Shown here: positions 1 through 45,903 of the stretch, piece after piece
How the letters are laid out: each line of letters opens with the position of its first letter
How positions within the stretch are numbered: position 1 is the first letter of the stretch
Assembly: GCA_024275255.1 (NCBI GenBank)
Contig: JAJRZL010000122.1
Span: 1-45,903 of the forward strand
Length of the DNA: 45,903 nucleotides
Reading direction: 5' to 3'
Source: Candidatus Zixiibacteriota bacterium
GTDB lineage: Bacteria; Zixibacteria; MSB-5A5; GN15; FEB-12
The notes under the pieces: model-generated
Seen by the model: the letters and a program-made list of their open reading frames with translations, nothing else
The model's database searches: none
What the model was told of the DNA's origin: nothing
Program-made: the position numbers and the translations under genes

Positions 1-76
1 GGCGAGTGGGGTCTACTTCTACCGCCTCGATGTTGGCAGCTTCAGCGATACCAAGAAAATGGTCCTCCTGAAGTAA
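1..76 (+). CDS. 3' end of a gene for a secreted protein with a T9SS type-A (Por) C-terminal sorting domain; 5' part lies outside the window
   Basis: Frame 2 (nt 2-73) reads ASGVYFYRLDVGSFSDTKKMVLLK, followed by TAA at 74-76. The GVYFYRL...TKKMVLLK pattern matches the terminal strands of T9SS C-terminal domains. Confidence 0.55.
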   Translation, partial: ASGVYFYRLDVGSFSDTKKMVLLK

Positions 77-110
77 TTCCGACAAATACCAGTATAGTTT
101 GGTATAGACA

Positions 111-141
111 AAGCCCCGCCTACCCGGCGGGGCTTTCTTTT
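111..141 (+). terminator. Rho-independent terminator after the T9SS-substrate gene; it could also serve the convergent minus-strand gene
   Basis: GCCCCGCC (113-120) pairs with GGCGGGGC (126-133) around a 5-nt loop, followed by TTTCTTTT (134-141). Confidence 0.6.
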
Positions 142-171
142 AAGAGGGAACTTGCAAAACTGATATGATAA

Positions 172-924
172 TTATTGTTTTACTGTCGGCAATGAATCAA
201 GAAGCTTGACAATAGCTTGTATTTCAAATGGCTTTTGCAGGAATCCAGCCGGTTGATAATCGGAACTGCTTTTTAGAATATCTTCATCGGAGAAAAAGGC
301 GGAAATAAGGATAACGGGTAAATCCGGTTTTATCTTTTTTATTTCCTTGAGCAAAGTTATCCCGTCCATACCGGGCATTTTAATATCGGTTATAACTGCA
401 TCCACCTTGCCATATTGCAGTTCCCGCAGGGCTTCTTTACCTCCTTCGACAGCGGTTGTAATAAAGCTGTTATACTGCAAGGCTTCACCAAGCATGTCAC
501 GGAACAAATCATCATCTTCAACAATCATTACCCGACGAAAGGTGTGTTTATTTTTTGAATGTTTCTTTGACAGGGCATCCTTGATAAGTTGTTCGATATG
601 TCCGATTCGAAATGGTTTGGCAAGGAATCCATCGGGGTTGGCACTCCCAATCATGTCTTCACTGGTTACCCCGGTAATAAACAGTACCGGTAATTCCGGG
701 TAGTGTTGTCTGATTTTTTTTAGTAACATGAAGCCATCGAGTTCCGGCATACGGATATCGGATATAACTAAATCATAATGATTGTGCTGGAGTTTTTGTA
801 AGGCGTTATTACCGTCCGAAGCGATATCGGCATTGTATCCAATCGTGTTTAAGGTATCAATGAGTAACTCCCGTAAACGGGCATCATCGTCTACGATAAG
901 GATTTTAGCGGATTGCTCTCGCAT
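172..924 (-). CDS. Tandem receiver (REC-REC) response-regulator protein without an output domain
   Basis: There are two complete receiver domains: ILIVDDD...DLVISDIRMPELDG...LAKPF and VMIVEDDD...DAVITDIKMPGMDG...LQKPF. Confidence 0.85.
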   Translation of the reverse strand: MREQSAKILIVDDDARLRELLIDTLNTIGYNADIASDGNNALQKLQHNHYDLVISDIRMPELDGFMLLKKIRQHYPELPVLFITGVTSEDMIGSANPDGFLAKPFRIGHIEQLIKDALSKKHSKNKHTFRRVMIVEDDDLFRDMLGEALQYNSFITTAVEGGKEALRELQYGKVDAVITDIKMPGMDGITLLKEIKKIKPDLPVILISAFFSDEDILKSSSDYQPAGFLQKPFEIQAIVKLLDSLPTVKQ

Positions 925-1035
925 GATATACCGCTATTAATTTGATTGTTTAGATGATAATTCAAAAGGTCTATACATGGTCAAATCCCCTCATCTTTCA
1001 ATCAACATAGAGAAATACATATGAACAGTCAATGT

Positions 1036-1068
1036 AAAAATAAAAAAGGCAACGGAAGTTCCGTTACC
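1036..1068 (-). terminator. Rho-independent terminator downstream of the M1 peptidase gene
   Basis: On the minus strand, GGTAACGG / CCGTTGCC form a stem (one G-U pair, plus-strand 1048-1068) followed by a U-run (plus-strand A-run 1036-1047). Confidence 0.55.
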
Positions 1069-1095
1069 CTTTCATTGTTTGTGTCGTGGATATCT

Positions 1096-3222
1096 TTATA
1101 ACATCTTTTTCAATGGAGATGCATCTGCCTGCCATTGCCCTTTTCCAACATTATGAGAACCCTTGAAAACAAGATAGGAATACTTTCCATAATGCGGTAT
1201 GAGCTGTCCCAGCCGGGGAAGGGACTGGAAATCATTTGTCAGGACAATCATGTATTTTTTATACCCGTTCCAGTTTTCTCCTGTGCATATAACCGTATGT
1301 CCGGCTTTGGGATAACGTTGTCCGTCAACTATAATACTGTTTGATTCCATCTGTACCCGGTTTTTGAAATATGTCGGCAGTTTGGAAGGGTTTAATATCA
1401 CAGGAAATACACCGGTATCGGCATTGCCGAAAGATTCGGCAGCCTGTATTTCTATGGTTGTATCGCTGGAGATATTTTCACAGAAGGTCCTGAACAGGTT
1501 GTTTGTTTTGGGTTTTGTCTCAAACGATATGTATTGCTTTTGAGGGTTTCCCATAATAGCGGATACGATTGGTTCGATTTCTTCCGGGTAAAGTTTCCTG
1601 AACAGGTGGTATTCCGGATCGACTTCCAGTGTGGTCATATTGGCTGGTATATTTAACGTATATTCCATTGCTGGTGAATCGAGAATGACAGTGGTGTCAT
1701 ATTGTGTGTTTGGTCCGGTAAAATGGAGTGGTACATATAAATGATATTTGTCACCGCTGGTTTCGGTAAGTTTAACGGTAACCGTGTGGATGTCATTACC
1801 TGAGGTATTGTTCAAAATCTCCAGTCCGATAATCGGTGCCCCGGCTCTGTCAATCCATTGAGGAATAATAAACGAGAGCTGCATTCCGGAGGTTTCCTCG
1901 AACGCTTCTATCCATTCTTTCCAGGATATTTGTTTGCCGATATATTTTTTATATATCAGTTTCCAAGCATCAAAAAAAGCATCAGTTCCGATGATTTGTT
2001 CAATCATGTGGTACACCATCATGGCTTTATTATAACCGATAGTCCGGGTATTGGGACTGGTTCGGGAAGTGAACTCCCGGATCGGGAAATCGTTGCCTTC
2101 ATTGACATAGCTGACATATTGTTTCAGGATATTTTTCCGATAGTCTCGTGCCTCAGCAGGAGATTTGAGCAGTTTATATCGATAATCAGCACCATACACG
2201 GTTGCTGCCTCGCACCAGTTTCCTCGTTTGTAATCGACATAGACACTATTACCCCACCAGTTGTGAAGGACTTCATGCCCCAGGGAAGTACGAATGATAA
2301 ACGGCAGACGGAGCACCTGTTGTCCGAGCAGTGTCCATGCCGGCATCCCATATCCGGTGGGGAAGAAATTTTCGGCAACGGTAAATCGTTTATAGGGATA
2401 GGGACCAATCAGCTCGGAATACATTTTGATATAGCCGACAGTAGCATCGAGATAGTCAGCAATCAACCCCGTGTCGGATTCAAAGAAATAACAGGCAACT
2501 TCGATACTGTCAAGATAGGTGGAACGGGTTACATAGGGAGCCGCCATGAACATGACTCCATCCGATTGAAACGGATTTTCCCATTGTTGGGTTTTTCTCC
2601 CGTCAATAATTTTGCTCGACAAACGGTTCCCATCGCTGATAGATTCCCAGTTTTCGGGGATATTTGCAGTCAGGGTTATTTGCAGGGTGTTTTCGTTCCC
2701 CTGGGGGTAAAAGTATGATGCCGGGCTGAGATATGCTCCCTTATCAAGAATAGTGCCGGAGATTTCTTTGCCGACCATTTCATTTGAAAAGCGGACATTG
2801 GAAACATCTTCAAAAAATACACCACCATACATTATCGAAAAGGAAACAGTGCCAGACTGATGAGATTTGAACAGGATTACCTGGGTGTTTTCTTCCGGCT
2901 CTACCTGGGAATAGAGTTCGGTAAGTTCAGGTGGTAATAGAGAAGTATCGGATGAGTTCATGGCAATATAAGTCATTTCTTTGTCTTGTACGGTAAAAGA
3001 CTCAATAGATACATCCTTGTTCATATAAAACATGTTCCACCCGTTTTGTACCTTCATCGAACCGTTGTCAGTAATTCGGGCGCTGTGAGTGGGAACATCA
3101 AGAGTGAGCGAGATATCATGGTTTTGGAAGTCTGCCAGTGTAATTGTTTTCTCCCGGGTACAGGATGAAAAGGCAAGAACAGCCAATACAAGGATGAACA
3201 TAACAGTGAGCTGTTTTATCAT
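1096..3222 (-). CDS. M1-family zinc aminopeptidase, lipoprotein-type signal
   Basis: GHEVLHNWWGN...NWCE gives the HExxH plus downstream Glu zinc motif, with a GYGMPAW exopeptidase-like motif upstream. The N-terminus LAVLAFSSC looks like a lipoprotein signal. Confidence 0.85.
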   Translation of the reverse strand: MIKQLTVMFILVLAVLAFSSCTREKTITLADFQNHDISLTLDVPTHSARITDNGSMKVQNGWNMFYMNKDVSIESFTVQDKEMTYIAMNSSDTSLLPPELTELYSQVEPEENTQVILFKSHQSGTVSFSIMYGGVFFEDVSNVRFSNEMVGKEISGTILDKGAYLSPASYFYPQGNENTLQITLTANIPENWESISDGNRLSSKIIDGRKTQQWENPFQSDGVMFMAAPYVTRSTYLDSIEVACYFFESDTGLIADYLDATVGYIKMYSELIGPYPYKRFTVAENFFPTGYGMPAWTLLGQQVLRLPFIIRTSLGHEVLHNWWGNSVYVDYKRGNWCEAATVYGADYRYKLLKSPAEARDYRKNILKQYVSYVNEGNDFPIREFTSRTSPNTRTIGYNKAMMVYHMIEQIIGTDAFFDAWKLIYKKYIGKQISWKEWIEAFEETSGMQLSFIIPQWIDRAGAPIIGLEILNNTSGNDIHTVTVKLTETSGDKYHLYVPLHFTGPNTQYDTTVILDSPAMEYTLNIPANMTTLEVDPEYHLFRKLYPEEIEPIVSAIMGNPQKQYISFETKPKTNNLFRTFCENISSDTTIEIQAAESFGNADTGVFPVILNPSKLPTYFKNRVQMESNSIIVDGQRYPKAGHTVICTGENWNGYKKYMIVLTNDFQSLPRLGQLIPHYGKYSYLVFKGSHNVGKGQWQADASPLKKML

Positions 3223-3259
3223 TTTGTCATAATCCTTCTATAAGTGAATTATTGTTTTT

Positions 3260-5710
3260 TTATCTTTTTTGATATGAATGGTTACTCTTTACATACGCAT
3301 CCATCCAGTTACTCATTTCATACAGGACATGCATAATTGACTCCCGTGCCCGGTAACCATGACTCTCGGCAGGAAGCATAACTAATTTCGCCGTTGCTCC
3401 CAGTCCTTTCAAAGCAGCGTAAAAACGTTCGCTCTGAAGAGGATACGTTCCGCTGTTGTTGTCTGCCATACCGTGAATCAGGAGGATAGGTTCGTTGATT
3501 TTGTCGGCATGCATAAAAGGCGACATGGCAAAATAGACATCCGGTGCTTCCCAGAATGTTCGCTCCTCCGACTGGAATCCAAACGGAGTCAGGGTACGGT
3601 TATATGCCCCGCTACGGGCAATACCGGCAGCAAACAAGTCGGAATGAGCCAGCAGGTTCGCCGCCATAAAGGCACCATACGAATGCCCCCCGATAGCAAT
3701 CCGGTTCCTGTCGGCTACTCCTCGTCTGACAACTTCATTCACCGCTGCCTTGGCACTGGCGACCAGTTGTTCCACATAAGTATCGTTCGGTTCCTCACCT
3801 TCTTCGCCAATAATGGGCATAGAGGGGTTATCGAGTACGGCGTAGCCATGTGCTAAAAATAGCAGGGGTGAATACCAGCGAATACGTACAAAACGGTATG
3901 GCGAATCGGTTACCTGACCAGCAGCATTGGCGCTTTTGTACTCACGAGGATATGCCCACATCAACATCGGCAGGGGACCATCCTGTTCTGGTGAGTAGTC
4001 AGGAGGCAGGTATAATGTAGCTGTAAGATCTACACCATCAGCCCGTTTATACCGAATCAATTCTTTTTTTACATTGGCAAGTTGTGGGGTGGGATGAGGA
4101 AATGATGTCAATTGTTTAAGCTTCTCGTTATCATTTTTCACATTGCGGATAAAGTAGTTGGGCGGTTCGGTGGTGGATTCCCGGCGAGTCAGCAAACGCA
4201 TAGTGGAAATGTCAAGCAGACTGACAGGTTGTTCATAATATGGTGCCCGGGAATGGAATAGCCGTGTTGTTCCATGGGTTGACAGGTCAAATTCATCAAG
4301 GAAAGGTCTGTCTCCTTCGGGGGAGGCGCCTTTGCCGGTAAGGAAAATAGTTTTTCCCTGTTTTCCTGTCAGCAATACAGAAAACCCATGCTTTGAGTGT
4401 TTCATGAGAGGTTGCCCGGGATCGCTGTAACGGTCTTCAAAAGAGCGATCAATAATAAGGCGTGGGGAAGTTTCCGGGGAATCGGGACTTACCAGCCAGG
4501 ATTTTGTTTCCCTTGTTTTCCACCAGAATTCGGTGACAATTGCCGTGTTTTGTTCCCCCCACAAGATTTCATCGAATCGCAGTCCGAGTGTTATCAGTGG
4601 TTGGGGAGTGCCGTCAAAGGGGGCGGGAAGCAGGTACACCCTGTCACGCTGGGTAACATCTTTCCCGGCATCGCCATCGTCGAGAGCTTCTACCCAGTAC
4701 AACGTAGCATCGGTATCATGCCGCCAATTGATTAACCGCCTGCCGGTACGAACTGAGCCGAACGGGACCGGGATATTATCTGCAAGGGGTAAATCGGCAA
4801 TCCGGGCTACTTTTTGTCCTGTTATGTTCCATACTTCTGTGCGAAGCGGAAACCGGTAATAGGGTACAGTATAGGAAAAGGGACGCTGAATCGTTTTAAC
4901 CAACACGTAGTTTCCATCTGGTGATGGTCCGGCAAAGGTGTAAAGGTCCGGCTGTCCAAGTAGTATGGTGTTGCCGTTTATATCTATTTTTACTATCTGC
5001 GAGGTGGTGTAATAGGTAAATACGATTTCATCGTAGGGACTTTTCAGCAGGTCCTGGTAGGTTCTGGCAGGAGCTTTTCCTTTGAGGTTTTCCTGAATAA
5101 TTGGTCCTGTCGGTACTGATGGTTTTTGCGGTGGTGTGCCGCGGTCAGCAGGAGTTGTTAAGGCGATGAGCGTTTTGCTGTCCGATACCCATGAAAAGGG
5201 ATTCCCGACAGCGGAATTAAGAGAAACCGTTGACAGCCGTTTTGCCTTACCGGAGATGATATCGGCATACCAAAGCTCAAGGTGGTCGGGTTTGGTTATC
5301 ACAAAGGCTATCTTTTTGCTGTCCGGTGACCAGCGTACATTGGTAATATGCGGGCGTTCCGGAAGTCCGGTAATTTCCTGCTCTTTATCCGTAGTAATGT
5401 TTTTCACGGTCATTTTGTTATAATACCATCCCCGGCTGGGACCATTGGTGCGCGGGTTGATACGCAGCCCCGCAAGACGCAACTCGGGCTGGGATACTTC
5501 AGCTATTGAAGGCAGTCCCGGGTAATAGAGAAACAACATCCGGGTATTATCGGGACTGATTGAAATCCTTGGGGTAAAGGGAGCATCGACTAAATCTGCA
5601 ATAGCTTTGGGTGGCATCATATAGTGCTGTTTTGGTTGTTGAGCAAGAGACGTGACAGAAAGCAACAATACCAAAAAAGTAATAGTGAAATGCAATTGCT
5701 TATTAGTCAT
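3260..5710 (-). CDS. S9-family serine peptidase (prolyl oligopeptidase / dipeptidyl peptidase type) with N-terminal beta-propeller
   Basis: The C-terminal alpha/beta hydrolase carries GGHSYGAF (nucleophile Ser), HGMADNN (Asp) and ESHGY (His). An N-terminal signal peptide is present. Only 37 nt separate it from the M1 gene. Confidence 0.85.
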   Translation of the reverse strand: MTNKQLHFTITFLVLLLSVTSLAQQPKQHYMMPPKAIADLVDAPFTPRISISPDNTRMLFLYYPGLPSIAEVSQPELRLAGLRINPRTNGPSRGWYYNKMTVKNITTDKEQEITGLPERPHITNVRWSPDSKKIAFVITKPDHLELWYADIISGKAKRLSTVSLNSAVGNPFSWVSDSKTLIALTTPADRGTPPQKPSVPTGPIIQENLKGKAPARTYQDLLKSPYDEIVFTYYTTSQIVKIDINGNTILLGQPDLYTFAGPSPDGNYVLVKTIQRPFSYTVPYYRFPLRTEVWNITGQKVARIADLPLADNIPVPFGSVRTGRRLINWRHDTDATLYWVEALDDGDAGKDVTQRDRVYLLPAPFDGTPQPLITLGLRFDEILWGEQNTAIVTEFWWKTRETKSWLVSPDSPETSPRLIIDRSFEDRYSDPGQPLMKHSKHGFSVLLTGKQGKTIFLTGKGASPEGDRPFLDEFDLSTHGTTRLFHSRAPYYEQPVSLLDISTMRLLTRRESTTEPPNYFIRNVKNDNEKLKQLTSFPHPTPQLANVKKELIRYKRADGVDLTATLYLPPDYSPEQDGPLPMLMWAYPREYKSANAAGQVTDSPYRFVRIRWYSPLLFLAHGYAVLDNPSMPIIGEEGEEPNDTYVEQLVASAKAAVNEVVRRGVADRNRIAIGGHSYGAFMAANLLAHSDLFAAGIARSGAYNRTLTPFGFQSEERTFWEAPDVYFAMSPFMHADKINEPILLIHGMADNNSGTYPLQSERFYAALKGLGATAKLVMLPAESHGYRARESIMHVLYEMSNWMDAYVKSNHSYQKR

Positions 5711-5803
5711 ATGTACAAGACTCCATGTTTATGAATTATTTCCTGTCTGGAAGAATAGGGAATGATTGACCGAAGAGCAAGGAGTTTGGGTTTTATTGTG
5801 GTA

Positions 5804-6361
5804 TCAAAATTGCAGCAATGGTGCTACTGCTTCATGCAGTGCTGCTCGATAATGCAATCCCCTGATATCAGAAGCCCGCATTATTTTGCCAAATGTGTCA
5901 AACTCCTGTAGTCCAGCCAGTCGAACTTCTCGTATTTCATCATGATCGGTAAATTGAAATTCTCCGCTCTGGTACACTGCCTGCATAACAAAGCTGGTCC
6001 ACGCAATTACCCCGATTTCACTGATAAAACGAACATCACTTTGCAGTAAAAACCGTTGCAGCATAATTTCGCATCCGGTTTCTTCCCGAGCTTCACGCAA
6101 GGCGCCATCGGTAAACGATTCTCCCGGTTGTAACCCGCCCGAAGGAGCACGGTATAACCCCGGGGGATAAAATGGCTTGGCAATAACGACGACTTTATTG
6201 TCCTTTAATATATACATGGTGATATCATGTTTTCTGCCGTGTTTCTGGGAGGATTTTATCCGCTTGAATTCATGTTCGGATACGGTAAACTCAAACGATA
6301 CATGCTGGGGATTACCGAACCGGGTGACTATTTCATCGAGCATCTTTGTCGTTACATACAT
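5804..6361 (-). CDS. NUDIX hydrolase
   Basis: The Nudix box is GGLQPGESFTDGALREAREETGCEI (Gx5Ex7REuxEExGu). Confidence 0.8.
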   Translation of the reverse strand: MYVTTKMLDEIVTRFGNPQHVSFEFTVSEHEFKRIKSSQKHGRKHDITMYILKDNKVVVIAKPFYPPGLYRAPSGGLQPGESFTDGALREAREETGCEIMLQRFLLQSDVRFISEIGVIAWTSFVMQAVYQSGEFQFTDHDEIREVRLAGLQEFDTFGKIMRASDIRGLHYRAALHEAVAPLLQF

Positions 6362-6382
6362 TTACAGACCTGTCAGTGTCAC

Positions 6383-7558
6383 TTATAAAAACAATGTTGT
6401 TATTTCGTTTTGCAGTGGCAGGGTAGTCACTTCGGCGCCGTTGTGGCTGATAAGCATATTTATTTCGGTTCTGAAACCGCAATCATCCATATAAATCCCC
6501 GGTTCTATCGAGAACAGATGCCCCTTGCGCAGTTTCCGATTATCTTCTGTTTCGAGATTGTCAATATTCGGTCCCGGACCATGTTCGGATGTCGTAATGG
6601 AATGTCCGGTGCGATGAGTAAAATATTGTCCGTATCCGGCATCGGCAATAACCTTGCGGCAGACATCATCAACCTGGGCGCCATAGACCGGCTGTTTCTC
6701 TATATTGGTACGGATAAACGATATCGCGGCATCTCGTGCTTTTACCAGAATGGTAAACAATGTTTGATATTTTTCCGGTAGTTCTTCTCTTGTGCCGGTA
6801 AAACACATCCAGGTAATATCGCCATACACCGCCTGGGGTTGTTTCAGTTTTGCCCAGAGATCCAGTAACACGAGATTGCCTCGTTGTATTACGGCACTGG
6901 CTTCCTGTTGAGGTTCGTAGTGAGGGTTGCCGGCATTGGCATTAACAGCACAAAGAGGCGGGTACGTTGTTGTCATATCATATTCATCAAACTGTTTCAA
7001 CACAAACTGGACCACGTCAAATTCAGTAACGGGCGTGTTGTGCTCTACCTGAGAACGGATAAAGTCGAACGTATTATCTTTTATTTCAATTAGGTTCCGG
7101 GCAGCAAGACGATGGGTAGCTATTTGTTCAACAGTCAGGCAGGCTTGAAAAAATGCTACGATATCGGCTGAGGAAACAATTTCAATCCCAAAACTTTTTA
7201 CCAGCTCAATCGTTCCGGCATCGACCAGCCCGATATACGGCAACCGTCCTCTGGGTGAGTATTCCATTGCCAGGGTTGATACATGCTGCAATAGGGTTTG
7301 CAGCTCCTGTTCCAATACAATATAACTTGAATATGTTTTAATAATACCGGGAACAGATGCAAATTTATCCTGCTCGATAGCATGGACAATGGCAACAGGC
7401 TCACCGGTAGCAGGGATAAAATAAAATGAGCGTCGGGTGATAAGACCGTTCAGCTCAAGTAGTTCCATGGCAATGGTGTTGCGACCGTGAAAGTCCGCCA
7501 GCAGCCAGCCATCGAGGTTATGCTCTGCCAGATAAGTCTGGATACGTTGTATTTCCAT
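6383..7558 (-). CDS. M24-family Xaa-Pro aminopeptidase/dipeptidase
   Basis: The creatinase-like N-domain is followed by the M24 core motifs DITWMCF, HRTGHSI, SIEPGIY and EINM. Confidence 0.8.
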   Translation of the reverse strand: MEIQRIQTYLAEHNLDGWLLADFHGRNTIAMELLELNGLITRRSFYFIPATGEPVAIVHAIEQDKFASVPGIIKTYSSYIVLEQELQTLLQHVSTLAMEYSPRGRLPYIGLVDAGTIELVKSFGIEIVSSADIVAFFQACLTVEQIATHRLAARNLIEIKDNTFDFIRSQVEHNTPVTEFDVVQFVLKQFDEYDMTTTYPPLCAVNANAGNPHYEPQQEASAVIQRGNLVLLDLWAKLKQPQAVYGDITWMCFTGTREELPEKYQTLFTILVKARDAAISFIRTNIEKQPVYGAQVDDVCRKVIADAGYGQYFTHRTGHSITTSEHGPGPNIDNLETEDNRKLRKGHLFSIEPGIYMDDCGFRTEINMLISHNGAEVTTLPLQNEITTLFL

Positions 7559-7688
7559 GATGTATCCTCAAAATAAAGAGCTCATGTTGTACTGCTGAAT
7601 ACCAGTATACGATGTTGTTACATTCTTGTCACCTTGATTTTCCATCTCTTGACACTTCTGGCAGGCAACTATAGATTGTCTGAATCGT

Positions 7689-8255
7689 ATGAATAACATG
7701 ATGGGTACTGCTCGAATAGTATTAACCGGGGCGCCGGCATCCGGGAAGACGGTGTTTTTTGAGCGATTGAAAACACATCCGGACTTTGCCGGGTTTCTGT
7801 TCTTTGAAGAACTGGCTCGGCAGCTTCTTGAGGAGTACCCGGAATACCGTCACAACAGGAATGACTTTCACCGGGAAATATATCGCCGCCAGATTGCCCG
7901 TGAAAGACAGGCAGGTAACAGACCATTTATTACCGACCGGGGGACTGCCGACGCTTTTGCTTTTCATCCGGAAACAGCGGTGATGGTGGGAACTACTATC
8001 GCGGCAGAATACAAACGCTACACGGCAGTAGTGCAGCTTGGCTCTGCAGCATCGCTTGGTGAAAAGTGGTATCAAAAAGACAATATCCGCACCGAGTCTA
8101 TTACCGAGGCGTTGGCTATTGAGAACGCTATTGCCGGCATCTGGCAGGAACACCCGGGATATCATTTTATCGCCAATGAAGTGGATTTTGAGATGAAATA
8201 TGAAAAATTTCTTACACTTATTCTTACGCTGATTCGTGAATACAATAATGTGTGA
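7689..8255 (+). CDS. Small P-loop NTPase (AAA_28/NadR-like ATPase)
   Basis: A Walker A motif (LTGAPASGKT) lies near the N-terminus. The protein is 188 aa and I recognise no other domain. Confidence 0.55.
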   Translation: MNNMMGTARIVLTGAPASGKTVFFERLKTHPDFAGFLFFEELARQLLEEYPEYRHNRNDFHREIYRRQIARERQAGNRPFITDRGTADAFAFHPETAVMVGTTIAAEYKRYTAVVQLGSAASLGEKWYQKDNIRTESITEALAIENAIAGIWQEHPGYHFIANEVDFEMKYEKFLTLILTLIREYNNV

Positions 8256-8305
8256 TGAATAAATTGTTATGAAAAATAAACTGTTTTTTACTAATAGAGG
8301 ATACG

Positions 8306-10525
8306 ATGTATAAGAACGTTTGGTCACTCATGTGCTGTTTTTTCCTGCTTATCGGCTTTTCACAAGCAAAAACCGATTTTTTCAAAAAATTCAAAAACGA
8401 TTACCGAATTCTTGATCAGGATTTATTGAACAATGTCGGTGAAATTGCCACAATCAAGGATTTCGTGTATAAAAAAGATGTTGCTACTTTTACTTTCAAA
8501 GAAGGCACTATTCATTTGCTTCGGTATGTCAATGACCGCCCGACAACTGCTATTTTCATCGGGGCAGGAAATGCAACAATTGATATCCCCACCCATGAAG
8601 GCAGGCAGGGGATGTTGTATTCGGCGCGGGATAGTGTGGTCAACGAAGACTTTACCGTTTTGTTTATTCGTATGGCGGATGATTTCGATTTGAAATTAAA
8701 AGAGAAATTCACCTTTACCGAGAAGAAACTGGATTGGAAAATGTTTCAACCGGCAAAAGAAGCGCAGGGTGAATTGTTTTTCAAGCCGTCATTGTATCAT
8801 ACTTACGATAATTACTTCCAGATGATGCGCTCTTTGTATGAACGTTCTGAAGATGGCTATTTCTGGGCTGATTTCAACCGCTATGTATTCTCATTTGACC
8901 CAAACCGCCCTGAAGAAGTTGAGGTTGGCTACGAGCGTGAGGGTGGTGATGTGTTTCTTACTATTGGTGCTGCATTTCAACGACAGGAAAAACAGAAATA
9001 TGATGATGCCGAATTGTCTGATATATCCTATCCGACAACCATTGTCGATAAAACAGGTGATTTTTATATTGCCGGACTTGACGGACGCAAGATAGAAAAA
9101 GGGGAGGTAACGGTTTCCATCATAATAAATGCCGACAGCTTGAGATACCTCTCTCTCTTTCTTCACTATAACATGAAAATTGATTCTATTTATTACAACA
9201 ACCAGCAGGTTGAGTACTGGCGACGGAGAAACTTTAACTTTTTTGGGGTTATTCTGCCCGAATATCGCTACAAAGATGATACGGTGAAGCTGACTGTATG
9301 GTATAACGGAAAACATTTTGATACGTTCCTCCCGTATGTGGAGAATCCCTCACCCTGCCCGGTGAAACTGCATTTTACTGTTCCCAAGGGGTACAATTAC
9401 TATATGCCCGGTATGGGAGAGATTACCAAAGCTGACAGAGGAAATGTGCAGTTTACTGTCGAGTCACCCTCGAATATGTATAACAAGTTCTTTTTCCATG
9501 TCTATGCAACCCGGGTTGATACGATTCAGGTCCCTTCCGATATTGGCATTACATTGAATTTTATCAAGTCTCATAATATCAGAAAACGCGATGAATGTTT
9601 TATCCCGTATGATGTGTACCGCAGCTCGATTACCGATGCGTTTAATTATTTTACCGGTATTCTTGGTGGTCCTATCAACACGTTCTCTGAATATGTGATA
9701 CCGGAGGGCTTTATGAGTATGCCCGGAATAATACAGGTGCCCCAGTTGGCGTGTGTTCGGGACGACCCCTTTGCCGCCTTTGGAGGATTGGATGCCATTT
9801 CTGGGATTTCGGTTGCCAAGCAGTGGTTTGGTTCGTTGATGCGCCCGGTTTCATATCGTGAGGATTGGACTACCCTTGCTCTTCCGAACTTTATGTGTCT
9901 TCTGTTTATTGAGAACCGTCCTGATGGTAATTTTTATTATACCAACCTGTTGGCTCGTCAGGATTCCCTCTACACTATCGAAGAGCTGAAACGTGAACTA
10001 CCGCTTGGAGTCGGAAGGCGGACTGATGTCACGACCCTGACCAACAAAGGGGTATGGCTGTTGCACATGCTCCGGTTTCTTATGTATGATTACGAAACCG
10101 GCTCAGAAAAAAGCTTTATGCGATTCTTACACGAGTTGAGCCTGTATGTAAACAACAAGTCATTTTCCAATTCCGACTTTTTTACCATAGCGGAGAAATA
10201 CTATGGTAAGCCGCTTGACTGGTTTGCCAACGAGTGGCTCTATGGCTGTGGCATCCCGAAATTTGATGTTATATACAGTATCAAGAAACAAGACGGGAAA
10301 TATGTTATCCCGGTTGATGTCAAAGCAACTCGTGTCAGACCTGATTTCACCATGCCGGTCATATTACGGGTAGTATTGCCGGGTGATAACTATGTTTTTC
10401 TGCGTCAAACCGTGAATGCTGGTGATACCCATTTTGAATTGGGACCATTCGACCAGAAACCGTCGGAACTGGTATTTAACGAGTTTTATTCGGTACTTTC
10501 TCGTGACCGTGTAAAGAAAAAATAA
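8306..10525 (+). CDS. Secreted M1-peptidase-like protein lacking the zinc-binding motif (predicted inactive paralogue)
   Basis: It has a signal peptide. ISVAKQWFGSLM (nt 9806-9841) sits where M1 enzymes have HExxHQWFGNLV, and no Glu occurs at the third-ligand position. Confidence 0.6.
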   Translation: MYKNVWSLMCCFFLLIGFSQAKTDFFKKFKNDYRILDQDLLNNVGEIATIKDFVYKKDVATFTFKEGTIHLLRYVNDRPTTAIFIGAGNATIDIPTHEGRQGMLYSARDSVVNEDFTVLFIRMADDFDLKLKEKFTFTEKKLDWKMFQPAKEAQGELFFKPSLYHTYDNYFQMMRSLYERSEDGYFWADFNRYVFSFDPNRPEEVEVGYEREGGDVFLTIGAAFQRQEKQKYDDAELSDISYPTTIVDKTGDFYIAGLDGRKIEKGEVTVSIIINADSLRYLSLFLHYNMKIDSIYYNNQQVEYWRRRNFNFFGVILPEYRYKDDTVKLTVWYNGKHFDTFLPYVENPSPCPVKLHFTVPKGYNYYMPGMGEITKADRGNVQFTVESPSNMYNKFFFHVYATRVDTIQVPSDIGITLNFIKSHNIRKRDECFIPYDVYRSSITDAFNYFTGILGGPINTFSEYVIPEGFMSMPGIIQVPQLACVRDDPFAAFGGLDAISGISVAKQWFGSLMRPVSYREDWTTLALPNFMCLLFIENRPDGNFYYTNLLARQDSLYTIEELKRELPLGVGRRTDVTTLTNKGVWLLHMLRFLMYDYETGSEKSFMRFLHELSLYVNNKSFSNSDFFTIAEKYYGKPLDWFANEWLYGCGIPKFDVIYSIKKQDGKYVIPVDVKATRVRPDFTMPVILRVVLPGDNYVFLRQTVNAGDTHFELGPFDQKPSELVFNEFYSVLSRDRVKKK

Positions 10526-10536
10526 GAATACTCATC

Positions 10537-10576
10537 GGCAGGTTGCATCGTATGGATGACCGGGTTGCAACCTGCC
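10537..10576. terminator. Long hairpin between convergent genes (possible bidirectional terminator)
   Basis: GGCAGGTTGCA (10537-10547) pairs perfectly with TGCAACCTGCC (10566-10576) around an 18-nt loop. There is no clear U-tract. Confidence 0.4.
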
Positions 10577-10673
10577 ATGTGGGTTACTGCGAAGTTTATT
10601 CCCCAAGTTTGAAATACCGACCGGCTTTATGAAAGAACCCATGTCTGTTCTGCTCAAGTAAGAATAGAGGTAC

Positions 10674-11120
10674 TTACTGTTTGAGCCTGAACGAATACTC
10701 CCATATTTCTGTAACAGGTCGTTCATCGATTATTACGGTAAACTGCAAAGTTGTCGGTCCAAGGAATAAGCTGTCACCCCTGAAAACAGCCGGAAACTGT
10801 CCCTGTGGAACACGGATATTATCACAACCGCTTCCTTCGGTTCCCGAGGGAGTAAGAGTCAGCACATTGGAGCCGAACCCTCCTTGAGTGCCATACGAGT
10901 CGCACAGGTCGGTTGTACGGGTCTGGTGAACAATTCGGTACTGTTTGCCATCAATAATGAGCACAATATCGTCGGTCCGGTCGTAAACCTGGTCAGCACG
11001 ATGGACCGAAAGTTCTCCCTGGAACACTTCAGGGTCGGAACTGGCAATGGTGTCTTTGGTACAGTTGACAGCAGCAAGGCTGAGAAGTAAACACACACCC
11101 CCCAGGTATCTCATTAACAT
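10674..11120 (-). CDS. Small secreted or lipoprotein-like hypothetical protein
   Basis: The N-terminus is hydrophobic (MLMRYLGGVCLLLSLAAVNC). I recognise no family. Confidence 0.45.
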   Translation of the reverse strand: MLMRYLGGVCLLLSLAAVNCTKDTIASSDPEVFQGELSVHRADQVYDRTDDIVLIIDGKQYRIVHQTRTTDLCDSYGTQGGFGSNVLTLTPSGTEGSGCDNIRVPQGQFPAVFRGDSLFLGPTTLQFTVIIDERPVTEIWEYSFRLKQ

Positions 11121-11193
11121 ACTACACCCCTATTTTAAGTGAACACTTGTTTTAGAAACGAATAATACCGGCAAGTTGTTTATGACAAAGCTG

Positions 11194-12879
11194 CTACAAT
11201 GTTATATTATTTTTTGTTATATCATGTTCCATCGCTGGGTTCGTATTGTCACTTTTTGACTGTTCCTGATGATATTCAATCGCTGCTTTTACAAACTCCC
11301 TAAACAGCGGGTGCGGTCGGGTGGGGCGTGATTTAAGCTCCGGGTGGAATTGCGATGCAATAAACCAGCGATGGCTTGGAATCTCGACTATTTCCACCAG
11401 CCGCTCATCCGGTGAAAGCCCGCTCATACGAAGCCCGTGTTCGGAAAGCATATCACGGTAGGCATTGTTGACTTCGTAACGATGTCGGTGACGCTCGGAT
11501 ATCTTTTCTGTTCCGTAAACCCGTTTTGCCAGTGAGCCTTCTTCCAGTTTACAGGGATATGCCCCTAATCTCATCGTACCACCCAGTTCGCTGACTCCTT
11601 CCTGATCAGCCATCAGGTGGATTACCGGATGTTTGAGCCCAGCCTGATAAAATTCATAACTATGGGCATCGGTCAGGTTGCAAACATTGCGCGCAAATTC
11701 AATGACTGCGCATTGCATCCCGAGGCAAATCCCCAGAAATGGGATATTGTTTTCGCGAACATAGCGGATAGCTTCGATTTTTCCCTCAACACCGCGTTCA
11801 CCAAACCCACCGGGGATAAGCAAGCCGTCAATATTTTTCAACAGGCTTGCCGCTCCGTGTTGCTTGATATCTTCAGAACTTACCCAGAGCAAATCAACTT
11901 CCGCTTCGTTGTATCCGCCCGCATGGACGAACGCTTCGATAATGGATTTATACGCATCCTTCAGGTTGACATATTTTCCGCAAATACCGATGGCAATTTT
12001 TTGTTTCGGGTTATGAATTTTTGCCACCATCTTTTCCCAGTTACTCAAGTCAGGAGCCGGTAAGTCCAACCCGAAATGCTGGCACACGATGTCATCCATT
12101 CCCTGCTCATGGAATTTCAGAGGGACATCATAAATAGTCGGTACATCAATTGCTCCGATAACCGACCGTGCCGGGACCGAGCAGAAAAGGCTGATTTTCT
12201 GACGTAAACCATCATCAAGTGTTTCGGCTGAGCGACAGAGAAGCATATTGGGCTGGATTCCGATAGCCCGGAGTTCCCGTACCGAGTGCTGGGTCGGTTT
12301 GGTCTTGAACTCTCCAGCCGTCTTGATATAGGGGACAAGGGTTACGTGAATATACATGACATTGTCATACCCTTCCTCGAGCCCCATCTGGCGAATAGCC
12401 TCCATAAATGGCAACGACTCGATATCACCGACTGTTCCTCCGATTTCCGCTACCACGAGATCCGGCTTATCTTCCTGTCGGGCGAACCGACGGATACGGT
12501 TTTTTATCTCCTCGGTGACATGGGGAATAACCTGTACCGTAGCGCCGAGGTAATCTCCACGGCGTTCCCGAGTGATTATGGTATGGTAAATCTGACCGGT
12601 AGTGACATTGTTATCGGCACTCAGGGACTGGTCGAGAAATCGTTCGTAATGACCAAGGTCCAGGTCAGTTTCGGAACCGTCATCAAGAACAAAGACCTCT
12701 CCATGCTGGAACGGATTCATCGTACCCGGGTCGACGTTAAGATAGGGGTCGAGCTTCATGTTGCAGACTTTAAGTCCCCGCTGTTGCATCAGTAGTCCGA
12801 TAGAAGAGGAAGCTATCCCTTTGCCCAGTGCCGAGACGACACCACCTGTGACAAAAATATATTTTGTTTGCTCAGCCAT
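11194..12879 (-). CDS. pyrG: CTP synthase
   Basis: The N-terminus KYIFVTGGVVSALGKGI, the glutamine amidotransferase domain with GICLGMQ, and a full length of 561 aa all fit. Confidence 0.95.
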   Translation of the reverse strand: MAEQTKYIFVTGGVVSALGKGIASSSIGLLMQQRGLKVCNMKLDPYLNVDPGTMNPFQHGEVFVLDDGSETDLDLGHYERFLDQSLSADNNVTTGQIYHTIITRERRGDYLGATVQVIPHVTEEIKNRIRRFARQEDKPDLVVAEIGGTVGDIESLPFMEAIRQMGLEEGYDNVMYIHVTLVPYIKTAGEFKTKPTQHSVRELRAIGIQPNMLLCRSAETLDDGLRQKISLFCSVPARSVIGAIDVPTIYDVPLKFHEQGMDDIVCQHFGLDLPAPDLSNWEKMVAKIHNPKQKIAIGICGKYVNLKDAYKSIIEAFVHAGGYNEAEVDLLWVSSEDIKQHGAASLLKNIDGLLIPGGFGERGVEGKIEAIRYVRENNIPFLGICLGMQCAVIEFARNVCNLTDAHSYEFYQAGLKHPVIHLMADQEGVSELGGTMRLGAYPCKLEEGSLAKRVYGTEKISERHRHRYEVNNAYRDMLSEHGLRMSGLSPDERLVEIVEIPSHRWFIASQFHPELKSRPTRPHPLFREFVKAAIEYHQEQSKSDNTNPAMEHDITKNNITL

Positions 12880-12887
12880 AATTCACC

Positions 12888-13631
12888 TTATTTATACACA
12901 CGTGCTAATTTCCTTACATCACCGGGTACGTCAACAGCAATAATCGGCACTTTGGTAGTAAACAAATGTATAATACCACCATTTTCAAGAATTCGCAATT
13001 GTTCCAGCGATTCTGCTTTTTCGGAAGCGGACTGTTTCCAGCGGGAAAACTGTTGCAATCCTGCTTTTCGAAAAAAGTACACTCCTATATGCCCAAAATA
13101 GCGATATTGCCTTACCAGTTTGCCTTTCTGTTTATCCCGTATATATGGTATCGGCAATCTTGAAAACCACAACGCCGTACTTGTCTGTTGGGCAGGAACA
13201 ACTTTCACGATATTCGTATCGGAAAGCTCACTGTCTCTTGTCAGGGGATAGATAAGAGTGGCATAGGTTATCTGCCTGTCGGCTTTCATTTTTGTTATCA
13301 CCCTGTTTAGTACCGCCGCTTTCAAACCAAAATTGTCCGCCTGGATATTGATGATAATATCACCGCCCAGCTTACGGACGGCTTCTGCCACCCGGTCGGA
13401 ACCGGTACGGTGATGTTTTGAGGTCAACAGAACTTCACCACCAAATGATGTTACCACTTGTTGTATTTTCCTGCTGTCAGTGGCGATAATGACCCGGTCA
13501 ATCTGGTGAGCTTTTTTTGCCTCGTTCCATATATAGTACAACAGCGGTTTACCGTGGTAGGGGTAGATAACTTTTTCCGGGAAGCGGGTGGAAGGCAACC
13601 GAGCGGGTATAACTGCAACCACTTCAGCCAT
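12888..13631 (-). CDS. kdsB: 3-deoxy-manno-octulosonate cytidylyltransferase (CMP-KDO synthetase)
   Basis: VIPARLPSTRFPEKV...ATD...GSDRVAEA...NIQAD follows the KdsB pattern. The stop lies 8 nt upstream of the pyrG start. Confidence 0.9.
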   Translation of the reverse strand: MAEVVAVIPARLPSTRFPEKVIYPYHGKPLLYYIWNEAKKAHQIDRVIIATDSRKIQQVVTSFGGEVLLTSKHHRTGSDRVAEAVRKLGGDIIINIQADNFGLKAAVLNRVITKMKADRQITYATLIYPLTRDSELSDTNIVKVVPAQQTSTALWFSRLPIPYIRDKQKGKLVRQYRYFGHIGVYFFRKAGLQQFSRWKQSASEKAESLEQLRILENGGIIHLFTTKVPIIAVDVPGDVRKLARVYK

Positions 13632-13891
13632 TTACAATCCTCGCTCGTCTTGGAAGAGACCTGCCGGGAAAGGCGGTAAGACTACATGTACTTGGTGTCC
13701 CCGGCTTGAGAGGGTAATAAATCTGTTCCTGACATAGCAGCATGGGTGATGATACGGTTTCTGGTGGTTTCTGTCAAGGTTGAAATGTGGTACAGGGTTC
13801 ATCGGAAAGAATGACAGTAACAGTCTTGGAATCTGGTAATTTCATTTGTATTTTGGGCACAAGTATAAGGAAATGTTGTTTAAGAAAAGCG

Positions 13892-14500
13892 ATGAGTGAC
13901 TATTCAAATGTAACAGTAGGTATTCTTGCCCTGCAAGGTGATTTTGAGCGGCACGCTCACCAACTGGAAATATTGGGAGCGAAGGTGGTAGAAGTGCGTG
14001 TTGCCGAACAACTGGAGACAATAGACGGGTTGATAATACCCGGCGGGGAATCAACAACAATGGATATTCTCATTGACCGTTTCCGTTTACGCACACCCTT
14101 GCAAACCTTTGGCAACACGAAGCCTTTGTGGGGGACATGTGCCGGGATGATTTTACTGGCGAAAAAGATAGAAGATAACCAGGCTGGTATTACTCCGTTA
14201 GGTTTGCTCGATATTGATGTTGTTCGCAATGGCTATGGGCGCCAGGTCCATTCGTTTGAAACACCCTTACCGGCGAAACTCGGTGGAACCGATGTTACTC
14301 TGAATGCCACGTTTATACGAGCCCCACGGATAACCCGGGTGGGAAAAAATGTAAAAAGTTTAGCATATTATGAAGATTCTCCCGTATTAGTAACAGAGCG
14401 CACGATTATGGCAAGTTCGTTTCATACAGAGTTGGACGACGATACGACATTGATGGCATATTTTCTTGATAAAACACTTGCCGCGAGAGCTCAAAGTTAA
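13892..14500 (+). CDS. pdxT: Pyridoxal 5'-phosphate synthase glutaminase subunit
   Basis: VGILALQGDFERH...LIIPGGESTTM...WGTCAGMILLA...SFHTEL are PdxT motifs. I chose the start at ATG 13892, because the ORF extension back to 13787 has no homology-like features. Confidence 0.85.
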   Translation: MSDYSNVTVGILALQGDFERHAHQLEILGAKVVEVRVAEQLETIDGLIIPGGESTTMDILIDRFRLRTPLQTFGNTKPLWGTCAGMILLAKKIEDNQAGITPLGLLDIDVVRNGYGRQVHSFETPLPAKLGGTDVTLNATFIRAPRITRVGKNVKSLAYYEDSPVLVTERTIMASSFHTELDDDTTLMAYFLDKTLAARAQS

Positions 14501-14515
14501 TGGATACTATATTGG

Positions 14516-15472
14516 ATGTATAAGGTCTTCTATACACAATCAGTCGGTGCAGCTTCTGCCCATGCAGAGCACCCGAAAGCACCGCCAAAACGGGAGCGAG
14601 CGGAAGTCCCTGTTACCCGTATTCCGAGATGGATACGTACCAAAGCCTCACTGAGTCCGAATTATAACCGGGTGAAAAGTATTCTGAACGAGCATAGCCT
14701 GTTCTCGGTTTGTCAAGAGGCCGCCTGTCCGAATATCCGGGAGTGCTGGGAAGAAGGTACGGCTACGTTTATGATTCTTGGAAAGTATTGCACCCGGAAT
14801 TGTCATTTTTGCGATGTGCTCAAAGGTCAACCAAAGGGTCTGGATACCGAGGAGCCGGAACGGCTGGCACGAGCAGTTGCCGAGTTGCACTTAAAACAAG
14901 TTGTTATTACATCGGTTACACGGGATGACCTGCCTGATGGGGGAGCTTCCATATTTGCCCGGACTATGGAGGCCCTCCGATGGCAGGATAAAGATGTGAA
15001 AGTTGAATTTCTTATTCCGGATTTTGGGGGAAATATCAAGGCACTGAAAACCGTCCTCGATTCGGGGGTGGATGTACTGGCGCATAACGTGGAAACAGTC
15101 CAGCGGTTATATAAGCGGGTTCGTCCGGCAATGAAACTTGACAGGTCCCTGGAGTTGCTCCGTATCGCCAATTCCTATTCACCACGACCGGTGGTAAAAA
15201 CCGGATTCATGGTCGGTTTGGGAGAAACCGGGGAAGAAATTGTCGAGTTGCTCTATCAGGTTTATGCTGCCGGAGTTGATATCGTTACCGTTGGGCAATA
15301 CCTGCGCCCCTCTGTGTATCATCTTCCGGTGGAAAAATACTATACTCCTGAAGAGTTTGCCGAGATAGCCAAAATAGGAAAAGAGATCGGGTTTGGACAT
15401 GTAGAGTCCGGTCCCCTGGTGCGAAGTTCTTACCGGGCGTTTAACCAATCGAAACATTTGTTAGGAACGTAG
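14516..15472 (+). CDS. lipA: Lipoyl synthase
   Basis: It has the CQEAACPNIRECW auxiliary-cluster motif and the CTRNCHFCDV radical-SAM motif. Confidence 0.9.
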   Translation: MYKVFYTQSVGAASAHAEHPKAPPKRERAEVPVTRIPRWIRTKASLSPNYNRVKSILNEHSLFSVCQEAACPNIRECWEEGTATFMILGKYCTRNCHFCDVLKGQPKGLDTEEPERLARAVAELHLKQVVITSVTRDDLPDGGASIFARTMEALRWQDKDVKVEFLIPDFGGNIKALKTVLDSGVDVLAHNVETVQRLYKRVRPAMKLDRSLELLRIANSYSPRPVVKTGFMVGLGETGEEIVELLYQVYAAGVDIVTVGQYLRPSVYHLPVEKYYTPEEFAEIAKIGKEIGFGHVESGPLVRSSYRAFNQSKHLLGT

Positions 15473-16387
15473 ATGCTGAAAGAAATATACATCGCTGCCC
15501 ATCACGGATTTTGTATGGGAGTCAAGCGAGCTATCACTATAGCCGAGGAAACCGCCCGGGAAGCAAAGGGCAGAGTTACTATTCTCAACGAAATCGTGCA
15601 CAATGAGGCAGTGGTGGAGCGGTTCAAGCAACAGGGAGTGGGGCAGGCGTTTGCTGTTGATGAGGTTGATGAAGGGACGCTCATTATTTCTGCTCATGGA
15701 GTTGCCCCGGATATCAAAGAACATGCCCGCCAAAAAGGACTCCGCGTAGTTGATGCGACCTGTCCGTTAGTGGAACGGATTTATGAAATCATAGAAAAAA
15801 TTGTTAAAAGCGGGTATTACATCGTTCATTTTGGTGATCCCAATCATGATGAAACACATGGTATTGTCGGTCATGCCCCGGATAATATTACCGTGGTTGC
15901 CACCGAGGAAGAAATGCTGTCATTACCCGACTGGAAAGATAGAAAATTAGGGCTTACTGTCCAAACAACTGCTCATACGAACCAGGTGGCGCAGGTGGAA
16001 GAGTTGGCGCGAAAGAAATGGCCTCATATAGAGATTTTTAATACGGTCTGCAATGCCACAACTCAGCGTCAGTCGGCAATTATGGATATTGCTCCAAAAG
16101 TGGATATGATTCTGGTTGTCGGTTCCCAGTCTTCTGCCAATTCAAACCGATTGGCACGGATAGCGGATGCTATTTGCGGTCGGGGGATTTTAATCGGTTC
16201 CGCAAAGGATATTCAGGAAGAGTGGTTTTCTGGTGAGTTTGAACTCCAGCGGGTAGGGGTCTCCGCTGGAGCATCAACACCGGAATTTCTGGTAGAAGAA
16301 GTTATTAAGCGTCTCGTAGATATTTCCGGGGGGCAGGCAAAAGTTATTCATGCAGAAAAAAAGAAACGACATCGTACCGTAGTGTAG
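15473..16387 (+). CDS. ispH: 4-hydroxy-3-methylbut-2-enyl diphosphate reductase
   Basis: GFCMGVKRAI, the conserved Cys residues (ATCPLV, TVCNAT) and SSNSNRL fit IspH. The ATG directly follows the lipA stop. Confidence 0.9.
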   Translation: MLKEIYIAAHHGFCMGVKRAITIAEETAREAKGRVTILNEIVHNEAVVERFKQQGVGQAFAVDEVDEGTLIISAHGVAPDIKEHARQKGLRVVDATCPLVERIYEIIEKIVKSGYYIVHFGDPNHDETHGIVGHAPDNITVVATEEEMLSLPDWKDRKLGLTVQTTAHTNQVAQVEELARKKWPHIEIFNTVCNATTQRQSAIMDIAPKVDMILVVGSQSSANSNRLARIADAICGRGILIGSAKDIQEEWFSGEFELQRVGVSAGASTPEFLVEEVIKRLVDISGGQAKVIHAEKKKRHRTVV

Positions 16388-16436
16388 CAACTGTTACAAT
16401 ATTACAGATTATTGATACTCATATACAGGAACCATT

Positions 16437-18632
16437 ATGCCAGTATTTGGTGATTTTTGTATAGTAGCGGCAGCGTTAACAACGACTATATCGACCCTTT
16501 TATATCTCTTTGTCTGGCGGGGGAAACATCTATACCGTCAACTGGCTCGGTACTTTTTTACGGCTTCCATGTTAAGTATCGCTGCAGCTCTATTGACTTT
16601 GCTGTTGCTTATTCTGCGGCATGATTTCACGGTAGCTTATGTTTTCTCGTACTCCTCGACCGATTTACCCTGGTACTACCTTGTTTCCTCGTTATGGGGC
16701 GGGCAGGAAGGGACCTTTCTCCTGTGGATATTTTTTGTCTCCATTATGGCATTTGTGATGATGCGCTCGGCTCGTTCCTTTGAGGTCGGCAATATGTTTT
16801 TTGTGAACCTGTTCGTGTTGGCTATTCTTGTTATTCTATTGAAGAAATCCCCTTTCGAGTATTTACCGGTATTTCGTAGCGAAGGGGCGGGATTAAACCC
16901 ATTGCTACAAAATTTCTGGATGACGATTCATCCCCCTATCATGTTTGTCGGGTTTGCCGGTACGCTTTTTCCCTTTGTATATGGATTGACCGGTCTTATT
17001 GAGCGACGGTATGATGTCTGGGCGGAAGCGGCTCGCAAGTGGACCCTGTTTGCCTGGACGGCGCTTGGTGTTTCCTTAGTGATGGGCGGATACTGGGCAT
17101 ATAAGACCCTCGGCTGGGGGGGATTCTGGGCATGGGACCCGGTAGAAAACTCCTCCTTTATTCCCTGGATTTTCCTCACTGCCCAGGTGCATACCCTGTT
17201 TATCAAACGACAAAGGCGAGGGTTGATGCGTTTTTCATTGATAATTGTCTGCCTGACGTTTTGGTCGGTTCTGTATGGGACTTTTTTGACCCGGTCAGGA
17301 GTCCTGGCTGATTTTTCGGTGCACTCATTTGTCGATCTTGGCATTAACAATTTTCTCATTGGTGGTTTGTTGCTGTTTGTCGGATTGGGGAGCTACCTGT
17401 TATTGCTCCGCTGGCAGGATATCAAGCCGGGACCGTCGTATTCCAGGGTGGCATCTCGTTCGTATGTCGTCACCCTTGGTATAGTCGTGCTTTTTCTTGG
17501 AGGGATATTAACATTACTGGGGACCTCCGCCCCGCTACTTACCCGGTTTGCAGAGAACCCATCAAACGTTGGAATCTCGTACTATTTTGCTACCATGACA
17601 CCGGTGGCTATTGTTGTTTTGTTTCTGTTGGCGTTGTTCCCCAGTCTGAAGTGGAATCATGGTATGAAACGACCGGCGCTCCTTTTTGTCGGCGGCGTGA
17701 TTGGACTGATTACCGCTCTTCTCTTATTTATTGTGGGGGTTACCTCCCAGGTACTATACTTACTCTTGTTCTGGGCTGCTGTATGGGCAATACTATCCAA
17801 CGGTTATATTGTATATTCCTCGTGGCGCACGAAGGGAATGCAGGCGGCATATTTAGCACATATCGGTATTGCCGTCGCTATTGTTGGAGCTGCGGTATCG
17901 GCAGGATTTGAAAAGAAAAAGACAATTACTTTGCCACAGAGCCAACTGGTGAATGAGAGTGGATATTCCATGCGGTTTACTGAATTAGAGGAAACTCCGA
18001 AAGGATTCAACTGTCATGTACAAGTAAAACGAGGCGGTACGGAGTTTGTTGCCATCCTCCCGCATGAGTTTCCAAAGAATCAGGAAGGGGTTATGCGTAA
18101 GCCGTATGTGGAAAAATTTCTCGGGTACGATTTCTATATGTCCCCCCTTGCTTTGGAAGAACCTGAAAACAACAATACCAACCAACTCATATTATCCAAA
18201 GGGGAAACAGCTTCATTTGATAAATATACAATTACATTTCATGATTTTGAGTTGGGTAGTCATGGTGAGGAAGCCATGACAGAAGCAAAAGCATTATTAA
18301 CCGTTGTATACGAAAATACGGAAGAAGAAGTTGTCCCCTCGATTCGGCTGGTAGGCGGAACGTTGGAAACCACTCCGGGAAAATTCGATTACGGCAAAGC
18401 ATCGGTAGTTATTGCCGGAGTACGCCCTGAGGATGGCTCGGTTGTTCTTGAGTTCCGGGGCGACTTTTTACCGCAAACGGAACTTCAGACTGCTTCATTA
18501 GTTATTGAACTTTCTGAAAAACCGTTAATAAATCTGTTCTGGCTGGGGACTATCCTGGTCTTTATATCGGGGGCACTTTCAATGCAAGAGCGGCGTAAAC
18601 GACACAGTGCAATTGCCGTAAAGCAATCCTAA
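16437..18632 (+). CDS. ccmF: CcmF/NrfE-type cytochrome c haem lyase (system I)
   Basis: The protein is polytopic, with the Trp-rich haem-handling motif WGGFWAWDPVENSSFIPW, plus HPPIMFVGFAG and AHIGIAV. Confidence 0.8.
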   Translation: MPVFGDFCIVAAALTTTISTLLYLFVWRGKHLYRQLARYFFTASMLSIAAALLTLLLLILRHDFTVAYVFSYSSTDLPWYYLVSSLWGGQEGTFLLWIFFVSIMAFVMMRSARSFEVGNMFFVNLFVLAILVILLKKSPFEYLPVFRSEGAGLNPLLQNFWMTIHPPIMFVGFAGTLFPFVYGLTGLIERRYDVWAEAARKWTLFAWTALGVSLVMGGYWAYKTLGWGGFWAWDPVENSSFIPWIFLTAQVHTLFIKRQRRGLMRFSLIIVCLTFWSVLYGTFLTRSGVLADFSVHSFVDLGINNFLIGGLLLFVGLGSYLLLLRWQDIKPGPSYSRVASRSYVVTLGIVVLFLGGILTLLGTSAPLLTRFAENPSNVGISYYFATMTPVAIVVLFLLALFPSLKWNHGMKRPALLFVGGVIGLITALLLFIVGVTSQVLYLLLFWAAVWAILSNGYIVYSSWRTKGMQAAYLAHIGIAVAIVGAAVSAGFEKKKTITLPQSQLVNESGYSMRFTELEETPKGFNCHVQVKRGGTEFVAILPHEFPKNQEGVMRKPYVEKFLGYDFYMSPLALEEPENNNTNQLILSKGETASFDKYTITFHDFELGSHGEEAMTEAKALLTVVYENTEEEVVPSIRLVGGTLETTPGKFDYGKASVVIAGVRPEDGSVVLEFRGDFLPQTELQTASLVIELSEKPLINLFWLGTILVFISGALSMQERRKRHSAIAVKQS

Positions 18633-18755
18633 ACAGAATCTTCTACCAAAAAGGTTGCGTTTTAGTACAGTATTTATTGCCGGGTTGTTTTTGATTTGAT
18701 TACTGTGTTTTTATTGTGTTTATTAGTACCTACGCAACAGGTGGATTAAGAAGAC

Positions 18756-19058
18756 GTGGCTAAAATCAAAATGGGTTTCCTATCGGAGCTTCCCCCGGGG
18801 AAGATGATAGAAAAGCGGATTATGGCTCGTCGCATAGCTGTTGTGAACGACGCCGGAAAGATTTATGCGATTGAATCCGATTGCAAACACATGAAAGCCT
18901 CCCTGTCAACTGGAAGGGTAGCCGATGGAATGGTCACCTGTCGCTGGCATAGTTGGAAATATGACCTGTCAACAGGGGTTTGTGTGACAAATGAAGGATT
19001 TACGTTGAAGACATATCGAACGGAAGTTGTTGAGGGTGTTATTTATGTGTTATTATAA
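18756..19058 (+). CDS. Small Rieske [2Fe-2S] domain protein (NirD-like)
   Basis: CKH...CRWH gives the Rieske CxH / CxxH ligand pairs. The start is GTG, with an alternative ATG at 18771. Confidence 0.7.
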   Translation: MAKIKMGFLSELPPGKMIEKRIMARRIAVVNDAGKIYAIESDCKHMKASLSTGRVADGMVTCRWHSWKYDLSTGVCVTNEGFTLKTYRTEVVEGVIYVLL

Positions 19059-19078
19059 CTTGATGCAGAGGGAAGAAT

Positions 19079-19696
19079 ATGTTTCAGAAAATACATCGCT
19101 ATCTTGATCAGGTCATTCCTGAACGCCCGCAGGTTCTGCGGGAGATGGAAGCAAAAGCGCAGGAAGAAGGATTCCCGATTGTGGGACCGCTTGTGGGACG
19201 GCTTTTGTATCAACTGACGATTTTAACGAAAGCCCGTAAAATCTTTGAGCTGGGTTCCGGATTTGGATATAGCGCCTACTGGTTTTCTCTGGCTACCCGG
19301 GGACGGGGAAACATCATCATGACCGACGGTAATAAAGCGAACAAACGGATGGCGCTGGATTATTTTAAGCGGGCAGGATTGCAGAGCACATTTGAGTATC
19401 GAATCGGCGATGCATTGCAAATTCTCAAGAAATATAATGGTCCCTTTGATATTATATTTAATGACATAGATAAAGGTGACTACCCCAAGACGATTGACCT
19501 GGTGGCGCCACGTCTGAAAAAAGGGGGATTGTTTATCACAGACAATCTGCTCTGGTCCGGAAAGGTGTGCAACAAGACAAAAGATGCCGCTACGAACGCT
19601 ATTATTGAATTTACGGAAACCCTGTACCATGACGGCAGGTTTTTTACGACTATTGTCCCCTTGCGCGATGGAGTGTCCATTGCGGTTCGTTTGTAG
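19079..19696 (+). CDS. Class I SAM-dependent O-methyltransferase (caffeoyl-CoA OMT-like)
   Basis: It has the ELGSGFGYS SAM-binding motif and the IFNDIDK pattern typical of cation-dependent OMTs. Confidence 0.7.
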   Translation: MFQKIHRYLDQVIPERPQVLREMEAKAQEEGFPIVGPLVGRLLYQLTILTKARKIFELGSGFGYSAYWFSLATRGRGNIIMTDGNKANKRMALDYFKRAGLQSTFEYRIGDALQILKKYNGPFDIIFNDIDKGDYPKTIDLVAPRLKKGGLFITDNLLWSGKVCNKTKDAATNAIIEFTETLYHDGRFFTTIVPLRDGVSIAVRL

Positions 19697-20077
19697 TTGA
19701 CACGGCTGAGAACATTAGTTAGAAATCAATTATTAAGATTCAGTTATTAAAGTACGATGGCTTTCAGCCGAAGAATATAAGCATAAGATTATACCTGATG
19801 AGTGGAACTTTCAACTCAAACTTTCGTTTAATATGTAGGTAATTGTTAATGAAGTCGGGTGTTTACCCAAATTATTCCTTATTACCCATTTTCCTTTACC
19901 AGGCTTTTGATTTAAGTCAACGTGTAAAGAGGCAAAAACGCAGTTATTCTTACAGACTGGGGCAGTGATAAATCTCAGTTCTTGGGTAACAAGATTTGAG
20001 ATGAGAAATATTAGAATATACCAAGCTTGATTGTAAATAAGTTCTGGAGAGATAACATTTTTTTATAAAGATTGTTC

Positions 20078-20113
20078 TTGACAAGATAACCCGGTGCATA
20101 TTTTAATATGCAC
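20078..20113 (+). promoter_or_regulatory. Candidate sigma-70-type promoter overlapped by a palindromic operator-like site
   Basis: TTGACA (20078-20083) is followed by an AT-rich -10 zone. A perfect inverted repeat GTGCATAT-TTTA-ATATGCAC spans 20094-20113. Confidence 0.3.
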
Positions 20114-20278
20114 TCTTAAGTCTGTGTCCTGATATACAAGAGAATCTCCCGCGACAGTTTTCTGGGAATTCTGGTAACGTTTTTTCTGTTAAGTGAACGT
20201 AATCAGGACGTCAAAAATAAAGAACCGTGCTTTCTTGAAAAGTACGACATTGAAAACTCAGTAGTTCAGGAGGAATAC

Positions 20279-20707
20279 ATGGCGCTCAAACGAGCAAAGT
20301 TCTTTTCATATGGTAAAGATAAACTCTGTTCCGATGTTCAGCAATTTATCGAAAATGCAGGTGTGTTGCTGGATGTGCGTGACATCGAAAAACAACCGTT
20401 AACCGAAGCAGAGCTCAATAGGTTACTGGGGCATTTGAATATTGAGCATTTTATCAATAAACTATCCCCTGCGTATAAAAAACACCGGTTGGACAAAGAG
20501 ATGCCACCGCGTGAAGAGGTTATCCAGCTCATATTAAAAGATCATACTCTGCTTCGTAAACCGATAGTACAATCCGCCCGATTGATTACCATCGGTTGCG
20601 ATAAGAAAAAAATTGCTGATATGTTGCAGCTCACAATGGACGGAGAACCCACTGAAGCGAGTAATAACGGAAGTAAACGATTAAATCAGCGCGCATCTGT
20701 TCGGTAA
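20279..20707 (+). CDS. ArsC/Spx-family thioredoxin-fold protein
   Basis: FFSYGKDKLCSDVQQFIENAGVLLDVRDIEKQPLTEAEL...LLRKPIV follows the ArsC-family pattern. A strong SD (AGGAGG) precedes the ATG. Confidence 0.65.
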   Translation: MALKRAKFFSYGKDKLCSDVQQFIENAGVLLDVRDIEKQPLTEAELNRLLGHLNIEHFINKLSPAYKKHRLDKEMPPREEVIQLILKDHTLLRKPIVQSARLITIGCDKKKIADMLQLTMDGEPTEASNNGSKRLNQRASVR

Positions 20708-20776
20708 GCTGCTGATAAAAATATCCATTATAGCTTTTGTTTTTTTCAAGGGGGAGCTATATTCCATACGTTTACT

Positions 20777-22471
20777 ATGAGAAAGGATAAACGTATGGAC
20801 ATTGAACGCGAAATCCTCGAAACAGATATAGCAATTGTCGGGGCGGGACCGGCAGGATTGGCGCTGGCTTATAAATTGGCGCAGCTCATCGAAGCCGATG
20901 GCTCGGTCGATATGCCGGAAATTCTCCTGATGGAAAAAGGTTCCCATTGCGGAGCACATGCTCTTTCCGGGGCGGTTATGGATCCCCGTGGGTTGGCGGA
21001 GTTAATCCCCGATTATATCGAAAAAGGTGCTCCCTTGTCTGCACCTGTTTCCACTGACAGCATGTATTATTTGCGTAAGTCAGGGGAATTCAAGTTTCCC
21101 TTTTTACCGCCGTCATTGAGTAATCATGGTAATTATGTCATTTCCCTTAACCGGCTGACTTCATGGCTCGGTGAACAGGTAGAGGCAAAGGGGATTGATA
21201 TTTTTGCCGGCCTTGCCGGATATAATCTTGTCATTGAAGATGGCGTAGTAAGCGGTATTCAGACGGTTGATATGGGGCTTGATAAAGAAGGAAATCCAAA
21301 ATCCAATTTTGAACCGGGTTCGATTGTCAAAGCAAAGGTTACGGTTTTATGCGAAGGAGTTCGTGGTTCGTTAACACGCCAGGCATTGGAACAAATACCG
21401 GAACTGACAGCGGGGCGACTGCCCCAGACATTCCTGACCGGTGTCAAAGAGGTCTGGGAAATTCCCGAAGGACGTATCAAAGCCGGTGAAGTTATCCATA
21501 CTATCGGTTGGCCCCAGCCGAACCATGAATACGGCGGCGGCTGGGTTTACGGAATGAGCAATACCATGGTCTCGGTCGGCTATGCTGTCGGGTTGGATTC
21601 TCCCGATCCCACCAACGATCCTCACATGAAATTCCAGCGGTACAAAACCCACCCGGTATTGAAGAGAATCCTTGAAGGCGGCACCATGCTTCACTACGGG
21701 GCAAAAACAATCCCCGTGGGCGGGTATTATTGTATGCCGAAACTTTTCCACGCAGGGTTGCTGCTTTGTGGAGATTCTGCCGGTTTTCTTGACCCATCTC
21801 GTTTGAAAGGAGTGCATCTGGCGATTAAGTCGGGGATTATGGCAGCGGAAACGCTGTTTGACTGTCTGAAGGATGGCGATTTCTCTCCAGGTAAACTTGC
21901 CGGATATGAACAACGATTTGAAAATAGCTGGTCAAAACGTGAGTTATATAAATCACGCAATTTCCATGCAGCGTTCAAAAATGGTCTCAAGTCGGGGATG
22001 TTCCATGTCGCAATCCAAACCCTTACCGGAGGAAGAGGGCTGTTTGATCGACGGGAGCACAAACCGGATCACGAATATATGCTCACGATTGAAGCCTTTA
22101 CGAAACGATTCGGTCAAAAGCCACACAAAGAATCAATCAAGTTTGATAATTCATATACATTCGATAAATTAACTGATGTCTATAAGTCGGGTACTCAACA
22201 CGAAGAAGAACAGCCGCCACATCTGGTGATTGCTGATTATGATATATGCAATAATCGTTGCACCGAAGAATATGGTAACCCTTGCCAACATTTTTGTCCG
22301 GCGCATGTATATGAGATGGTAGAGGATTCCGAACGTGACGTAAAGTTGAAACTACAACTTACCCCGTCGAATTGTGTGCACTGCAAAACCTGTGACATCG
22401 CCGATCCATACCAGATAATACGCTGGGTAACTCCCCAGGGTGGTGAGGGTCCGAATTACGAGAATTTGTAA
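20777..22471 (+). CDS. Electron-transfer flavoprotein:quinone oxidoreductase (ETF-QO)
   Basis: It has the FAD motif IVGAGPAGLALA and a C-terminal 4Fe-4S region CVHCKTCDI. The alternative start ATG 20795 has a better SD. Confidence 0.85.
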   Translation: MRKDKRMDIEREILETDIAIVGAGPAGLALAYKLAQLIEADGSVDMPEILLMEKGSHCGAHALSGAVMDPRGLAELIPDYIEKGAPLSAPVSTDSMYYLRKSGEFKFPFLPPSLSNHGNYVISLNRLTSWLGEQVEAKGIDIFAGLAGYNLVIEDGVVSGIQTVDMGLDKEGNPKSNFEPGSIVKAKVTVLCEGVRGSLTRQALEQIPELTAGRLPQTFLTGVKEVWEIPEGRIKAGEVIHTIGWPQPNHEYGGGWVYGMSNTMVSVGYAVGLDSPDPTNDPHMKFQRYKTHPVLKRILEGGTMLHYGAKTIPVGGYYCMPKLFHAGLLLCGDSAGFLDPSRLKGVHLAIKSGIMAAETLFDCLKDGDFSPGKLAGYEQRFENSWSKRELYKSRNFHAAFKNGLKSGMFHVAIQTLTGGRGLFDRREHKPDHEYMLTIEAFTKRFGQKPHKESIKFDNSYTFDKLTDVYKSGTQHEEEQPPHLVIADYDICNNRCTEEYGNPCQHFCPAHVYEMVEDSERDVKLKLQLTPSNCVHCKTCDIADPYQIIRWVTPQGGEGPNYENL

Positions 22472-22600
22472 GAAGGGGAAGTGAAAATACAGATATATGG
22501 TGGCTCACTGTTTGGGAGTTGTTGAAAAACTTCAATATTTTTTCTCGAGCACCCTTCGACTCCGCTCAGGGTGGCTTGAAAGTCGCTGTCATTCAACATG

Positions 22601-22776
22601 TCGAGTAGGTCGGGTTCAGAATCCGCTGTACGCGGATGAAAATCCGACAATCTTTTTGTTTTATTATTTAACAGGGATATGTCGGGTTTCTCATTCGTCC
22701 GCCTGCAGCGGACTCATTCGGAACACCGACCTACTGTCAATGTGAGTAGGACAGGACCCTTGCAGTCCTGCCGAAT
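22601..22776. repeat. Cluster of nested palindromic units (two homologous imperfect hairpin modules plus two short hairpins)
   Basis: Module A (22609-22648) and module B (22681-22730) share the plan GTCGG..TTC..(G)TCCGC-5nt-GCGGA(C)..GAA..CCGAC. The 10-bp AGTAGGTCGG (22604-22613) is the exact inverse of CCGACCTACT (22726-22735). Further hairpins lie at 22730-22750 and 22752-22770. Confidence 0.5.
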
Positions 22777-22800
22777 ATGTGATGAAATCACTGTTTTTTT

Positions 22801-22872
22801 GTCACCCCTGCGAAAGCAGGGGTCCAGTAACCTTATAAGACAAAACTGGATTCCCGCCTTCGCAGGGGTGAC
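22801..22872. repeat. 27-bp inverted-repeat pair; each arm is itself a GC-rich hairpin (REP/MITE-like unit)
   Basis: GTCACCCCTGCGAAAGCAGGGGTCCAG (22801-22827) compares with the reverse complement of 22846-22872, GTCACCCCTGCGAAGGCGGGAATCCAG. That is 23/27 identical, across an 18-nt spacer. Confidence 0.6.
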
Positions 22873-22992
22873 AAATATAAAGGAACAATGTCTTATTATT
22901 CCTCAAGAGTTTTCTATAAGACCCAAGAGATGCGCCACCCGGTCTTCATATTTTTGTAGAAGTTACAGGCTGAAGAAGCAAAGTCTATGTCA

Positions 22993-23997
22993 TTACTTAT
23001 GAACGGTTGTAATGACCAGCCAGAAGATAATCAATAATGCCATAAGAACAGAAAGCATGAGATATTGACGAGGGGTTGATGGGGTTACCTGGAAAAACTC
23101 CCGAGTTTTACTTTCCCGCTCGAATGCCTGCATCGCTTCGAGAGTAACAAGCATTTCTTTCGCACTGAGGAACCGGTCGTCTTTTTTTCTTCCAAGAAGT
23201 TTTTCAAGCAGAAGGACCGTGTCACCCGGCAGCTTATATTATGTGTATAGTTTGTCGAAATCGAGTGGTTTATGAAGTATAGCATCTTCTACGTCTGCCT
23301 GGGTGGAGCCGGAAAAAGTAGGTTTGCCGGTCAACAGTTCCCAATACACTTCACCAAGAGAATACAAGTCACTTAGTGGAGTTAACTCTCCATTGACTAT
23401 ATGTGCCGGGGTTCGATACCGGACCTCATCGAATACGATTGTTGAGGAATCGTTATCATGAATCATGTGTGTTGAAAGACCGAAATCGACCAGTTTGGCA
23501 GTACCTTCGTCGGTTATCATGATATTTGAGGGGCGGATGTTGCCGTGGATTACATTATGTTCATGAGCAAATGTCAGCCCGCGGGCAATCTGGATAGCGA
23601 GGGTTAAGAATTTATCATTGCTTATGGGACCATTTCGGATGAGCTGTTGTACTGTTTGCCCGCTGATATATTCCATAACAACAATCAGGCGGTCGCCATC
23701 TTTGGAAGCCCCATAGATATTGCCGATATTGGAATGTGACAAGTTGGATAATGTCCGTAATGTTGACAGGCATTGTGACCGAAACCCGGGGTGTGACAGC
23801 AGTTCCGCCGGGACTATCCGCAGCGCAACAATACGCTCCATAGTAGTATCCCATGCCTGATAAACCGGTCCGGTATGCCCTTCTCCTAGTTTTTCGACAA
23901 GGGTGTACTGGAGTATCTGTTTTTGAAAAAGATCATCCATACTACAATTAATAACGGAAATCCTGCCGTAAAACTTGAGTATTCTTATATTTAACAT
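22993..23997 (-). pseudogene. Hanks-type kinase-like gene with degenerate catalytic motifs, interrupted by an in-frame TAA (23239-23241); C-terminal TM anchor encoded after the stop
   Basis: The 252-aa ORF (23239-23997) ends ...ILHKPLDFDKLYT-TAA. The same frame then continues YKLPGDTVLLLEKLLGRKKDDRFLSAKEML...LMLSVLMALLIIFWLVITTVHK-TAA (stop at 22993-22995), which is kinase subdomain XI plus a TM helix. The likely start is ATG 23940. Confidence 0.6.
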
Positions 23998-24136
23998 AAC
24001 ATTATGTTGTGTTACCCGGAATATTCGATTATTTATTCCGAAAGAGAAAAATTAATGCTGGAGAATAACTCACCGAATTATATAAGTAAATGTATAATTA
24101 TTGAAATCCTGACCGAAGTTGGTTATATAACATCGT

Positions 24137-25684
24137 ATGGAAGAGCAATTCATAGAAAGTTATAAAATACTGAAAAAAATCGGTGCCGGTGGCATGGCGA
24201 AAGTTTATCTTGCCGTGCATAAAGATGTACCGAATCTCAAGGTTATCCTGAAAATTCTCAGTGATCCCCGTCTGGGGGAGCGGTTTCGACAGGAAGCTGA
24301 TAAACTGGCTCTGCTTGACGGGCATCCGAATATCTGCCGGATAAACCACTTCTTTTCTCATGGCGATGATACCGTCATTGTTATGGAGTATATCAATGGT
24401 TCCACTCTTGATGAAATACTGGAGGAAAAGGGTCGTTTATCTGTTGAGGAAACATTGAGAATTACTGATGACGTCCTTGATACTCTCAGTTTTGCTCATG
24501 AAAAAGGAGTTTCCCACCGGGATATCAAGCCGAGTAATATCATGCTTGACAGTACCGGGAAAGTAAAAATTATTGATTTCGGAATCGCGAAAGGGAAAAG
24601 CGATCCTCAATTGACCGCAGCCGGTATGGCTTGTGGTACTCCGGCATACATGGCGCCGGAACAGTTTACCCCGACCGAAGATACGGATTATACGCTGGTT
24701 GATATTTACGCGGTAGGGACGACGCTCTATAAAATGTTGACCGGTGCCTGCCCCTTTGAGGGTGACAATGAGTTCGCTATCCGTGATGCCAAATTGTTCA
24801 ACGATCCTGCCGGACCGCGAACATTGAATGCAGACATTCCGAAACCGCTTGAAAAGATAATTCTGAAATGCCTGGAAAAAGAGCCCTCGAAGCGCTACCA
24901 GTCCATACGTGAAGTACAGCAGGCATTACAGGAAATACAGCTAACGGGGAAAAAAGAATCTTCAGGTACGGATAAAACAGTCCCCGTTTCAAGCAGTGAT
25001 GGAATAGCACAAAAACCTTCAGGGAATAAAAAACCGCTCTTTATCGGTCTTGCCGTTGTTGTTGTGGCTGTTGTTATATTCGGGGTAATGAAATTTTCGT
25101 CGGGGGATAAAGTTGTTTCTTCTGATTCCGGTTCCATCTCTGACACTACCGGTAAAATGGATAATACCAATCAACCCGGACAAGCCACGACAACACCTCC
25201 TCCCGTGGGAGAAGTGTTTATTACCGTTACTCCGCGAGCTGATGCCATTTATTTCGACGATAGTCTGCTTCAGGGACGAAAAAACTCGGCATTGATAACG
25301 TGTGATACGGGACAGCATGTGTTGCGAATTAAAAATAAAAAAGCAGTCAAACGAGTTCTTGTCGATACCATACAAGTATCATCTGACAAACGCCTGGAAA
25401 AATCGTATGTTTTTACTTTTCCGGTGGTGAAAACTCAACAAAAGCCAGCAACTCCTCCCCCGAAACCGGTGCCTGATTCCGGGTATCTCGTTGCTGCTTC
25501 CATTCCCAGAGGAGCGGATGTCTTTATTGATGGTGTTCATCAACCACAGAGAACAGTCTTTCGGTTCAAGGTAAAAACAGGGAAGCATATCGTTTCCTTA
25601 CGGTTACAAGACCAGAAATACCTTGATACCGTTCTTGTGACAAAGGACGGTGAGACTCGAGTTTTTTATGAGTTCAAAGAATAA
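24137..25684 (+). CDS. Transmembrane Ser/Thr protein kinase with two extracytoplasmic PEGA-like domains
   Basis: The catalytic motifs are intact: GAGGMAKVY, VILKIL, HRDIKPSNIML, DFGIAKG, GTPAYMAPE. A TM helix (LFIGLAVVVVAVVIFGV) follows, then two repeats of the PEGA type (..PRGADVFIDG..). Confidence 0.85.
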   Translation: MEEQFIESYKILKKIGAGGMAKVYLAVHKDVPNLKVILKILSDPRLGERFRQEADKLALLDGHPNICRINHFFSHGDDTVIVMEYINGSTLDEILEEKGRLSVEETLRITDDVLDTLSFAHEKGVSHRDIKPSNIMLDSTGKVKIIDFGIAKGKSDPQLTAAGMACGTPAYMAPEQFTPTEDTDYTLVDIYAVGTTLYKMLTGACPFEGDNEFAIRDAKLFNDPAGPRTLNADIPKPLEKIILKCLEKEPSKRYQSIREVQQALQEIQLTGKKESSGTDKTVPVSSSDGIAQKPSGNKKPLFIGLAVVVVAVVIFGVMKFSSGDKVVSSDSGSISDTTGKMDNTNQPGQATTTPPPVGEVFITVTPRADAIYFDDSLLQGRKNSALITCDTGQHVLRIKNKKAVKRVLVDTIQVSSDKRLEKSYVFTFPVVKTQQKPATPPPKPVPDSGYLVAASIPRGADVFIDGVHQPQRTVFRFKVKTGKHIVSLRLQDQKYLDTVLVTKDGETRVFYEFKE

Positions 25685-25755
25685 GTCTTGTAAAAACAGC
25701 GTGAAGAATATATACATGAGGTACTAACAAATAATTTATACGAGAGGTGGAAGCA

Positions 25756-26802
25756 ATGAAGCGAAGCAGGTATTCGATTGTGCGCATTTGTGCTGTGTGT
25801 GCAGTACTGCTGTGTGTTGGTATAGGGTCAGTTTCAGCTCAGGAGTCAAATACTGTAGCTGAAAAGCTCGCCAAAGCACTCGACTTGTATAATGTCGGGG
25901 CGATAAATGATGGGTTAAAGATTGCCCAGGAATTACTGACTCGGGATGATTTAACGGCAAAGGACAGCATCGCTATTTACGAAATAATGAGCATGTTAAC
26001 GTATTCCAAGGGAGTCGATTATTTTAACACTTCTGTAGATTACTTACGTAAAATAACAAATATCGGTCCCTGTTTGATTCACCTGCCGCGGGAGTTGTGG
26101 CCCTCACAGCTACGGGACCAGTGGTTCTCGTTACAGAAGGCAAACAATACCCTGTTTTGCAGTGATGAGGCATCAAGCGGGATTAAGACAGTTGCAGTCA
26201 TGGAGTTTGATAATTACTCGATTGGAAAGTACCAGGAAGAACTGGGACCTATCGGGAAAGCGCTTGCTGATTTCTTCGAGCACGATTTCGGGAAAATAAG
26301 CGATTTGAAAGTAGTCGAGCGTGATAAAATCAATTTTGTCCTCCGGGAGCTGGAACTGCAGCAGTCGGGAAAAGTAGATCGGAGTACAGCGGTGAAAGTC
26401 GGGAAGATTCTTGGCGCTAAGTACATGATTTTCGGCAGCATTACTCAGCTTGACTACAAACATGCCCGTATGGTGGTGCGGGTTGTCGATGTTGAGACTT
26501 CCGAGATTATCGCTTCTGTTGATAAGGACGGCAAACCCGATTATGTTGCAATGGAAAAAGGTCTTGTGGAGGACCTGGCAAAAGTGCTCGATGTGAAACT
26601 CAATGACGATGTCAAAAAGCTTATCCAGGAAGGCGGCACCGAGTCAACCGATGCCATGGCGTTCTACTCAAAGGGGCTGGAGCAAATGGATAAGTACAAC
26701 TATAAAGAAGCATACGAACTGTTCAAGAAAGCTTACGAGTTGGACAGCACTTTTGTGGAAGCAAAACGGAAAATGGATATATACCGTCCGCTGGCAAGTT
26801 AA
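25756..26802 (+). CDS. Secreted TPR-like + CsgG/LpoB/TolB_N-like domain protein
   Basis: A signal peptide ends VSAQE. The core is VAVMEFDN...LKVVERDKINFVLRELELQQSG...VGKILGAKYMIFGS, with a C-terminal TPR-like hairpin ...AYELDSTFVEA. The start ATG 25756 is preceded by GAGAGG. Confidence 0.55.
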   Translation: MKRSRYSIVRICAVCAVLLCVGIGSVSAQESNTVAEKLAKALDLYNVGAINDGLKIAQELLTRDDLTAKDSIAIYEIMSMLTYSKGVDYFNTSVDYLRKITNIGPCLIHLPRELWPSQLRDQWFSLQKANNTLFCSDEASSGIKTVAVMEFDNYSIGKYQEELGPIGKALADFFEHDFGKISDLKVVERDKINFVLRELELQQSGKVDRSTAVKVGKILGAKYMIFGSITQLDYKHARMVVRVVDVETSEIIASVDKDGKPDYVAMEKGLVEDLAKVLDVKLNDDVKKLIQEGGTESTDAMAFYSKGLEQMDKYNYKEAYELFKKAYELDSTFVEAKRKMDIYRPLAS

Positions 26803-26838
26803 CATGGCGGCAATTATTCGGTGAGAATGGAGAACAAG

Positions 26839-28155
26839 ATGTATAAACGGGTACTTGTGCTATGCCTGGTATTCGTGCTTATGGTGGGTTGTTCCCAGAG
26901 TTTCTACATGCAAGGGAAGAAATACCTGGGGAAGGAACAATATAATCAGGCAATTGATGCCTTTTATAAAGAACTGCAAGTCAACCCGAAGAGTGCGGAT
27001 GCCTGGCGTGAGCTGGGGGTAACATTTTACAAACAAGGTAATCTGGTTAAGGCGGAAGATGCTTTGAAACAGGCTATCAATATAAAACAGGATAGCCGTT
27101 CGCACATGTATTTGGGGTTGATTTATGAAAAGCAGGGGATGTGGGAACAGGCGTTGCAGGCATACGGAACATCGCTCAGTCTCAAACCGCGCGGCAAAGC
27201 GGCTACGATGACACGTGCTCATATTGACCGATTGCAAACGAAAAAGATAAAGTCCGAAATTGCTAAAGCGCTGGAAAATGAATCGTCTATCAGCATTGAT
27301 ACCATTCCTGAAAATACCATTGCCGTTTCCAATTTTGACGGTTCCCTGTTACCGGAAGATAAAGCTCCGATAGCGTATGGGTTGTCTGAGTTTATTGCCG
27401 GTGATTTATCGAAAGTACGTTCCTTGAAAGTTATCGAGCGACAAAAAATCGATGTTATCATGGATGAGCTGAAACTCAGTTCGAGCAAAGCGGTTGACCC
27501 GTCAACAGCTCCCCGCATGGGGAAGCTGCTTGGGACCCGTCACCTCGTGACCGGTTCGGTGGTCGGACTGGGGGAAGACGGTATTCGGGTTGACGGTGCG
27601 ATTGTCAATACGAAAGATGGCGCGATGGTTCGGAACAAGGCAGCAGAAGGCAAGCTCCAGTCTATTTTTAAGCTCGAAAAAGATATTGTATTTGCGATTA
27701 TTGATAGTTTGGGGATTACCCTGACCCCGGAAGAACGGGATGCCATCGAAAAAGTGCCTACCGAATCCTATCTTGCTTTTTTGGCGTATTGTCGTGGTTT
27801 GCAGTATAAGCGTGATGGCTATTTCCCCGCTGCTCAGCAGGAGTTCAACAATGCCCTCGAACTTGATCCCGGTTTCACGGATGCAGGCACACAATTGCAG
27901 GCATCAATAGATATCCAGCAATCAGGAGCATCGTATTCGGAATCGCTGCGAAATTTTGAAACATTCGCACTCAGCGAAGATATTGGTGATTTAGGTAATC
28001 TTGATTTATCCGGGATGGGCATTGAAGTGAGAATCAATACCATTCTCAATAATTCCGGTGTGTTACCTTTTGGTACTACTGGCAGGTTGGCGGACCATCC
28101 ACCTGAAGCCGGTACGGGGACTGTAGTTGTGAGAGGTGATCTCGATGGGCAATAA
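26839..28155 (+). CDS. Lipoprotein with N-terminal TPR repeats + CsgG/LpoB/TolB_N-like domain (paralogue of the preceding gene)
   Basis: It has a lipobox (LMVGCS) and TPR repeats (AIDAFYKELQVNPKSADAW...). The core is IAVSNFDG...LKVIERQKIDVIMDELKLSSS...MGKLLGTRHLVTGS, followed by ALELDPGFTDA. Confidence 0.55.
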   Translation: MYKRVLVLCLVFVLMVGCSQSFYMQGKKYLGKEQYNQAIDAFYKELQVNPKSADAWRELGVTFYKQGNLVKAEDALKQAINIKQDSRSHMYLGLIYEKQGMWEQALQAYGTSLSLKPRGKAATMTRAHIDRLQTKKIKSEIAKALENESSISIDTIPENTIAVSNFDGSLLPEDKAPIAYGLSEFIAGDLSKVRSLKVIERQKIDVIMDELKLSSSKAVDPSTAPRMGKLLGTRHLVTGSVVGLGEDGIRVDGAIVNTKDGAMVRNKAAEGKLQSIFKLEKDIVFAIIDSLGITLTPEERDAIEKVPTESYLAFLAYCRGLQYKRDGYFPAAQQEFNNALELDPGFTDAGTQLQASIDIQQSGASYSESLRNFETFALSEDIGDLGNLDLSGMGIEVRINTILNNSGVLPFGTTGRLADHPPEAGTGTVVVRGDLDGQ

Positions 28156-29293
28156 AAAACAAACGATATTGATAGCGGGTGTTGTCCTTGTGTTCTTTTT
28201 GTGTGGAATGACAGTACAAGGACAGATACGTTACGGACAGCCTGCTTCCGGCGGGTTAACCTTCACTTACAGTTACTGGAAAATGGAGCAGGATACCCTC
28301 GAAACCACCCTGAATCAGTTTGTAGTACCGGTAAGTGGATTTATTCCGCTTCAGGATAACCTGGAAATGCAGCTATTTATCAGCAGCGCTTCCAACAGCA
28401 TGGATATCATCAACGACAACGTATCATTATCAGGCTTGAGTGACCTTCGGATGCAAATAAATAAGTCCTTGAAAGAAGATCGGCTGCTTCTTTCCGGAGG
28501 AATCAATCTTCCAACCGGGAAGAAAAAACTCGATGGCGAGGGTCAACTGGTCCAGTTGGCGTTGTCGCAAAACTTTCTTGATGTTCCACTTCGAAGATTG
28601 GGAGAAGGGTTTGGTTTCAACCTGTTGATTGGCGGGGCGCAATCATTTGATAATGTCAATATCGGTGGTGGTATTACATACCAATATATCGGAAGCTATG
28701 ATCCATACGAGGGAGTAGCCGATTATAACCCCGGCGATATGGTGAGTATCAACGGTGGAATCGATATTGCCGGAGAGCAGAATATTATCAGTATTGATGC
28801 TGTTTATTCACTCTACACCGATGATAAATTCACCGATACGAAAGTCTTTCGTCAGAGTCCGACTTTTGATTTCCGGTTCCGTATCACTCATCGTATGAGC
28901 AGTGGTAATATTCTGAAAGGTTCATTACGGTATGTACTGAGAGGAAATAACAAGCTCTATACTACCGATACGAGCCAGCAGGAAATAATCAGCTCTTTGC
29001 AATTATTTGGAAATGAGCTTTTTGTCTCCGGTGGATATACATTTACCGCTATGAACCAGTGGCAGGTTACCCCTTCGGCTGAACTGCACATGATTTCATC
29101 AAATGATGATGAGCTCGGTCCGACACAGCTTGAAAATTCATCAGTATTTGGTTTTGGTCTTATCGCCGAACGACCGGTAGGTGAAAAAATCAGCTTGTTT
29201 GCTGGTGGGAAATACTTCACCGGAAGTGCTGATGGCGGAAACATTGATCTGACCGGTTTACAATTCACCGGTGGGTTATCGGCAACATTTTGA
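28145..29293 (+). CDS. Predicted outer-membrane beta-barrel protein
   Basis: It has a signal peptide, alternating hydrophobic beta-strand patterning throughout and a C-terminal ...GGLSATF with terminal Phe. The start overlaps the upstream gene by 11 nt. Confidence 0.45.
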   Translation: MGNKKQTILIAGVVLVFFLCGMTVQGQIRYGQPASGGLTFTYSYWKMEQDTLETTLNQFVVPVSGFIPLQDNLEMQLFISSASNSMDIINDNVSLSGLSDLRMQINKSLKEDRLLLSGGINLPTGKKKLDGEGQLVQLALSQNFLDVPLRRLGEGFGFNLLIGGAQSFDNVNIGGGITYQYIGSYDPYEGVADYNPGDMVSINGGIDIAGEQNIISIDAVYSLYTDDKFTDTKVFRQSPTFDFRFRITHRMSSGNILKGSLRYVLRGNNKLYTTDTSQQEIISSLQLFGNELFVSGGYTFTAMNQWQVTPSAELHMISSNDDELGPTQLENSSVFGFGLIAERPVGEKISLFAGGKYFTGSADGGNIDLTGLQFTGGLSATF

Positions 29294-29310
29294 GGGGGAG
29301 GAAGAGCAAT

Positions 29311-30777
29311 ATGAAACGATATACAATTTTATTGATACTGTCAATTTTTACCGTTAGCCTGACTGCCCTGTTTATTGCCGGTTGTTCTGATACCCCGACA
29401 GAAAGTAACCTCACCGGTGGACTGGCAATGAATATTACCATCAGCTCATCATCGGACCTGATTCAACAGGTGTCGCAGTATGAGCTGGAAGCCAGCGGTG
29501 CCTTTGGTACTTTGACAACAGCATTACAAGTACAGGAAGGGATGCTGGTCGGTGAGATGGAAGTCCCTGCCGGAGATGTGCACTTTACCGCGCGGGCGTA
29601 TGATGGGCAAGGAGTACTTCTCTATGAAGGAGAAACAGATGTTACCGTGGTACCTGATAAAGTTACTCCGGTCAATATCAGCCTTGCCCCGGTTGTTTCC
29701 ATGATAAAGCTTTCCCCACGATACCTGACAGTAGAAGAATATGGAACTTTTGCGGTAACAGTGAGGATATTTAATATCCCTCATCTTAACCAGGTATCTT
29801 TTCGTTTACATTATAACTGGGATTTCGTCGCACCGGACAGCGTGGTGAGAAATCCCGATCTGGGTAATGAAGTAATACTGTATGATACGATGTTGTATTC
29901 TACCTCTGGATGGGCAATGTCATTTATCAATACCAGTGATTTTGATACACTGGTGAACAGCTCCGGTGATGTTACTCTGGCAACAGCATATTTTCAGGCA
30001 ACCCCGGCGCTTGCTGCGCAGGTACGGGCAGATACCACAGCTATTACAATCTCCGGTTTGACCATGTATGATTTCGATGGAGAGGAGTTAATTCCTGAAC
30101 TTGTGTATTATGATTCCAGTGTTGTAATAATTCAATACGATACAATACCTTATGTTCCTCCACATGAAGCTATTGTCCCGCTTGCTACCGGTAACTTTTG
30201 GACATATGTTAATTATGACAGCATCGGAGAGGTAACATCTACAAGAACACTGGAAATAACCGGGTCAGATACCATCATGTATCAAAATCACGAGCATGAA
30301 GTGTATTTCTGGAACTGGCTTGATGTGGAAGGTCAACCGAGTTCCACGTACTGGCTGGTCATGAATACTGACTCAGGAATGGTAATGGCGGGGTATATCC
30401 TTAATGGAGAAATTGATACAACAAATACCGGATTGATTTTTAAGTATCCTGCCAATGTGGGAGATACATGGGACTTTGGTGACAGGTACTTTACATGGAA
30501 TATGGAATGTGTTGATACCGCACAAGTAATAGAAACCCCTGCCGGCTCATTTCCCTGCTATGTGTACAAAAGTACTATTCAAGGTCAGAAGAGTTATCAC
30601 CTGTTTGATAATATCTTTCATCTATCCGGGTTCCAGAATTTACAGGGTGCTTCTGCAAATCAGGATGAGTTCTATTTATACTGCAGCCCCGGGATCGGGT
30701 ATATCGGAAATGGGCCAACCCCTGATGGTTCCAATAGGGCTGGGGGGCTTCTCCTGTACAAGTATTCGGTTGAATAG
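29311..30777 (+). CDS. Large lipoprotein with Ig-like and possible cohesin-like beta-sandwich domains
   Basis: It has a lipobox (LFIAGCSD). The protein is beta-rich, and the segment FAVTVRIFNIPHLNQVSFRLHYNWDFV resembles cohesin-type sandwiches. ATG 29311 is preceded by GGGGGAGG. Confidence 0.45.
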   Translation: MKRYTILLILSIFTVSLTALFIAGCSDTPTESNLTGGLAMNITISSSSDLIQQVSQYELEASGAFGTLTTALQVQEGMLVGEMEVPAGDVHFTARAYDGQGVLLYEGETDVTVVPDKVTPVNISLAPVVSMIKLSPRYLTVEEYGTFAVTVRIFNIPHLNQVSFRLHYNWDFVAPDSVVRNPDLGNEVILYDTMLYSTSGWAMSFINTSDFDTLVNSSGDVTLATAYFQATPALAAQVRADTTAITISGLTMYDFDGEELIPELVYYDSSVVIIQYDTIPYVPPHEAIVPLATGNFWTYVNYDSIGEVTSTRTLEITGSDTIMYQNHEHEVYFWNWLDVEGQPSSTYWLVMNTDSGMVMAGYILNGEIDTTNTGLIFKYPANVGDTWDFGDRYFTWNMECVDTAQVIETPAGSFPCYVYKSTIQGQKSYHLFDNIFHLSGFQNLQGASANQDEFYLYCSPGIGYIGNGPTPDGSNRAGGLLLYKYSVE

Positions 30778-30789
30778 AAAAACTGAGAT

Positions 30790-30821
30790 GTGCTGTCATA
30801 GATTCTTTTCTATGGCAGCAC
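30790..30821. terminator. Hairpin between convergent operons (possible bidirectional terminator)
   Basis: GTGCTGTCATAG (30790-30801) pairs with CTATGGCAGCAC (30810-30821) with one G-U pair and an 8-nt loop. Confidence 0.45.
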
Positions 30822-30835
30822 ACCGTCACTCTCTG

Positions 30836-31360
30836 CTATGACCCTTTTGTCTTTTCTATCAATTCCTTCAATTTACGGAGTGTGTCCGGGTCGGCATCAT
30901 CAATCATGTTTTTCAAATCATTTTGCAGGCTAACCTGTTCGGCGAGTTGTTTTTCCTCTTCGCTGGTATCCATTCCCAGCAGACGCTTGATAGCAGCGAC
31001 ATAGTTGTCCGGTTTGACCGGTTTCTCAAGGTAAATCCCGGGACCGGACATAGTCAGTTCTTTTAAGTCTGCTTTCCCGATATCATCGCGGGCGTGTCCG
31101 GTGACAATGATAATGGGAATTTTCGACCACTCTTTGTTCTTGTTCAGGTCATGGTAGAACTTTGCGCCGGAATGTTTCGGCATTACAAGATCAAGTGAAA
31201 TCAAGTCGGGTGGTTGTTCTTTTACTTTTTCCAGCGCTTCAAAACCATCCGATGCTGTTACAACCTCAAACCCGGCTTCAACCAGCGCTGTTTTCAAAAA
31301 TAACCGGACATCCGCTTCATCATCCACGACCAGAATTGTTTTTCTGGTTGTTGTTCCCAT
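30836..31360 (-). CDS. Single-domain response regulator (REC) with short C-terminal helical tail
   Basis: The receiver pattern is ILVVDDEADV...DLISLDLVMPKHSG...LEKPV. Confidence 0.85.
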   Translation of the reverse strand: MGTTTRKTILVVDDEADVRLFLKTALVEAGFEVVTASDGFEALEKVKEQPPDLISLDLVMPKHSGAKFYHDLNKNKEWSKIPIIIVTGHARDDIGKADLKELTMSGPGIYLEKPVKPDNYVAAIKRLLGMDTSEEEKQLAEQVSLQNDLKNMIDDADPDTLRKLKELIEKTKGS

Positions 31361-31400
31361 GTATTCCCTCCTGATATATCAGGACTTCAGGAGTCCTTGC

Positions 31401-32885
31401 CTACGATTGTTCCTTTTTCAATTTTTGTTCTTCTTCGTATAATGCCGTCAGGCGTTTGAATGGAAACTCCATGCGAAACCGCGAGCCTTTTCCCGGAGTG
31501 GAATCGACAAAGATTTTTCCGCCATGTTCCTGCACTATCTTGCGTGTGGTCAAAAGCCCAAGTCCGGTTCCCTGCCCTCCCTTGGTGGTGAAAAAGGTGG
31601 TAAATATTTTTTTCTTCAGTTCATAGTCAATACCACTGCCGTTATCGGAGACTTCGAACATAAGCTTGTCGCGTGTTTCCCATACCCGAATGATAACGTC
31701 GGAGCCCTTTTTCTCACTCATTAAACAGGCATCAATAGCATTGGAAACGAGGTTGGTCAGGCAGGTATGGATACCGTCGGGATCGAGCGGAGCTTGTTTC
31801 ATTTTTGACGGAATATCGGCTCGCAGTTCGATACCTGAGCGGGCTGCTATTTCTTTGTACAACCCCACTATTTCTTTTACAATCTCACCCGGATCAACCA
31901 TTTTCAGTGACGGCAGGCGTCCCTTGGAGAAACTCAGGAAGTCTTTCACCAGGGCTGTTGTTTTTTCGAAATTGCGTTCCAGCATTTCCCAGCCTTCGCT
32001 AATCATTTTCTTGTCATTCTTTTGCAGCCCAAGACTGACAATATATTTCCCGCCTTCCAGTCCCATCAGGATATTTTTAATACTGTGTGCCAAACCGGCA
32101 ACAGTTTGACCTACTGCTCCCAATCGCTCGGCTTCGATAACCTGTTGTTCGAGTTTTTTCAAATCAGTGACATCGGTTGAGATTTCAATAACGTGTGCTA
32201 CATTATCACCGGTACGTTTCAAAGGCGAGGTAGATACGACATAATAAATATCCTGTCCCCGCTTACTGGTGCCGACTTGATTGGAGCGGTGGATTTTCCC
32301 GTCCCGGAATGTTTTTGCCGCCGGACAGTTTTTGCATTTCGAATCGCGACGTTTATACACTTCGTAACAGTAGTGATTGATGACATCGCCGAATTTTTCC
32401 CGGAAAGCTTCGTTTGCCCGGACAATACGATACTGTTCATCAATCACGGTGATATAGCATGGCACCCGATCGAACAGTATCTGGTATTCCTGCTGCCATT
32501 GTGCGGTTTCAGTAACCGGTCGTATCATTTCCAGCACATATTCAACTGGGCTGTGTTCCGTTCGTTTCAACGGGGCACAATGACCGACATAGTGCGTTTG
32601 TCGTCCGTGTTTATCAAATCCGACAGAATCAGTGACAATTGCCTTTCCTTTTTTGAACACAGTAAGAGCAGGACATTCATCACAAGGGGTCATCCGTTGT
32701 TTATGAACTGTGTAGCATTTCTTCCCGTGCCAATCGCCAAAATGTTCGGTGAAATTTTTATTTGCTTCCACGATATTATAATCCCGGTCAATTATTGCCA
32801 CGTTAAAAGGCACATGTTGAAACAGCGACTGGTATATCATATCAGTCAGCCGACGTGGGACTTTTGACCTGGATTCAGCAGCCAT
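31401..32885 (-). CDS. Soluble PAS-PAS sensor histidine kinase
   Basis: There is no TM segment. It has two PAS-like domains, each with a C-x10-C-x2-C motif, an H-box (GLAHSIKNIL) and HATPase motifs (NLVSNAIDA, DNGSGI, GTGLGL). Confidence 0.85.
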   Translation of the reverse strand: MAAESRSKVPRRLTDMIYQSLFQHVPFNVAIIDRDYNIVEANKNFTEHFGDWHGKKCYTVHKQRMTPCDECPALTVFKKGKAIVTDSVGFDKHGRQTHYVGHCAPLKRTEHSPVEYVLEMIRPVTETAQWQQEYQILFDRVPCYITVIDEQYRIVRANEAFREKFGDVINHYCYEVYKRRDSKCKNCPAAKTFRDGKIHRSNQVGTSKRGQDIYYVVSTSPLKRTGDNVAHVIEISTDVTDLKKLEQQVIEAERLGAVGQTVAGLAHSIKNILMGLEGGKYIVSLGLQKNDKKMISEGWEMLERNFEKTTALVKDFLSFSKGRLPSLKMVDPGEIVKEIVGLYKEIAARSGIELRADIPSKMKQAPLDPDGIHTCLTNLVSNAIDACLMSEKKGSDVIIRVWETRDKLMFEVSDNGSGIDYELKKKIFTTFFTTKGGQGTGLGLLTTRKIVQEHGGKIFVDSTPGKGSRFRMEFPFKRLTALYEEEQKLKKEQS

Positions 32886-33294
32886 GGGTATGCCTTTTCT
32901 TTTTTCGGGGTGATGAAGTTAATGTGTCGATTGTTTTCAGGAATTTGGCAACATTTATGGGTTTTTCCATGAAACAGTCAGGCAACGGAATAGATTCATC
33001 AGGAATATATGAACGAAAATCGAAATCATCAGTTTGTATAACCCCACTGATGACCAGTACCGGAATCTCACGTGTTGCTGGTTCCTGTTTCAGTTTTGAG
33101 TACATGGAAATACCGGATTCCTGCGGCATCATAATGTCAAGGCAGATGAGCACCGGGCAGATTTTTTTTGCCGATTGGAACCCATGTTTTGCATCCGATA
33201 CGACAACCGGGTGATACCCGTTCGTTTTCAGGATTGCAGCAAGATAGGTTGCCACATCCGGTTCATCTTCAACTATGAGAATATCCTTACTCAT
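32875..33294 (-). CDS. Single-domain response regulator (REC)
   Basis: The receiver pattern is ILIVEDEPDV...VLICLDIMMPQESG...MEKPI. It overlaps both neighbouring genes (8 and 11 nt). Confidence 0.85.
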   Translation of the reverse strand: MSKDILIVEDEPDVATYLAAILKTNGYHPVVVSDAKHGFQSAKKICPVLICLDIMMPQESGISMYSKLKQEPATREIPVLVISGVIQTDDFDFRSYIPDESIPLPDCFMEKPINVAKFLKTIDTLTSSPRKKKRHTHGC

Positions 33295-35176
33295 TCTTAT
33301 GTAACTGTTCCTTCTCCTGTTTGAGATTCACACCCGGTATGACAACATGGTTGAAGTATGGTCCGGACAGGTGTTTGCTGATTTCTGCCTTGAGGTATTT
33401 TGGCGGGGCTGACTGATGACAGGTGGTGCAGAGCGCAAGGTTCTTTTTGTCCGACAATTCCTCTGCTTTTTTCTTATGACAGGAAACACATAACTCGTGC
33501 ATTGCAGTGACATACGGTGGAGCGGTATAGTTTTCCACTTTGATGGGATTGTCACTGGGGAGTAAATCAAGATGGCAGTCATCACATTTTTTTGCTGTCT
33601 CCGCCTGTCGTTCTTTTCCTTTTGGATGACACTGGGTGCAGGCGATATTTCCACCATGAGCATCAGCATGCCAGTCATGGTTGAACGCATCAGTGGGAGA
33701 ATACATGTAACGGTGGCATTCCCAACAGCCGGTAGCTTTATCCATCGGCATATTCATATGGTGGCATTTGTCACAGGACTGCTTTTGCCCAAGACTGTCA
33801 ATATGTTGGGTATGGGCAAACAGGACACCGTACTCGTCATGGTTACCATCAATAAAAAGGGTGTCGCCACCTCGTGCTTTTTGTACCGGGACAATTTCCA
33901 CCCCTTTGCTTTCTATCTTGTGACTTGGTATAAGTGCAAAACCAAGAGCAAAACTGAGCAGAAGCACCAGAGTGTATTTGGTACGGGCGGCGAGGGGCGG
34001 AGTTCCCAGCCACACTTCCGAAGTATGATCAAATACCGGCGGGGTATAGGGTTCCCATTCGGGGTCCTGAGGTTTCTCTTTCCATATATGGAATCGTTCA
34101 ATAGCAAACAGAAACGCAAGACATGCCGCAGAGACGACCCCAAGACTGATTGTTATTTCCATCCATGAAGGCACATAAGTATCGCCGGTCGCCCGTAGCA
34201 TGGTCAGGCCGCCGACATTGATGCGGTTGAAAATCATGCCGAATACTACCATTGATGACCCTACCCATTGTCCGGCGGTACTGGTGCGTACTTTTTTTAT
34301 GGAAAACAGGATGATGGGAATAACAGTGGAAATCAACATTTCCAGAATAAACAAATATGATTCCCACGAGCCATCAAACATAAGATGCCATTCACCCGAG
34401 AGCCAGATGTCAGCCATTTTTACTATGAAATAAATAGATAATACCCAAACAGCTGCTTTTGCCAGTTTTTCGACAAGGTTGGTTTCCGGTTTCCGACGAA
34501 ACAGCCAGTGGGAGACAAGGCTTTCATAAGCAATCATCATCAGTCCAAGAGCAACAGCGGAAATAAAAAACAGCAGGGGAAGAATATGTGAATACCAGAG
34601 TGGGTGCAGTTTGAAGGGCATAATAAGAAACAAGGAACCGAGAGAAGACTGATGCAACGTAGAAAGCATAATACCCAACAACACCAGGGGAAAACGGAAT
34701 TTCATCAGGATACGCCGAATCCTTGCATAGCGGCTGGTTTCTTCAAGTGGAACCGGGCTGAATTCAAGAAGCAGTACCGTGGTGTAAAGCATTACGCACC
34801 AGCCGACTTCGAACAACGGTGAATGAGGGTTCCAGTATATCATCATGTGCCAGATATTCCACGGCAGCCCCAAGTCGAACAACAACCCGAACACAACAGC
34901 GAGATATCCAAGAAATGCGGTTAGTACTGCCGGTCGGACAAAGCTGTGAAATTCCTCTCGTTTGAATATGTAGAAAATAGCAGTAATAACAAATCCGCCC
35001 GCTGCCAGTGCTACTCCAGCCATGACATCGAAGCCAATCCAGATTCCCCACGGGGTGGCATCGGTAAGGTTGGTGGTTGCACCCAGACCGAACAGAAAAC
35101 GGGTAATACCGACCGCTCCGGCAAATCCGACAATTGACCAAAGAATAAGCTTGGTGATGCGAACTCGGTTATTCAT
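33287..35176 (-). CDS. NrfD/PsrC/DsrP-like polytopic membrane subunit fused to a C-terminal hexahaem cytochrome c domain
   Basis: The first ~400 aa form a multi-TM domain of NrfD type. An extra TM follows, then six CxxCH motifs (CDKCH, CWECH, CTQCH, CDDCH, CVSCH, CTTCH). Confidence 0.8.
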   Translation of the reverse strand: MNNRVRITKLILWSIVGFAGAVGITRFLFGLGATTNLTDATPWGIWIGFDVMAGVALAAGGFVITAIFYIFKREEFHSFVRPAVLTAFLGYLAVVFGLLFDLGLPWNIWHMMIYWNPHSPLFEVGWCVMLYTTVLLLEFSPVPLEETSRYARIRRILMKFRFPLVLLGIMLSTLHQSSLGSLFLIMPFKLHPLWYSHILPLLFFISAVALGLMMIAYESLVSHWLFRRKPETNLVEKLAKAAVWVLSIYFIVKMADIWLSGEWHLMFDGSWESYLFILEMLISTVIPIILFSIKKVRTSTAGQWVGSSMVVFGMIFNRINVGGLTMLRATGDTYVPSWMEITISLGVVSAACLAFLFAIERFHIWKEKPQDPEWEPYTPPVFDHTSEVWLGTPPLAARTKYTLVLLLSFALGFALIPSHKIESKGVEIVPVQKARGGDTLFIDGNHDEYGVLFAHTQHIDSLGQKQSCDKCHHMNMPMDKATGCWECHRYMYSPTDAFNHDWHADAHGGNIACTQCHPKGKERQAETAKKCDDCHLDLLPSDNPIKVENYTAPPYVTAMHELCVSCHKKKAEELSDKKNLALCTTCHQSAPPKYLKAEISKHLSGPYFNHVVIPGVNLKQEKEQLHKNE

Positions 35177-35209
35177 TTGTTTTGTCCCCTCCCTTGTCTT
35201 GTGCCAGTT

Positions 35210-35932
35210 TCATCCGTCGTCGAATAATCCAGTTGATTCCATACATCGCCCCCCCATACCGACAAATGCAAACGGCACTGCTTTCATTGCCAGTCTGGTA
35301 GTTGCCGGTAACGGGGTCGCTCCTGGATTTGGCTGATAGGCAAGAAAACCAAGGTCGATATCTGAGATATACAGGACAGAAGTCCCTCCGACTTCATGTT
35401 CCCCCCAAACCTTATGAATATATGTATCCGGTTCCTGTTTTATACGATGGTGTGCCTCTGCCAGTAGTTCATCACGCTCACCAAAAATGGTCGCCTTTTG
35501 AGGGCAAACTTCCGTGCAGGCAGGTTGTTGTCCTCGTTGTAAACGGTCGTAGCACATGATACATTTGCGGATATAGGGAACTACCTGATCCCAGTCATAA
35601 CGGGGAATACCATACGGGCAAGCCATCATACAGTAGCGGCATCCGAGACAACGTTCACTGTCATAAATAACCGGACCTTCCGGCGTCTTTTGCAAAGCAC
35701 CAACCGGGCAGACAGAAGCGCAAGCCGGTTCGAGACAATGACGGCATTGTTTACGAATATAATGATTCCCCGGTTTCTGGAGTACGGAGGTCCAGTTCTG
35801 CGCTGAAAGTCCGTCGTTTTTCTGCCAGACACGGGGGACATCCGTACCCAGATTGTTTACGGTTTTACAAGCGGATACACACTCTAGGCAACCGATACAT
35901 TTAGTAATATCAGTCAGGATAGCAACACTCAC
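35210..35932 (-). CDS. Four-cluster 4Fe-4S ferredoxin-type subunit (NrfC/PsrB/DsrO/HmcB-like), no recognisable signal peptide
   Basis: The Cys groups are CIGCLECVSAC, CRHCLEPACASVCP, CLGCRYCMMACP and CIMCYDRL...ACTEVCP. The GTG start overlaps the upstream TGA (GTGA). Confidence 0.85.
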   Translation of the reverse strand: MSVAILTDITKCIGCLECVSACKTVNNLGTDVPRVWQKNDGLSAQNWTSVLQKPGNHYIRKQCRHCLEPACASVCPVGALQKTPEGPVIYDSERCLGCRYCMMACPYGIPRYDWDQVVPYIRKCIMCYDRLQRGQQPACTEVCPQKATIFGERDELLAEAHHRIKQEPDTYIHKVWGEHEVGGTSVLYISDIDLGFLAYQPNPGATPLPATTRLAMKAVPFAFVGMGGRCMESTGLFDDG

Positions 35933-36633
35933 ACCGGCGCTCCTTTCTTGTTGAGTGTGGTACAGATAGCATCATCAGTATCTGCCGGGAATTTCCACGC
36001 CAGATTGGAAACGAATTGCGACAACGGCATTAATACGCAATGCGCTATCTTGGTGAATGGCATCAGAATGAAAATGAGCTCAGCCGATAACACATGAGTC
36101 AGCATGAGCAACTGGTAGAGCTTTGGGCTGATAGTGAGATTAGCGCATACATAACCGGATATAAAAGGAACCAGCAACAGCAGGGGCCAGAGATAATCCT
36201 GAAACCGACTGAGGAAACTCGAGGAACGGGTAAATACTCTCCCGATAAATAAAGCAATACCGCTGGCAATAGTAAGAATAGTCAGCCAGTCAGCCCACTC
36301 TTTCGACAATGTGAACCAACCGAACCCGATAGCCTGTTTCCACAGGTGCACATGTGCAAACAGAAATACTGGAACCAACAGTAACCCGACATGAAATAAT
36401 ATGGAAATACTGCTGAATATCGGTCGGTATTTGAACACCCGGTTGATTGGGATAAACCACTGGAGGCTACGGCTGATTATCAACCCCCACGGGAGGTCTT
36501 TTTCTCCGGCTTTGCGATAGGCATCGTACGCACCCAGCAAGTCCAATACAATAACCCGTAACAATCCCAGCGCCATAATGGCAAAGCTGAAACGAAAGAA
36601 GGGACCGCGGGCGAAATCAAGCAACGCATCCAT
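35929..36633 (-). CDS. NarI/DsrM/HdrE-like membrane di-haem b subunit
   Basis: It is a ~5-6 TM protein with conserved His in TM helices (FHVGLL, HVHLW, LTHVL) and the family-typical MPFTKIAHCVLMP motif. Confidence 0.7.
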   Translation of the reverse strand: MDALLDFARGPFFRFSFAIMALGLLRVIVLDLLGAYDAYRKAGEKDLPWGLIISRSLQWFIPINRVFKYRPIFSSISILFHVGLLLVPVFLFAHVHLWKQAIGFGWFTLSKEWADWLTILTIASGIALFIGRVFTRSSSFLSRFQDYLWPLLLLVPFISGYVCANLTISPKLYQLLMLTHVLSAELIFILMPFTKIAHCVLMPLSQFVSNLAWKFPADTDDAICTTLNKKGAPV

Positions 36634-36636
36634 ACG

Positions 36637-38124
36637 CTATACCTCCTTTAGGGTGTCATGTTTTTTCTCAACGGGGATTTTCAGGGAATCATCGAATATG
36701 ATGGCTTTGTAAATCAGGTCGTGCAACCCGACAACTTCGCAGTCAATCCCCTGGTCTTCGACCAATTCCCGTAATTGTTTCTTGCAGTTAGCGCACGGTG
36801 CCACTAACACCTCACAACCACATGCCCGGATCTGGTCGGCTTTCAGTTTACCGCCTACGGTTGTCCGGTAGGGACGGATCTCATCGATGGAAACCGTTCC
36901 GCCGCCACCGCCACAGCAAATGTTGTCATCACCGTTGGGGGTCATTTCGATATAATTAGGACAAAACGCTTTCAGGAGTTCACGCGGTTGCTCAATTATC
37001 CACCGTTGGCGGGCAAGGTTGCAAGGGTCATGGTATGCAACTTTTTCGGTAACGACGTTGGGATCGAGTTTCAAGCGTCCTTCTTTCCAGACCCGGTGGG
37101 TATATTCGATGATATTGATTACCGGAAAAGCATCTTTATAACCACAATAGGTTGGCAGGAAACATTTGGCACTTCGGGAGGCATGACCACATTCTCCAAT
37201 GAGGACGTTTTTCCCATTCAGGCGGCGTGTTTCGGCATCAACTTTTTTCACAATACGCTCAAGCATCCGGTCGCTGTAAAACAAGCCGTAGTTGATGCCA
37301 TCAAAGTAGCCGGTACCGATTGTCCATGAATCACCGGTGGCAGTGAAAACCGCAGCAATACCCATCAAAGTTTCCGCTTCCATCAGAAAATCACTGACTG
37401 CCGGGAAAAAGACATAGTCAGCACCTTCAACATCAATGGGAAACTTGATTTCCACTCTCTTGTCCTCAAGCATATCTTCGGAGAGGAACTCAAGCGTGTC
37501 CAGTAATGCCGGGACCGGGATAGCAGATGTATTCCCGGATGCACCTTCCAGTTGTTCGCGGGTGCTGACCACCAATGCCCGGGGAGCGATACCGATTTCA
37601 CTTAAAATGTACCTCCCCAGATGAGTAATAAGTCCGTGGTCGATACCGGTTGGACATTCCAGGGCACAGCGTCGGCAGGCAGTACAGTTCCAGAAGCTGT
37701 CTGCCATTTCTTCAATCATCTCATCCGTCAGGTGACCGGTTACCAGCAGGCGTCCTTTGAGCATTCCACCGAGAGTGAAATGACGACGATACACGTTCAA
37801 CAGGAGTTCCGAGCGATAGCAGGGAATATCTTTCGGGTCGCCGGTAGCCTGATATATTTGACAGGAAGTAGCGCAACGGGCGCATTTGGCAGTGGACCGA
37901 ATATAATGGTCAAGTGCCAATCGATAACTGGAATGTTTCAGGATTGCTGCAAATGCCTGAAGAAACCGGCGCGGGCGGTCTTCGACATCATAGTCCTCGA
38001 CATGATAACGAACCGGTAACCGCTGGCGTTCTATTACCTCCGGTTTTTTGGGGATAGCAAATGCCTTTTTACGTTCCTCAGGGGTTATAATGTTTGTTTT
38101 TATTCTCATTCTATGCTCCAGCAA
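36637..38124 (-). CDS. HdrD/DsrK/HmeD-like Fe-S oxidoreductase with CCG domains
   Basis: It has two ferredoxin-type Cys motifs (CARCATSC...C and CTACRRCALECP) and CCG-type motifs (HDPCNL...NICCGGGGG, APCANCKKQL). Confidence 0.8.
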   Translation of the reverse strand: MLEHRMRIKTNIITPEERKKAFAIPKKPEVIERQRLPVRYHVEDYDVEDRPRRFLQAFAAILKHSSYRLALDHYIRSTAKCARCATSCQIYQATGDPKDIPCYRSELLLNVYRRHFTLGGMLKGRLLVTGHLTDEMIEEMADSFWNCTACRRCALECPTGIDHGLITHLGRYILSEIGIAPRALVVSTREQLEGASGNTSAIPVPALLDTLEFLSEDMLEDKRVEIKFPIDVEGADYVFFPAVSDFLMEAETLMGIAAVFTATGDSWTIGTGYFDGINYGLFYSDRMLERIVKKVDAETRRLNGKNVLIGECGHASRSAKCFLPTYCGYKDAFPVINIIEYTHRVWKEGRLKLDPNVVTEKVAYHDPCNLARQRWIIEQPRELLKAFCPNYIEMTPNGDDNICCGGGGGTVSIDEIRPYRTTVGGKLKADQIRACGCEVLVAPCANCKKQLRELVEDQGIDCEVVGLHDLIYKAIIFDDSLKIPVEKKHDTLKEV

Positions 38125-38135
38125 GCATTACCTGT

Positions 38136-38939
38136 TTATTGCAGGTTATTCTGAGTTGTATGTATTTCTTTTCCTGTCTTTTTTGGTGTTGCAAGTGACG
38201 CCTTTTCGTGGTTCAATACCGGTCCTTGTAAAATTGGCAGTTTATCCGGTGAGTGAGGTTCACCTGCTATATCTTTTGTATCAGGATCAATAAGCTCAAT
38301 GCCATATTCACGGCAGCACTCTTCAATATTGGGTCGGGAAGGGCATATATACACCCGGGCATGATATCCACTGGGGGTGGCATGATGAAATTCCTGAATC
38401 TCCTGCGAATGACGGTAAGTTTGCGCTCCACAACAGATAGCAACTTTTACCGTGCGATGACAACAAGGGCATTCAATTTTTGCCACCAAATCAACAAGGT
38501 AATGGTCTTTATCGGGTGCCGGAGTGACCCGGTACCCATGAGATTCAAAAAGGTTCTTTGCCCAGTCAACAAGGTCGTTGTGTGAGATACTGCATGATTC
38601 AAAGGCTTCATCGGGGGGACAGCTATGGGTGGTTAATTCTCCCGCAAGGTATTTTTTCAGAGTCGTTGAGAAGGATTCGCCGATATTGCAAATAACAGTT
38701 ACCCCAGAAGCCGTGAGCATATCACGGTAAAAACCTTTGATACCATTGCAAATTAACGTTCCGACTTTGTGCATCTGGAGCAGGCGAACTCTCCGGAGAC
38801 CTTCCTGACCGGAAAGATTGACAACCTGTGAAGATAGAACCCGGTTGCTTTTGTCAACTTCAGCTATCCAGAATGTTCCCGCAGCTTCAAAACAGGGGGC
38901 TATCTGGGTACCGAACTGTGGTATTGCAATTTTCACCAT
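38136..38939 (-). CDS. NifX/NifB-C-terminal-like (dinitrogenase FeMo-cofactor-binding fold) protein with a Cys/His-rich C-terminal extension
   Basis: The N-terminal ~105 aa (VKIAIPQFGTQIAPCFEAAGTFWIAEVD...LICNGIKGFYRDMLTASGVTVI) fit the small NifX-like family. The C-terminal ~150 aa carry CPCCH, CC and ECC motifs. ATG 38939 is preferred over TTG 38951 because of the promoter position. Confidence 0.6.
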   Translation of the reverse strand: MVKIAIPQFGTQIAPCFEAAGTFWIAEVDKSNRVLSSQVVNLSGQEGLRRVRLLQMHKVGTLICNGIKGFYRDMLTASGVTVICNIGESFSTTLKKYLAGELTTHSCPPDEAFESCSISHNDLVDWAKNLFESHGYRVTPAPDKDHYLVDLVAKIECPCCHRTVKVAICCGAQTYRHSQEIQEFHHATPSGYHARVYICPSRPNIEECCREYGIELIDPDTKDIAGEPHSPDKLPILQGPVLNHEKASLATPKKTGKEIHTTQNNLQ

Positions 38940-38959
38940 CTCCTCCAGCAATAAAGTAA

Positions 38960-38975
38960 TGCAACAGTTGTGCCA
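38960..38975 (-). promoter_or_regulatory. Sigma-54 (-24/-12) promoter for the redox-complex operon
   Basis: The minus strand reads TGGCAC-AACTG-TTGCA, a perfect match to TGGCAC-N5-TTGCW. The predicted start site is about 10 nt upstream of ATG 38939. A sigma-54 activator gene lies next door. Confidence 0.65.
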
Positions 38976-39037
38976 AATACATGAACGTTTTTATTATGTT
39001 GGTATGTAATGGGTTATGCGTTTGTTGGTTGAGGTGG

Positions 39038-39122
39038 TGTTGCATATATCGCAACACATACTGTTGCGTTGCAATAGCTACTTGTTGCGTTGCAACACTT
39101 CACTGGTAGTGTTGTTGCAACA
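39038..39122. promoter_or_regulatory. Four TGTTGC/GCAACA palindromic sites; candidate upstream activator sequences for the adjacent enhancer-binding protein
   Basis: The sites are TGTTGC-N7-GCAACA (39038-39056), TGTTGCGTTGCAA (39062-39074), TGTTGCGTTGCAACA (39083-39097) and TGTTGCAACA (39113-39122). They lie 65-150 bp upstream of the sigma-54 promoter. Confidence 0.45.
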
Positions 39123-39132
39123 GTTGAACTAT

Positions 39133-40473
39133 TCAGGGAGTGATGCCGTAACGCTTGAGTTTACGCCAGAGAGTAGTTCGGTGAATACCCAGTTCGCGGG
39201 CGGCGTGGGTGATATTTCCCTTATATTTTTTCAATATCGTAATTATCCGGCTTTGTTCGTCCATCGGGGTTTCATCTTCGCTGCTGCTTGAAGTTGCCTG
39301 ATACTTTGCTGAATCTTCCGGTTGTAACAGTTCGAGGGGGAGATGTTCCTTTTTGATGATGCTGCCATGACAGATAACAAAACCGTATTCGATGATATTT
39401 TCCAGCTCGCGGATGTTCCCGGGGTAGTCGTGCTGCATAAGGATAGTCATAACTTCCGGGCTGACACTGATAATACGTTTCCCTTTACGGGCATTGAATT
39501 TTTTGATAAAATGGTCAACAAGGTACGGGATATCTTCACGCCGGTCTTTTAGGGGAGGGAGTTCAAATTTCACTACTGCCAACCGGAAGTATAAATCATC
39601 ACGAAACTTCCCCTGTGCTACCAGTTCTTTGAGGTCCTTGTTGGTAGCAGCGATGATACGAATATCAGCCTTGACCGGAGAAGTACTGCCGACTGGTTCG
39701 TATTCGCGTTGTTGCAGTAACCTGAGGAGTTTGACTTGTGTTGACAGGGGCAGGTCACCTATTTCATCAAAGAACACTGTTCCTCCGTTTGCCTGGGCGA
39801 GCTTGCCTTCTTTGTCCTGCTTGGCATCGGTAAAGGCGCCTTTCACATACCCGAATAATTCTGATTCAAACAGTTGATGGGGCAGCGTGCCGCAATTGAT
39901 AACCACATGCTTTTTCTCACGACGAGGGCTCAAACTGTGAATGGCATGAGCGAACAGTTCTTTACCGGAACCGGAAGGACCCTGAATGAGCACGGTACTT
40001 TCGCTTTCGGCAATATCAGGGAGGATGGCAAACAGCTTATGAATCTTGGAGCTTTTAGAAATGATGTCTTCAATCGAGTATTTTTTGTCCAGTTCTTTGC
40101 GTAAATGTTCGATAGCTGATAAATCACGGAATGTTTCCACCGCTCCGAGAACATTACCGGCATCATCACACAAAATTGCCGTAGAGATGCTGATAGGGAT
40201 TCTTTCTCCGCGACTGTTGATAATGCTCACCGGTCGGTCGATAGTTTCCATTCCGGTTTGCAGGGTTTGTTCGAGCAGGCAGTGCTCGCAAATATCAGAA
40301 TGAAGCACATCGGCGCATCGTTTACCGATTGCTTTTGATGCCGGGATACCGGTTATTTTTTCCGCAGCCCGGTTGAAGCTGGTAATAATGCGATCGTTAT
40401 CAACAGTAAAGACACCATCGGCAATAGAGTTCAGGATTACTTTGAAAAATCGCAGGTCTTCAGGGTCATTCAT
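39133..40473 (-). CDS. Sigma-54-dependent transcriptional activator (PAS - AAA+ - Fis-type HTH), no receiver domain
   Basis: It has Walker A (GPSGSGKE), ESELFGYVKGAFTDA (a GAFTGA variant) and a C-terminal HTH (ITHAARELGIHRTTLWRKLKRYGI). The start ATG 40473 has the SD AGGAAAGAGG upstream. The 57-codon ORF extension looks non-coding. Confidence 0.9.
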   Translation of the reverse strand: MNDPEDLRFFKVILNSIADGVFTVDNDRIITSFNRAAEKITGIPASKAIGKRCADVLHSDICEHCLLEQTLQTGMETIDRPVSIINSRGERIPISISTAILCDDAGNVLGAVETFRDLSAIEHLRKELDKKYSIEDIISKSSKIHKLFAILPDIAESESTVLIQGPSGSGKELFAHAIHSLSPRREKKHVVINCGTLPHQLFESELFGYVKGAFTDAKQDKEGKLAQANGGTVFFDEIGDLPLSTQVKLLRLLQQREYEPVGSTSPVKADIRIIAATNKDLKELVAQGKFRDDLYFRLAVVKFELPPLKDRREDIPYLVDHFIKKFNARKGKRIISVSPEVMTILMQHDYPGNIRELENIIEYGFVICHGSIIKKEHLPLELLQPEDSAKYQATSSSSEDETPMDEQSRIITILKKYKGNITHAARELGIHRTTLWRKLKRYGITP

Positions 40474-40831
40474 ACTGTTTTGTATCACCTCTTTCCTTTT
40501 CCTAATAAGTATACACAAATGACTATATAAAGGAAACTGCCAAATCAACATGAAACTGACAAATGTTATCTTACCGGATATCAAATACATAAGCTTTTTT
40601 GTGGATAAATTTTGTACAAGTTTATTCACAAAAAGTAATGTCATTACAAGTGAAACATCAACTTTTGATTGACAATTATTACCCGTAAAGACAATTTAGT
40701 ACCGTCCAGGGTTTGGTGCCGGGTAGCCTGTTTGTAATTTTCTCAATAACATACATTATATGGCTACTTTACCTGAGGGAGGTAGTTGGAGATGAAAACA
40801 TTTGAACCGTGATGTATTAAGGAGTATGTGA

Positions 40832-41647
40832 ATGGAAGATTTAACCGCTAAACTGATGGAATGGGGTGCGCAGTATGGCATGAAAATTGTCGGCGCGATT
40901 GCTATTCTCATTATCGGTCGTGTCGTAGTTAGTATTATGATGAAAATAGTACGTCGCTTGATGCAACGTGCTAACACCGATGATACGTTGACAAAGTTTG
41001 TTGTCAGCCTGACCAAGATTGCTCTTATGACATTCTTATTTATTGCTGCTCTGGGTACTTTAGGAGTACAAACGGCATCGTTTGTTGCGGTTATCGGTGC
41101 TGCCGGTCTGGCTATCGGTTTTGCTTTACAGGGTTCGCTGGCAAACTTTGCTTCGGGAGTGATGTTGATAATATTTCGACCGTTCCGGGCGGGAGATTTT
41201 GTTGAAGCGGGCGGCTCGATGGGTGTTGTTGATGAAATCTCGATTTTTAATACAATATTAAAAACTCCTGATAATAAAAAAGTAATTATTCCAAACAGCA
41301 GCATAACCGGGGGAAATATCACTAACTTTTCAGCGGAAGCTATCCGCAGGGTCGATTTGGTATTTGGGATTGGTTATGATGATGATATCAAAAAAGCTAA
41401 GGAGATATTGGATGAGTTGATTGCCGCTGATAGTCGCATATTGAAAGATCCGGCACCGACCGTGGCCGTATCGGAACTGGCAGATAGCTCGGTTAACTTT
41501 GTGGTTCGTCCCTGGGTGAAAACAGAAGACTATTGGGGGGTCTATTTCGATTTAACAGAAAAGGTGAAACTGACATTTGATGAACGGGGAATTTCTATCC
41601 CGTATCCGCAACATGATGTGCACTTGCATCAGGTGAACGCCGCATAA
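40832..41647 (+). CDS. MscS-family small-conductance mechanosensitive channel
   Basis: Three N-terminal TMs are followed by GFALQGSLANFASGVMLIIFRPFRAGDFVE and the beta-domain pattern typical of MscS. Confidence 0.85.
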   Translation: MEDLTAKLMEWGAQYGMKIVGAIAILIIGRVVVSIMMKIVRRLMQRANTDDTLTKFVVSLTKIALMTFLFIAALGTLGVQTASFVAVIGAAGLAIGFALQGSLANFASGVMLIIFRPFRAGDFVEAGGSMGVVDEISIFNTILKTPDNKKVIIPNSSITGGNITNFSAEAIRRVDLVFGIGYDDDIKKAKEILDELIAADSRILKDPAPTVAVSELADSSVNFVVRPWVKTEDYWGVYFDLTEKVKLTFDERGISIPYPQHDVHLHQVNAA

Positions 41648-41667
41648 ATTATTGGAGGATTAATAAC

Positions 41668-42579
41668 ATGACAACAAAAATGAAATTAGTTACCGGTATG
41701 CTCTTTTGTGTTATTGTTTTGTCGTATTCTTTTGCTTTTGCTGAGGACTCAACTTTTGTTGGCTGGAAGAAATCAGCAGTTCTTGATTTCACCACGACAC
41801 AGACATCTTATTCCGATTCATGGACCGGGGGAGAAGCAGGGGCGGTCAACTGGGTTGCCAACCTGAATGGCTCCGCCGAAAAACAATTTACCGATTGGTT
41901 TAATTATAGAACGAATCTCAAGCTTTCTTTCGGTCAAACATTGACCCAGGATGTGACGGTTGAAGGGAAACCCTGGAAAAAGCCGAAAAAATCAACAGAC
42001 TTAATCGACTGGGAACATGTTGGCAAATACACTGTCGGTTGGTATGTCGATCCGTACACAGCCTTTCGTATCGAGTCGCAATTCTACGATGGCTCCGTAT
42101 CGGCAAAGAAACGCTGGCTCAGTCCGCTGAAACTGACGGAATCAGCCGGTTTTGCCAGAAAAGTATATGAGAAGGACAAGGATTTTGTTACTACCCGATT
42201 AGGGTTTGCAGTTCGTGAAATTTTCACTACGGAGTTTACTGATACCGTTACCTGGGCAACAGAAACAAATTCGGCGACTGACGGCGGTTTTGAATCGGTT
42301 ACCTATATTGTTTTAACGCTGAAAGAAAACCTCAAATATACCGGCAAGCTGTCAATGTATAAAGCGGTAGTCTATTCCAAAAAAGATGAAATCAAAGGTC
42401 AGCCGAATGAAGATTACTGGAAAGCGGTGGACATTAATTTCGAGAATATCATCAGTGCTTCCATTACGAAAATAGTTACCGTCAATCTTTACACCCAGTT
42501 TTTATATGACAAAGATATCAGCTTGAAAGGTCGCTGGAAAGAAACGCTGGCAATAGGGTTTGTTTTCAGCCTGATATAA
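41668..42579 (+). CDS. Predicted outer-membrane beta-barrel protein (DUF3078-like by recollection)
   Basis: It has a signal peptide. WKKSAVLDFTTTQTSYSDSWTGGEAGAVNW resembles the DUF3078 N-terminal signature. Strands alternate along the sequence. Confidence 0.45.
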   Translation: MTTKMKLVTGMLFCVIVLSYSFAFAEDSTFVGWKKSAVLDFTTTQTSYSDSWTGGEAGAVNWVANLNGSAEKQFTDWFNYRTNLKLSFGQTLTQDVTVEGKPWKKPKKSTDLIDWEHVGKYTVGWYVDPYTAFRIESQFYDGSVSAKKRWLSPLKLTESAGFARKVYEKDKDFVTTRLGFAVREIFTTEFTDTVTWATETNSATDGGFESVTYIVLTLKENLKYTGKLSMYKAVVYSKKDEIKGQPNEDYWKAVDINFENIISASITKIVTVNLYTQFLYDKDISLKGRWKETLAIGFVFSLI

Positions 42580-42607
42580 GCGATTATGATATCAAGCTTT
42601 TTGATGT

Positions 42608-42647
42608 ACGGATGTTATGTCCCCGCTGACATAGCATCCGTTTTTTA
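42608..42647 (+). terminator. Rho-independent terminator after the outer-membrane protein gene
   Basis: ACGGATGTTATGTC (42608-42621) pairs with GACATAGCATCCGT (42628-42641) with one G-U pair, followed by TTTTTT. Confidence 0.6.
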
Positions 42648-43829
42648 TCCGTGCTTGCGTTCCCATTCTTTCAAAACATGAATCAGGCGTTCGATATCTA
42701 CATCGTTATTAAAAAAGTGGACGGAAACTCGTATGGAACCCTCACGTGGTACGACGATAATCTTTTCCGCCAACAGTTTCTTTTGTAAGGGGCGATAGTC
42801 GGGGCAGGTGAAAGTAATTATTGATGAGCGGTGTTTATGGTCCCTTGATGATGTGATAGTGTAATATGAAGAATCATCTAAATAGGCAGTCAGCCTGTCG
42901 ATGAGCTGATAGTTATGTTGTTGGATATTGTGAATACCAAGCTGTTTGAATAACTCCACTGATGCTTTCATCCCCATGAGGTTCAACACGGCATAGTAAC
43001 CCAGTTCGAATCGTCGGGCGGAATCAAAATAGGGCTGATCATACTTGAACAAATTAGAAAACTTCATATTCCAGTCGGTTCCCAGCCACGACATGAACGG
43101 TGGGGATATCTGATTGCGTATCCGGTCGGACAGGTAAAAGAAACCGCACCCCTGAGGTGACAACATCCATTTCTGACAACCGGATGCAAAAATATCTATC
43201 CCCAGTTTGTGTACGTCGATAGGTTCCACCCCCATCCCTTGGATTCCATCGACGACAAAATATAAATCATGTTCACGGCAGATTTTCGAGAGTGTATGCA
43301 AATCATTTTTATAACCATTGAAAAACTGAACCCATGAAATAGCCAGTACTTTCGAACGGGGAGAAATCTTTTTTTGCAATTCGTCAATATCAAAAAACCG
43401 ATTACGGGAGGGGACAAACTGGAGCTTCAGTCCCTGTCGTTCCGCTGCGGCGCGAAAGGTGTACACCAACGCCGGAAACTCGATATCGGAGACCAATATC
43501 TCATCTCCTTGTTGTAACGGCAATCCAAAGGCAGCAATGTTCAGCCCAAATGATGTATTCAAGCCGATTCCTATTTCACGTTTATGAGCTCCTATTAACT
43601 GGGCGTAGTCAGATCGTAGTTGTTCTTGTGTGGTAAAGGCATCATGGGAGTCATCATAGTCTGCTGCCATTCGAATCCGTATATTGTTGTATATTGCTTC
43701 CTGCAAAGCAGTTGAAAAAGGACCATAGGAAGCGGAATTGAAATAGACGACGTTTTTTGTATGAGGGAACAGAGCTCGAACTACCTGGAACATGTCGGCA
43801 TTATTTTGTCTCATGTTGACATCTCTCAC
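42645..43829 (-). CDS. Class-V PLP-dependent aminotransferase (cysteine desulfurase / selenocysteine lyase-like)
   Basis: It has the VYFNSASYGP N-terminal pattern, DGIQGMG, and a PLP-lysine context (FASGCQKWMLSPQGCGFFY). The alternative start is ATG 43814. Confidence 0.75.
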   Translation of the reverse strand: MRDVNMRQNNADMFQVVRALFPHTKNVVYFNSASYGPFSTALQEAIYNNIRIRMAADYDDSHDAFTTQEQLRSDYAQLIGAHKREIGIGLNTSFGLNIAAFGLPLQQGDEILVSDIEFPALVYTFRAAAERQGLKLQFVPSRNRFFDIDELQKKISPRSKVLAISWVQFFNGYKNDLHTLSKICREHDLYFVVDGIQGMGVEPIDVHKLGIDIFASGCQKWMLSPQGCGFFYLSDRIRNQISPPFMSWLGTDWNMKFSNLFKYDQPYFDSARRFELGYYAVLNLMGMKASVELFKQLGIHNIQQHNYQLIDRLTAYLDDSSYYTITSSRDHKHRSSIITFTCPDYRPLQKKLLAEKIIVVPREGSIRVSVHFFNNDVDIERLIHVLKEWERKHG

Positions 43830-44254
43830 AATGTATAAAGGTATCCAATGATAAGCAGCGCTCCCCCCAGTTTCAATAATAAGCCGAGCAGGATATACAG
43901 TAAATACGGCATTGATAGTTTAATCCGCAGTGATAATCCCATCAATATTGGAGTTGCTCCGAGGGCGAATGCCAGCAGGGCTACTGAGAGACCGGCACGA
44001 AGACCATCAAGCGGGAGGATTAGGTAGAGAAAACTGTATGCCAGGGTGGGGATAACGACAAAGAACAAAAGCTCCATGATATAATTGACAAGAAACCAGC
44101 CGGTTCCCGTAGACTCCATCATCTGTGGGGGGATACCTCGAGATATGTTCAGCAGGTGTCCTACCCATTCGTACAGGAGTGAAAGTATCAGCAGGTATCC
44201 ACCGGCAGCAACTATGCAGTATATCATCAATTCCATTGAAATCATTTCAACCAA
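43826..44254 (-). CDS. Small integral membrane protein (about 4 TM), unknown function
   Basis: It has four hydrophobic segments and overlaps both neighbours (4 and 13 nt). Confidence 0.45.
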   Translation of the reverse strand: MVEMISMELMIYCIVAAGGYLLILSLLYEWVGHLLNISRGIPPQMMESTGTGWFLVNYIMELLFFVVIPTLAYSFLYLILPLDGLRAGLSVALLAFALGATPILMGLSLRIKLSMPYLLYILLGLLLKLGGALLIIGYLYTL

Positions 44255-45237
44255 CCCTCTTGTAGATACCAGTTGTATGTTTCTTTTGCCCCTTGTTCAA
44301 ATGGTATGCGTGATTCAAACCCAAAATCCTTTAATGCTTTTTCTGTTGATAGTTCCCACGATGCCAGCAGTTCCGCTGCTTTTTCGCGAGTAAGCATCGG
44401 GGTTGCTCCGACAAGTTTGAAGCTCATCTCTGAGAGAAAAGCAATCACCCGAAATATCGGGGCCGGAAGTCGCAGGGTAAAACCTCGCTTCCCGCAAGCA
44501 CGTGCTAAGGTGGTTACCAGTTCTCGCATCGTATAGGCGGTATGCTCCGCGATAAAGTACGCACTGCCGGGGATTGTTGCTCCCTGTAAGGCAAGATAAA
44601 TTGCCAGGCAGAGATCATCGACATGGACCAACTGGATTTTCCGGTTGGGGTTGCCGATTAATGGCTTGAGCCCCTTGTGAATAGCTTGAAAAAACGAGAA
44701 TATTTCCTTGTCACCCGGACCATACACCCCGGAAGGGCGCAGCGAGATAGTATGAAATTTGTCCGCATAGCTCAGTGCAATATGCTCACCGGCAAGTTTT
44801 GATTTGCCGTAGGTGGTGATGGGGTACGGAGGATCGGATTCAGAGACCAGTTTGTCCGAGCGCATCGGTCCGGCAGCAGCCAGCGACGAAATGTACACAA
44901 CTTTTTGTACGGTGGGATTCTGTTTTTCGATGGCTTCAAATAACGATGCCGTTCCTGTTTCGTTTACTTCATAGAATCTTTTCGTGTGTTTGGCTTTGGT
45001 AATCCCGGCATTATGAACGATATAGTCAACACCAGCCACCATGTCGAAAAGCGTTTCCGGTTGAGTAATATCGCCATATCGGTATTCTACCGGAACTCCT
45101 TGCAGCAGTGATAAGTCGGCGGTTTTCCGTACTCCGGCAATAACATGATACCCTTTCTCAGTAAGGTACCGGCTCAACCGCGACCCCACAAAGCCGTTCG
45201 CTCCGGTTATAAGAACACTGAACTGCGCCTGTGACAT
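44242..45237 (-). CDS. NAD(P)-dependent epimerase/dehydratase-family SDR
   Basis: It has the Rossmann motif ITGANGFVGSRL and the catalytic YGKSK. I chose the start at ATG 45237. Confidence 0.8.
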   Translation of the reverse strand: MSQAQFSVLITGANGFVGSRLSRYLTEKGYHVIAGVRKTADLSLLQGVPVEYRYGDITQPETLFDMVAGVDYIVHNAGITKAKHTKRFYEVNETGTASLFEAIEKQNPTVQKVVYISSLAAAGPMRSDKLVSESDPPYPITTYGKSKLAGEHIALSYADKFHTISLRPSGVYGPGDKEIFSFFQAIHKGLKPLIGNPNRKIQLVHVDDLCLAIYLALQGATIPGSAYFIAEHTAYTMRELVTTLARACGKRGFTLRLPAPIFRVIAFLSEMSFKLVGATPMLTREKAAELLASWELSTEKALKDFGFESRIPFEQGAKETYNWYLQEGWLK

Positions 45238-45580
45238 AATGGGAAAGTAGGGAATCAATCTGTATTAGACAAGTAAGATAGTAAGAGAAAATCCAGTTTG
45301 TACGACTCTACTTGTTCCAACTCAGATAAATAATATCAGTACTCTATTTTTTCATATTATTTGAGAAAACAGCAGATTGATACTGCAATATCTTGAGAAA
45401 AGCATTGAATACATCTGTAAAACCGAACGGCGAAAAGAACAAAAGTAACAGAGAGAAAAGTTATCAGATTATAAGTAATGGTACTGGAAACATTTTATTG
45501 GCAAGAGAACATGTGAACATATAAGCATGTGATTTTCAAAATATCGTAGAAAAGTGAGTTTGCTATTCCAATGCAACTCG

Positions 45581-45903
45581 TTATTTTTCCACATGTTCCG
45601 GTCGCAATCGTGTTCGCGGTAGTTCGATATCACACCGAACCCCATCCTGTTTGATAATTCGCGCCGGAGTCCCGGCAACGGTGCAGTTTGAAGGCACATC
45701 CCGCATCACGATAAAGCTATTGGCGCCAATCTTGACATTATCGCCCACCGTTATTGGTCCCAGCAAGGTAGCCCCGGTCCCTATATAGACATTATCCCCA
45801 AGGGTCGGGTGACGTTTGCCGTGATGTTTCCCGGTGCCGCCAAGAGTAACATTATGGAAGAGAACACAGTTTTTGCCAATTTCCGTTGTCTCACCGATTA
45901 CCA
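45581..45903 (-). CDS. cysE: Serine O-acetyltransferase, C-terminal part (5' end outside window)
   Basis: The minus strand reads ..[83 protein letters not shown], a left-handed beta-helix hexapeptide pattern of CysE. Confidence 0.75.

What the first reader, a model, noticed from the sequence alone, without database searches (positions are those of the whole stretch)
22993..30777. Kinase / pseudokinase pair heading an envelope-spanning gene set of unknown function (candidate novel signalling or assembly system)
Divergent from the degenerate kinase gene, an apparently active Hanks-type kinase with one TM helix and two PEGA-like extracytoplasmic repeats (24137-25684) starts a co-directional, tightly spaced array. 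The junctions are gaps of 71 and 36 nt, an 11-nt overlap and a 17-nt gap. The array comprises a secreted TPR + CsgG/LpoB-like protein, a lipoprotein paralogue of it, a predicted outer-membrane beta-barrel ending in Phe, and a 488-aa lipoprotein with Ig-like and cohesin-like beta-sandwiches. It closes with a hairpin at 30790-30821. Every product after the kinase is predicted to be extracytoplasmic, and the set covers inner membrane, periplasm or lipoprotein layer, and outer membrane. I cannot match the combination to a described system. It recalls curli-type (CsgG) or Lpo-type envelope machineries placed under eukaryotic-like phosphosignalling.
Basis: inference. Interest (0 to 1): 0.65.

Follow-up and report, generated by a model that had tools for sequence, protein, structure and literature searches.

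The report
Kinase-led envelope operon linked to T6SS
This five-gene set (a membrane Ser/Thr kinase plus four envelope proteins) is a real operon kept in over a hundred uncultured Zixibacteria-like species, and in about 70% of them it sits tail-to-tail with a type VI secretion gun, so it is probably that weapon's undescribed envelope sensor.

Summary

**Conservation.** The order kinase, periplasmic LpoB-like/TPR protein, lipoprotein paralogue, 16-strand outer-membrane barrel, lipoprotein is kept in every related locus whose contig reaches far enough (about 60 complete operons among 80 loci). These come from Zixibacteria, Krumholzibacteria and Latescibacteria.

- The "CsgG-like" domains are LpoB/TolB-N-type domains, not curli channels.
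- The pseudokinase is specific to this lineage, is broken by an in-frame stop, and is not part of the conserved unit.

**New finding.** In 31 of 44 species loci, and 16 of 23 loci found in the reverse direction, the operon lies convergent with a compact Bacteroidota-like type VI secretion operon. That operon is TssBC, Hcp, VgrG, TssEFGK plus three orphan membrane or secreted proteins. The window itself holds no T6SS gene.

**The fifth protein.** It has a conserved cohesin-like core and a variable C-terminus (LRR, lectin or propeller).

**Best reading (about 0.45).** A trans-envelope sensor that gates T6SS activity by Ser/Thr phosphorylation. It would be analogous to TagQRST-PpkA but built from unrelated parts, with no FHA or PP2C partner seen. 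This rests on gene context and is not demonstrated.

The parts
22993..23997 (-). Pseudokinase gene. It is not part of the conserved unit. The catalytic motifs are degenerate and the frame is interrupted by an in-frame TAA at 23239-23241. The C-terminal 81 codons encode the end of the kinase C-lobe plus one TM helix.
   Evidence: Pkinase 3.6e-40. The same-frame continuation is seen. It is 29% identical to K, with VALR and HGNIRPSN in place of the catalytic motifs. It is absent upstream of K in all related loci.
24137..25684 (+). K: an inner-membrane Hanks-type Ser/Thr kinase. It has a cytoplasmic kinase domain, one TM helix (about 296-318), a low-complexity linker and two PEGA-like periplasmic repeats.
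   Evidence: Pkinase 3e-52 and PEGA 1.5e-4. The TM window is shown. K39, HRD, DFG and APE are invariant in 58 orthologues. PEGA is found in 48 of 58.
25756..26802 (+). C1: a periplasmic protein made of an N-terminal helical domain with two conserved Cys, an LpoB/TolB-N-like alpha/beta domain and a C-terminal TPR.
   Evidence: CsgG 2.5e-15 (model positions 7-105 of 210 only) and LpoB 1.9e-6. Type I signal peptide. AF2 model pLDDT 81.8. Foldseek best matches are LpoB (TM 0.63-0.66), TolB-N, FlgT, PelC and the CadC periplasmic domain.
26839..28155 (+). C2: a lipoprotein paralogue of C1, with N-terminal TPRs, an LpoB-like domain, a TPR and a disordered tail.
   Evidence: TPR_2 2e-19 and CsgG 1.2e-7. 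Lipobox LMVGC|SQS in the window, and lipobox-like motifs in 60 of 75 orthologues. 30% identity to C1 over 197 aa, E = 8e-25.
28145..29293 (+). B: an outer-membrane beta-barrel of about 16 strands, belonging to no described family. The loop between strands 5 and 6 is highly conserved and carries a helix. The mature N-terminus is conserved (QIxYGQP). The C-terminal residue is Phe.
   Evidence: AF2 pLDDT 89.6, pTM 0.83. Foldseek finds only generic porins, FadL and CymA, with TM at most 0.55. No Pfam hit for the window protein; OMP_b-brl is found in 8 of 52 homologues. Conserved motifs are shown.
29311..30777 (+). L: a lipoprotein with a conserved N-terminal core of about 280 aa (first domain unassigned, second cohesin-like). 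The C-terminal domain varies between species; in this window it is a beta-rich domain of no known family.
   Evidence: Lipobox IAGC|SD. Only residues 1 to about 290 are conserved across loci. Among 66 orthologues, LRR occurs in 24, Laminin_G_3 in 8 and Cohesin in 4. The core profile hits PDB cohesins at 7e-5.
30789..30822 (.). A 14-bp perfect hairpin between the convergent L gene and the response-regulator gene. It is probably a bidirectional terminator.
   Evidence: -25.3 kcal/mol, z = -5.7, and none of 200 shuffles folds as well. The consensus terminator scan does not call it because no U-tract follows.

Best explanation
The conserved unit is K-C1-C2-B-L. I read it as a trans-envelope sensory module whose output is Ser/Thr phosphorylation, and whose usual client is a Bacteroidota-like type VI secretion system.

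Proposed path (inferred, not shown):
1. The outer-membrane lipoprotein L uses its species-variable C-terminal domain (LRR, lectin or propeller) as the recognition element. Its cohesin-like core docks it to the barrel B.
2. The outer-membrane lipoprotein C2 and its soluble paralogue C1 bridge the periplasm. Both have LpoB/TolB-N-like plus TPR modules, the same two-part layout as the CadC periplasmic sensor domain.
3. C1 and C2 contact the PEGA repeats of the kinase.
4. The kinase then phosphorylates a cytoplasmic component, so that the T6SS assembles or fires where the envelope is contacted or damaged.

The logic is that of TagQ/TagR to PpkA in Pseudomonas or RtkS to PpkA in Serratia, but with unrelated proteins.

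Shown: gene content, topology signals, folds, operon conservation and linkage to the T6SS.
Inferred: every protein contact, the direction of signalling and the kinase substrate.

In this window the operon stands alone, so in this genome the client T6SS would have to lie elsewhere or have been lost.
For: - The gene order is kept on one strand in all 80 loci (from 113 species that encode a relative of the barrel protein), as far as the contigs reach.
- The kinase catalytic residues are invariant, and PEGA is found in 48 of 58 orthologues.
- Signal peptides and lipoboxes place C1, C2, B and L outside the cytoplasm.
- A convergent T6SS array lies directly downstream in 31 of 44 species loci with at least 4 kb of flank, plus 10 loci with shorter flanks. 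It comprises TssK (9e-14), TssG (1e-17), TssE (2e-15), VgrG (8e-24), TssC (6e-71), Hcp (4e-21) and TssB.
- Starting instead from the T6SS gene c4, 16 of 23 metagenome loci show the operon.
- The other flank is not conserved: no gene family recurs in more than 7 of 43 loci.
- Linkage is spread over the whole tree, including the deep Krumholzibacteria/Latescibacteria branch and the window's sister L004.
- L carries variable ligand-binding domains on a constant core.
- The C1 fold matches LpoB, TolB-N and the CadC sensor domain, not a channel.
- The T6SS operon has its own three orphan membrane or secreted proteins that could serve as its membrane complex.
- Known T6SS phosphorylation pathways use lineage-specific periplasmic or outer-membrane inputs (PMC13584744).
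Against: - The window has no T6SS gene in 45.9 kb, and about 30% of loci in either direction lack the linkage.
- No FHA protein or PP2C phosphatase, the minimal partners of known T6SS phosphorylation pathways, appears in the operon. None is among the recurrent families of 117 ORFs upstream of K. None is detectable in the orphan T6SS proteins.
- Among 56 long relatives of the C1 module, no kinase or cyclase fusion was among the 25 commonest Pfam families listed. The only domain-fusion support for a sensor role is the match to the TIGR04510 cyclase family.
- No protein contact, transcript or phosphorylation event has been observed.
- Whether L is exposed on the cell surface is unknown.
Confidence: 0.45

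Rival explanations
1. A T6SS-independent envelope sensor. The module would report envelope stress, polymers or surfaces to general physiology through the kinase. It would sit beside the T6SS only because the two travel together as one inherited or transferred island.
For: The window and about 30% of loci have the operon without an adjacent T6SS, and the genes remain intact. No FHA or PP2C partner is present. Response regulators or histidine kinases flank it in several loci and in the window. The C1 module family is very large and widespread, with 11,633 representatives.
Against: The linkage is kept across three candidate phyla, at barrel-protein identity down to about 35%, while the opposite flank is not conserved at all. 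L-like paralogues also occur on the T6SS strand at the end of that operon.
Confidence: 0.25
2. A structural outer-membrane and periplasmic platform of the T6SS. C1 and C2 would form a ring under the outer membrane, as the same fold does in PelC, CsgG and the flagellar FlgT/FlgO H-ring. Together with barrel B and lipoprotein L, the ring would anchor the apparatus or help it cross the outer membrane. The kinase would control assembly.
For: The C1 fold matches the ring-formers FlgT, PelC, GNA1162 and the LPHT ring. FlgO matches are found in 29 of 56 relatives. This T6SS lacks TssJLM and TssNQOPR homologues. Overlapping or closely spaced genes suggest products made in fixed proportions.
Against: The T6SS operon already encodes three orphan membrane or secreted proteins (c7, c4, c5) that could be its membrane complex. 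A structural part would not be expected to carry a hypervariable LRR or lectin end. It would also not be expected to persist without an adjacent T6SS. A 16-strand barrel is too narrow for an Hcp tube (established dimensions, from my own knowledge).
Confidence: 0.2
3. A curli-like or Pel-like export or assembly machine for a fibre or polysaccharide, placed under kinase control.
For: Pfam CsgG matches. The combination of TPR, a PelC-like fold and an outer-membrane barrel recalls PelB/PelC.
Against: The CsgG matches cover only model positions 7-105 and 35-103 of 210. In the sequence, only 6-7 residues lie where I recall CsgG inserting its first transmembrane hairpin (the CsgG position is from memory). 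Superposition on CsgG gives rmsd above 11 A. No substrate, glycosyltransferase or amyloid subunit gene is conserved nearby.
Confidence: 0.07

Closest known systems
T6SS threonine phosphorylation pathway with its envelope inputs (TagQRST-PpkA/TagE-PppA-Fha1 in Pseudomonas aeruginosa H1-T6SS; RtkS-PpkA in Serratia)
   Same: A single-pass inner-membrane Hanks kinase with a periplasmic domain is encoded next to a T6SS. It comes together with an outer-membrane lipoprotein and a periplasmic protein. The input parts are lineage-specific (PMC13584744).
   Different: None of the envelope proteins is homologous. A dedicated outer-membrane barrel and a variable-ended lipoprotein are added. No PP2C phosphatase or FHA protein was found. 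The partner T6SS is Bacteroidota-like, not proteobacterial. The operon is a separate convergent unit, and in this window it is unlinked.
LpoB / TolB N-terminal domain / FlgT-FlgO / PelC / CsgG fold superfamily
   Same: The central alpha/beta domain of C1 superposes on the LpoB C-domain (TM 0.63-0.66, rmsd 2.9 A) and on TolB-N. Pfam CsgG, LpoB and FlgO models hit C1, C2 and their relatives.
   Different: Scores fall far below the NCBIfam cutoffs for LpoB and CsgG. CsgG transmembrane hairpins are absent. The domain is flanked by helical and TPR domains. No PBP1B or curli context is present.
CadC periplasmic sensor domain (alpha/beta subdomain plus helical bundle)
   Same: It has the same two-part layout as the C1 and C2 module. 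It gives the highest query-normalised TM in the Foldseek list (0.34, 3ly8). C2 gives a weak NCBIfam CadC hit.
   Different: CadC is a one-component ToxR-like regulator. Here the module is a free periplasmic protein or a lipoprotein, and the similarity is weak.
Bacteroidota T6SS-iii membrane complex TssNQOPR
   Same: Both are sets of non-canonical envelope proteins, including a lipoprotein, that accompany a T6SS lacking TssJLM within the same superphylum (PMC10781749).
   Different: The architectures differ. TssNQOPR comprises a five-TMH protein, three bitopic proteins and a vWA lipoprotein, with no kinase, no barrel and no LpoB-like domain. No Pfam or NCBIfam match to those families was found.
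Rcs-type outer-membrane lipoprotein/barrel stress sensing (RcsF with OmpA/C/F)
   Same: A lipoprotein associated with an outer-membrane barrel reports to an inner-membrane signalling protein. This comparison comes from my own knowledge and is an analogy only.
   Different: There is no homology. The Rcs output is a phosphorelay, not a Hanks kinase.

Membership tests
Hanks-type (eukaryotic-like) Ser/Thr protein kinase, active | Gly-rich loop, beta3 Lys, HRDxKxxN catalytic loop, DFG and APE motifs | tested here: met
   K: Pkinase 3e-52. G16/G18, K39, H127-R128-D129, K131, N134, D147-F148-G149 and P174-E175 are invariant in 58 orthologues.
Hanks-type kinase (the upstream gene 22993-23997) | Catalytic Lys and Asp present, and an intact reading frame | tested here: not met
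   VALR replaces VAIK and HGNIRPSN replaces HRDIKPSN. An in-frame TAA lies at 23239-23241.
T6SS threonine phosphorylation pathway (TagE/PpkA, TagG/PppA, TagH/Fha) | Kinase encoded in or beside a T6SS gene cluster | tested here: inconclusive
   Met in 31 of 44 related species loci and in 16 of 23 reciprocal loci. Not met in this window.
T6SS threonine phosphorylation pathway | Cognate PP2C phosphatase and FHA-domain substrate | tested here: not met
   Neither is in the operon. Neither is among the recurrent families of 117 ORFs upstream of K. Neither appears in the T6SS operon proteins scanned. Only about 10 kb of flank was visible, so a distant copy is not excluded.
T6SS threonine phosphorylation pathway | Kinase activity controls T6SS assembly or Hcp secretion | not testable with these tools
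   Needs genetics or biochemistry.
CsgG curli secretion channel | Full-length CsgG fold with two transmembrane hairpins forming the channel, and a curli (csgABEF) context | tested here: not met
   The Pfam match covers positions 7-105 and 35-103 of 210. NCBIfam CsgG scores 16.7 bits against a cutoff of 505. The model has a 5-strand LpoB-like domain. Foldseek alignments to CsgG give rmsd above 11 A. No curli genes were seen nearby.
LpoB (PBP1B activator) | Equivalog-level sequence match, lipoprotein with a long disordered linker, and a PBP1B partner | tested here: not met
   The fold matches. However, TIGR02722 scores 26.2 and 21.8 bits against a cutoff of 110.55. C1 is not a lipoprotein. The PBP1B partner was not examined.
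PEGA domain | Pfam PF08308 match above the gathering score | tested here: met
   22.1 bits against 20.8 for residues 450-514 of K. Found in 48 of 58 orthologues, best 8e-15. The first repeat (about 355-430) is seen by eye only.
Outer-membrane beta-barrel protein | Signal peptide, closed antiparallel barrel and a C-terminal aromatic residue | tested here: met
   Signal peptide. About 16 strands at pLDDT 89.6. 296 PDB barrels match at E <= 1e-3. The protein ends in Phe.
Cohesin domain (PF00963) | Sequence or profile match to cohesin modules | tested here: inconclusive
   The family profile of the L core hits cohesins (5lxv 7e-5, 4uyp 5e-3 and others) at positions about 136-277. 4 of 66 orthologues pass Pfam at E <= 0.01. 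The window's own protein gives no hit. No structure was predicted, and dockerin binding is untested.
Bacteroidota T6SS-iii membrane complex (TssN/O/P/Q/R) | Homology or matching architecture to TssNQOPR | tested here: not met
   No Pfam or NCBIfam hit for K, C1, C2, B, L or for the orphan proteins c4, c5, c7. The architectures differ from those described in PMC10781749.

The most novel reading that the evidence does not exclude
Zixibacteria and their relatives possess a distinct T6SS subtype. Its firing would be gated by a dedicated outer-membrane receptor complex made of barrel B plus lipoprotein L. The interchangeable LRR, lectin or propeller end of L would recognise particular target cells or surface polymers. 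The signal would cross the periplasm through LpoB-like/TPR adaptors to a Hanks kinase. That would be a programmable target-recognition input for a T6SS, built entirely from undescribed protein families.
Probability: 0.25. Interest if true: 0.85.

Novelty: new variant of a known kind. Interest (0 to 1): 0.62.

Why it matters
How T6SS-bearing cells decide when and where to fire is understood only for a few Proteobacteria. The review read names only proteobacterial genera for the phosphorylation pathway.

Here a conserved five-protein module spans all envelope layers, ends in a Ser/Thr kinase, and is genomically tied to a non-canonical T6SS in three uncultured phyla. It offers a concrete and testable candidate for such control.

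It also defines two new protein families, the barrel and the cohesin-like lipoprotein core. And it shows the widespread LpoB/TolB-N-plus-TPR module in a signalling context.

The underlying T6SS, which has three orphan membrane or secreted proteins in place of TssJLM or TssNQOPR, is itself undescribed in the literature searched.

Tried and rejected
- **Curli or CsgG channel reading.** Rejected on model coverage, length, fold superposition and context.
- **Kinase/pseudokinase pair as a unit.** Rejected because no other locus has it, and the window's copy is degenerate and carries an in-frame stop.
- **Rosetta-stone test.** I asked whether the C1 module is fused to kinases or cyclases in other organisms. 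A representative search gave 11,633 relatives. But 56 long ones were CsgG/LpoB/FlgO plus TPR proteins, with no signalling domain among the 25 commonest families. Only the TIGR04510 cyclase-family match remains.
- **Homologue search for L.** It returned just the window protein and one relative, so no structure prediction of L was attempted. A locus-derived profile was used instead.
- **Specific function for the barrel.** Foldseek of B found only generic barrels.
- **Identity of the orphan T6SS proteins.** PDB profile searches for c4, c7 and c5 found nothing, and in particular no TssM, TssL, TssJ or FHA.
- **PP2C or FHA upstream of K.** Not found among recurrent families.
- **RNA and promoter signals.** Rfam found no RNA family in the window. 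The promoter and terminator consensus scan did not exceed shuffled controls.
- **Literature.** Searches for the domain combination, or for T6SS in Zixibacteria, found nothing relevant.

Full report
**1.

The ORF map shows the following genes:
- a minus-strand kinase-like gene at 23239-23997;
- K at 24137-25684;
- C1 at 25756-26802;
- C2 at 26839-28155;
- B at 28145-29293;
- L at 29311-30777.

K to L all lie on the plus strand.

A perfect 14-bp hairpin at 30789-30822 closes the array against a convergent response-regulator gene. It folds at -25.3 kcal/mol with z = -5.7.

Base composition is uniform across the region. Rfam finds nothing in the window.

**2. What each product is**

*K.* It has a Pkinase domain (3e-52), one TM segment and a PEGA domain above the Pfam cutoff. 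In 58 orthologues every catalytic residue is invariant, and 48 of them carry PEGA.

*C1.* It has a type I signal peptide. The AlphaFold2 model (pLDDT 81.8) shows an N-terminal helical domain, a five-strand alpha/beta domain and a C-terminal TPR.

Foldseek places the alpha/beta domain with the LpoB C-domain (TM 0.63-0.66, rmsd 2.9 A). Next come TolB-N, FlgT, GNA1162 and PelC, and the whole module resembles the CadC periplasmic sensor domain. CsgG aligns only with rmsd above 11 A.

The Pfam CsgG matches cover just the N-terminal half of that model. The NCBIfam CsgG and LpoB scores are far below their cutoffs. So "CsgG-like" should read "LpoB/TolB-N-like", and there is no channel.

*C2.* It is a lipoprotein (lipobox-like motifs in 60 of 75 orthologues). 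It has N-terminal TPRs and is a paralogue of C1: 30% identity over 197 residues, E = 8e-25.

*B.* It has no Pfam family, but is modelled with high confidence (pLDDT 89.6, pTM 0.83) as a barrel of about 16 strands. It resembles only generic porins, FadL and CymA. Its best-conserved stretch lies between strands 5 and 6.

*L.* It is a lipoprotein. Only its first 280 or so residues are conserved between species.
- A profile of that core hits cellulosomal cohesins (7e-5).
- The C-terminal parts differ. Among 66 orthologues, 24 have LRR, 8 have a ConA-like lectin, and single ones have propellers or fn3.
- About a third are core only, at roughly 280-300 aa.

*The upstream kinase-like gene.* It is a pseudokinase. 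VAIK has become VALR and HRDIKPSN has become HGNIRPSN. An in-frame TAA at 23239-23241 interrupts a frame that continues to 22993 and encodes the end of the C-lobe plus a TM helix.

**3. The operon is conserved; the pseudokinase is not**

The barrel has about 200 database relatives, almost all from Zixibacteria MAGs. A scan of one genome per species found 113 species that encode a relative of the barrel protein, and 80 loci were retrieved.

In every locus the order K-C1-C2-B-L is kept on one strand, as far as the contig reaches. About 60 loci are complete. They include Krumholzibacteria and Latescibacteria.

No locus has a second kinase upstream. The genes upstream of K are unrelated from genome to genome: no family recurs in more than 7 of 43 loci.

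**4. The unexpected neighbour**

I clustered all ORFs of the loci. Seven further families recur immediately downstream of L, on the opposite strand. They are:
- TssK (TIGR03353, 9e-14);
- TssG (1e-17);
- a weak TssF;
- TssE/gp25 (2e-15);
- VgrG (8e-24);
- three orphan families: c7 (about 307 aa, C-terminal TM), c4 (about 735 aa, an N-terminal P-loop GTPase-like domain, then TM, then a large C-terminal domain) and c5 (about 176 aa, secreted).

Starting instead from c4 in metagenomes, the full operon reads TssB, TssC (PF17541, 6e-71), Hcp (PF17642, 4e-21), VgrG, TssE, TssF, TssG, TssK, c7, c4, c5. Then, convergent, come L, B, C2, C1 and K.

From my own knowledge, PF17541 and PF17642 are the Bacteroidales-derived models, which suggests a T6SS-iii-like system.

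The counts are as follows:
- 31 of 44 species loci with at least 4 kb beyond L carry the T6SS genes, and 10 more with shorter flanks do so too;
- 16 of 23 T6SS loci carry the kinase operon.

On a tree of C1+C2+B, linked loci are found everywhere, including the deepest branch and the window's sister L004. Unlinked loci are scattered single leaves. So the pairing looks ancestral and has been broken several times, once in the lineage of this window.

The window itself has no T6SS gene among the ORFs scanned.

**5. Mechanism**

The best-supported reading is a trans-envelope sensor that ends in Ser/Thr phosphorylation and serves this T6SS. Four points favour it:
- The kinase is the invariant first gene.
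- The outer-membrane end carries a variable recognition domain on a constant core.
- The periplasmic parts have a fold and layout known from adaptor and sensor proteins.
- The T6SS operon already has three candidate membrane-complex proteins of its own.

The logic parallels TagQ/TagR to PpkA, or RtkS to PpkA. In those systems the envelope inputs are lineage-specific (PMC13584744).

Against membership of that pathway, no FHA or PP2C partner was found. The linkage is absent in about 30% of loci and in this window. I therefore give this reading 0.45.

The rivals are:
- a T6SS-independent envelope sensor that co-travels with the T6SS (0.25);
- a structural outer-membrane or periplasmic platform of the T6SS built from ring-forming LpoB/FlgT/PelC-like domains (0.2);
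- a curli-like or Pel-like exporter (0.07).

**6. Comparison and novelty**

The kinase is an ordinary active Hanks kinase, and PEGA and TPR are ordinary domains. B and the L core are new families.

The module is not a member of the CsgG, LpoB, TssNQOPR or TagQRST families (see the membership table).

Literature searches found no description of this operon or of a T6SS in these phyla.

I rate it a new variant of a known kind: envelope-to-kinase control of a T6SS. There is a 0.25 chance that it is a receptor-guided targeting system of a new T6SS subtype.

**7. Limits**

Everything beyond sequence, fold and gene context is inference. Genome-level co-occurrence, protein contacts, transcripts and substrates were not testable here.

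Noticed in passing
L086:381-12766 (+); likewise L096, L103, L112, L124 and the minus-strand arrays downstream of L in L001, L003, L004: An apparently undescribed compact T6SS operon in Zixibacteria, Krumholzibacteria and Latescibacteria: TssB, TssC, Hcp, VgrG, TssE, F, G, K plus three orphan proteins. These are c7 (C-terminal TM), c4 (P-loop DO-GTPase2-like domain, then TM, then a large domain) and c5 (small, secreted). They stand where TssJLM or TssNQOPR would be, and they have no Pfam, NCBIfam or PDB match to those.
   Followed up: partly
window:23239-23241 (minus strand): An in-frame TAA splits an otherwise continuous 335-codon pseudokinase frame that ends in a TM helix at 22993. It could be a true nonsense mutation in a decaying gene or an assembly error.
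   Followed up: partly
L029:11576-12490 (-) and other TssG orthologues: The TssG-like baseplate protein carries an N-terminal PASTA-like match (PF03793, 4.8e-6). That is odd for a cytoplasmic baseplate subunit.
   Followed up: no
L112:12921-16205, L115:13172-17791, L102:13389-19172 (between c5 and L): Large proteins of 1000-1900 aa are often inserted between the T6SS operon and the kinase operon. The two scanned (L112, L115) have beta-helix and BACON domains with a type IX secretion C-terminal sorting domain. In other loci an extra L-like lipoprotein sits there on the T6SS strand.
   Followed up: partly
L001:524-4061 (-), L003:628-4160 (-): Dockerin-bearing proteins lie just upstream of the kinase operon in some loci (Dockerin_1 in 4 of 117 upstream ORFs). 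L has a cohesin-like core, so a cohesin-dockerin pairing is conceivable.
   Followed up: no
window:22791-22882: A 38-nt imperfect inverted repeat (82% complementary, 16-nt spacer) lies in the gap between the ETF-QO gene and the end of the pseudokinase gene. It could be a terminator or a small mobile-element remnant.
   Followed up: no
window:30836-32885 (-): A stand-alone response regulator (174 aa) and a PAS histidine kinase (494 aa) lie convergent with the operon. Response regulators or histidine kinases also flank the operon in several other loci (for example L018, L022, L042), but not consistently.
   Followed up: partly
window:33287-38951 (-): A cluster encoding an NrfD-multihaem cytochrome fusion, a 4Fe-4S protein, an unassigned 234-aa protein, a CCG/HdrD-like protein and a Nitro_FeMo-Co-domain protein. 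It looks like a Dsr/Hdr-like membrane redox module.
   Followed up: no
window:8306-10525 (+): A 739-aa ORF with no Pfam match at E <= 0.001.
   Followed up: no

Follow-up and report, generated by a model that had tools for sequence, protein, structure and literature searches.

A conserved, apparently undescribed variant of the Hmc/Tmc-type membrane electron-transfer complexes in uncultured Zixibacteria and Ignavibacteria

Several membrane complexes of sulfate reducers move electrons between the two sides of the cytoplasmic membrane. The Hmc complex of Desulfovibrio vulgaris (HmcABCDEF) combines a periplasmic multihaem cytochrome c, an FeS/NrfD module, a cytochrome b and a cytoplasmic CCG protein (PMC10924467; PMC4215793); Hmc and Tmc are both seen as periplasm-to-cytoplasm conduits, and DsrC has been suggested as their partner (PMC4215793). 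A DsrK-type signature, GECGH together with a single CCG motif, has been described for the CCG protein of DsrMKJOP (PMC10861901). There are also known modules made of a tail-anchored FeS protein, a HybB-like quinol oxidase and a c-type cytochrome (Ohc-like), which have no conserved neighbours (Microbiology 2024, PMC10924467).

The locus described here lies in a 45,903-nt stretch of DNA from a Candidatus Zixiibacteriota bacterium (contig JAJRZL010000122.1), which we call the window. It is a conserved, apparently undescribed variant of the complexes above that occurs in many uncultured Zixibacteria and Ignavibacteria; a literature search found no published description of this architecture. It is fairly probable, in our view, that it specifies a transmembrane electron-transfer complex of the Hmc/Tmc type, in a configuration that is distinct and found lineage-wide, with redox-sensing regulation and a DsrC-type partner. 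This rests on the genes present, on topology signals and conserved ligands, on synteny and a conserved promoter, and on the adjacency of dsr genes in relatives. Eight tightly packed minus-strand genes form an operon behind a perfect sigma-54 promoter, and the gene of a PAS-sigma-54 activator lies upstream. All nine ORFs were found at the coordinates given by a preliminary description of this DNA, and the eight co-directional genes and the domain types it had assigned were borne out by the ORF coordinates and by Pfam and NCBIfam domain matches. The spacings across the eight genes are 11, 3, -4, 33, -8, -11 and 40 nt, of which the 33-nt gap is an artefact discussed below. In the 45.9 kb of the window there are neither dsr or apr genes nor genes for a hydrogenase or formate dehydrogenase; CcmF and ETF-QO are also encoded in it.

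The family placement was made by NCBIfam profile scores against the equivalog cutoffs, together with Pfam. Hmc, Tmc and DsrK models give the four redox subunits their highest scores, yet all of these stay under the equivalog cutoffs, so that function is transferred here from relatives and not from orthologues. The locus belongs, as had been proposed, to the DsrMKJOP/Hmc family of transmembrane redox complexes with a non-canonical composition, and no subunit reaches a cutoff that would place it inside a characterised complex. Three subunits were labelled DsrM-, DsrO- and DsrP-like earlier, but they score closest to the HmcE/TmcC, HmcB and HmcC models; DsrK is the top model for the CCG protein alone. 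Four of the six Hmc subunit types are present (HmcF-, HmcE-, HmcB- and HmcC-like), and the overall logic is common to both complexes. The scores, however, are far below the cutoffs (HmcB 240 against 420, HmcC 327 against 550, HmcE 105 against 275, HmcF 213 against 750), the order is F-E-B-C instead of A-B-C-D-E-F, and there is no HmcD. Nor is there a 16-haem HmcA; a hexahaem domain is carried instead on the C-terminus of the NrfD subunit via an extra helix. HmcB has a Tat signal whereas its counterpart here has none, and rrf1/rrf2, the Hmc regulators in Desulfovibrio, give way to an OrpR-like enhancer-binding protein (EBP), a kinase and receivers. The TmcABCD complex of Desulfovibrio shares with this locus the order of CCG protein and cytochrome b (B then C), but it has no FeS/NrfD module, its tetrahaem TmcA is a protein on its own, and it includes the subunit TmcD.

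The CCG protein (36637..38124, minus strand) is a cytoplasmic iron-sulfur protein of the DsrK/HmcF/TmcB type and a putative protein di/trisulfide reductase; its NCBIfam scores are 281.5 (DsrK), 212.6 (HmcF) and 209.5 bits (TmcB), all below cutoff. Its motifs, two for 4Fe-4S clusters, GECGH (C312/H314) and one CCG (C368...C403C404G...C444xxC447), are 98-100% conserved in 64 orthologues. The next gene encodes a NarI-like dihaem cytochrome b of the HmcE/TmcC type (35929..36633, minus strand) with about five TM helices; TmcC is its top match (110.9 bits, below cutoff; HmcE 104.8), and all of 69 orthologues keep H81, H94, H180 and H198.

The NrfD subunit is a fusion protein with 10 + 1 TM helices. 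Its HmcC/HybB-type NrfD domain (34067..35176, minus strand; NCBIfam HmcC 327.5 bits, Pfam NrfD) is followed by TM helix 11 and a periplasmic hexahaem cytochrome c domain (33287..33979, minus strand; Pfam Cytochrom_CIII and C7), which agrees with the earlier statement that DsrJ is absent and replaced by such a fusion. By the positive-inside rule the N-terminus is cytoplasmic and the cytochrome domain is outside. The six CXXCH motifs (at 468, 484, 513, 531, 563 and 583) and six further His of this domain (455, 458, 473, 500, 503 and 560) are 99-100% conserved among 81 sequences, and all six CXXCH are kept in three representatives at 30-54% identity. In a Foldseek search with a model of the membrane domain (pLDDT 64.8, modest confidence), the only significant matches were ActC and ActF of alternative complex III (ACIII), 10-helix NrfD-type subunits which the modelled domain appears to resemble at 12-18% sequence identity. 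In ACIII, however, the cytochromes ActA/ActE are separate proteins and ActB is exported by Tat, in contrast to the fused cytochrome and the signal-less ferredoxin found here. The Ohc-like modules associate the same FeS/NrfD pair with a cytochrome c, but in the present locus cytochrome and NrfD subunit form one fused protein, and the set is extended by a cytochrome b and a CCG protein.

At least 80 species-level genomes of Zixibacteria, Ignavibacteria and Kryptoniota share the four-gene core in unchanged order; the architecture is apparently undescribed but is not a one-off. The succession from CCG protein to cytochrome b, FeS protein and NrfD, given earlier as K-M-O-P, is the same in every one of the 80 loci that is long enough to show it, and nearly all predicted cofactor ligands are 97-100% conserved, most of them 100% (33-81 orthologues). 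The core is adjoined by the sulfite-reductase genes dsrAB, or by the gene preceding dsrAB, in 23 of the 80 related loci and in three different arrangements, and some of these loci additionally have dsrDNLC and a canonical dsrM. The dsr genes were verified by profile scores (DsrA 585 bits, cutoff 393; DsrC 118, cutoff 53.5); since DsrA of the dsr-linked loci is 88-93% identical, part of the adjacency signal may stem from a limited clade. This linkage makes a DsrC-type protein the likely cytoplasmic partner. The absence of a Dsr partner noted in the preliminary description is true of the window but not of these 23 loci, and the electron partner that it left unnamed is likely of the DsrC type.

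The lack of dsr genes in the window, and within 9 kb of most Zixibacteria-type loci, would also fit a sulfur-independent respiratory module. Such a quinol:cytochrome c (or cytochrome c:quinone) oxidoreductase would serve periplasmic or extracellular acceptors or donors, for example metals, much as FeS/NrfD/cytochrome modules of the Geobacter Cbc or Ohc type do, and the CCG/cytochrome b pair would exchange electrons with some other cytoplasmic thiol or Fe-S couple. Known modules of this kind without conserved neighbours (PMC10924467), the iron-cycling cytochrome systems reported in Zixibacteria (PMC3903129) and the presence of CcmF and ETF-QO all agree with it. We nevertheless find it rather unlikely: the full DsrK/HmcF/TmcB catalytic signature of the CCG subunit is preserved, the core lies next to dsrAB or its preceding gene in the three arrangements mentioned, and no conserved outer-membrane or extracellular cytochrome genes stand beside it.

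The dsr linkage could also be taken to mean that the core is the rearranged DsrMKJOP of these phyla (K-M-O-P, with J fused) and truly orthologous to the terminal DsrC-trisulfide reductase. DsrMKJOP indeed has the same two-module design, of cytochrome b plus CCG protein and FeS plus NrfD plus cytochrome c; the GECGH and single CCG motif of DsrK are common to the CCG protein here, whose top model is DsrK; the subunits parallel K, M, O, P and a cytochrome; and relatives have the core linked to dsrAB/dsrC. Yet the DsrK score of 281.5 compares with a cutoff of 400, the cytochrome b matches TmcC/HmcE with no DsrM match at E <= 0.01, the FeS protein scores 240 as HmcB and 108 as DsrO, and the NrfD part scores 327 as HmcC. 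All haems appear to be bis-His, while three kinds of ligation, His/His and His/Met as well as His/Cys, have been proposed for DsrJ (PMC10861901). A replacement of DsrMKJOP is further contradicted by one locus (L079) in which a canonical-type dsrM (238 bits, truncated gene) follows dsrC-dsrT, and Ignavibacteria-type loci have a second dsrMK-like pair. We consider orthology highly improbable; the core is a set paralogous to DsrMKJOP.

The remaining subunit is a tail-anchored 4x[4Fe-4S] protein of the HmcB/HybA/FdnH type (35169..35932, minus strand; NCBIfam HmcB 239.7 bits). Its gene is frameshifted in the window by one G absent from the G-run at 35249-35255, so the called ORF ends at 35210; the preliminary description took this end over and missed both the frameshift and the C-terminal anchor. 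With the G restored, a 254-aa protein with a C-terminal TM anchor ends at 35169, and the 33-nt gap downstream vanishes because the repaired gene overlaps the next one. A decaying, non-functional copy that has lost its membrane anchor is very improbable: the deletion leaves a 240-aa product, as in the database record for the contig, where all 74 orthologues have 250-266 aa, but single-base lesions in homopolymers are typical of errors in sequencing or assembly, a relative with 94% identity is undamaged and still matched near-perfectly by the out-of-frame tail, and every other gene and all ligands are intact. The 16 Cys of the four cluster motifs are invariant in 75 sequences. No N-terminal signal was found in the window copy, as had been stated earlier, or family-wide: 73 of 74 orthologues have a stop codon at most 16 codons upstream of their start, and the HmcB profile alignment begins at profile position 36. 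The tail anchor is present in all 74, followed by a basic triplet in 69. The topology looks periplasmic despite the absent export signal, and the protein presumably reaches the periplasm. There is a precedent in a signal-less, tail-anchored four-cluster protein next to a Tat-dependent FeFe hydrogenase (PMC10924467); unlike in that variant, no Tat-bearing partner that could carry the FeS subunit across is encoded nearby, which leaves a gap in the assembly model.

In the Hmc/Tmc-type complex that we favour, the most likely electron path links haems on the periplasmic side, quinone and a DsrC-type protein in the cytoplasm. The hexahaem domain, joined via the eleventh helix to the NrfD/HmcC-type quinone-interacting subunit, would exchange electrons with periplasmic carriers, and the tail-anchored HmcB-type protein would connect the haems both with the quinone site and with the dihaem cytochrome b. 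The latter would move electrons over the membrane to the CCG protein, whose non-cubane cluster and GECGH cysteine would carry out the reduction (or oxidation) of a protein di/trisulfide; the most probable substrate is of the DsrC type. We infer here both the direction of electron flow and DsrC as the substrate in this organism.

The locus is probably switched on by regulators that sense the redox state. The sigma-54 (-24/-12) promoter TGGCACaactgTTGCA (38960..38975, minus strand) is the sole zero-mismatch match in the window, and GGAGG directly precedes the ATG at 38939. Of 35 EBP-type loci, 30 have a GG(C/T)A-N8-GC element 5' of the orthologous gene (background about 7%), as against none of 21 loci without the EBP. 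The sigma-54 control and built-in sensors proposed earlier are supported. Farther upstream, repeated TTGCA/TGCAA half-sites read from the sequence mark probable activator sites (39039..39125, minus strand), among them the inverted repeats GTTGCAACGCAAC (39096-39084, minus strand) and GTTGCGATATATGCAAC (39055-39039, minus strand); 18 of 35 orthologous loci have TTGCA-N3-9-TGCAA at the corresponding place, compared with 0.9% of random windows. The adjacent PAS / sigma-54 AAA+ / HTH_8 EBP (39133..40473, minus strand; Pfam Sigma54_activat 221 bits, PAS, AAA_lid_14, HTH_8) would activate transcription from this promoter. Its ORF is formally extendable to 40644, but 448-aa orthologues favour the start at 40473, as first assigned.

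This activator resembles OrpR of Desulfovibrio, a likeness by motif and loop and not by direct sequence comparison. OrpR binds a redox-sensitive [4Fe-4S] cluster through C52/C61/C65 and D/E54 (PMC8359166); the spacing is matched by the activator's Cys53/Cys62/Cys65, 100% conserved in 33 orthologues, and by Asp55 in the window copy, and its GAFTDA loop is the form given for DVU2106. The Cys triad of its PAS domain probably holds a redox-sensitive Fe-S cluster, in which case the operon would switch on at low redox potential. The orp locus (DVU2103-2109, D. vulgaris) also has a palindromic upstream site and a sigma-54 promoter that drives a gene of the NifX/orange-protein fold, as here, and in related loci of the present system a DUF134 + small NifX pair adjoins the activator. 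The dedicated regulatory set is present and resembles the known OrpR/ORP module. The differences are that the palindrome is GGGCGYRTTTTGCGCCC in Desulfovibrio and TTGCA-N-TGCAA here, and that the OrpR regulon comprises only two orp operons linked to cell division, whereas this promoter drives a respiratory complex.

A second sensory layer would be added by the presumably co-transcribed kinase and two receivers. The PAS-PAS histidine kinase (31401..32885, minus strand; Pfam PAS_4/PAS_9/HATPase_c) has no evident hydrophobic segment and a Cys triad in each PAS domain; all of 47 orthologues keep C57/C68/C71, C173/C184/C187 and H267, and the PAS domains may bind Fe-S clusters. Of the stand-alone receivers (Pfam Response_reg), REC1 (32875..33294, minus strand) is syntenic in most loci, and REC2 (30836..31360, minus strand; 79 bits) has a C-terminal helical tail and 61-78% identity across loci; both score highest in NCBIfam against the DVU0259 family (81 and 85 bits, under its cutoff of 160), a further likeness to Tmc. 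The first gene of the operon (38136..38939, minus strand; PF02579) encodes a two-domain protein (AF2 model pLDDT 87.6) with an N-terminal NifX/NafY/orange-protein fold and a Cys-rich C-terminal domain; Foldseek matched the N-terminal domain alone, including the D. gigas ORP 2wfb. The family is small, with 194 matches, and C64, C157, C160, C169, C170, C209 and H244 are invariant.

The nine minus-strand open reading frames listed in the preliminary description were all recovered, and its domain calls were borne out by Pfam and NCBIfam profile matches. The operon begins with the gene of a NifX-like protein (38136-38939) and continues with those of a CCG/4Fe-4S protein (the CCG protein, 36637-38124), a NarI-like membrane protein (the cytochrome b, 35929-36633), a four-cluster ferredoxin (35169-35932 as corrected below), and a single 629-aa protein combining an NrfD domain with class III cytochrome c domains (the fusion protein, 33287-35176). 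A receiver (32875-33294), a PAS-PAS histidine kinase (31401-32885) and a second receiver (30836-31360) complete the set, with a PAS/sigma-54/HTH_8 activator (39133-40473) upstream. Consecutive genes of the operon are spaced by 11, 3, -4, 33, -8, -11 and 40 nt. The consensus sigma-54 promoter claimed for the operon is indeed present as TGGCACaactgTTGCA at 38975-38960, the sole zero-mismatch match within the window. A GGAGG and the ATG at 38939 follow just downstream, and TTGCA/TGCAA half-sites are repeated upstream of the promoter, two inverted repeats among them.

It is worth pointing out that the ferredoxin gene, previously drawn as 35210-35932, is frameshifted, and that its tail anchor had been missed. 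The orthologues extend past the sequence '...FVGMGG' with a C-terminal transmembrane helix and then KRR or RRR, while the window copy diverges at this point and stops. The site is a run of seven G (35249-35255, minus strand) with one G missing. The product as recorded has 240 aa, with the membrane anchor removed, and it is this form that the public protein record of the contig carries. Adding one G gives a 254-aa ferredoxin that ends at 35169 and whose gene runs into the following one, an arrangement also seen in other genomes. Since a 94%-identical relative has an intact ferredoxin matching this repaired product, the lesion most likely reflects a homopolymer error in sequencing or assembly; failing that, it must have arisen very recently. 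The start of the activator also needed attention. Its longest reading frame reaches 40644, but its orthologues have 448 aa, which favors the start at 40473. The extension (40474-40644) comprises 57 hydrophobic, low-complexity codons missing from the orthologues and is probably not translated.

The four redox subunits were assigned by their NCBIfam rankings, with every match well under the equivalog cutoff. The CCG protein is closest to DsrK (281.5 bits, cutoff 400), followed by HmcF (212.6, cutoff 750) and TmcB (209.5, cutoff 735). The cytochrome b matches only TmcC (110.9, cutoff 240) and HmcE (104.8, cutoff 275), with no DsrM match at E <= 0.01. The ferredoxin ranks HmcB first (239.7, cutoff 420), then HybA (199.6) and DsrO (107.8), and the membrane part of the fusion protein ranks HmcC first (327.5, cutoff 550), then HybB (279.8) and QrcD (113, cutoff 570). 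The motifs are in keeping with these families. The CCG protein has two ferredoxin-type cluster motifs, one full CCG motif and the GECGH cysteine, a signature common to DsrK, HmcF and TmcB (PMC10861901, 2024). The cytochrome b has two helices bearing four His. The ferredoxin has four cluster motifs (Fer4_11, 87.7 bits in Pfam) and shows the features of the HybA/FdnH/HmcB subgroup, namely 16 invariant Cys and a tail anchor, the latter lost from the window copy by the frameshift. In sequence searches of the PDB, neither the fusion protein nor the cytochrome b had a match, the CCG protein had a single weak one, and the ferredoxin matched FdnH best. A twin-arginine-like 'RPRRFLQAF' at about residue 50 in the CCG protein was judged unlikely to be a Tat signal: the DsrK profile aligns over it, its hydrophobic stretch is not long enough, and DsrK-type proteins are cytoplasmic.

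The fusion protein has ten helices and an eleventh, followed by six CXXCH motifs. Its NrfD domain (PF03916, 65 bits against a cutoff of 25.8) shows the ten transmembrane helices and positive-inside loops of the 10-helix HybB/HmcC/ActC subgroup, whose members have both termini in the cytoplasm and carry no ligands for redox cofactors. The Lys plus Arg counts are 2, 3, 2, 3, 3 and 5 for the inside loops and 0, 0, 1, 0 and 1 for the outside loops, from which the N-terminus is predicted to be cytoplasmic and the haem domain to lie outside. A cytoplasm-facing NrfD module like that of SoeABC is ruled out by this pattern together with the necessarily periplasmic cytochrome c domain; the orientation is thus the canonical one. 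An AlphaFold model of modest confidence recovered the 10 + 1 helix layout, and its only significant structural matches were ActC/ActF of alternative complex III. Because its pLDDT is only 64.8, the model was used for the helix count and for family-level fold matches only.

The core differs from the known versions of these complexes, as the preliminary description had supposed, and does not qualify as Hmc, DsrMKJOP, Tmc or Qrc. The B, C, E and F families of Hmc are the best or near-best matches even though all four cutoffs were missed. The Hmc gene order is A-B-C-D-E-F, starting with the 16-haem HmcA and including the small hydrophobic HmcD, whereas the order here is F-E-B-C with no separate multihaem gene; the only c-haems are the six CXXCH of the fusion, and the overlapping core genes leave no space for an HmcD-like extra reading frame. 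HmcB also has its own Tat signal, in contrast to the ferredoxin here, which keeps the tail anchor and the 16 Cys but has no signal in 73 of 74 orthologues. DsrMKJOP shares with the core the DsrK motif set, 98-100% conserved here, but its DsrM-type cytochrome b finds no counterpart; one dsr-bearing related locus does have a genuine gene of the DsrM type elsewhere, after DsrC (238 bits for a copy truncated by the contig end), and at least one relative therefore possesses both the core and a canonical-type dsrM. As had been proposed, the trihaem DsrJ gene is missing and six CXXCH sit on the NrfD subunit instead: DsrJ is membrane-anchored with His/Cys ligation, whereas the six motifs here are compatible with bis-His ligation. 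For Tmc, the TmcA and TmcD genes are missing in addition to the low TmcB and TmcC scores. For Qrc, the QrcC score is likewise low (76 bits, cutoff 400), and the signal-less QrcC is carried by the Tat-bearing, molybdopterin-like QrcB, of which there is no counterpart here. A literature search found no description of this architecture; a review of the NrfD family does not mention such fusions, and a survey of Tat tail anchors covers unfused modules only (PMC10924467). As it belongs to none of these complexes, occurs together with a dsrM and matched no published description, the core is best regarded as a variant of the Hmc/Tmc kind, widespread in uncultured FCB lineages and so far labelled only with generic annotations, such as 'Ni/Fe-hydrogenase cytochrome b subunit', 'formate dehydrogenase iron-sulfur subunit' and 'NifX family protein'.

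The fusion protein is represented by over 120 clusters, at identities of 63-72%; each is about 620-630 aa long, and those with a named source belong to Zixibacteria, GN15 or the FCB group. After clustering at 50% identity, a single matched stretch spans both domains in no fewer than 18 of the 150 top-ranked representatives, and the six CXXCH are retained in the three that were inspected, at 30-54% identity. A scan of GTDB species representatives gave 503 pattern-positive relatives, and the best 80 of these 503 were analyzed. The fusion is present in all 80, a few of them cut by contig ends, and every sufficiently long locus holds the order of CCG protein, cytochrome b, ferredoxin and fusion protein, the K-M-O-P order noted before. 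The sources, by the labels of the submitters, are Zixibacteria, Ignavibacteria/Melioribacter MAGs, 'Bacteroidetes' MAGs and Kryptoniota. For the CCG protein, identities across these loci range from 73 to 85%. Nearly all predicted ligands are 97-100% conserved across 33-81 orthologues: the four haem-b His, the 16 Cys of the ferredoxin, the Fe-S, CCG and GECGH residues of the CCG protein (98-100%), and, in the fusion protein, the six CXXCH plus six further His (455, 458, 473, 500, 503 and 560). The hexahaem domain would accordingly hold six bis-His haems, which fits the six invariant extra His. Conservation of this degree marks the core as a functional system under strong constraint. In three loci from Ignavibacteria and 'Bacteroidetes' MAGs (L057, L060 and L074), two convergent four-gene cores stand back to back. 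In another (L063:7707-9005), the cytochrome b and ferredoxin genes read as a single 432-aa frame, which is probably another frameshift or a MAG assembly artefact.

The absence of a dsr partner, stated in the preliminary description, holds for the window, whose 45.9 kb contain neither dsr genes nor a homologue of the 376-aa gene described below, and most Zixibacteria-type loci have no dsr genes within 9 kb. It does not hold for all relatives: in 23 of the best 80 of the 503 loci, dsrA or its preceding 376-aa gene lies no more than 9 kb away. Three arrangements were seen. In the first, the core is directly followed by the 376-aa gene and dsrABDNLC-T-M; in the second, it is followed by receiver-kinase-receiver, a second dsrMK-like pair, DUF134/NifX and dsrA; in the third, found in activator-type loci, a dsrMK-like pair lies upstream and the 376-aa gene downstream. 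In a Kryptoniota locus (L055), the 376-aa gene directly after the core is followed by two NIR_SIR proteins, the second with a ferredoxin insert, a CobB/CobQ-like gene and a GltD-like Fe-S flavoprotein. Profile checks on the locus with the truncated dsrM (L079) confirmed the dsr identity of such genes, with DsrA at 585 bits (cutoff 393), a DsrL-like protein at 603 (516) and DsrC at 118 (53.5). That the adjacency of core and dsr genes has outlasted rearrangement argues for a functional link. DsrA is 88-93% identical among the dsr-linked loci, which may therefore represent a limited clade; dsrABCD have been reported in Zixibacteria and Ignavibacteria MAGs (PMC6018805).

Two components of these neighborhoods deserve a further mention. 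The conserved gene immediately upstream of dsrA in Ignavibacteria/Kryptoniota-type loci, the 376-aa gene above, encodes about 370-380 aa (L055:11446-12576, L079:6573-7679, with equivalents in about 23 loci). Its product has a zinc ribbon like that of InsA and weakly matches the Mutator transposase, so a transposase domesticated to regulate dsr is conceivable. The dsrM-like/dsrK-like pair that accompanies the core as a second, divergent set (329 and 551 aa, with a receiver gene; L050:13000-15634) reaches 337 bits for DsrK, under the cutoff. It occurs in many loci, also in L031, L033, L039, L054, L056, L062 and others, and is placed either on the upstream side of the activator or in the interval from the sensors to dsrA.

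The most economical reading of the core is a conduit of the Hmc/Tmc type. Electrons would pass from the periplasmic haems to the four-cluster protein, then to the quinone site of NrfD and the dihaem cytochrome b, and the cytochrome b would feed a cytoplasmic DsrK-like reductase acting on a DsrC-type trisulfide or disulfide. All of these functional statements are based on homology and gene neighborhood. The flow might run either way, a possibility already raised for Hmc in syntrophy (PMC4215793). The literature has yet to settle which cytoplasmic partner serves complexes of the Hmc/Tmc type, and what the FeS/NrfD/cytochrome module does in those of the Dsr type (PMC4215793, PMC10861901). That some uncultured lineages have a compact four-gene core directly next to dsrAB-dsrC supports the DsrC link independently, on genomic grounds. 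Sediments and the subsurface commonly harbor Zixibacteria, Ignavibacteria and Kryptoniota, and a dedicated, redox-regulated transmembrane conduit shared by them would sharpen the metabolic reconstructions of these phyla. The plus strand of the window also encodes a CcmF-type protein of cytochrome c maturation (16437-18632), a small Rieske protein (18756-19058) and an ETF:quinone oxidoreductase (20777-22471), as one would expect of an organism that has c-type cytochromes and a quinone pool.

The location of the ferredoxin is a problem of its own. With the start defined by the conserved MS(K)AILTD, a stop codon lies at most 16 codons upstream in 73 of 74 orthologues, making a signal peptide impossible across the family, in agreement with the earlier remark that this subunit has no export signal. 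The C-terminal anchor is present in all 74 and a basic triplet after it in 69. The globular domain nevertheless looks periplasmic, considering the NrfD orientation, the basic residues after the anchor and the existence of Tat-bearing FeS-NrfD fusions. In these natural single-chain fusions (the cluster representatives P0185, P0190 and P0214), a tail-anchored four-cluster protein is joined to an HmcC/HybB-like NrfD protein; P0190 and P0214 carry clear twin-arginine signals and P0185 carries none. It is conceivable that the ferredoxin hitch-hikes on a Tat-dependent catalytic partner encoded elsewhere, and this partner would then define the electron donor. The best PDB match, FdnH, itself lacks a signal and hitch-hikes on FdnG. 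In another described case, a tail-anchored ferredoxin without a signal stands beside a Tat-dependent FeFe hydrogenase (PMC10924467), but no Tat-bearing partner is encoded near the core in any of the best 80 of the 503 loci. An undescribed path using the C-terminal anchor and the usual basic triplet is another conceivable route. A subunit that looks periplasmic yet is signal-less throughout its family makes a well-defined test case for hitch-hiking or non-canonical Tat export.

One could go further and regard the core as an FCB-specific, self-contained conduit between periplasm and cytoplasm, with a periplasmic Fe-S subunit lacking a twin-arginine signal and with another disulfide substrate where dsrAB are absent; we consider this rather unlikely. 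In Zixibacteria without dsrAB, the DsrK-like subunit may reduce another protein disulfide, and the co-transcribed, Cys-rich NifX-like protein is one candidate substrate, which, if true, would amount to a new thiol-based branch of anaerobic respiration.

The regulatory genes recall the Desulfovibrio orp locus. Of 35 activator-type loci, 30 have the -24/-12 element (GG(C/T)A-N8-GC) in front of the NifX-like gene, where about 7% would have it by chance, and it precedes the CCG gene in none of 21 loci without the activator (background about 12%); TTGCA-N3-9-TGCAA palindromes occur in 18 of the 35, against 0.9% of random windows. The activator PAS domain has an invariant C53-x8-C62-x2-C65, with D55 two residues past C53 in the window copy, and the sigma-54 contact loop of this copy is GAFTDA. 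In OrpR, C52/C61/C65 and D/E54 bind a redox-sensitive [4Fe-4S] cluster, and activation occurs only at low redox potential (PMC8359166); GAFTDA is found there as well (PMC4641369). The activator may be of the OrpR type, judged by the three PAS Cys, the acidic neighbor, the loop, and the conserved promoter and palindromes, and its PAS domain is a candidate site for an Fe-S cluster; its Cys spacing (C-x8-C-x2-C) differs by one residue from the C-x8-C-x3-C of OrpR. The kinase has an invariant C-x10-C-x2-C in each PAS domain (C57/C68/C71 and C173/C184/C187), resembling the OrpR triad with a different spacing. The first gene after the promoter has a NifX/orange-protein fold by model and fold search, and in related loci a DUF134 and small NifX pair adjoins the activator; both echo the orp locus. 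Given the Cys triads of activator and kinase and this orp-like context, we infer that the regulatory layer most plausibly senses redox state by way of Fe-S or thiol chemistry. OrpR-like sensors on an Hmc/Tmc-type conduit, the reading we prefer, would carry Fe-S-based PAS redox sensing beyond Desulfovibrio and tie it to a respiratory target.

The C-terminal half of the NifX-like protein (38136-38600, about residues 115-267) is modelled confidently as an alpha-beta domain in which C157, C160, C169, C170, C209 and H244 are invariant. Compared with the PDB, this domain gave no significant match, only a weak, non-significant resemblance to nuclease-like folds. The two-domain family is small, with 194 matches confined to Zixibacteria and Ignavibacteria.

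Follow-up and report, generated by a model that had tools for sequence, protein, structure and literature searches.

A single gene joins an NrfD-type quinone-handling membrane protein to a periplasm-facing six-haem cytochrome in an Hmc/Dsr-related operon of Candidatus Zixiibacteriota

In current descriptions, an NrfD-like subunit has no cofactor of its own and works with FeS and catalytic or cytochrome subunits that are separate polypeptides. Can an NrfD-like subunit and its cytochrome also be one polypeptide, and what kind of complex would such a protein serve? A gene in a 45,903-nucleotide stretch of a Candidatus Zixiibacteriota genome (GenBank assembly GCA_024275255.1, contig JAJRZL010000122.1; the whole stretch is called the window here) raises this question. 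We found that this single gene joins an NrfD-type quinone-handling membrane protein and a periplasm-facing six-haem cytochrome in an open frame of 629 aa with zero internal stops. A preliminary description had reported about 400 aa of NrfD-like helices, an additional helix, and a tail of about 200 aa with six CxxCH motifs. Pfam, NCBIfam, and hydropathy bear out this layout, and the motifs are exactly as listed there (residues 468-583). The parts of the gene are as follows.

33287..35176 (-), fusion gene, 629 aa: NrfD module, linker, TM11, and hexahaem cytochrome c domain
34067..35176 (-), NrfD-like module (HybB/HmcC-type), residues 1-370, with 10 TM helices and both termini cytoplasmic
33971..34099 (-), cytoplasmic linker, residues 360-402, ERFHIWE..P..PE.DP...F....WLG.P..AART, with 5 K/R in the loop
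33914..33970 (-), eleventh TM helix (TM11), residues 403-421; hydropathy peak 1.82; AF2 helix 393-415
33290..33913 (-), periplasmic class III cytochrome domain (c3/HmcA-like), residues 422-629
33761-33775, 33713-33727, 33626-33640, 33572-33586, 33476-33490, and 33416-33430 (-), CxxCH motifs of the haem domain

The N-terminal part scores as NrfD/HmcC/HybB, in line with the NrfD-like assignment first proposed, and its predicted fold resembles that of ActC in alternative complex III (ACIII). Residues 36-319 match Pfam NrfD (PF03916) above the gathering threshold (E 9.5e-18, 65.3 bits vs a cut-off of 25.8). NCBIfam HmcC (NF045714) aligns end to end with residues 17-370 (profile positions 13-373 of 376) at 327.5 bits, below its equivalog cut-off of 550, and HybB (NF008133) matches residues 10-364 at 279.8 bits, below its equivalog cut-off of 450. 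Searched directly by sequence against the PDB, the entire fusion protein gave no match; relatives came from profile and fold searches. The AF2 model has high pLDDT in the helices of the NrfD module and low confidence in the haem domain, and its top 8 Foldseek matches are all ActC or ActF of ACIII, with TM-scores of 0.54-0.60 on the target.

Hydropathy places 10 helices in the NrfD part and an eleventh at residues 403-421. The alternating loops of the fusion protein carry 3/0/3/0/4/1/5/0/3/1/5 K+R, a pattern that indicates that the N-terminus and the C-terminus of the NrfD part are inside and that the haem domain is outside, in agreement with the periplasmic placement first suggested. TM11 takes the chain out to the periplasm and looks like a retained signal-anchor. 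A 10-TMH class of NrfD proteins, with two four-helix bundles, flanking helices A and B, and N-side termini, has been defined (PMC8076601), and the module fits this class by hydropathy, positive-inside pattern, and AF2 fold match. When E. coli HybB was aligned with 45 fused proteins, several residues that have been proposed to bind quinone or conduct protons in HybB, namely D58, D109, S129, E133, and S190, fell in invariant or near-invariant columns, as did R89, Y99, E148, H184, E291, and R329. Mutational support for R89, Y99, E148, and H184 is cited in PMC8076601. HybB Y141, E155, S186, and S187 are also conserved in the fused proteins; S105, T63, and S95 are not. Judging from its sequence, the NrfD module is probably a cofactor-less, quinone-interacting, and proton-conducting subunit.

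The tail is, by HMM, a class III multihaem cytochrome. Cytochrom_CIII (Pfam PF02085) matches residues 497-587 above threshold (45.6 bits vs a cut-off of 22.9), and the Pfam families Cytochrome_C7 and Cytochrom_c3_2 match the domain as well. The best PDB matches of a haem-domain profile are the HmcA 16-haem cytochromes, GSU1996, the nine-haem cytochrome, and c3. The six CxxCH motifs, at residues 468, 484, 513, 531, 563, and 583, contain the only cysteines of the tail, and each is kept in 31 of 31 six-haem homologues. Six such motifs within 190 residues, all conserved, are far beyond chance. Six non-motif (distal) histidines are likewise conserved, H455, H473, H500, H503, and H560 in 31/31 homologues and H458 in 28/31. 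With bis-His ligation predicted for its six haems, the domain falls into the c3/HmcA class of cytochromes.

Is the fusion genuine? The adjacent B gene of the same assembly has a homopolymer indel, so the assembly contains errors, and a sequencing error might hide a stop and a start between two genes, or a mis-assembly might have joined them. However, this frame, 620-690 aa long and likewise without interruption, is found in >120 protein clusters (63-94% identity) and in 80 loci of independent assemblies, and about 55 genomes of the phylum have it without stops. Moreover, 18 representatives of 50%-identity clusters align in one stretch across the NrfD/haem junction, the linker is conserved across the six-haem group (alignment A1), and TM11 is found in every fused homologue. 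Because the open frame is conserved across independent assemblies, a missed stop or mis-join, about which the preliminary description had cautioned, is excluded, and the artefact, to which we give hardly any probability, is refuted for practical purposes. Two short proteins that might be unfused forms (P0226 and P0256) begin inside the conserved linker and look like truncated gene calls.

A database search for the same architecture, which had been recommended, found it to be widespread in clusters, loci, and genomes. The fused domain is present in 61 of 201 genomes of the phylum, the nearest named relatives being Zixibacteria, and the fusion also occurs in Calditrichota and Acidobacteriota. 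The six-haem forms are one clade that spans three phyla (SH-aLRT 100 in a quick tree), and other phyla have three-haem and far longer versions of the fusion.

What does the fusion protein work with? Its gene is the last structural gene of an operon, X271-F-E-B-C::cyt6, that is conserved in loci L001-L019. The partner genes are listed below.

38136..38951 (-), X271, NifX/Nitro_FeMo-Co-domain protein (Pfam PF02579, 27.6 bits), the first operon gene
36637..38124 (-), F, DsrK/HmcF/TmcB-like cytoplasmic FeS protein with a CCG domain (Pfam CCG, Fer4_8)
35929..36633 (-), E, TmcC/HmcE/DsrM-like membrane cytochrome b (NCBIfam TmcC 110.9 bits, HmcE 104.8 bits)
35169..35932 (-), B, HmcB/HybA/FdnH-like 4x[4Fe-4S] subunit; the ORF as assembled ends at 35210

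X271 has a Cys-rich C-terminal half, and in loci of Zixibacteria and of Calditrichota its position upstream of F is kept. The NCBIfam scores of F are 281.5 bits for DsrK (cut-off 400), 212.6 for HmcF, and 209.5 for TmcB, all below cut-off. The cluster and CCG cysteines of F are invariant, as are 4/4 histidines of E and 16/16 cluster cysteines of B. At about residues 52-56, F has an RRF motif that resembles a Tat signal but was rejected as one: the N-terminus is 50 residues away, no hydrophobic stretch follows, and the motif is part of the segment that aligns with the DsrK profile. B is frameshifted in this assembly. A 1-nt indel at the G7 run 35249-35255, judged by cross-assembly conservation and a 94%-identical relative, removes the conserved C-terminal TM anchor and RRR tail, and the lost part runs on in another frame to a stop at 35169-35171. 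For every operon subunit, the NCBIfam scores against Hmc, Tmc, Dsr, and HybB stay below the equivalog cut-offs, and therefore function is transferred here from relatives, not from orthologues.

Which relatives are the best guides? The preliminary description had likened the fusion to CbcL of Geobacter sulfurreducens, which also has a quinone-interacting membrane domain and a periplasmic multihaem c domain in one polypeptide. The likeness holds as a conceptual analogue only. The CbcL scaffold is a dihaem b-type cytochrome of the HydC/FdnI type, whereas the NrfD scaffold of the fusion is cofactor-less, and CbcL serves extracellular electron transfer and is not Dsr-linked. The closest relatives are instead the Hmc and DsrMKJOP complexes.

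Like HmcABCDEF of Desulfovibrio (Nitratidesulfovibrio) vulgaris, the operon encodes an HmcB-like tail-anchored 4x[4Fe-4S] protein, an HmcC-like NrfD protein, an HmcE-like cytochrome b, and an HmcF-like CCG protein. HmcC is the best NCBIfam match of the NrfD part, and the best solved relatives of the haem domain are HmcA cytochromes. Unlike Hmc, the complex would carry 6 haems rather than 16, on a cytochrome that is fused to the NrfD C-terminus via an extra helix, with no separate HmcA. The gene order is F-E-B-C rather than A-B-C-D-E-F, there is no HmcD, B has no Tat signal whereas HmcB is Tat-exported, all scores are below equivalog cut-offs, and the operon includes the NifX-like gene and a two-component set. 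The DsrMKJOP complex of Archaeoglobus fulgidus, for which there is a cryo-EM structure (10.64898/2026.08.25.746951), similarly combines a cytochrome b/CCG-FeS module with a module of NrfD, FeS, and membrane-anchored multihaem c subunits, and DsrJ too is held by one helix beside the NrfD subunit. The best score of F, which is for DsrK, and the linkage to dsr genes add to this likeness. Unlike DsrMKJOP, the fusion has six predicted bis-His haems rather than the three of DsrJ, has no conserved non-motif Cys for a His/Cys haem, and carries its cytochrome covalently on the NrfD subunit; B is nearer to HmcB/HybA than to DsrO.

Two other systems share parts of this design. The NrfD part is ~30% identical to HybB of E. 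coli hydrogenase-2, with proposed quinone-site and proton-path residues conserved, and B, like HybA, has a C-terminal anchor followed by RR. However, HybA has a Tat signal and B does not, HybB has no cytochrome domain, and no hydrogenase is encoded in the operon or was found in the genome (95.8% complete), which gave only a sub-threshold NiFeSe_Hases match and no FeFe hydrogenase. ACIII (ActC/ActA; 6BTM, 6F0K, 6LOD, 8K9E) provides the best structural matches of the membrane module and likewise combines an NrfD-like subunit of 10 helices with an FeS subunit and with a multihaem cytochrome anchored in the membrane. Unlike in the fusion, ActA is a separate polypeptide, ActB has a molybdopterin-like domain, there is a second NrfD-like subunit (ActF), and there is no cytochrome b/CCG module.

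The fusion follows dsrA across the phylum, in which 72 of 201 genomes have this gene. All 61 fusion-bearing genomes are dsrA-positive and none of the 129 dsrA-negative genomes has the fusion (0/129), counts that come from related genomes and hence are not independent. The pattern repeats family by family, and the fusion-bearing dsrA-positive genomes span ten families. The host genome has DsrC, a partial DsrA, and a canonical DsrKJOP set (DsrK 740 bits), with the true DsrK, DsrJ, Tat-DsrO, and DsrP on another contig (C338); the idea that the operon is the organism's own DsrMKJOP was therefore rejected. DsrD and DsrH, sought as markers for the direction of sulfur metabolism, were not found in the host genome, the DsrD control having matched nothing in any genome. 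Molybdoenzymes are also encoded in this genome.

How might the complex work? We read the operon as coding for a variant of Hmc by which electrons from menaquinol or from the periplasm would reach a DsrK-like site in the cytoplasm. On balance, we think it likely that the stable fusion is a subunit of an Hmc/DsrMKJOP-like transmembrane complex in which electrons would run from menaquinol through B, the haems, and E to F; their order, direction, and substrate we infer by analogy. The template is the path DsrP-DsrO-DsrJ-DsrM-DsrK (10.64898/2026.08.25.746951). Menaquinol would be oxidised at a P-side site of the NrfD module, and electrons would pass from there to the four [4Fe-4S] clusters of B and on to the fused haems, which would replace DsrJ/HmcA. 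The haems would hand them to the pair of haems b in E, and from there they would traverse the membrane to F, first to its FeS clusters and finally to its CCG/non-cubane site. The substrate at this site would most likely be a thiol/persulfide carrier, either DsrC-trisulfide or a related one. Electrons could, in addition, pass in either direction between the haem domain and soluble periplasmic partners. Among the observations that count against this reading are that B has no Tat signal and that the genome already encodes DsrMKJOP besides this complex. A more direct route, from the quinone site straight to the haems, had been suggested at the outset. The covalent fusion stands; the direct wiring is hypothetical, as the gene next upstream codes for an FeS subunit of the HmcB/HybA type with four clusters. 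To our knowledge, such an FeS subunit stands between the quinone site and the haems in all homologous complexes.

The fusion could instead belong to a quinol:cytochrome c or extracellular-electron-transfer module, with its haems serving as the exit to periplasmic or outer-surface acceptors, as in ACIII, the Geobacter Cbc complexes, and CbcL, and with the DsrK/DsrM-like pair accessory or separate. ActC of ACIII is the closest fold, other lineages have NrfD fusions with c7 repeats or with multihaem cytochromes of great length (900-1090 aa), and the three-haem fusions have B alone as a neighbor, with no E or F, all of which would suit such a module. We nevertheless consider it unlikely, since in the six-haem clade the fusion always shares an overlapping operon with F and E, the fusion is restricted to dsrA-positive genomes, and the window has no porin-cytochrome genes.

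On which side of the membrane is B? No Tat signal, or signal of any kind, was found in B in 80 loci, unlike in DsrO of the same genome. The operon has no Tat-bearing partner for B, and hitch-hiking on a hydrogenase is not supported because none was found in the genome. B might then be cytoplasmic, with the haem domain alone serving the P-side quinone site and B linking to F or to a cytoplasmic donor; NrfD complexes that face the N-side do exist (SoeABC; PMC8076601). This arrangement seems improbable to us, because B retains the C-terminal helix of the HybA/FdnH type and, after it, RRR, from which the positive-inside rule predicts an FeS domain on the outside, and because in P0185, in which B and C are naturally fused, a linker rich in K/R separates B's helix from NrfD TM1. 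Moreover, signal-less C-tail FeS proteins with HybB-like subunits hitch-hike on Tat substrates (10.1101/2023.11.02.564894), and the NrfD core is in the PsrC/ActC orientation, with its docking face on the P-side. If B were truly cytoplasmic, an NrfD-type subunit would lie between a cytoplasmic FeS protein and periplasmic haems, a wiring that would be undescribed for any NrfD complex of the PsrC/ActC orientation. We also regard as doubtful the reading that, next to DsrMKJOP and Hmc/Tmc, the operon encodes a third type of membrane complex dedicated to Dsr, with a cytochrome welded to the NrfD subunit and an FeS subunit that lost its Tat signal.

Full-text literature searches found no description of an NrfD–hexahaem fusion, and the words "fused" and "fusion" are absent from the main review of NrfD-like subunits (PMC8076601). 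The operon's complex is an undescribed relative of the Hmc/Dsr respiratory complexes, and a widespread lineage with the cytochrome on the same polypeptide extends the current picture of NrfD-like subunits. It offers structural biology a complex with built-in stoichiometry, and its Tat-less, tail-anchored partner B poses a concrete protein-export question. In the phylum the fusion is restricted to dsrA-positive genomes, which come from ten families, and it turns up again in Calditrichota and Acidobacteriota; it thus marks a candidate route, so far unrecognised, by which electrons could enter or leave the DsrC cycle. This candidate route concerns uncultured sulfur-cycling bacteria without the Desulfovibrio-type chain of hydrogenase, cytochrome c3, and Qrc, and the fusion could act as a genomic marker beside dsrAB.

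How might the operon be controlled? The flanking regions contain the following features.

39133..40644 (-), PAS/sigma-54 enhancer-binding protein (Pfam Sigma54_activat 221 bits, HTH_8, PAS)
39040-39125, TGTTGCAAC-like repeats, upstream of the sigma-54 promoter consensus
38961..38975 (-), sigma-54 promoter consensus TGGCAC-N5-TTGC, the only perfect match in the window
30836..33294 (-), two-component set by Pfam: receiver 32875-33294, soluble PAS histidine kinase 31401-32885, receiver 30836-31360

The enhancer-binding protein gene is kept upstream of the operon in relatives, and its product is likely the operon's activator. The two-component set lies directly downstream of the fusion gene, with which it has an 8-nt overlap, and the receiver/kinase/receiver order is the same in L001-L011, L015, and L019. 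The window also encodes CcmF and ETF:quinone oxidoreductase.

We found that the NrfD-type membrane subunit and the six-haem cytochrome c at 33287-35176 (-) are encoded as one genuine fusion. The frame runs through 629 residues without interruption. Its first part was proposed to be NrfD-like, a claim borne out by the Pfam NrfD domain at residues 36-319 (65.3 bits against a cut-off of 25.8). Among NCBIfam models, HmcC matches nearly full-length (327.5 bits; residues 17-370 against profile positions 13-373 of 376) and HybB matches the NrfD part with 279.8 bits, both below their equivalog cut-offs. The six CxxCH motifs reported for the soluble tail are present at 468, 484, 513, 531, 563 and 583 and hold all of its cysteines, and the tail matches the class III cytochrome Pfam domains Cytochrom_CIII, Cytochrome_C7 and Cytochrom_c3_2.

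Could the fusion reflect a mis-assembly or a missed stop, as the preliminary description feared? Independent assemblies, by which we judged this question, dispel the worry, because the uninterrupted frame recurs in them. The best 120 clusters in a collection of 5.8 billion proteins are 595-637 aa long, with 63-94% identity over 94-100% of the query, and 120/120 carry both the NrfD and class III cytochrome Pfam domains. In a library of 50%-identity clusters, 18 representatives span the junction in one aligned stretch at identities down to 30%. The C-terminal region of linker, helix and haem domain occurs in 61/201 genomes of the phylum, in nearly all of them within a stop-free open frame of 620-690 aa, and conservation among homologues extends to the linker and helix 11. 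The source names of the best 120 clusters are only 'HybB-like' or 'NrfD/PsrC family', and we found no description of an NrfD-cytochrome fusion in a full-text literature search, the NrfD review (PMC8076601) or several genome papers.

By hydropathy, the NrfD part contains ten helices, and an eleventh follows at 403-421. Lys plus Arg counts in successive loops (3, 0, 3, 0, 4, 1, 5, 0, 3, 1, 5) place the N-terminus and the 43-residue linker behind helix 10 in the cytoplasm and, as expected, the haem domain in the periplasm. The NrfD part thus agrees in helix count and N-side termini with the 10-TMH class of HybB, DsrP, QrcD and ActC (PMC8076601). An AlphaFold2 model built from 45 fused homologues (mean pLDDT 70.9) is confident for the membrane helices and of low confidence for the apo haem domain; the model has eight significant matches in the PDB, each to ActC or ActF of alternative complex III. 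We aligned E. coli HybB (NC_000913) with the 45 fused proteins. The HybB quinone-site residues D58, D109, S129, E133 and S190 (listed in PMC8076601) fall in invariant or near-invariant columns, as do proton-path residues including R89, Y99, E148 and H184, for which the same review cites mutational evidence.

Among solved structures, a family profile places the tail closest to the 16-haem HmcA cytochromes, the dodecahaem protein GSU1996, the nine-haem cytochrome and cytochromes c3. Six further histidines (H455, H458, H473, H500, H503 and H560) are conserved in the six-haem group, the count that bis-His ligation would require. Haems 1, 3 and 4 are common to the six-haem forms and their three-haem (c7-like) relatives; with haem 2 the set becomes a c3-like tetrahaem unit, and haems 5 and 6 are an extension.

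The fusion gene (C) comes last among the structural genes of a tightly packed operon on the minus strand. These features lie in the operon, next to it or elsewhere in the window:

39133-40644 (-), PAS/sigma-54 activator, upstream of the operon
39040-39125 (-), about four TGTTGCAAC-like repeats, upstream of the sigma-54 promoter
38961-38975 (-), sigma-54 promoter TGGCACAACTGTTGC, a perfect consensus match
38136-38951 (-), X271, a NifX-like domain with a Cys-rich half
36637-38124 (-), F (DsrK 281.5, HmcF 212.6, TmcB 209.5 bits)
35929-36633 (-), E (TmcC 110.9, HmcE 104.8 bits)
35210-35932 (-), B as assembled (HmcB 239.7, HybA 199.6 bits)
20777-22471, ETF:quinone oxidoreductase
16437-18632, CcmF-type haem lyase

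The repeats are probably binding sites of the adjacent enhancer-binding protein. Downstream of C lie two receivers with a soluble PAS kinase between them. The kinase (31401-32885, -) has two PAS domains, each with a C-x9-C-x2-C-like motif (CYTVHKQRMTPCDECP, CYEVYKRRDSKCKNCP), which points to a redox sensor that binds a metal or a cluster. The CcmF and ETF:quinone oxidoreductase genes fit a host that matures cytochrome c and has a quinone pool. The full arrangement is repeated in loci L001-L011, L015 and L019 of other assemblies, and the core F-E-B-C in Acidobacteriota loci. Cofactor ligands are invariant: 16/16 cysteines in B, four histidines in E and, in F, the CCG cysteines and both ferredoxin motifs.

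The B gene is shortened by a 1-nt indel in a G7 run (35249-35255, -), and with the frame shift its conserved membrane anchor at the C-terminus is lost. A relative of 94% identity (L092) has GGGGGGAG at this site and an intact 254-aa B, and the shift is probably a homopolymer error of the assembly. B lacks a twin-arginine (Tat) signal in all 80 loci (L001-L080); the host's DsrO (L088, 570-1373) does carry one. A C-terminal helix of the HybA/FdnH type with RRR behind it is retained in B and speaks for an FeS domain that faces outwards. A 2023 preprint describes FeS proteins of this signal-less, tail-anchored kind that are paired with HybB-like subunits and hitch-hike on a Tat-dependent FeFe hydrogenase (10.1101/2023.11.02.564894). 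The operon encodes no Tat-bearing partner for B, and we found no hydrogenase in the host genome (2.87 Mb, 95.8% complete).

The fused domain co-occurs with dsrA. The host encodes DsrC on contig C338, together with a canonical cluster of DsrK (739.8 bits), trihaem DsrJ, Tat-signal DsrO and DsrP, so the window's complex is an additional one; the start of dsrA lies at a contig end. Across the phylum, dsrA is present in 72/201 genomes and the fused domain in 61/201, all 61 of which have dsrA, against 0/129 dsrA-negative genomes, a pattern rather than a statistical test because the genomes are related. Counts also run parallel by family (fused domain 17 and dsrA 21 of 72 in f1; 17 and 18 of 21 in f4), and nine families have neither. 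Besides canonical DsrC, the host has a 223-aa frame (contig C54, 1802-2431) with two tandem DsrC-family matches (77-78 bits), a candidate for a DsrC/TusE-like protein in duplicated or fused form.

A 2026 cryo-EM preprint on DsrMKJOP draws the conclusion that DsrP is the site of quinol oxidation and that electrons pass through DsrO, DsrJ, DsrM and DsrK to DsrC-trisulfide (10.64898/2026.08.25.746951). By analogy, we infer that quinol would be oxidised at the NrfD module and that electrons would enter B at its FeS clusters, move on through the fused haems to haem b of E, and from there via F to a DsrC-type substrate; order, direction and substrate alike are drawn from this comparison. The haem domain may additionally be accessible to periplasmic partners.

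Three groups emerged from contigs of one genome per species. Six-haem fusions, accompanied by F-E-B, occur in records labelled Zixibacteria (some deposited as Ignavibacteriales), Calditrichota and Bryobacterales/Terriglobia. Three-haem fusions, with B only, occur in KSB1, Latescibacterota, Holophagales, Myxococcota, Riflebacteria and others; the third group consists of unfused B-C pairs. The B-C pairs of the latter two groups (L021-L080) adjoin a histidine kinase that has two TM helices and a single CxxCH motif, together with a sigma-54 regulator and small proteins with one TM helix, a cassette that differs from the six-haem operon; the membrane kinase beside the three-haem fusions is haem-containing. 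A quick maximum-likelihood tree built on the NrfD part gathers the six-haem forms into a single clade with a long stem (SH-aLRT 100) and disperses the three-haem forms among unfused ones.

Many genomes of the phylum (G138, G094, G076, G119 and others) encode another NrfD-cytochrome fusion, a paralogue whose frames span about 655-678 aa and whose haem domain is 34-43% identical; it was not found in the host genome. The 50%-identity library also holds NrfD proteins with 500-700 additional residues of multihaem cytochrome (917-1091 aa in total) or with c7-type repeats (829 aa), and B::C fusions, some with a Tat signal and some without, including a natural FeS::NrfD fusion that has no signal peptide (P0225, P0264, P0266, P0161 and P0185 for the long-cytochrome, c7-repeat and FeS::NrfD fusions together).
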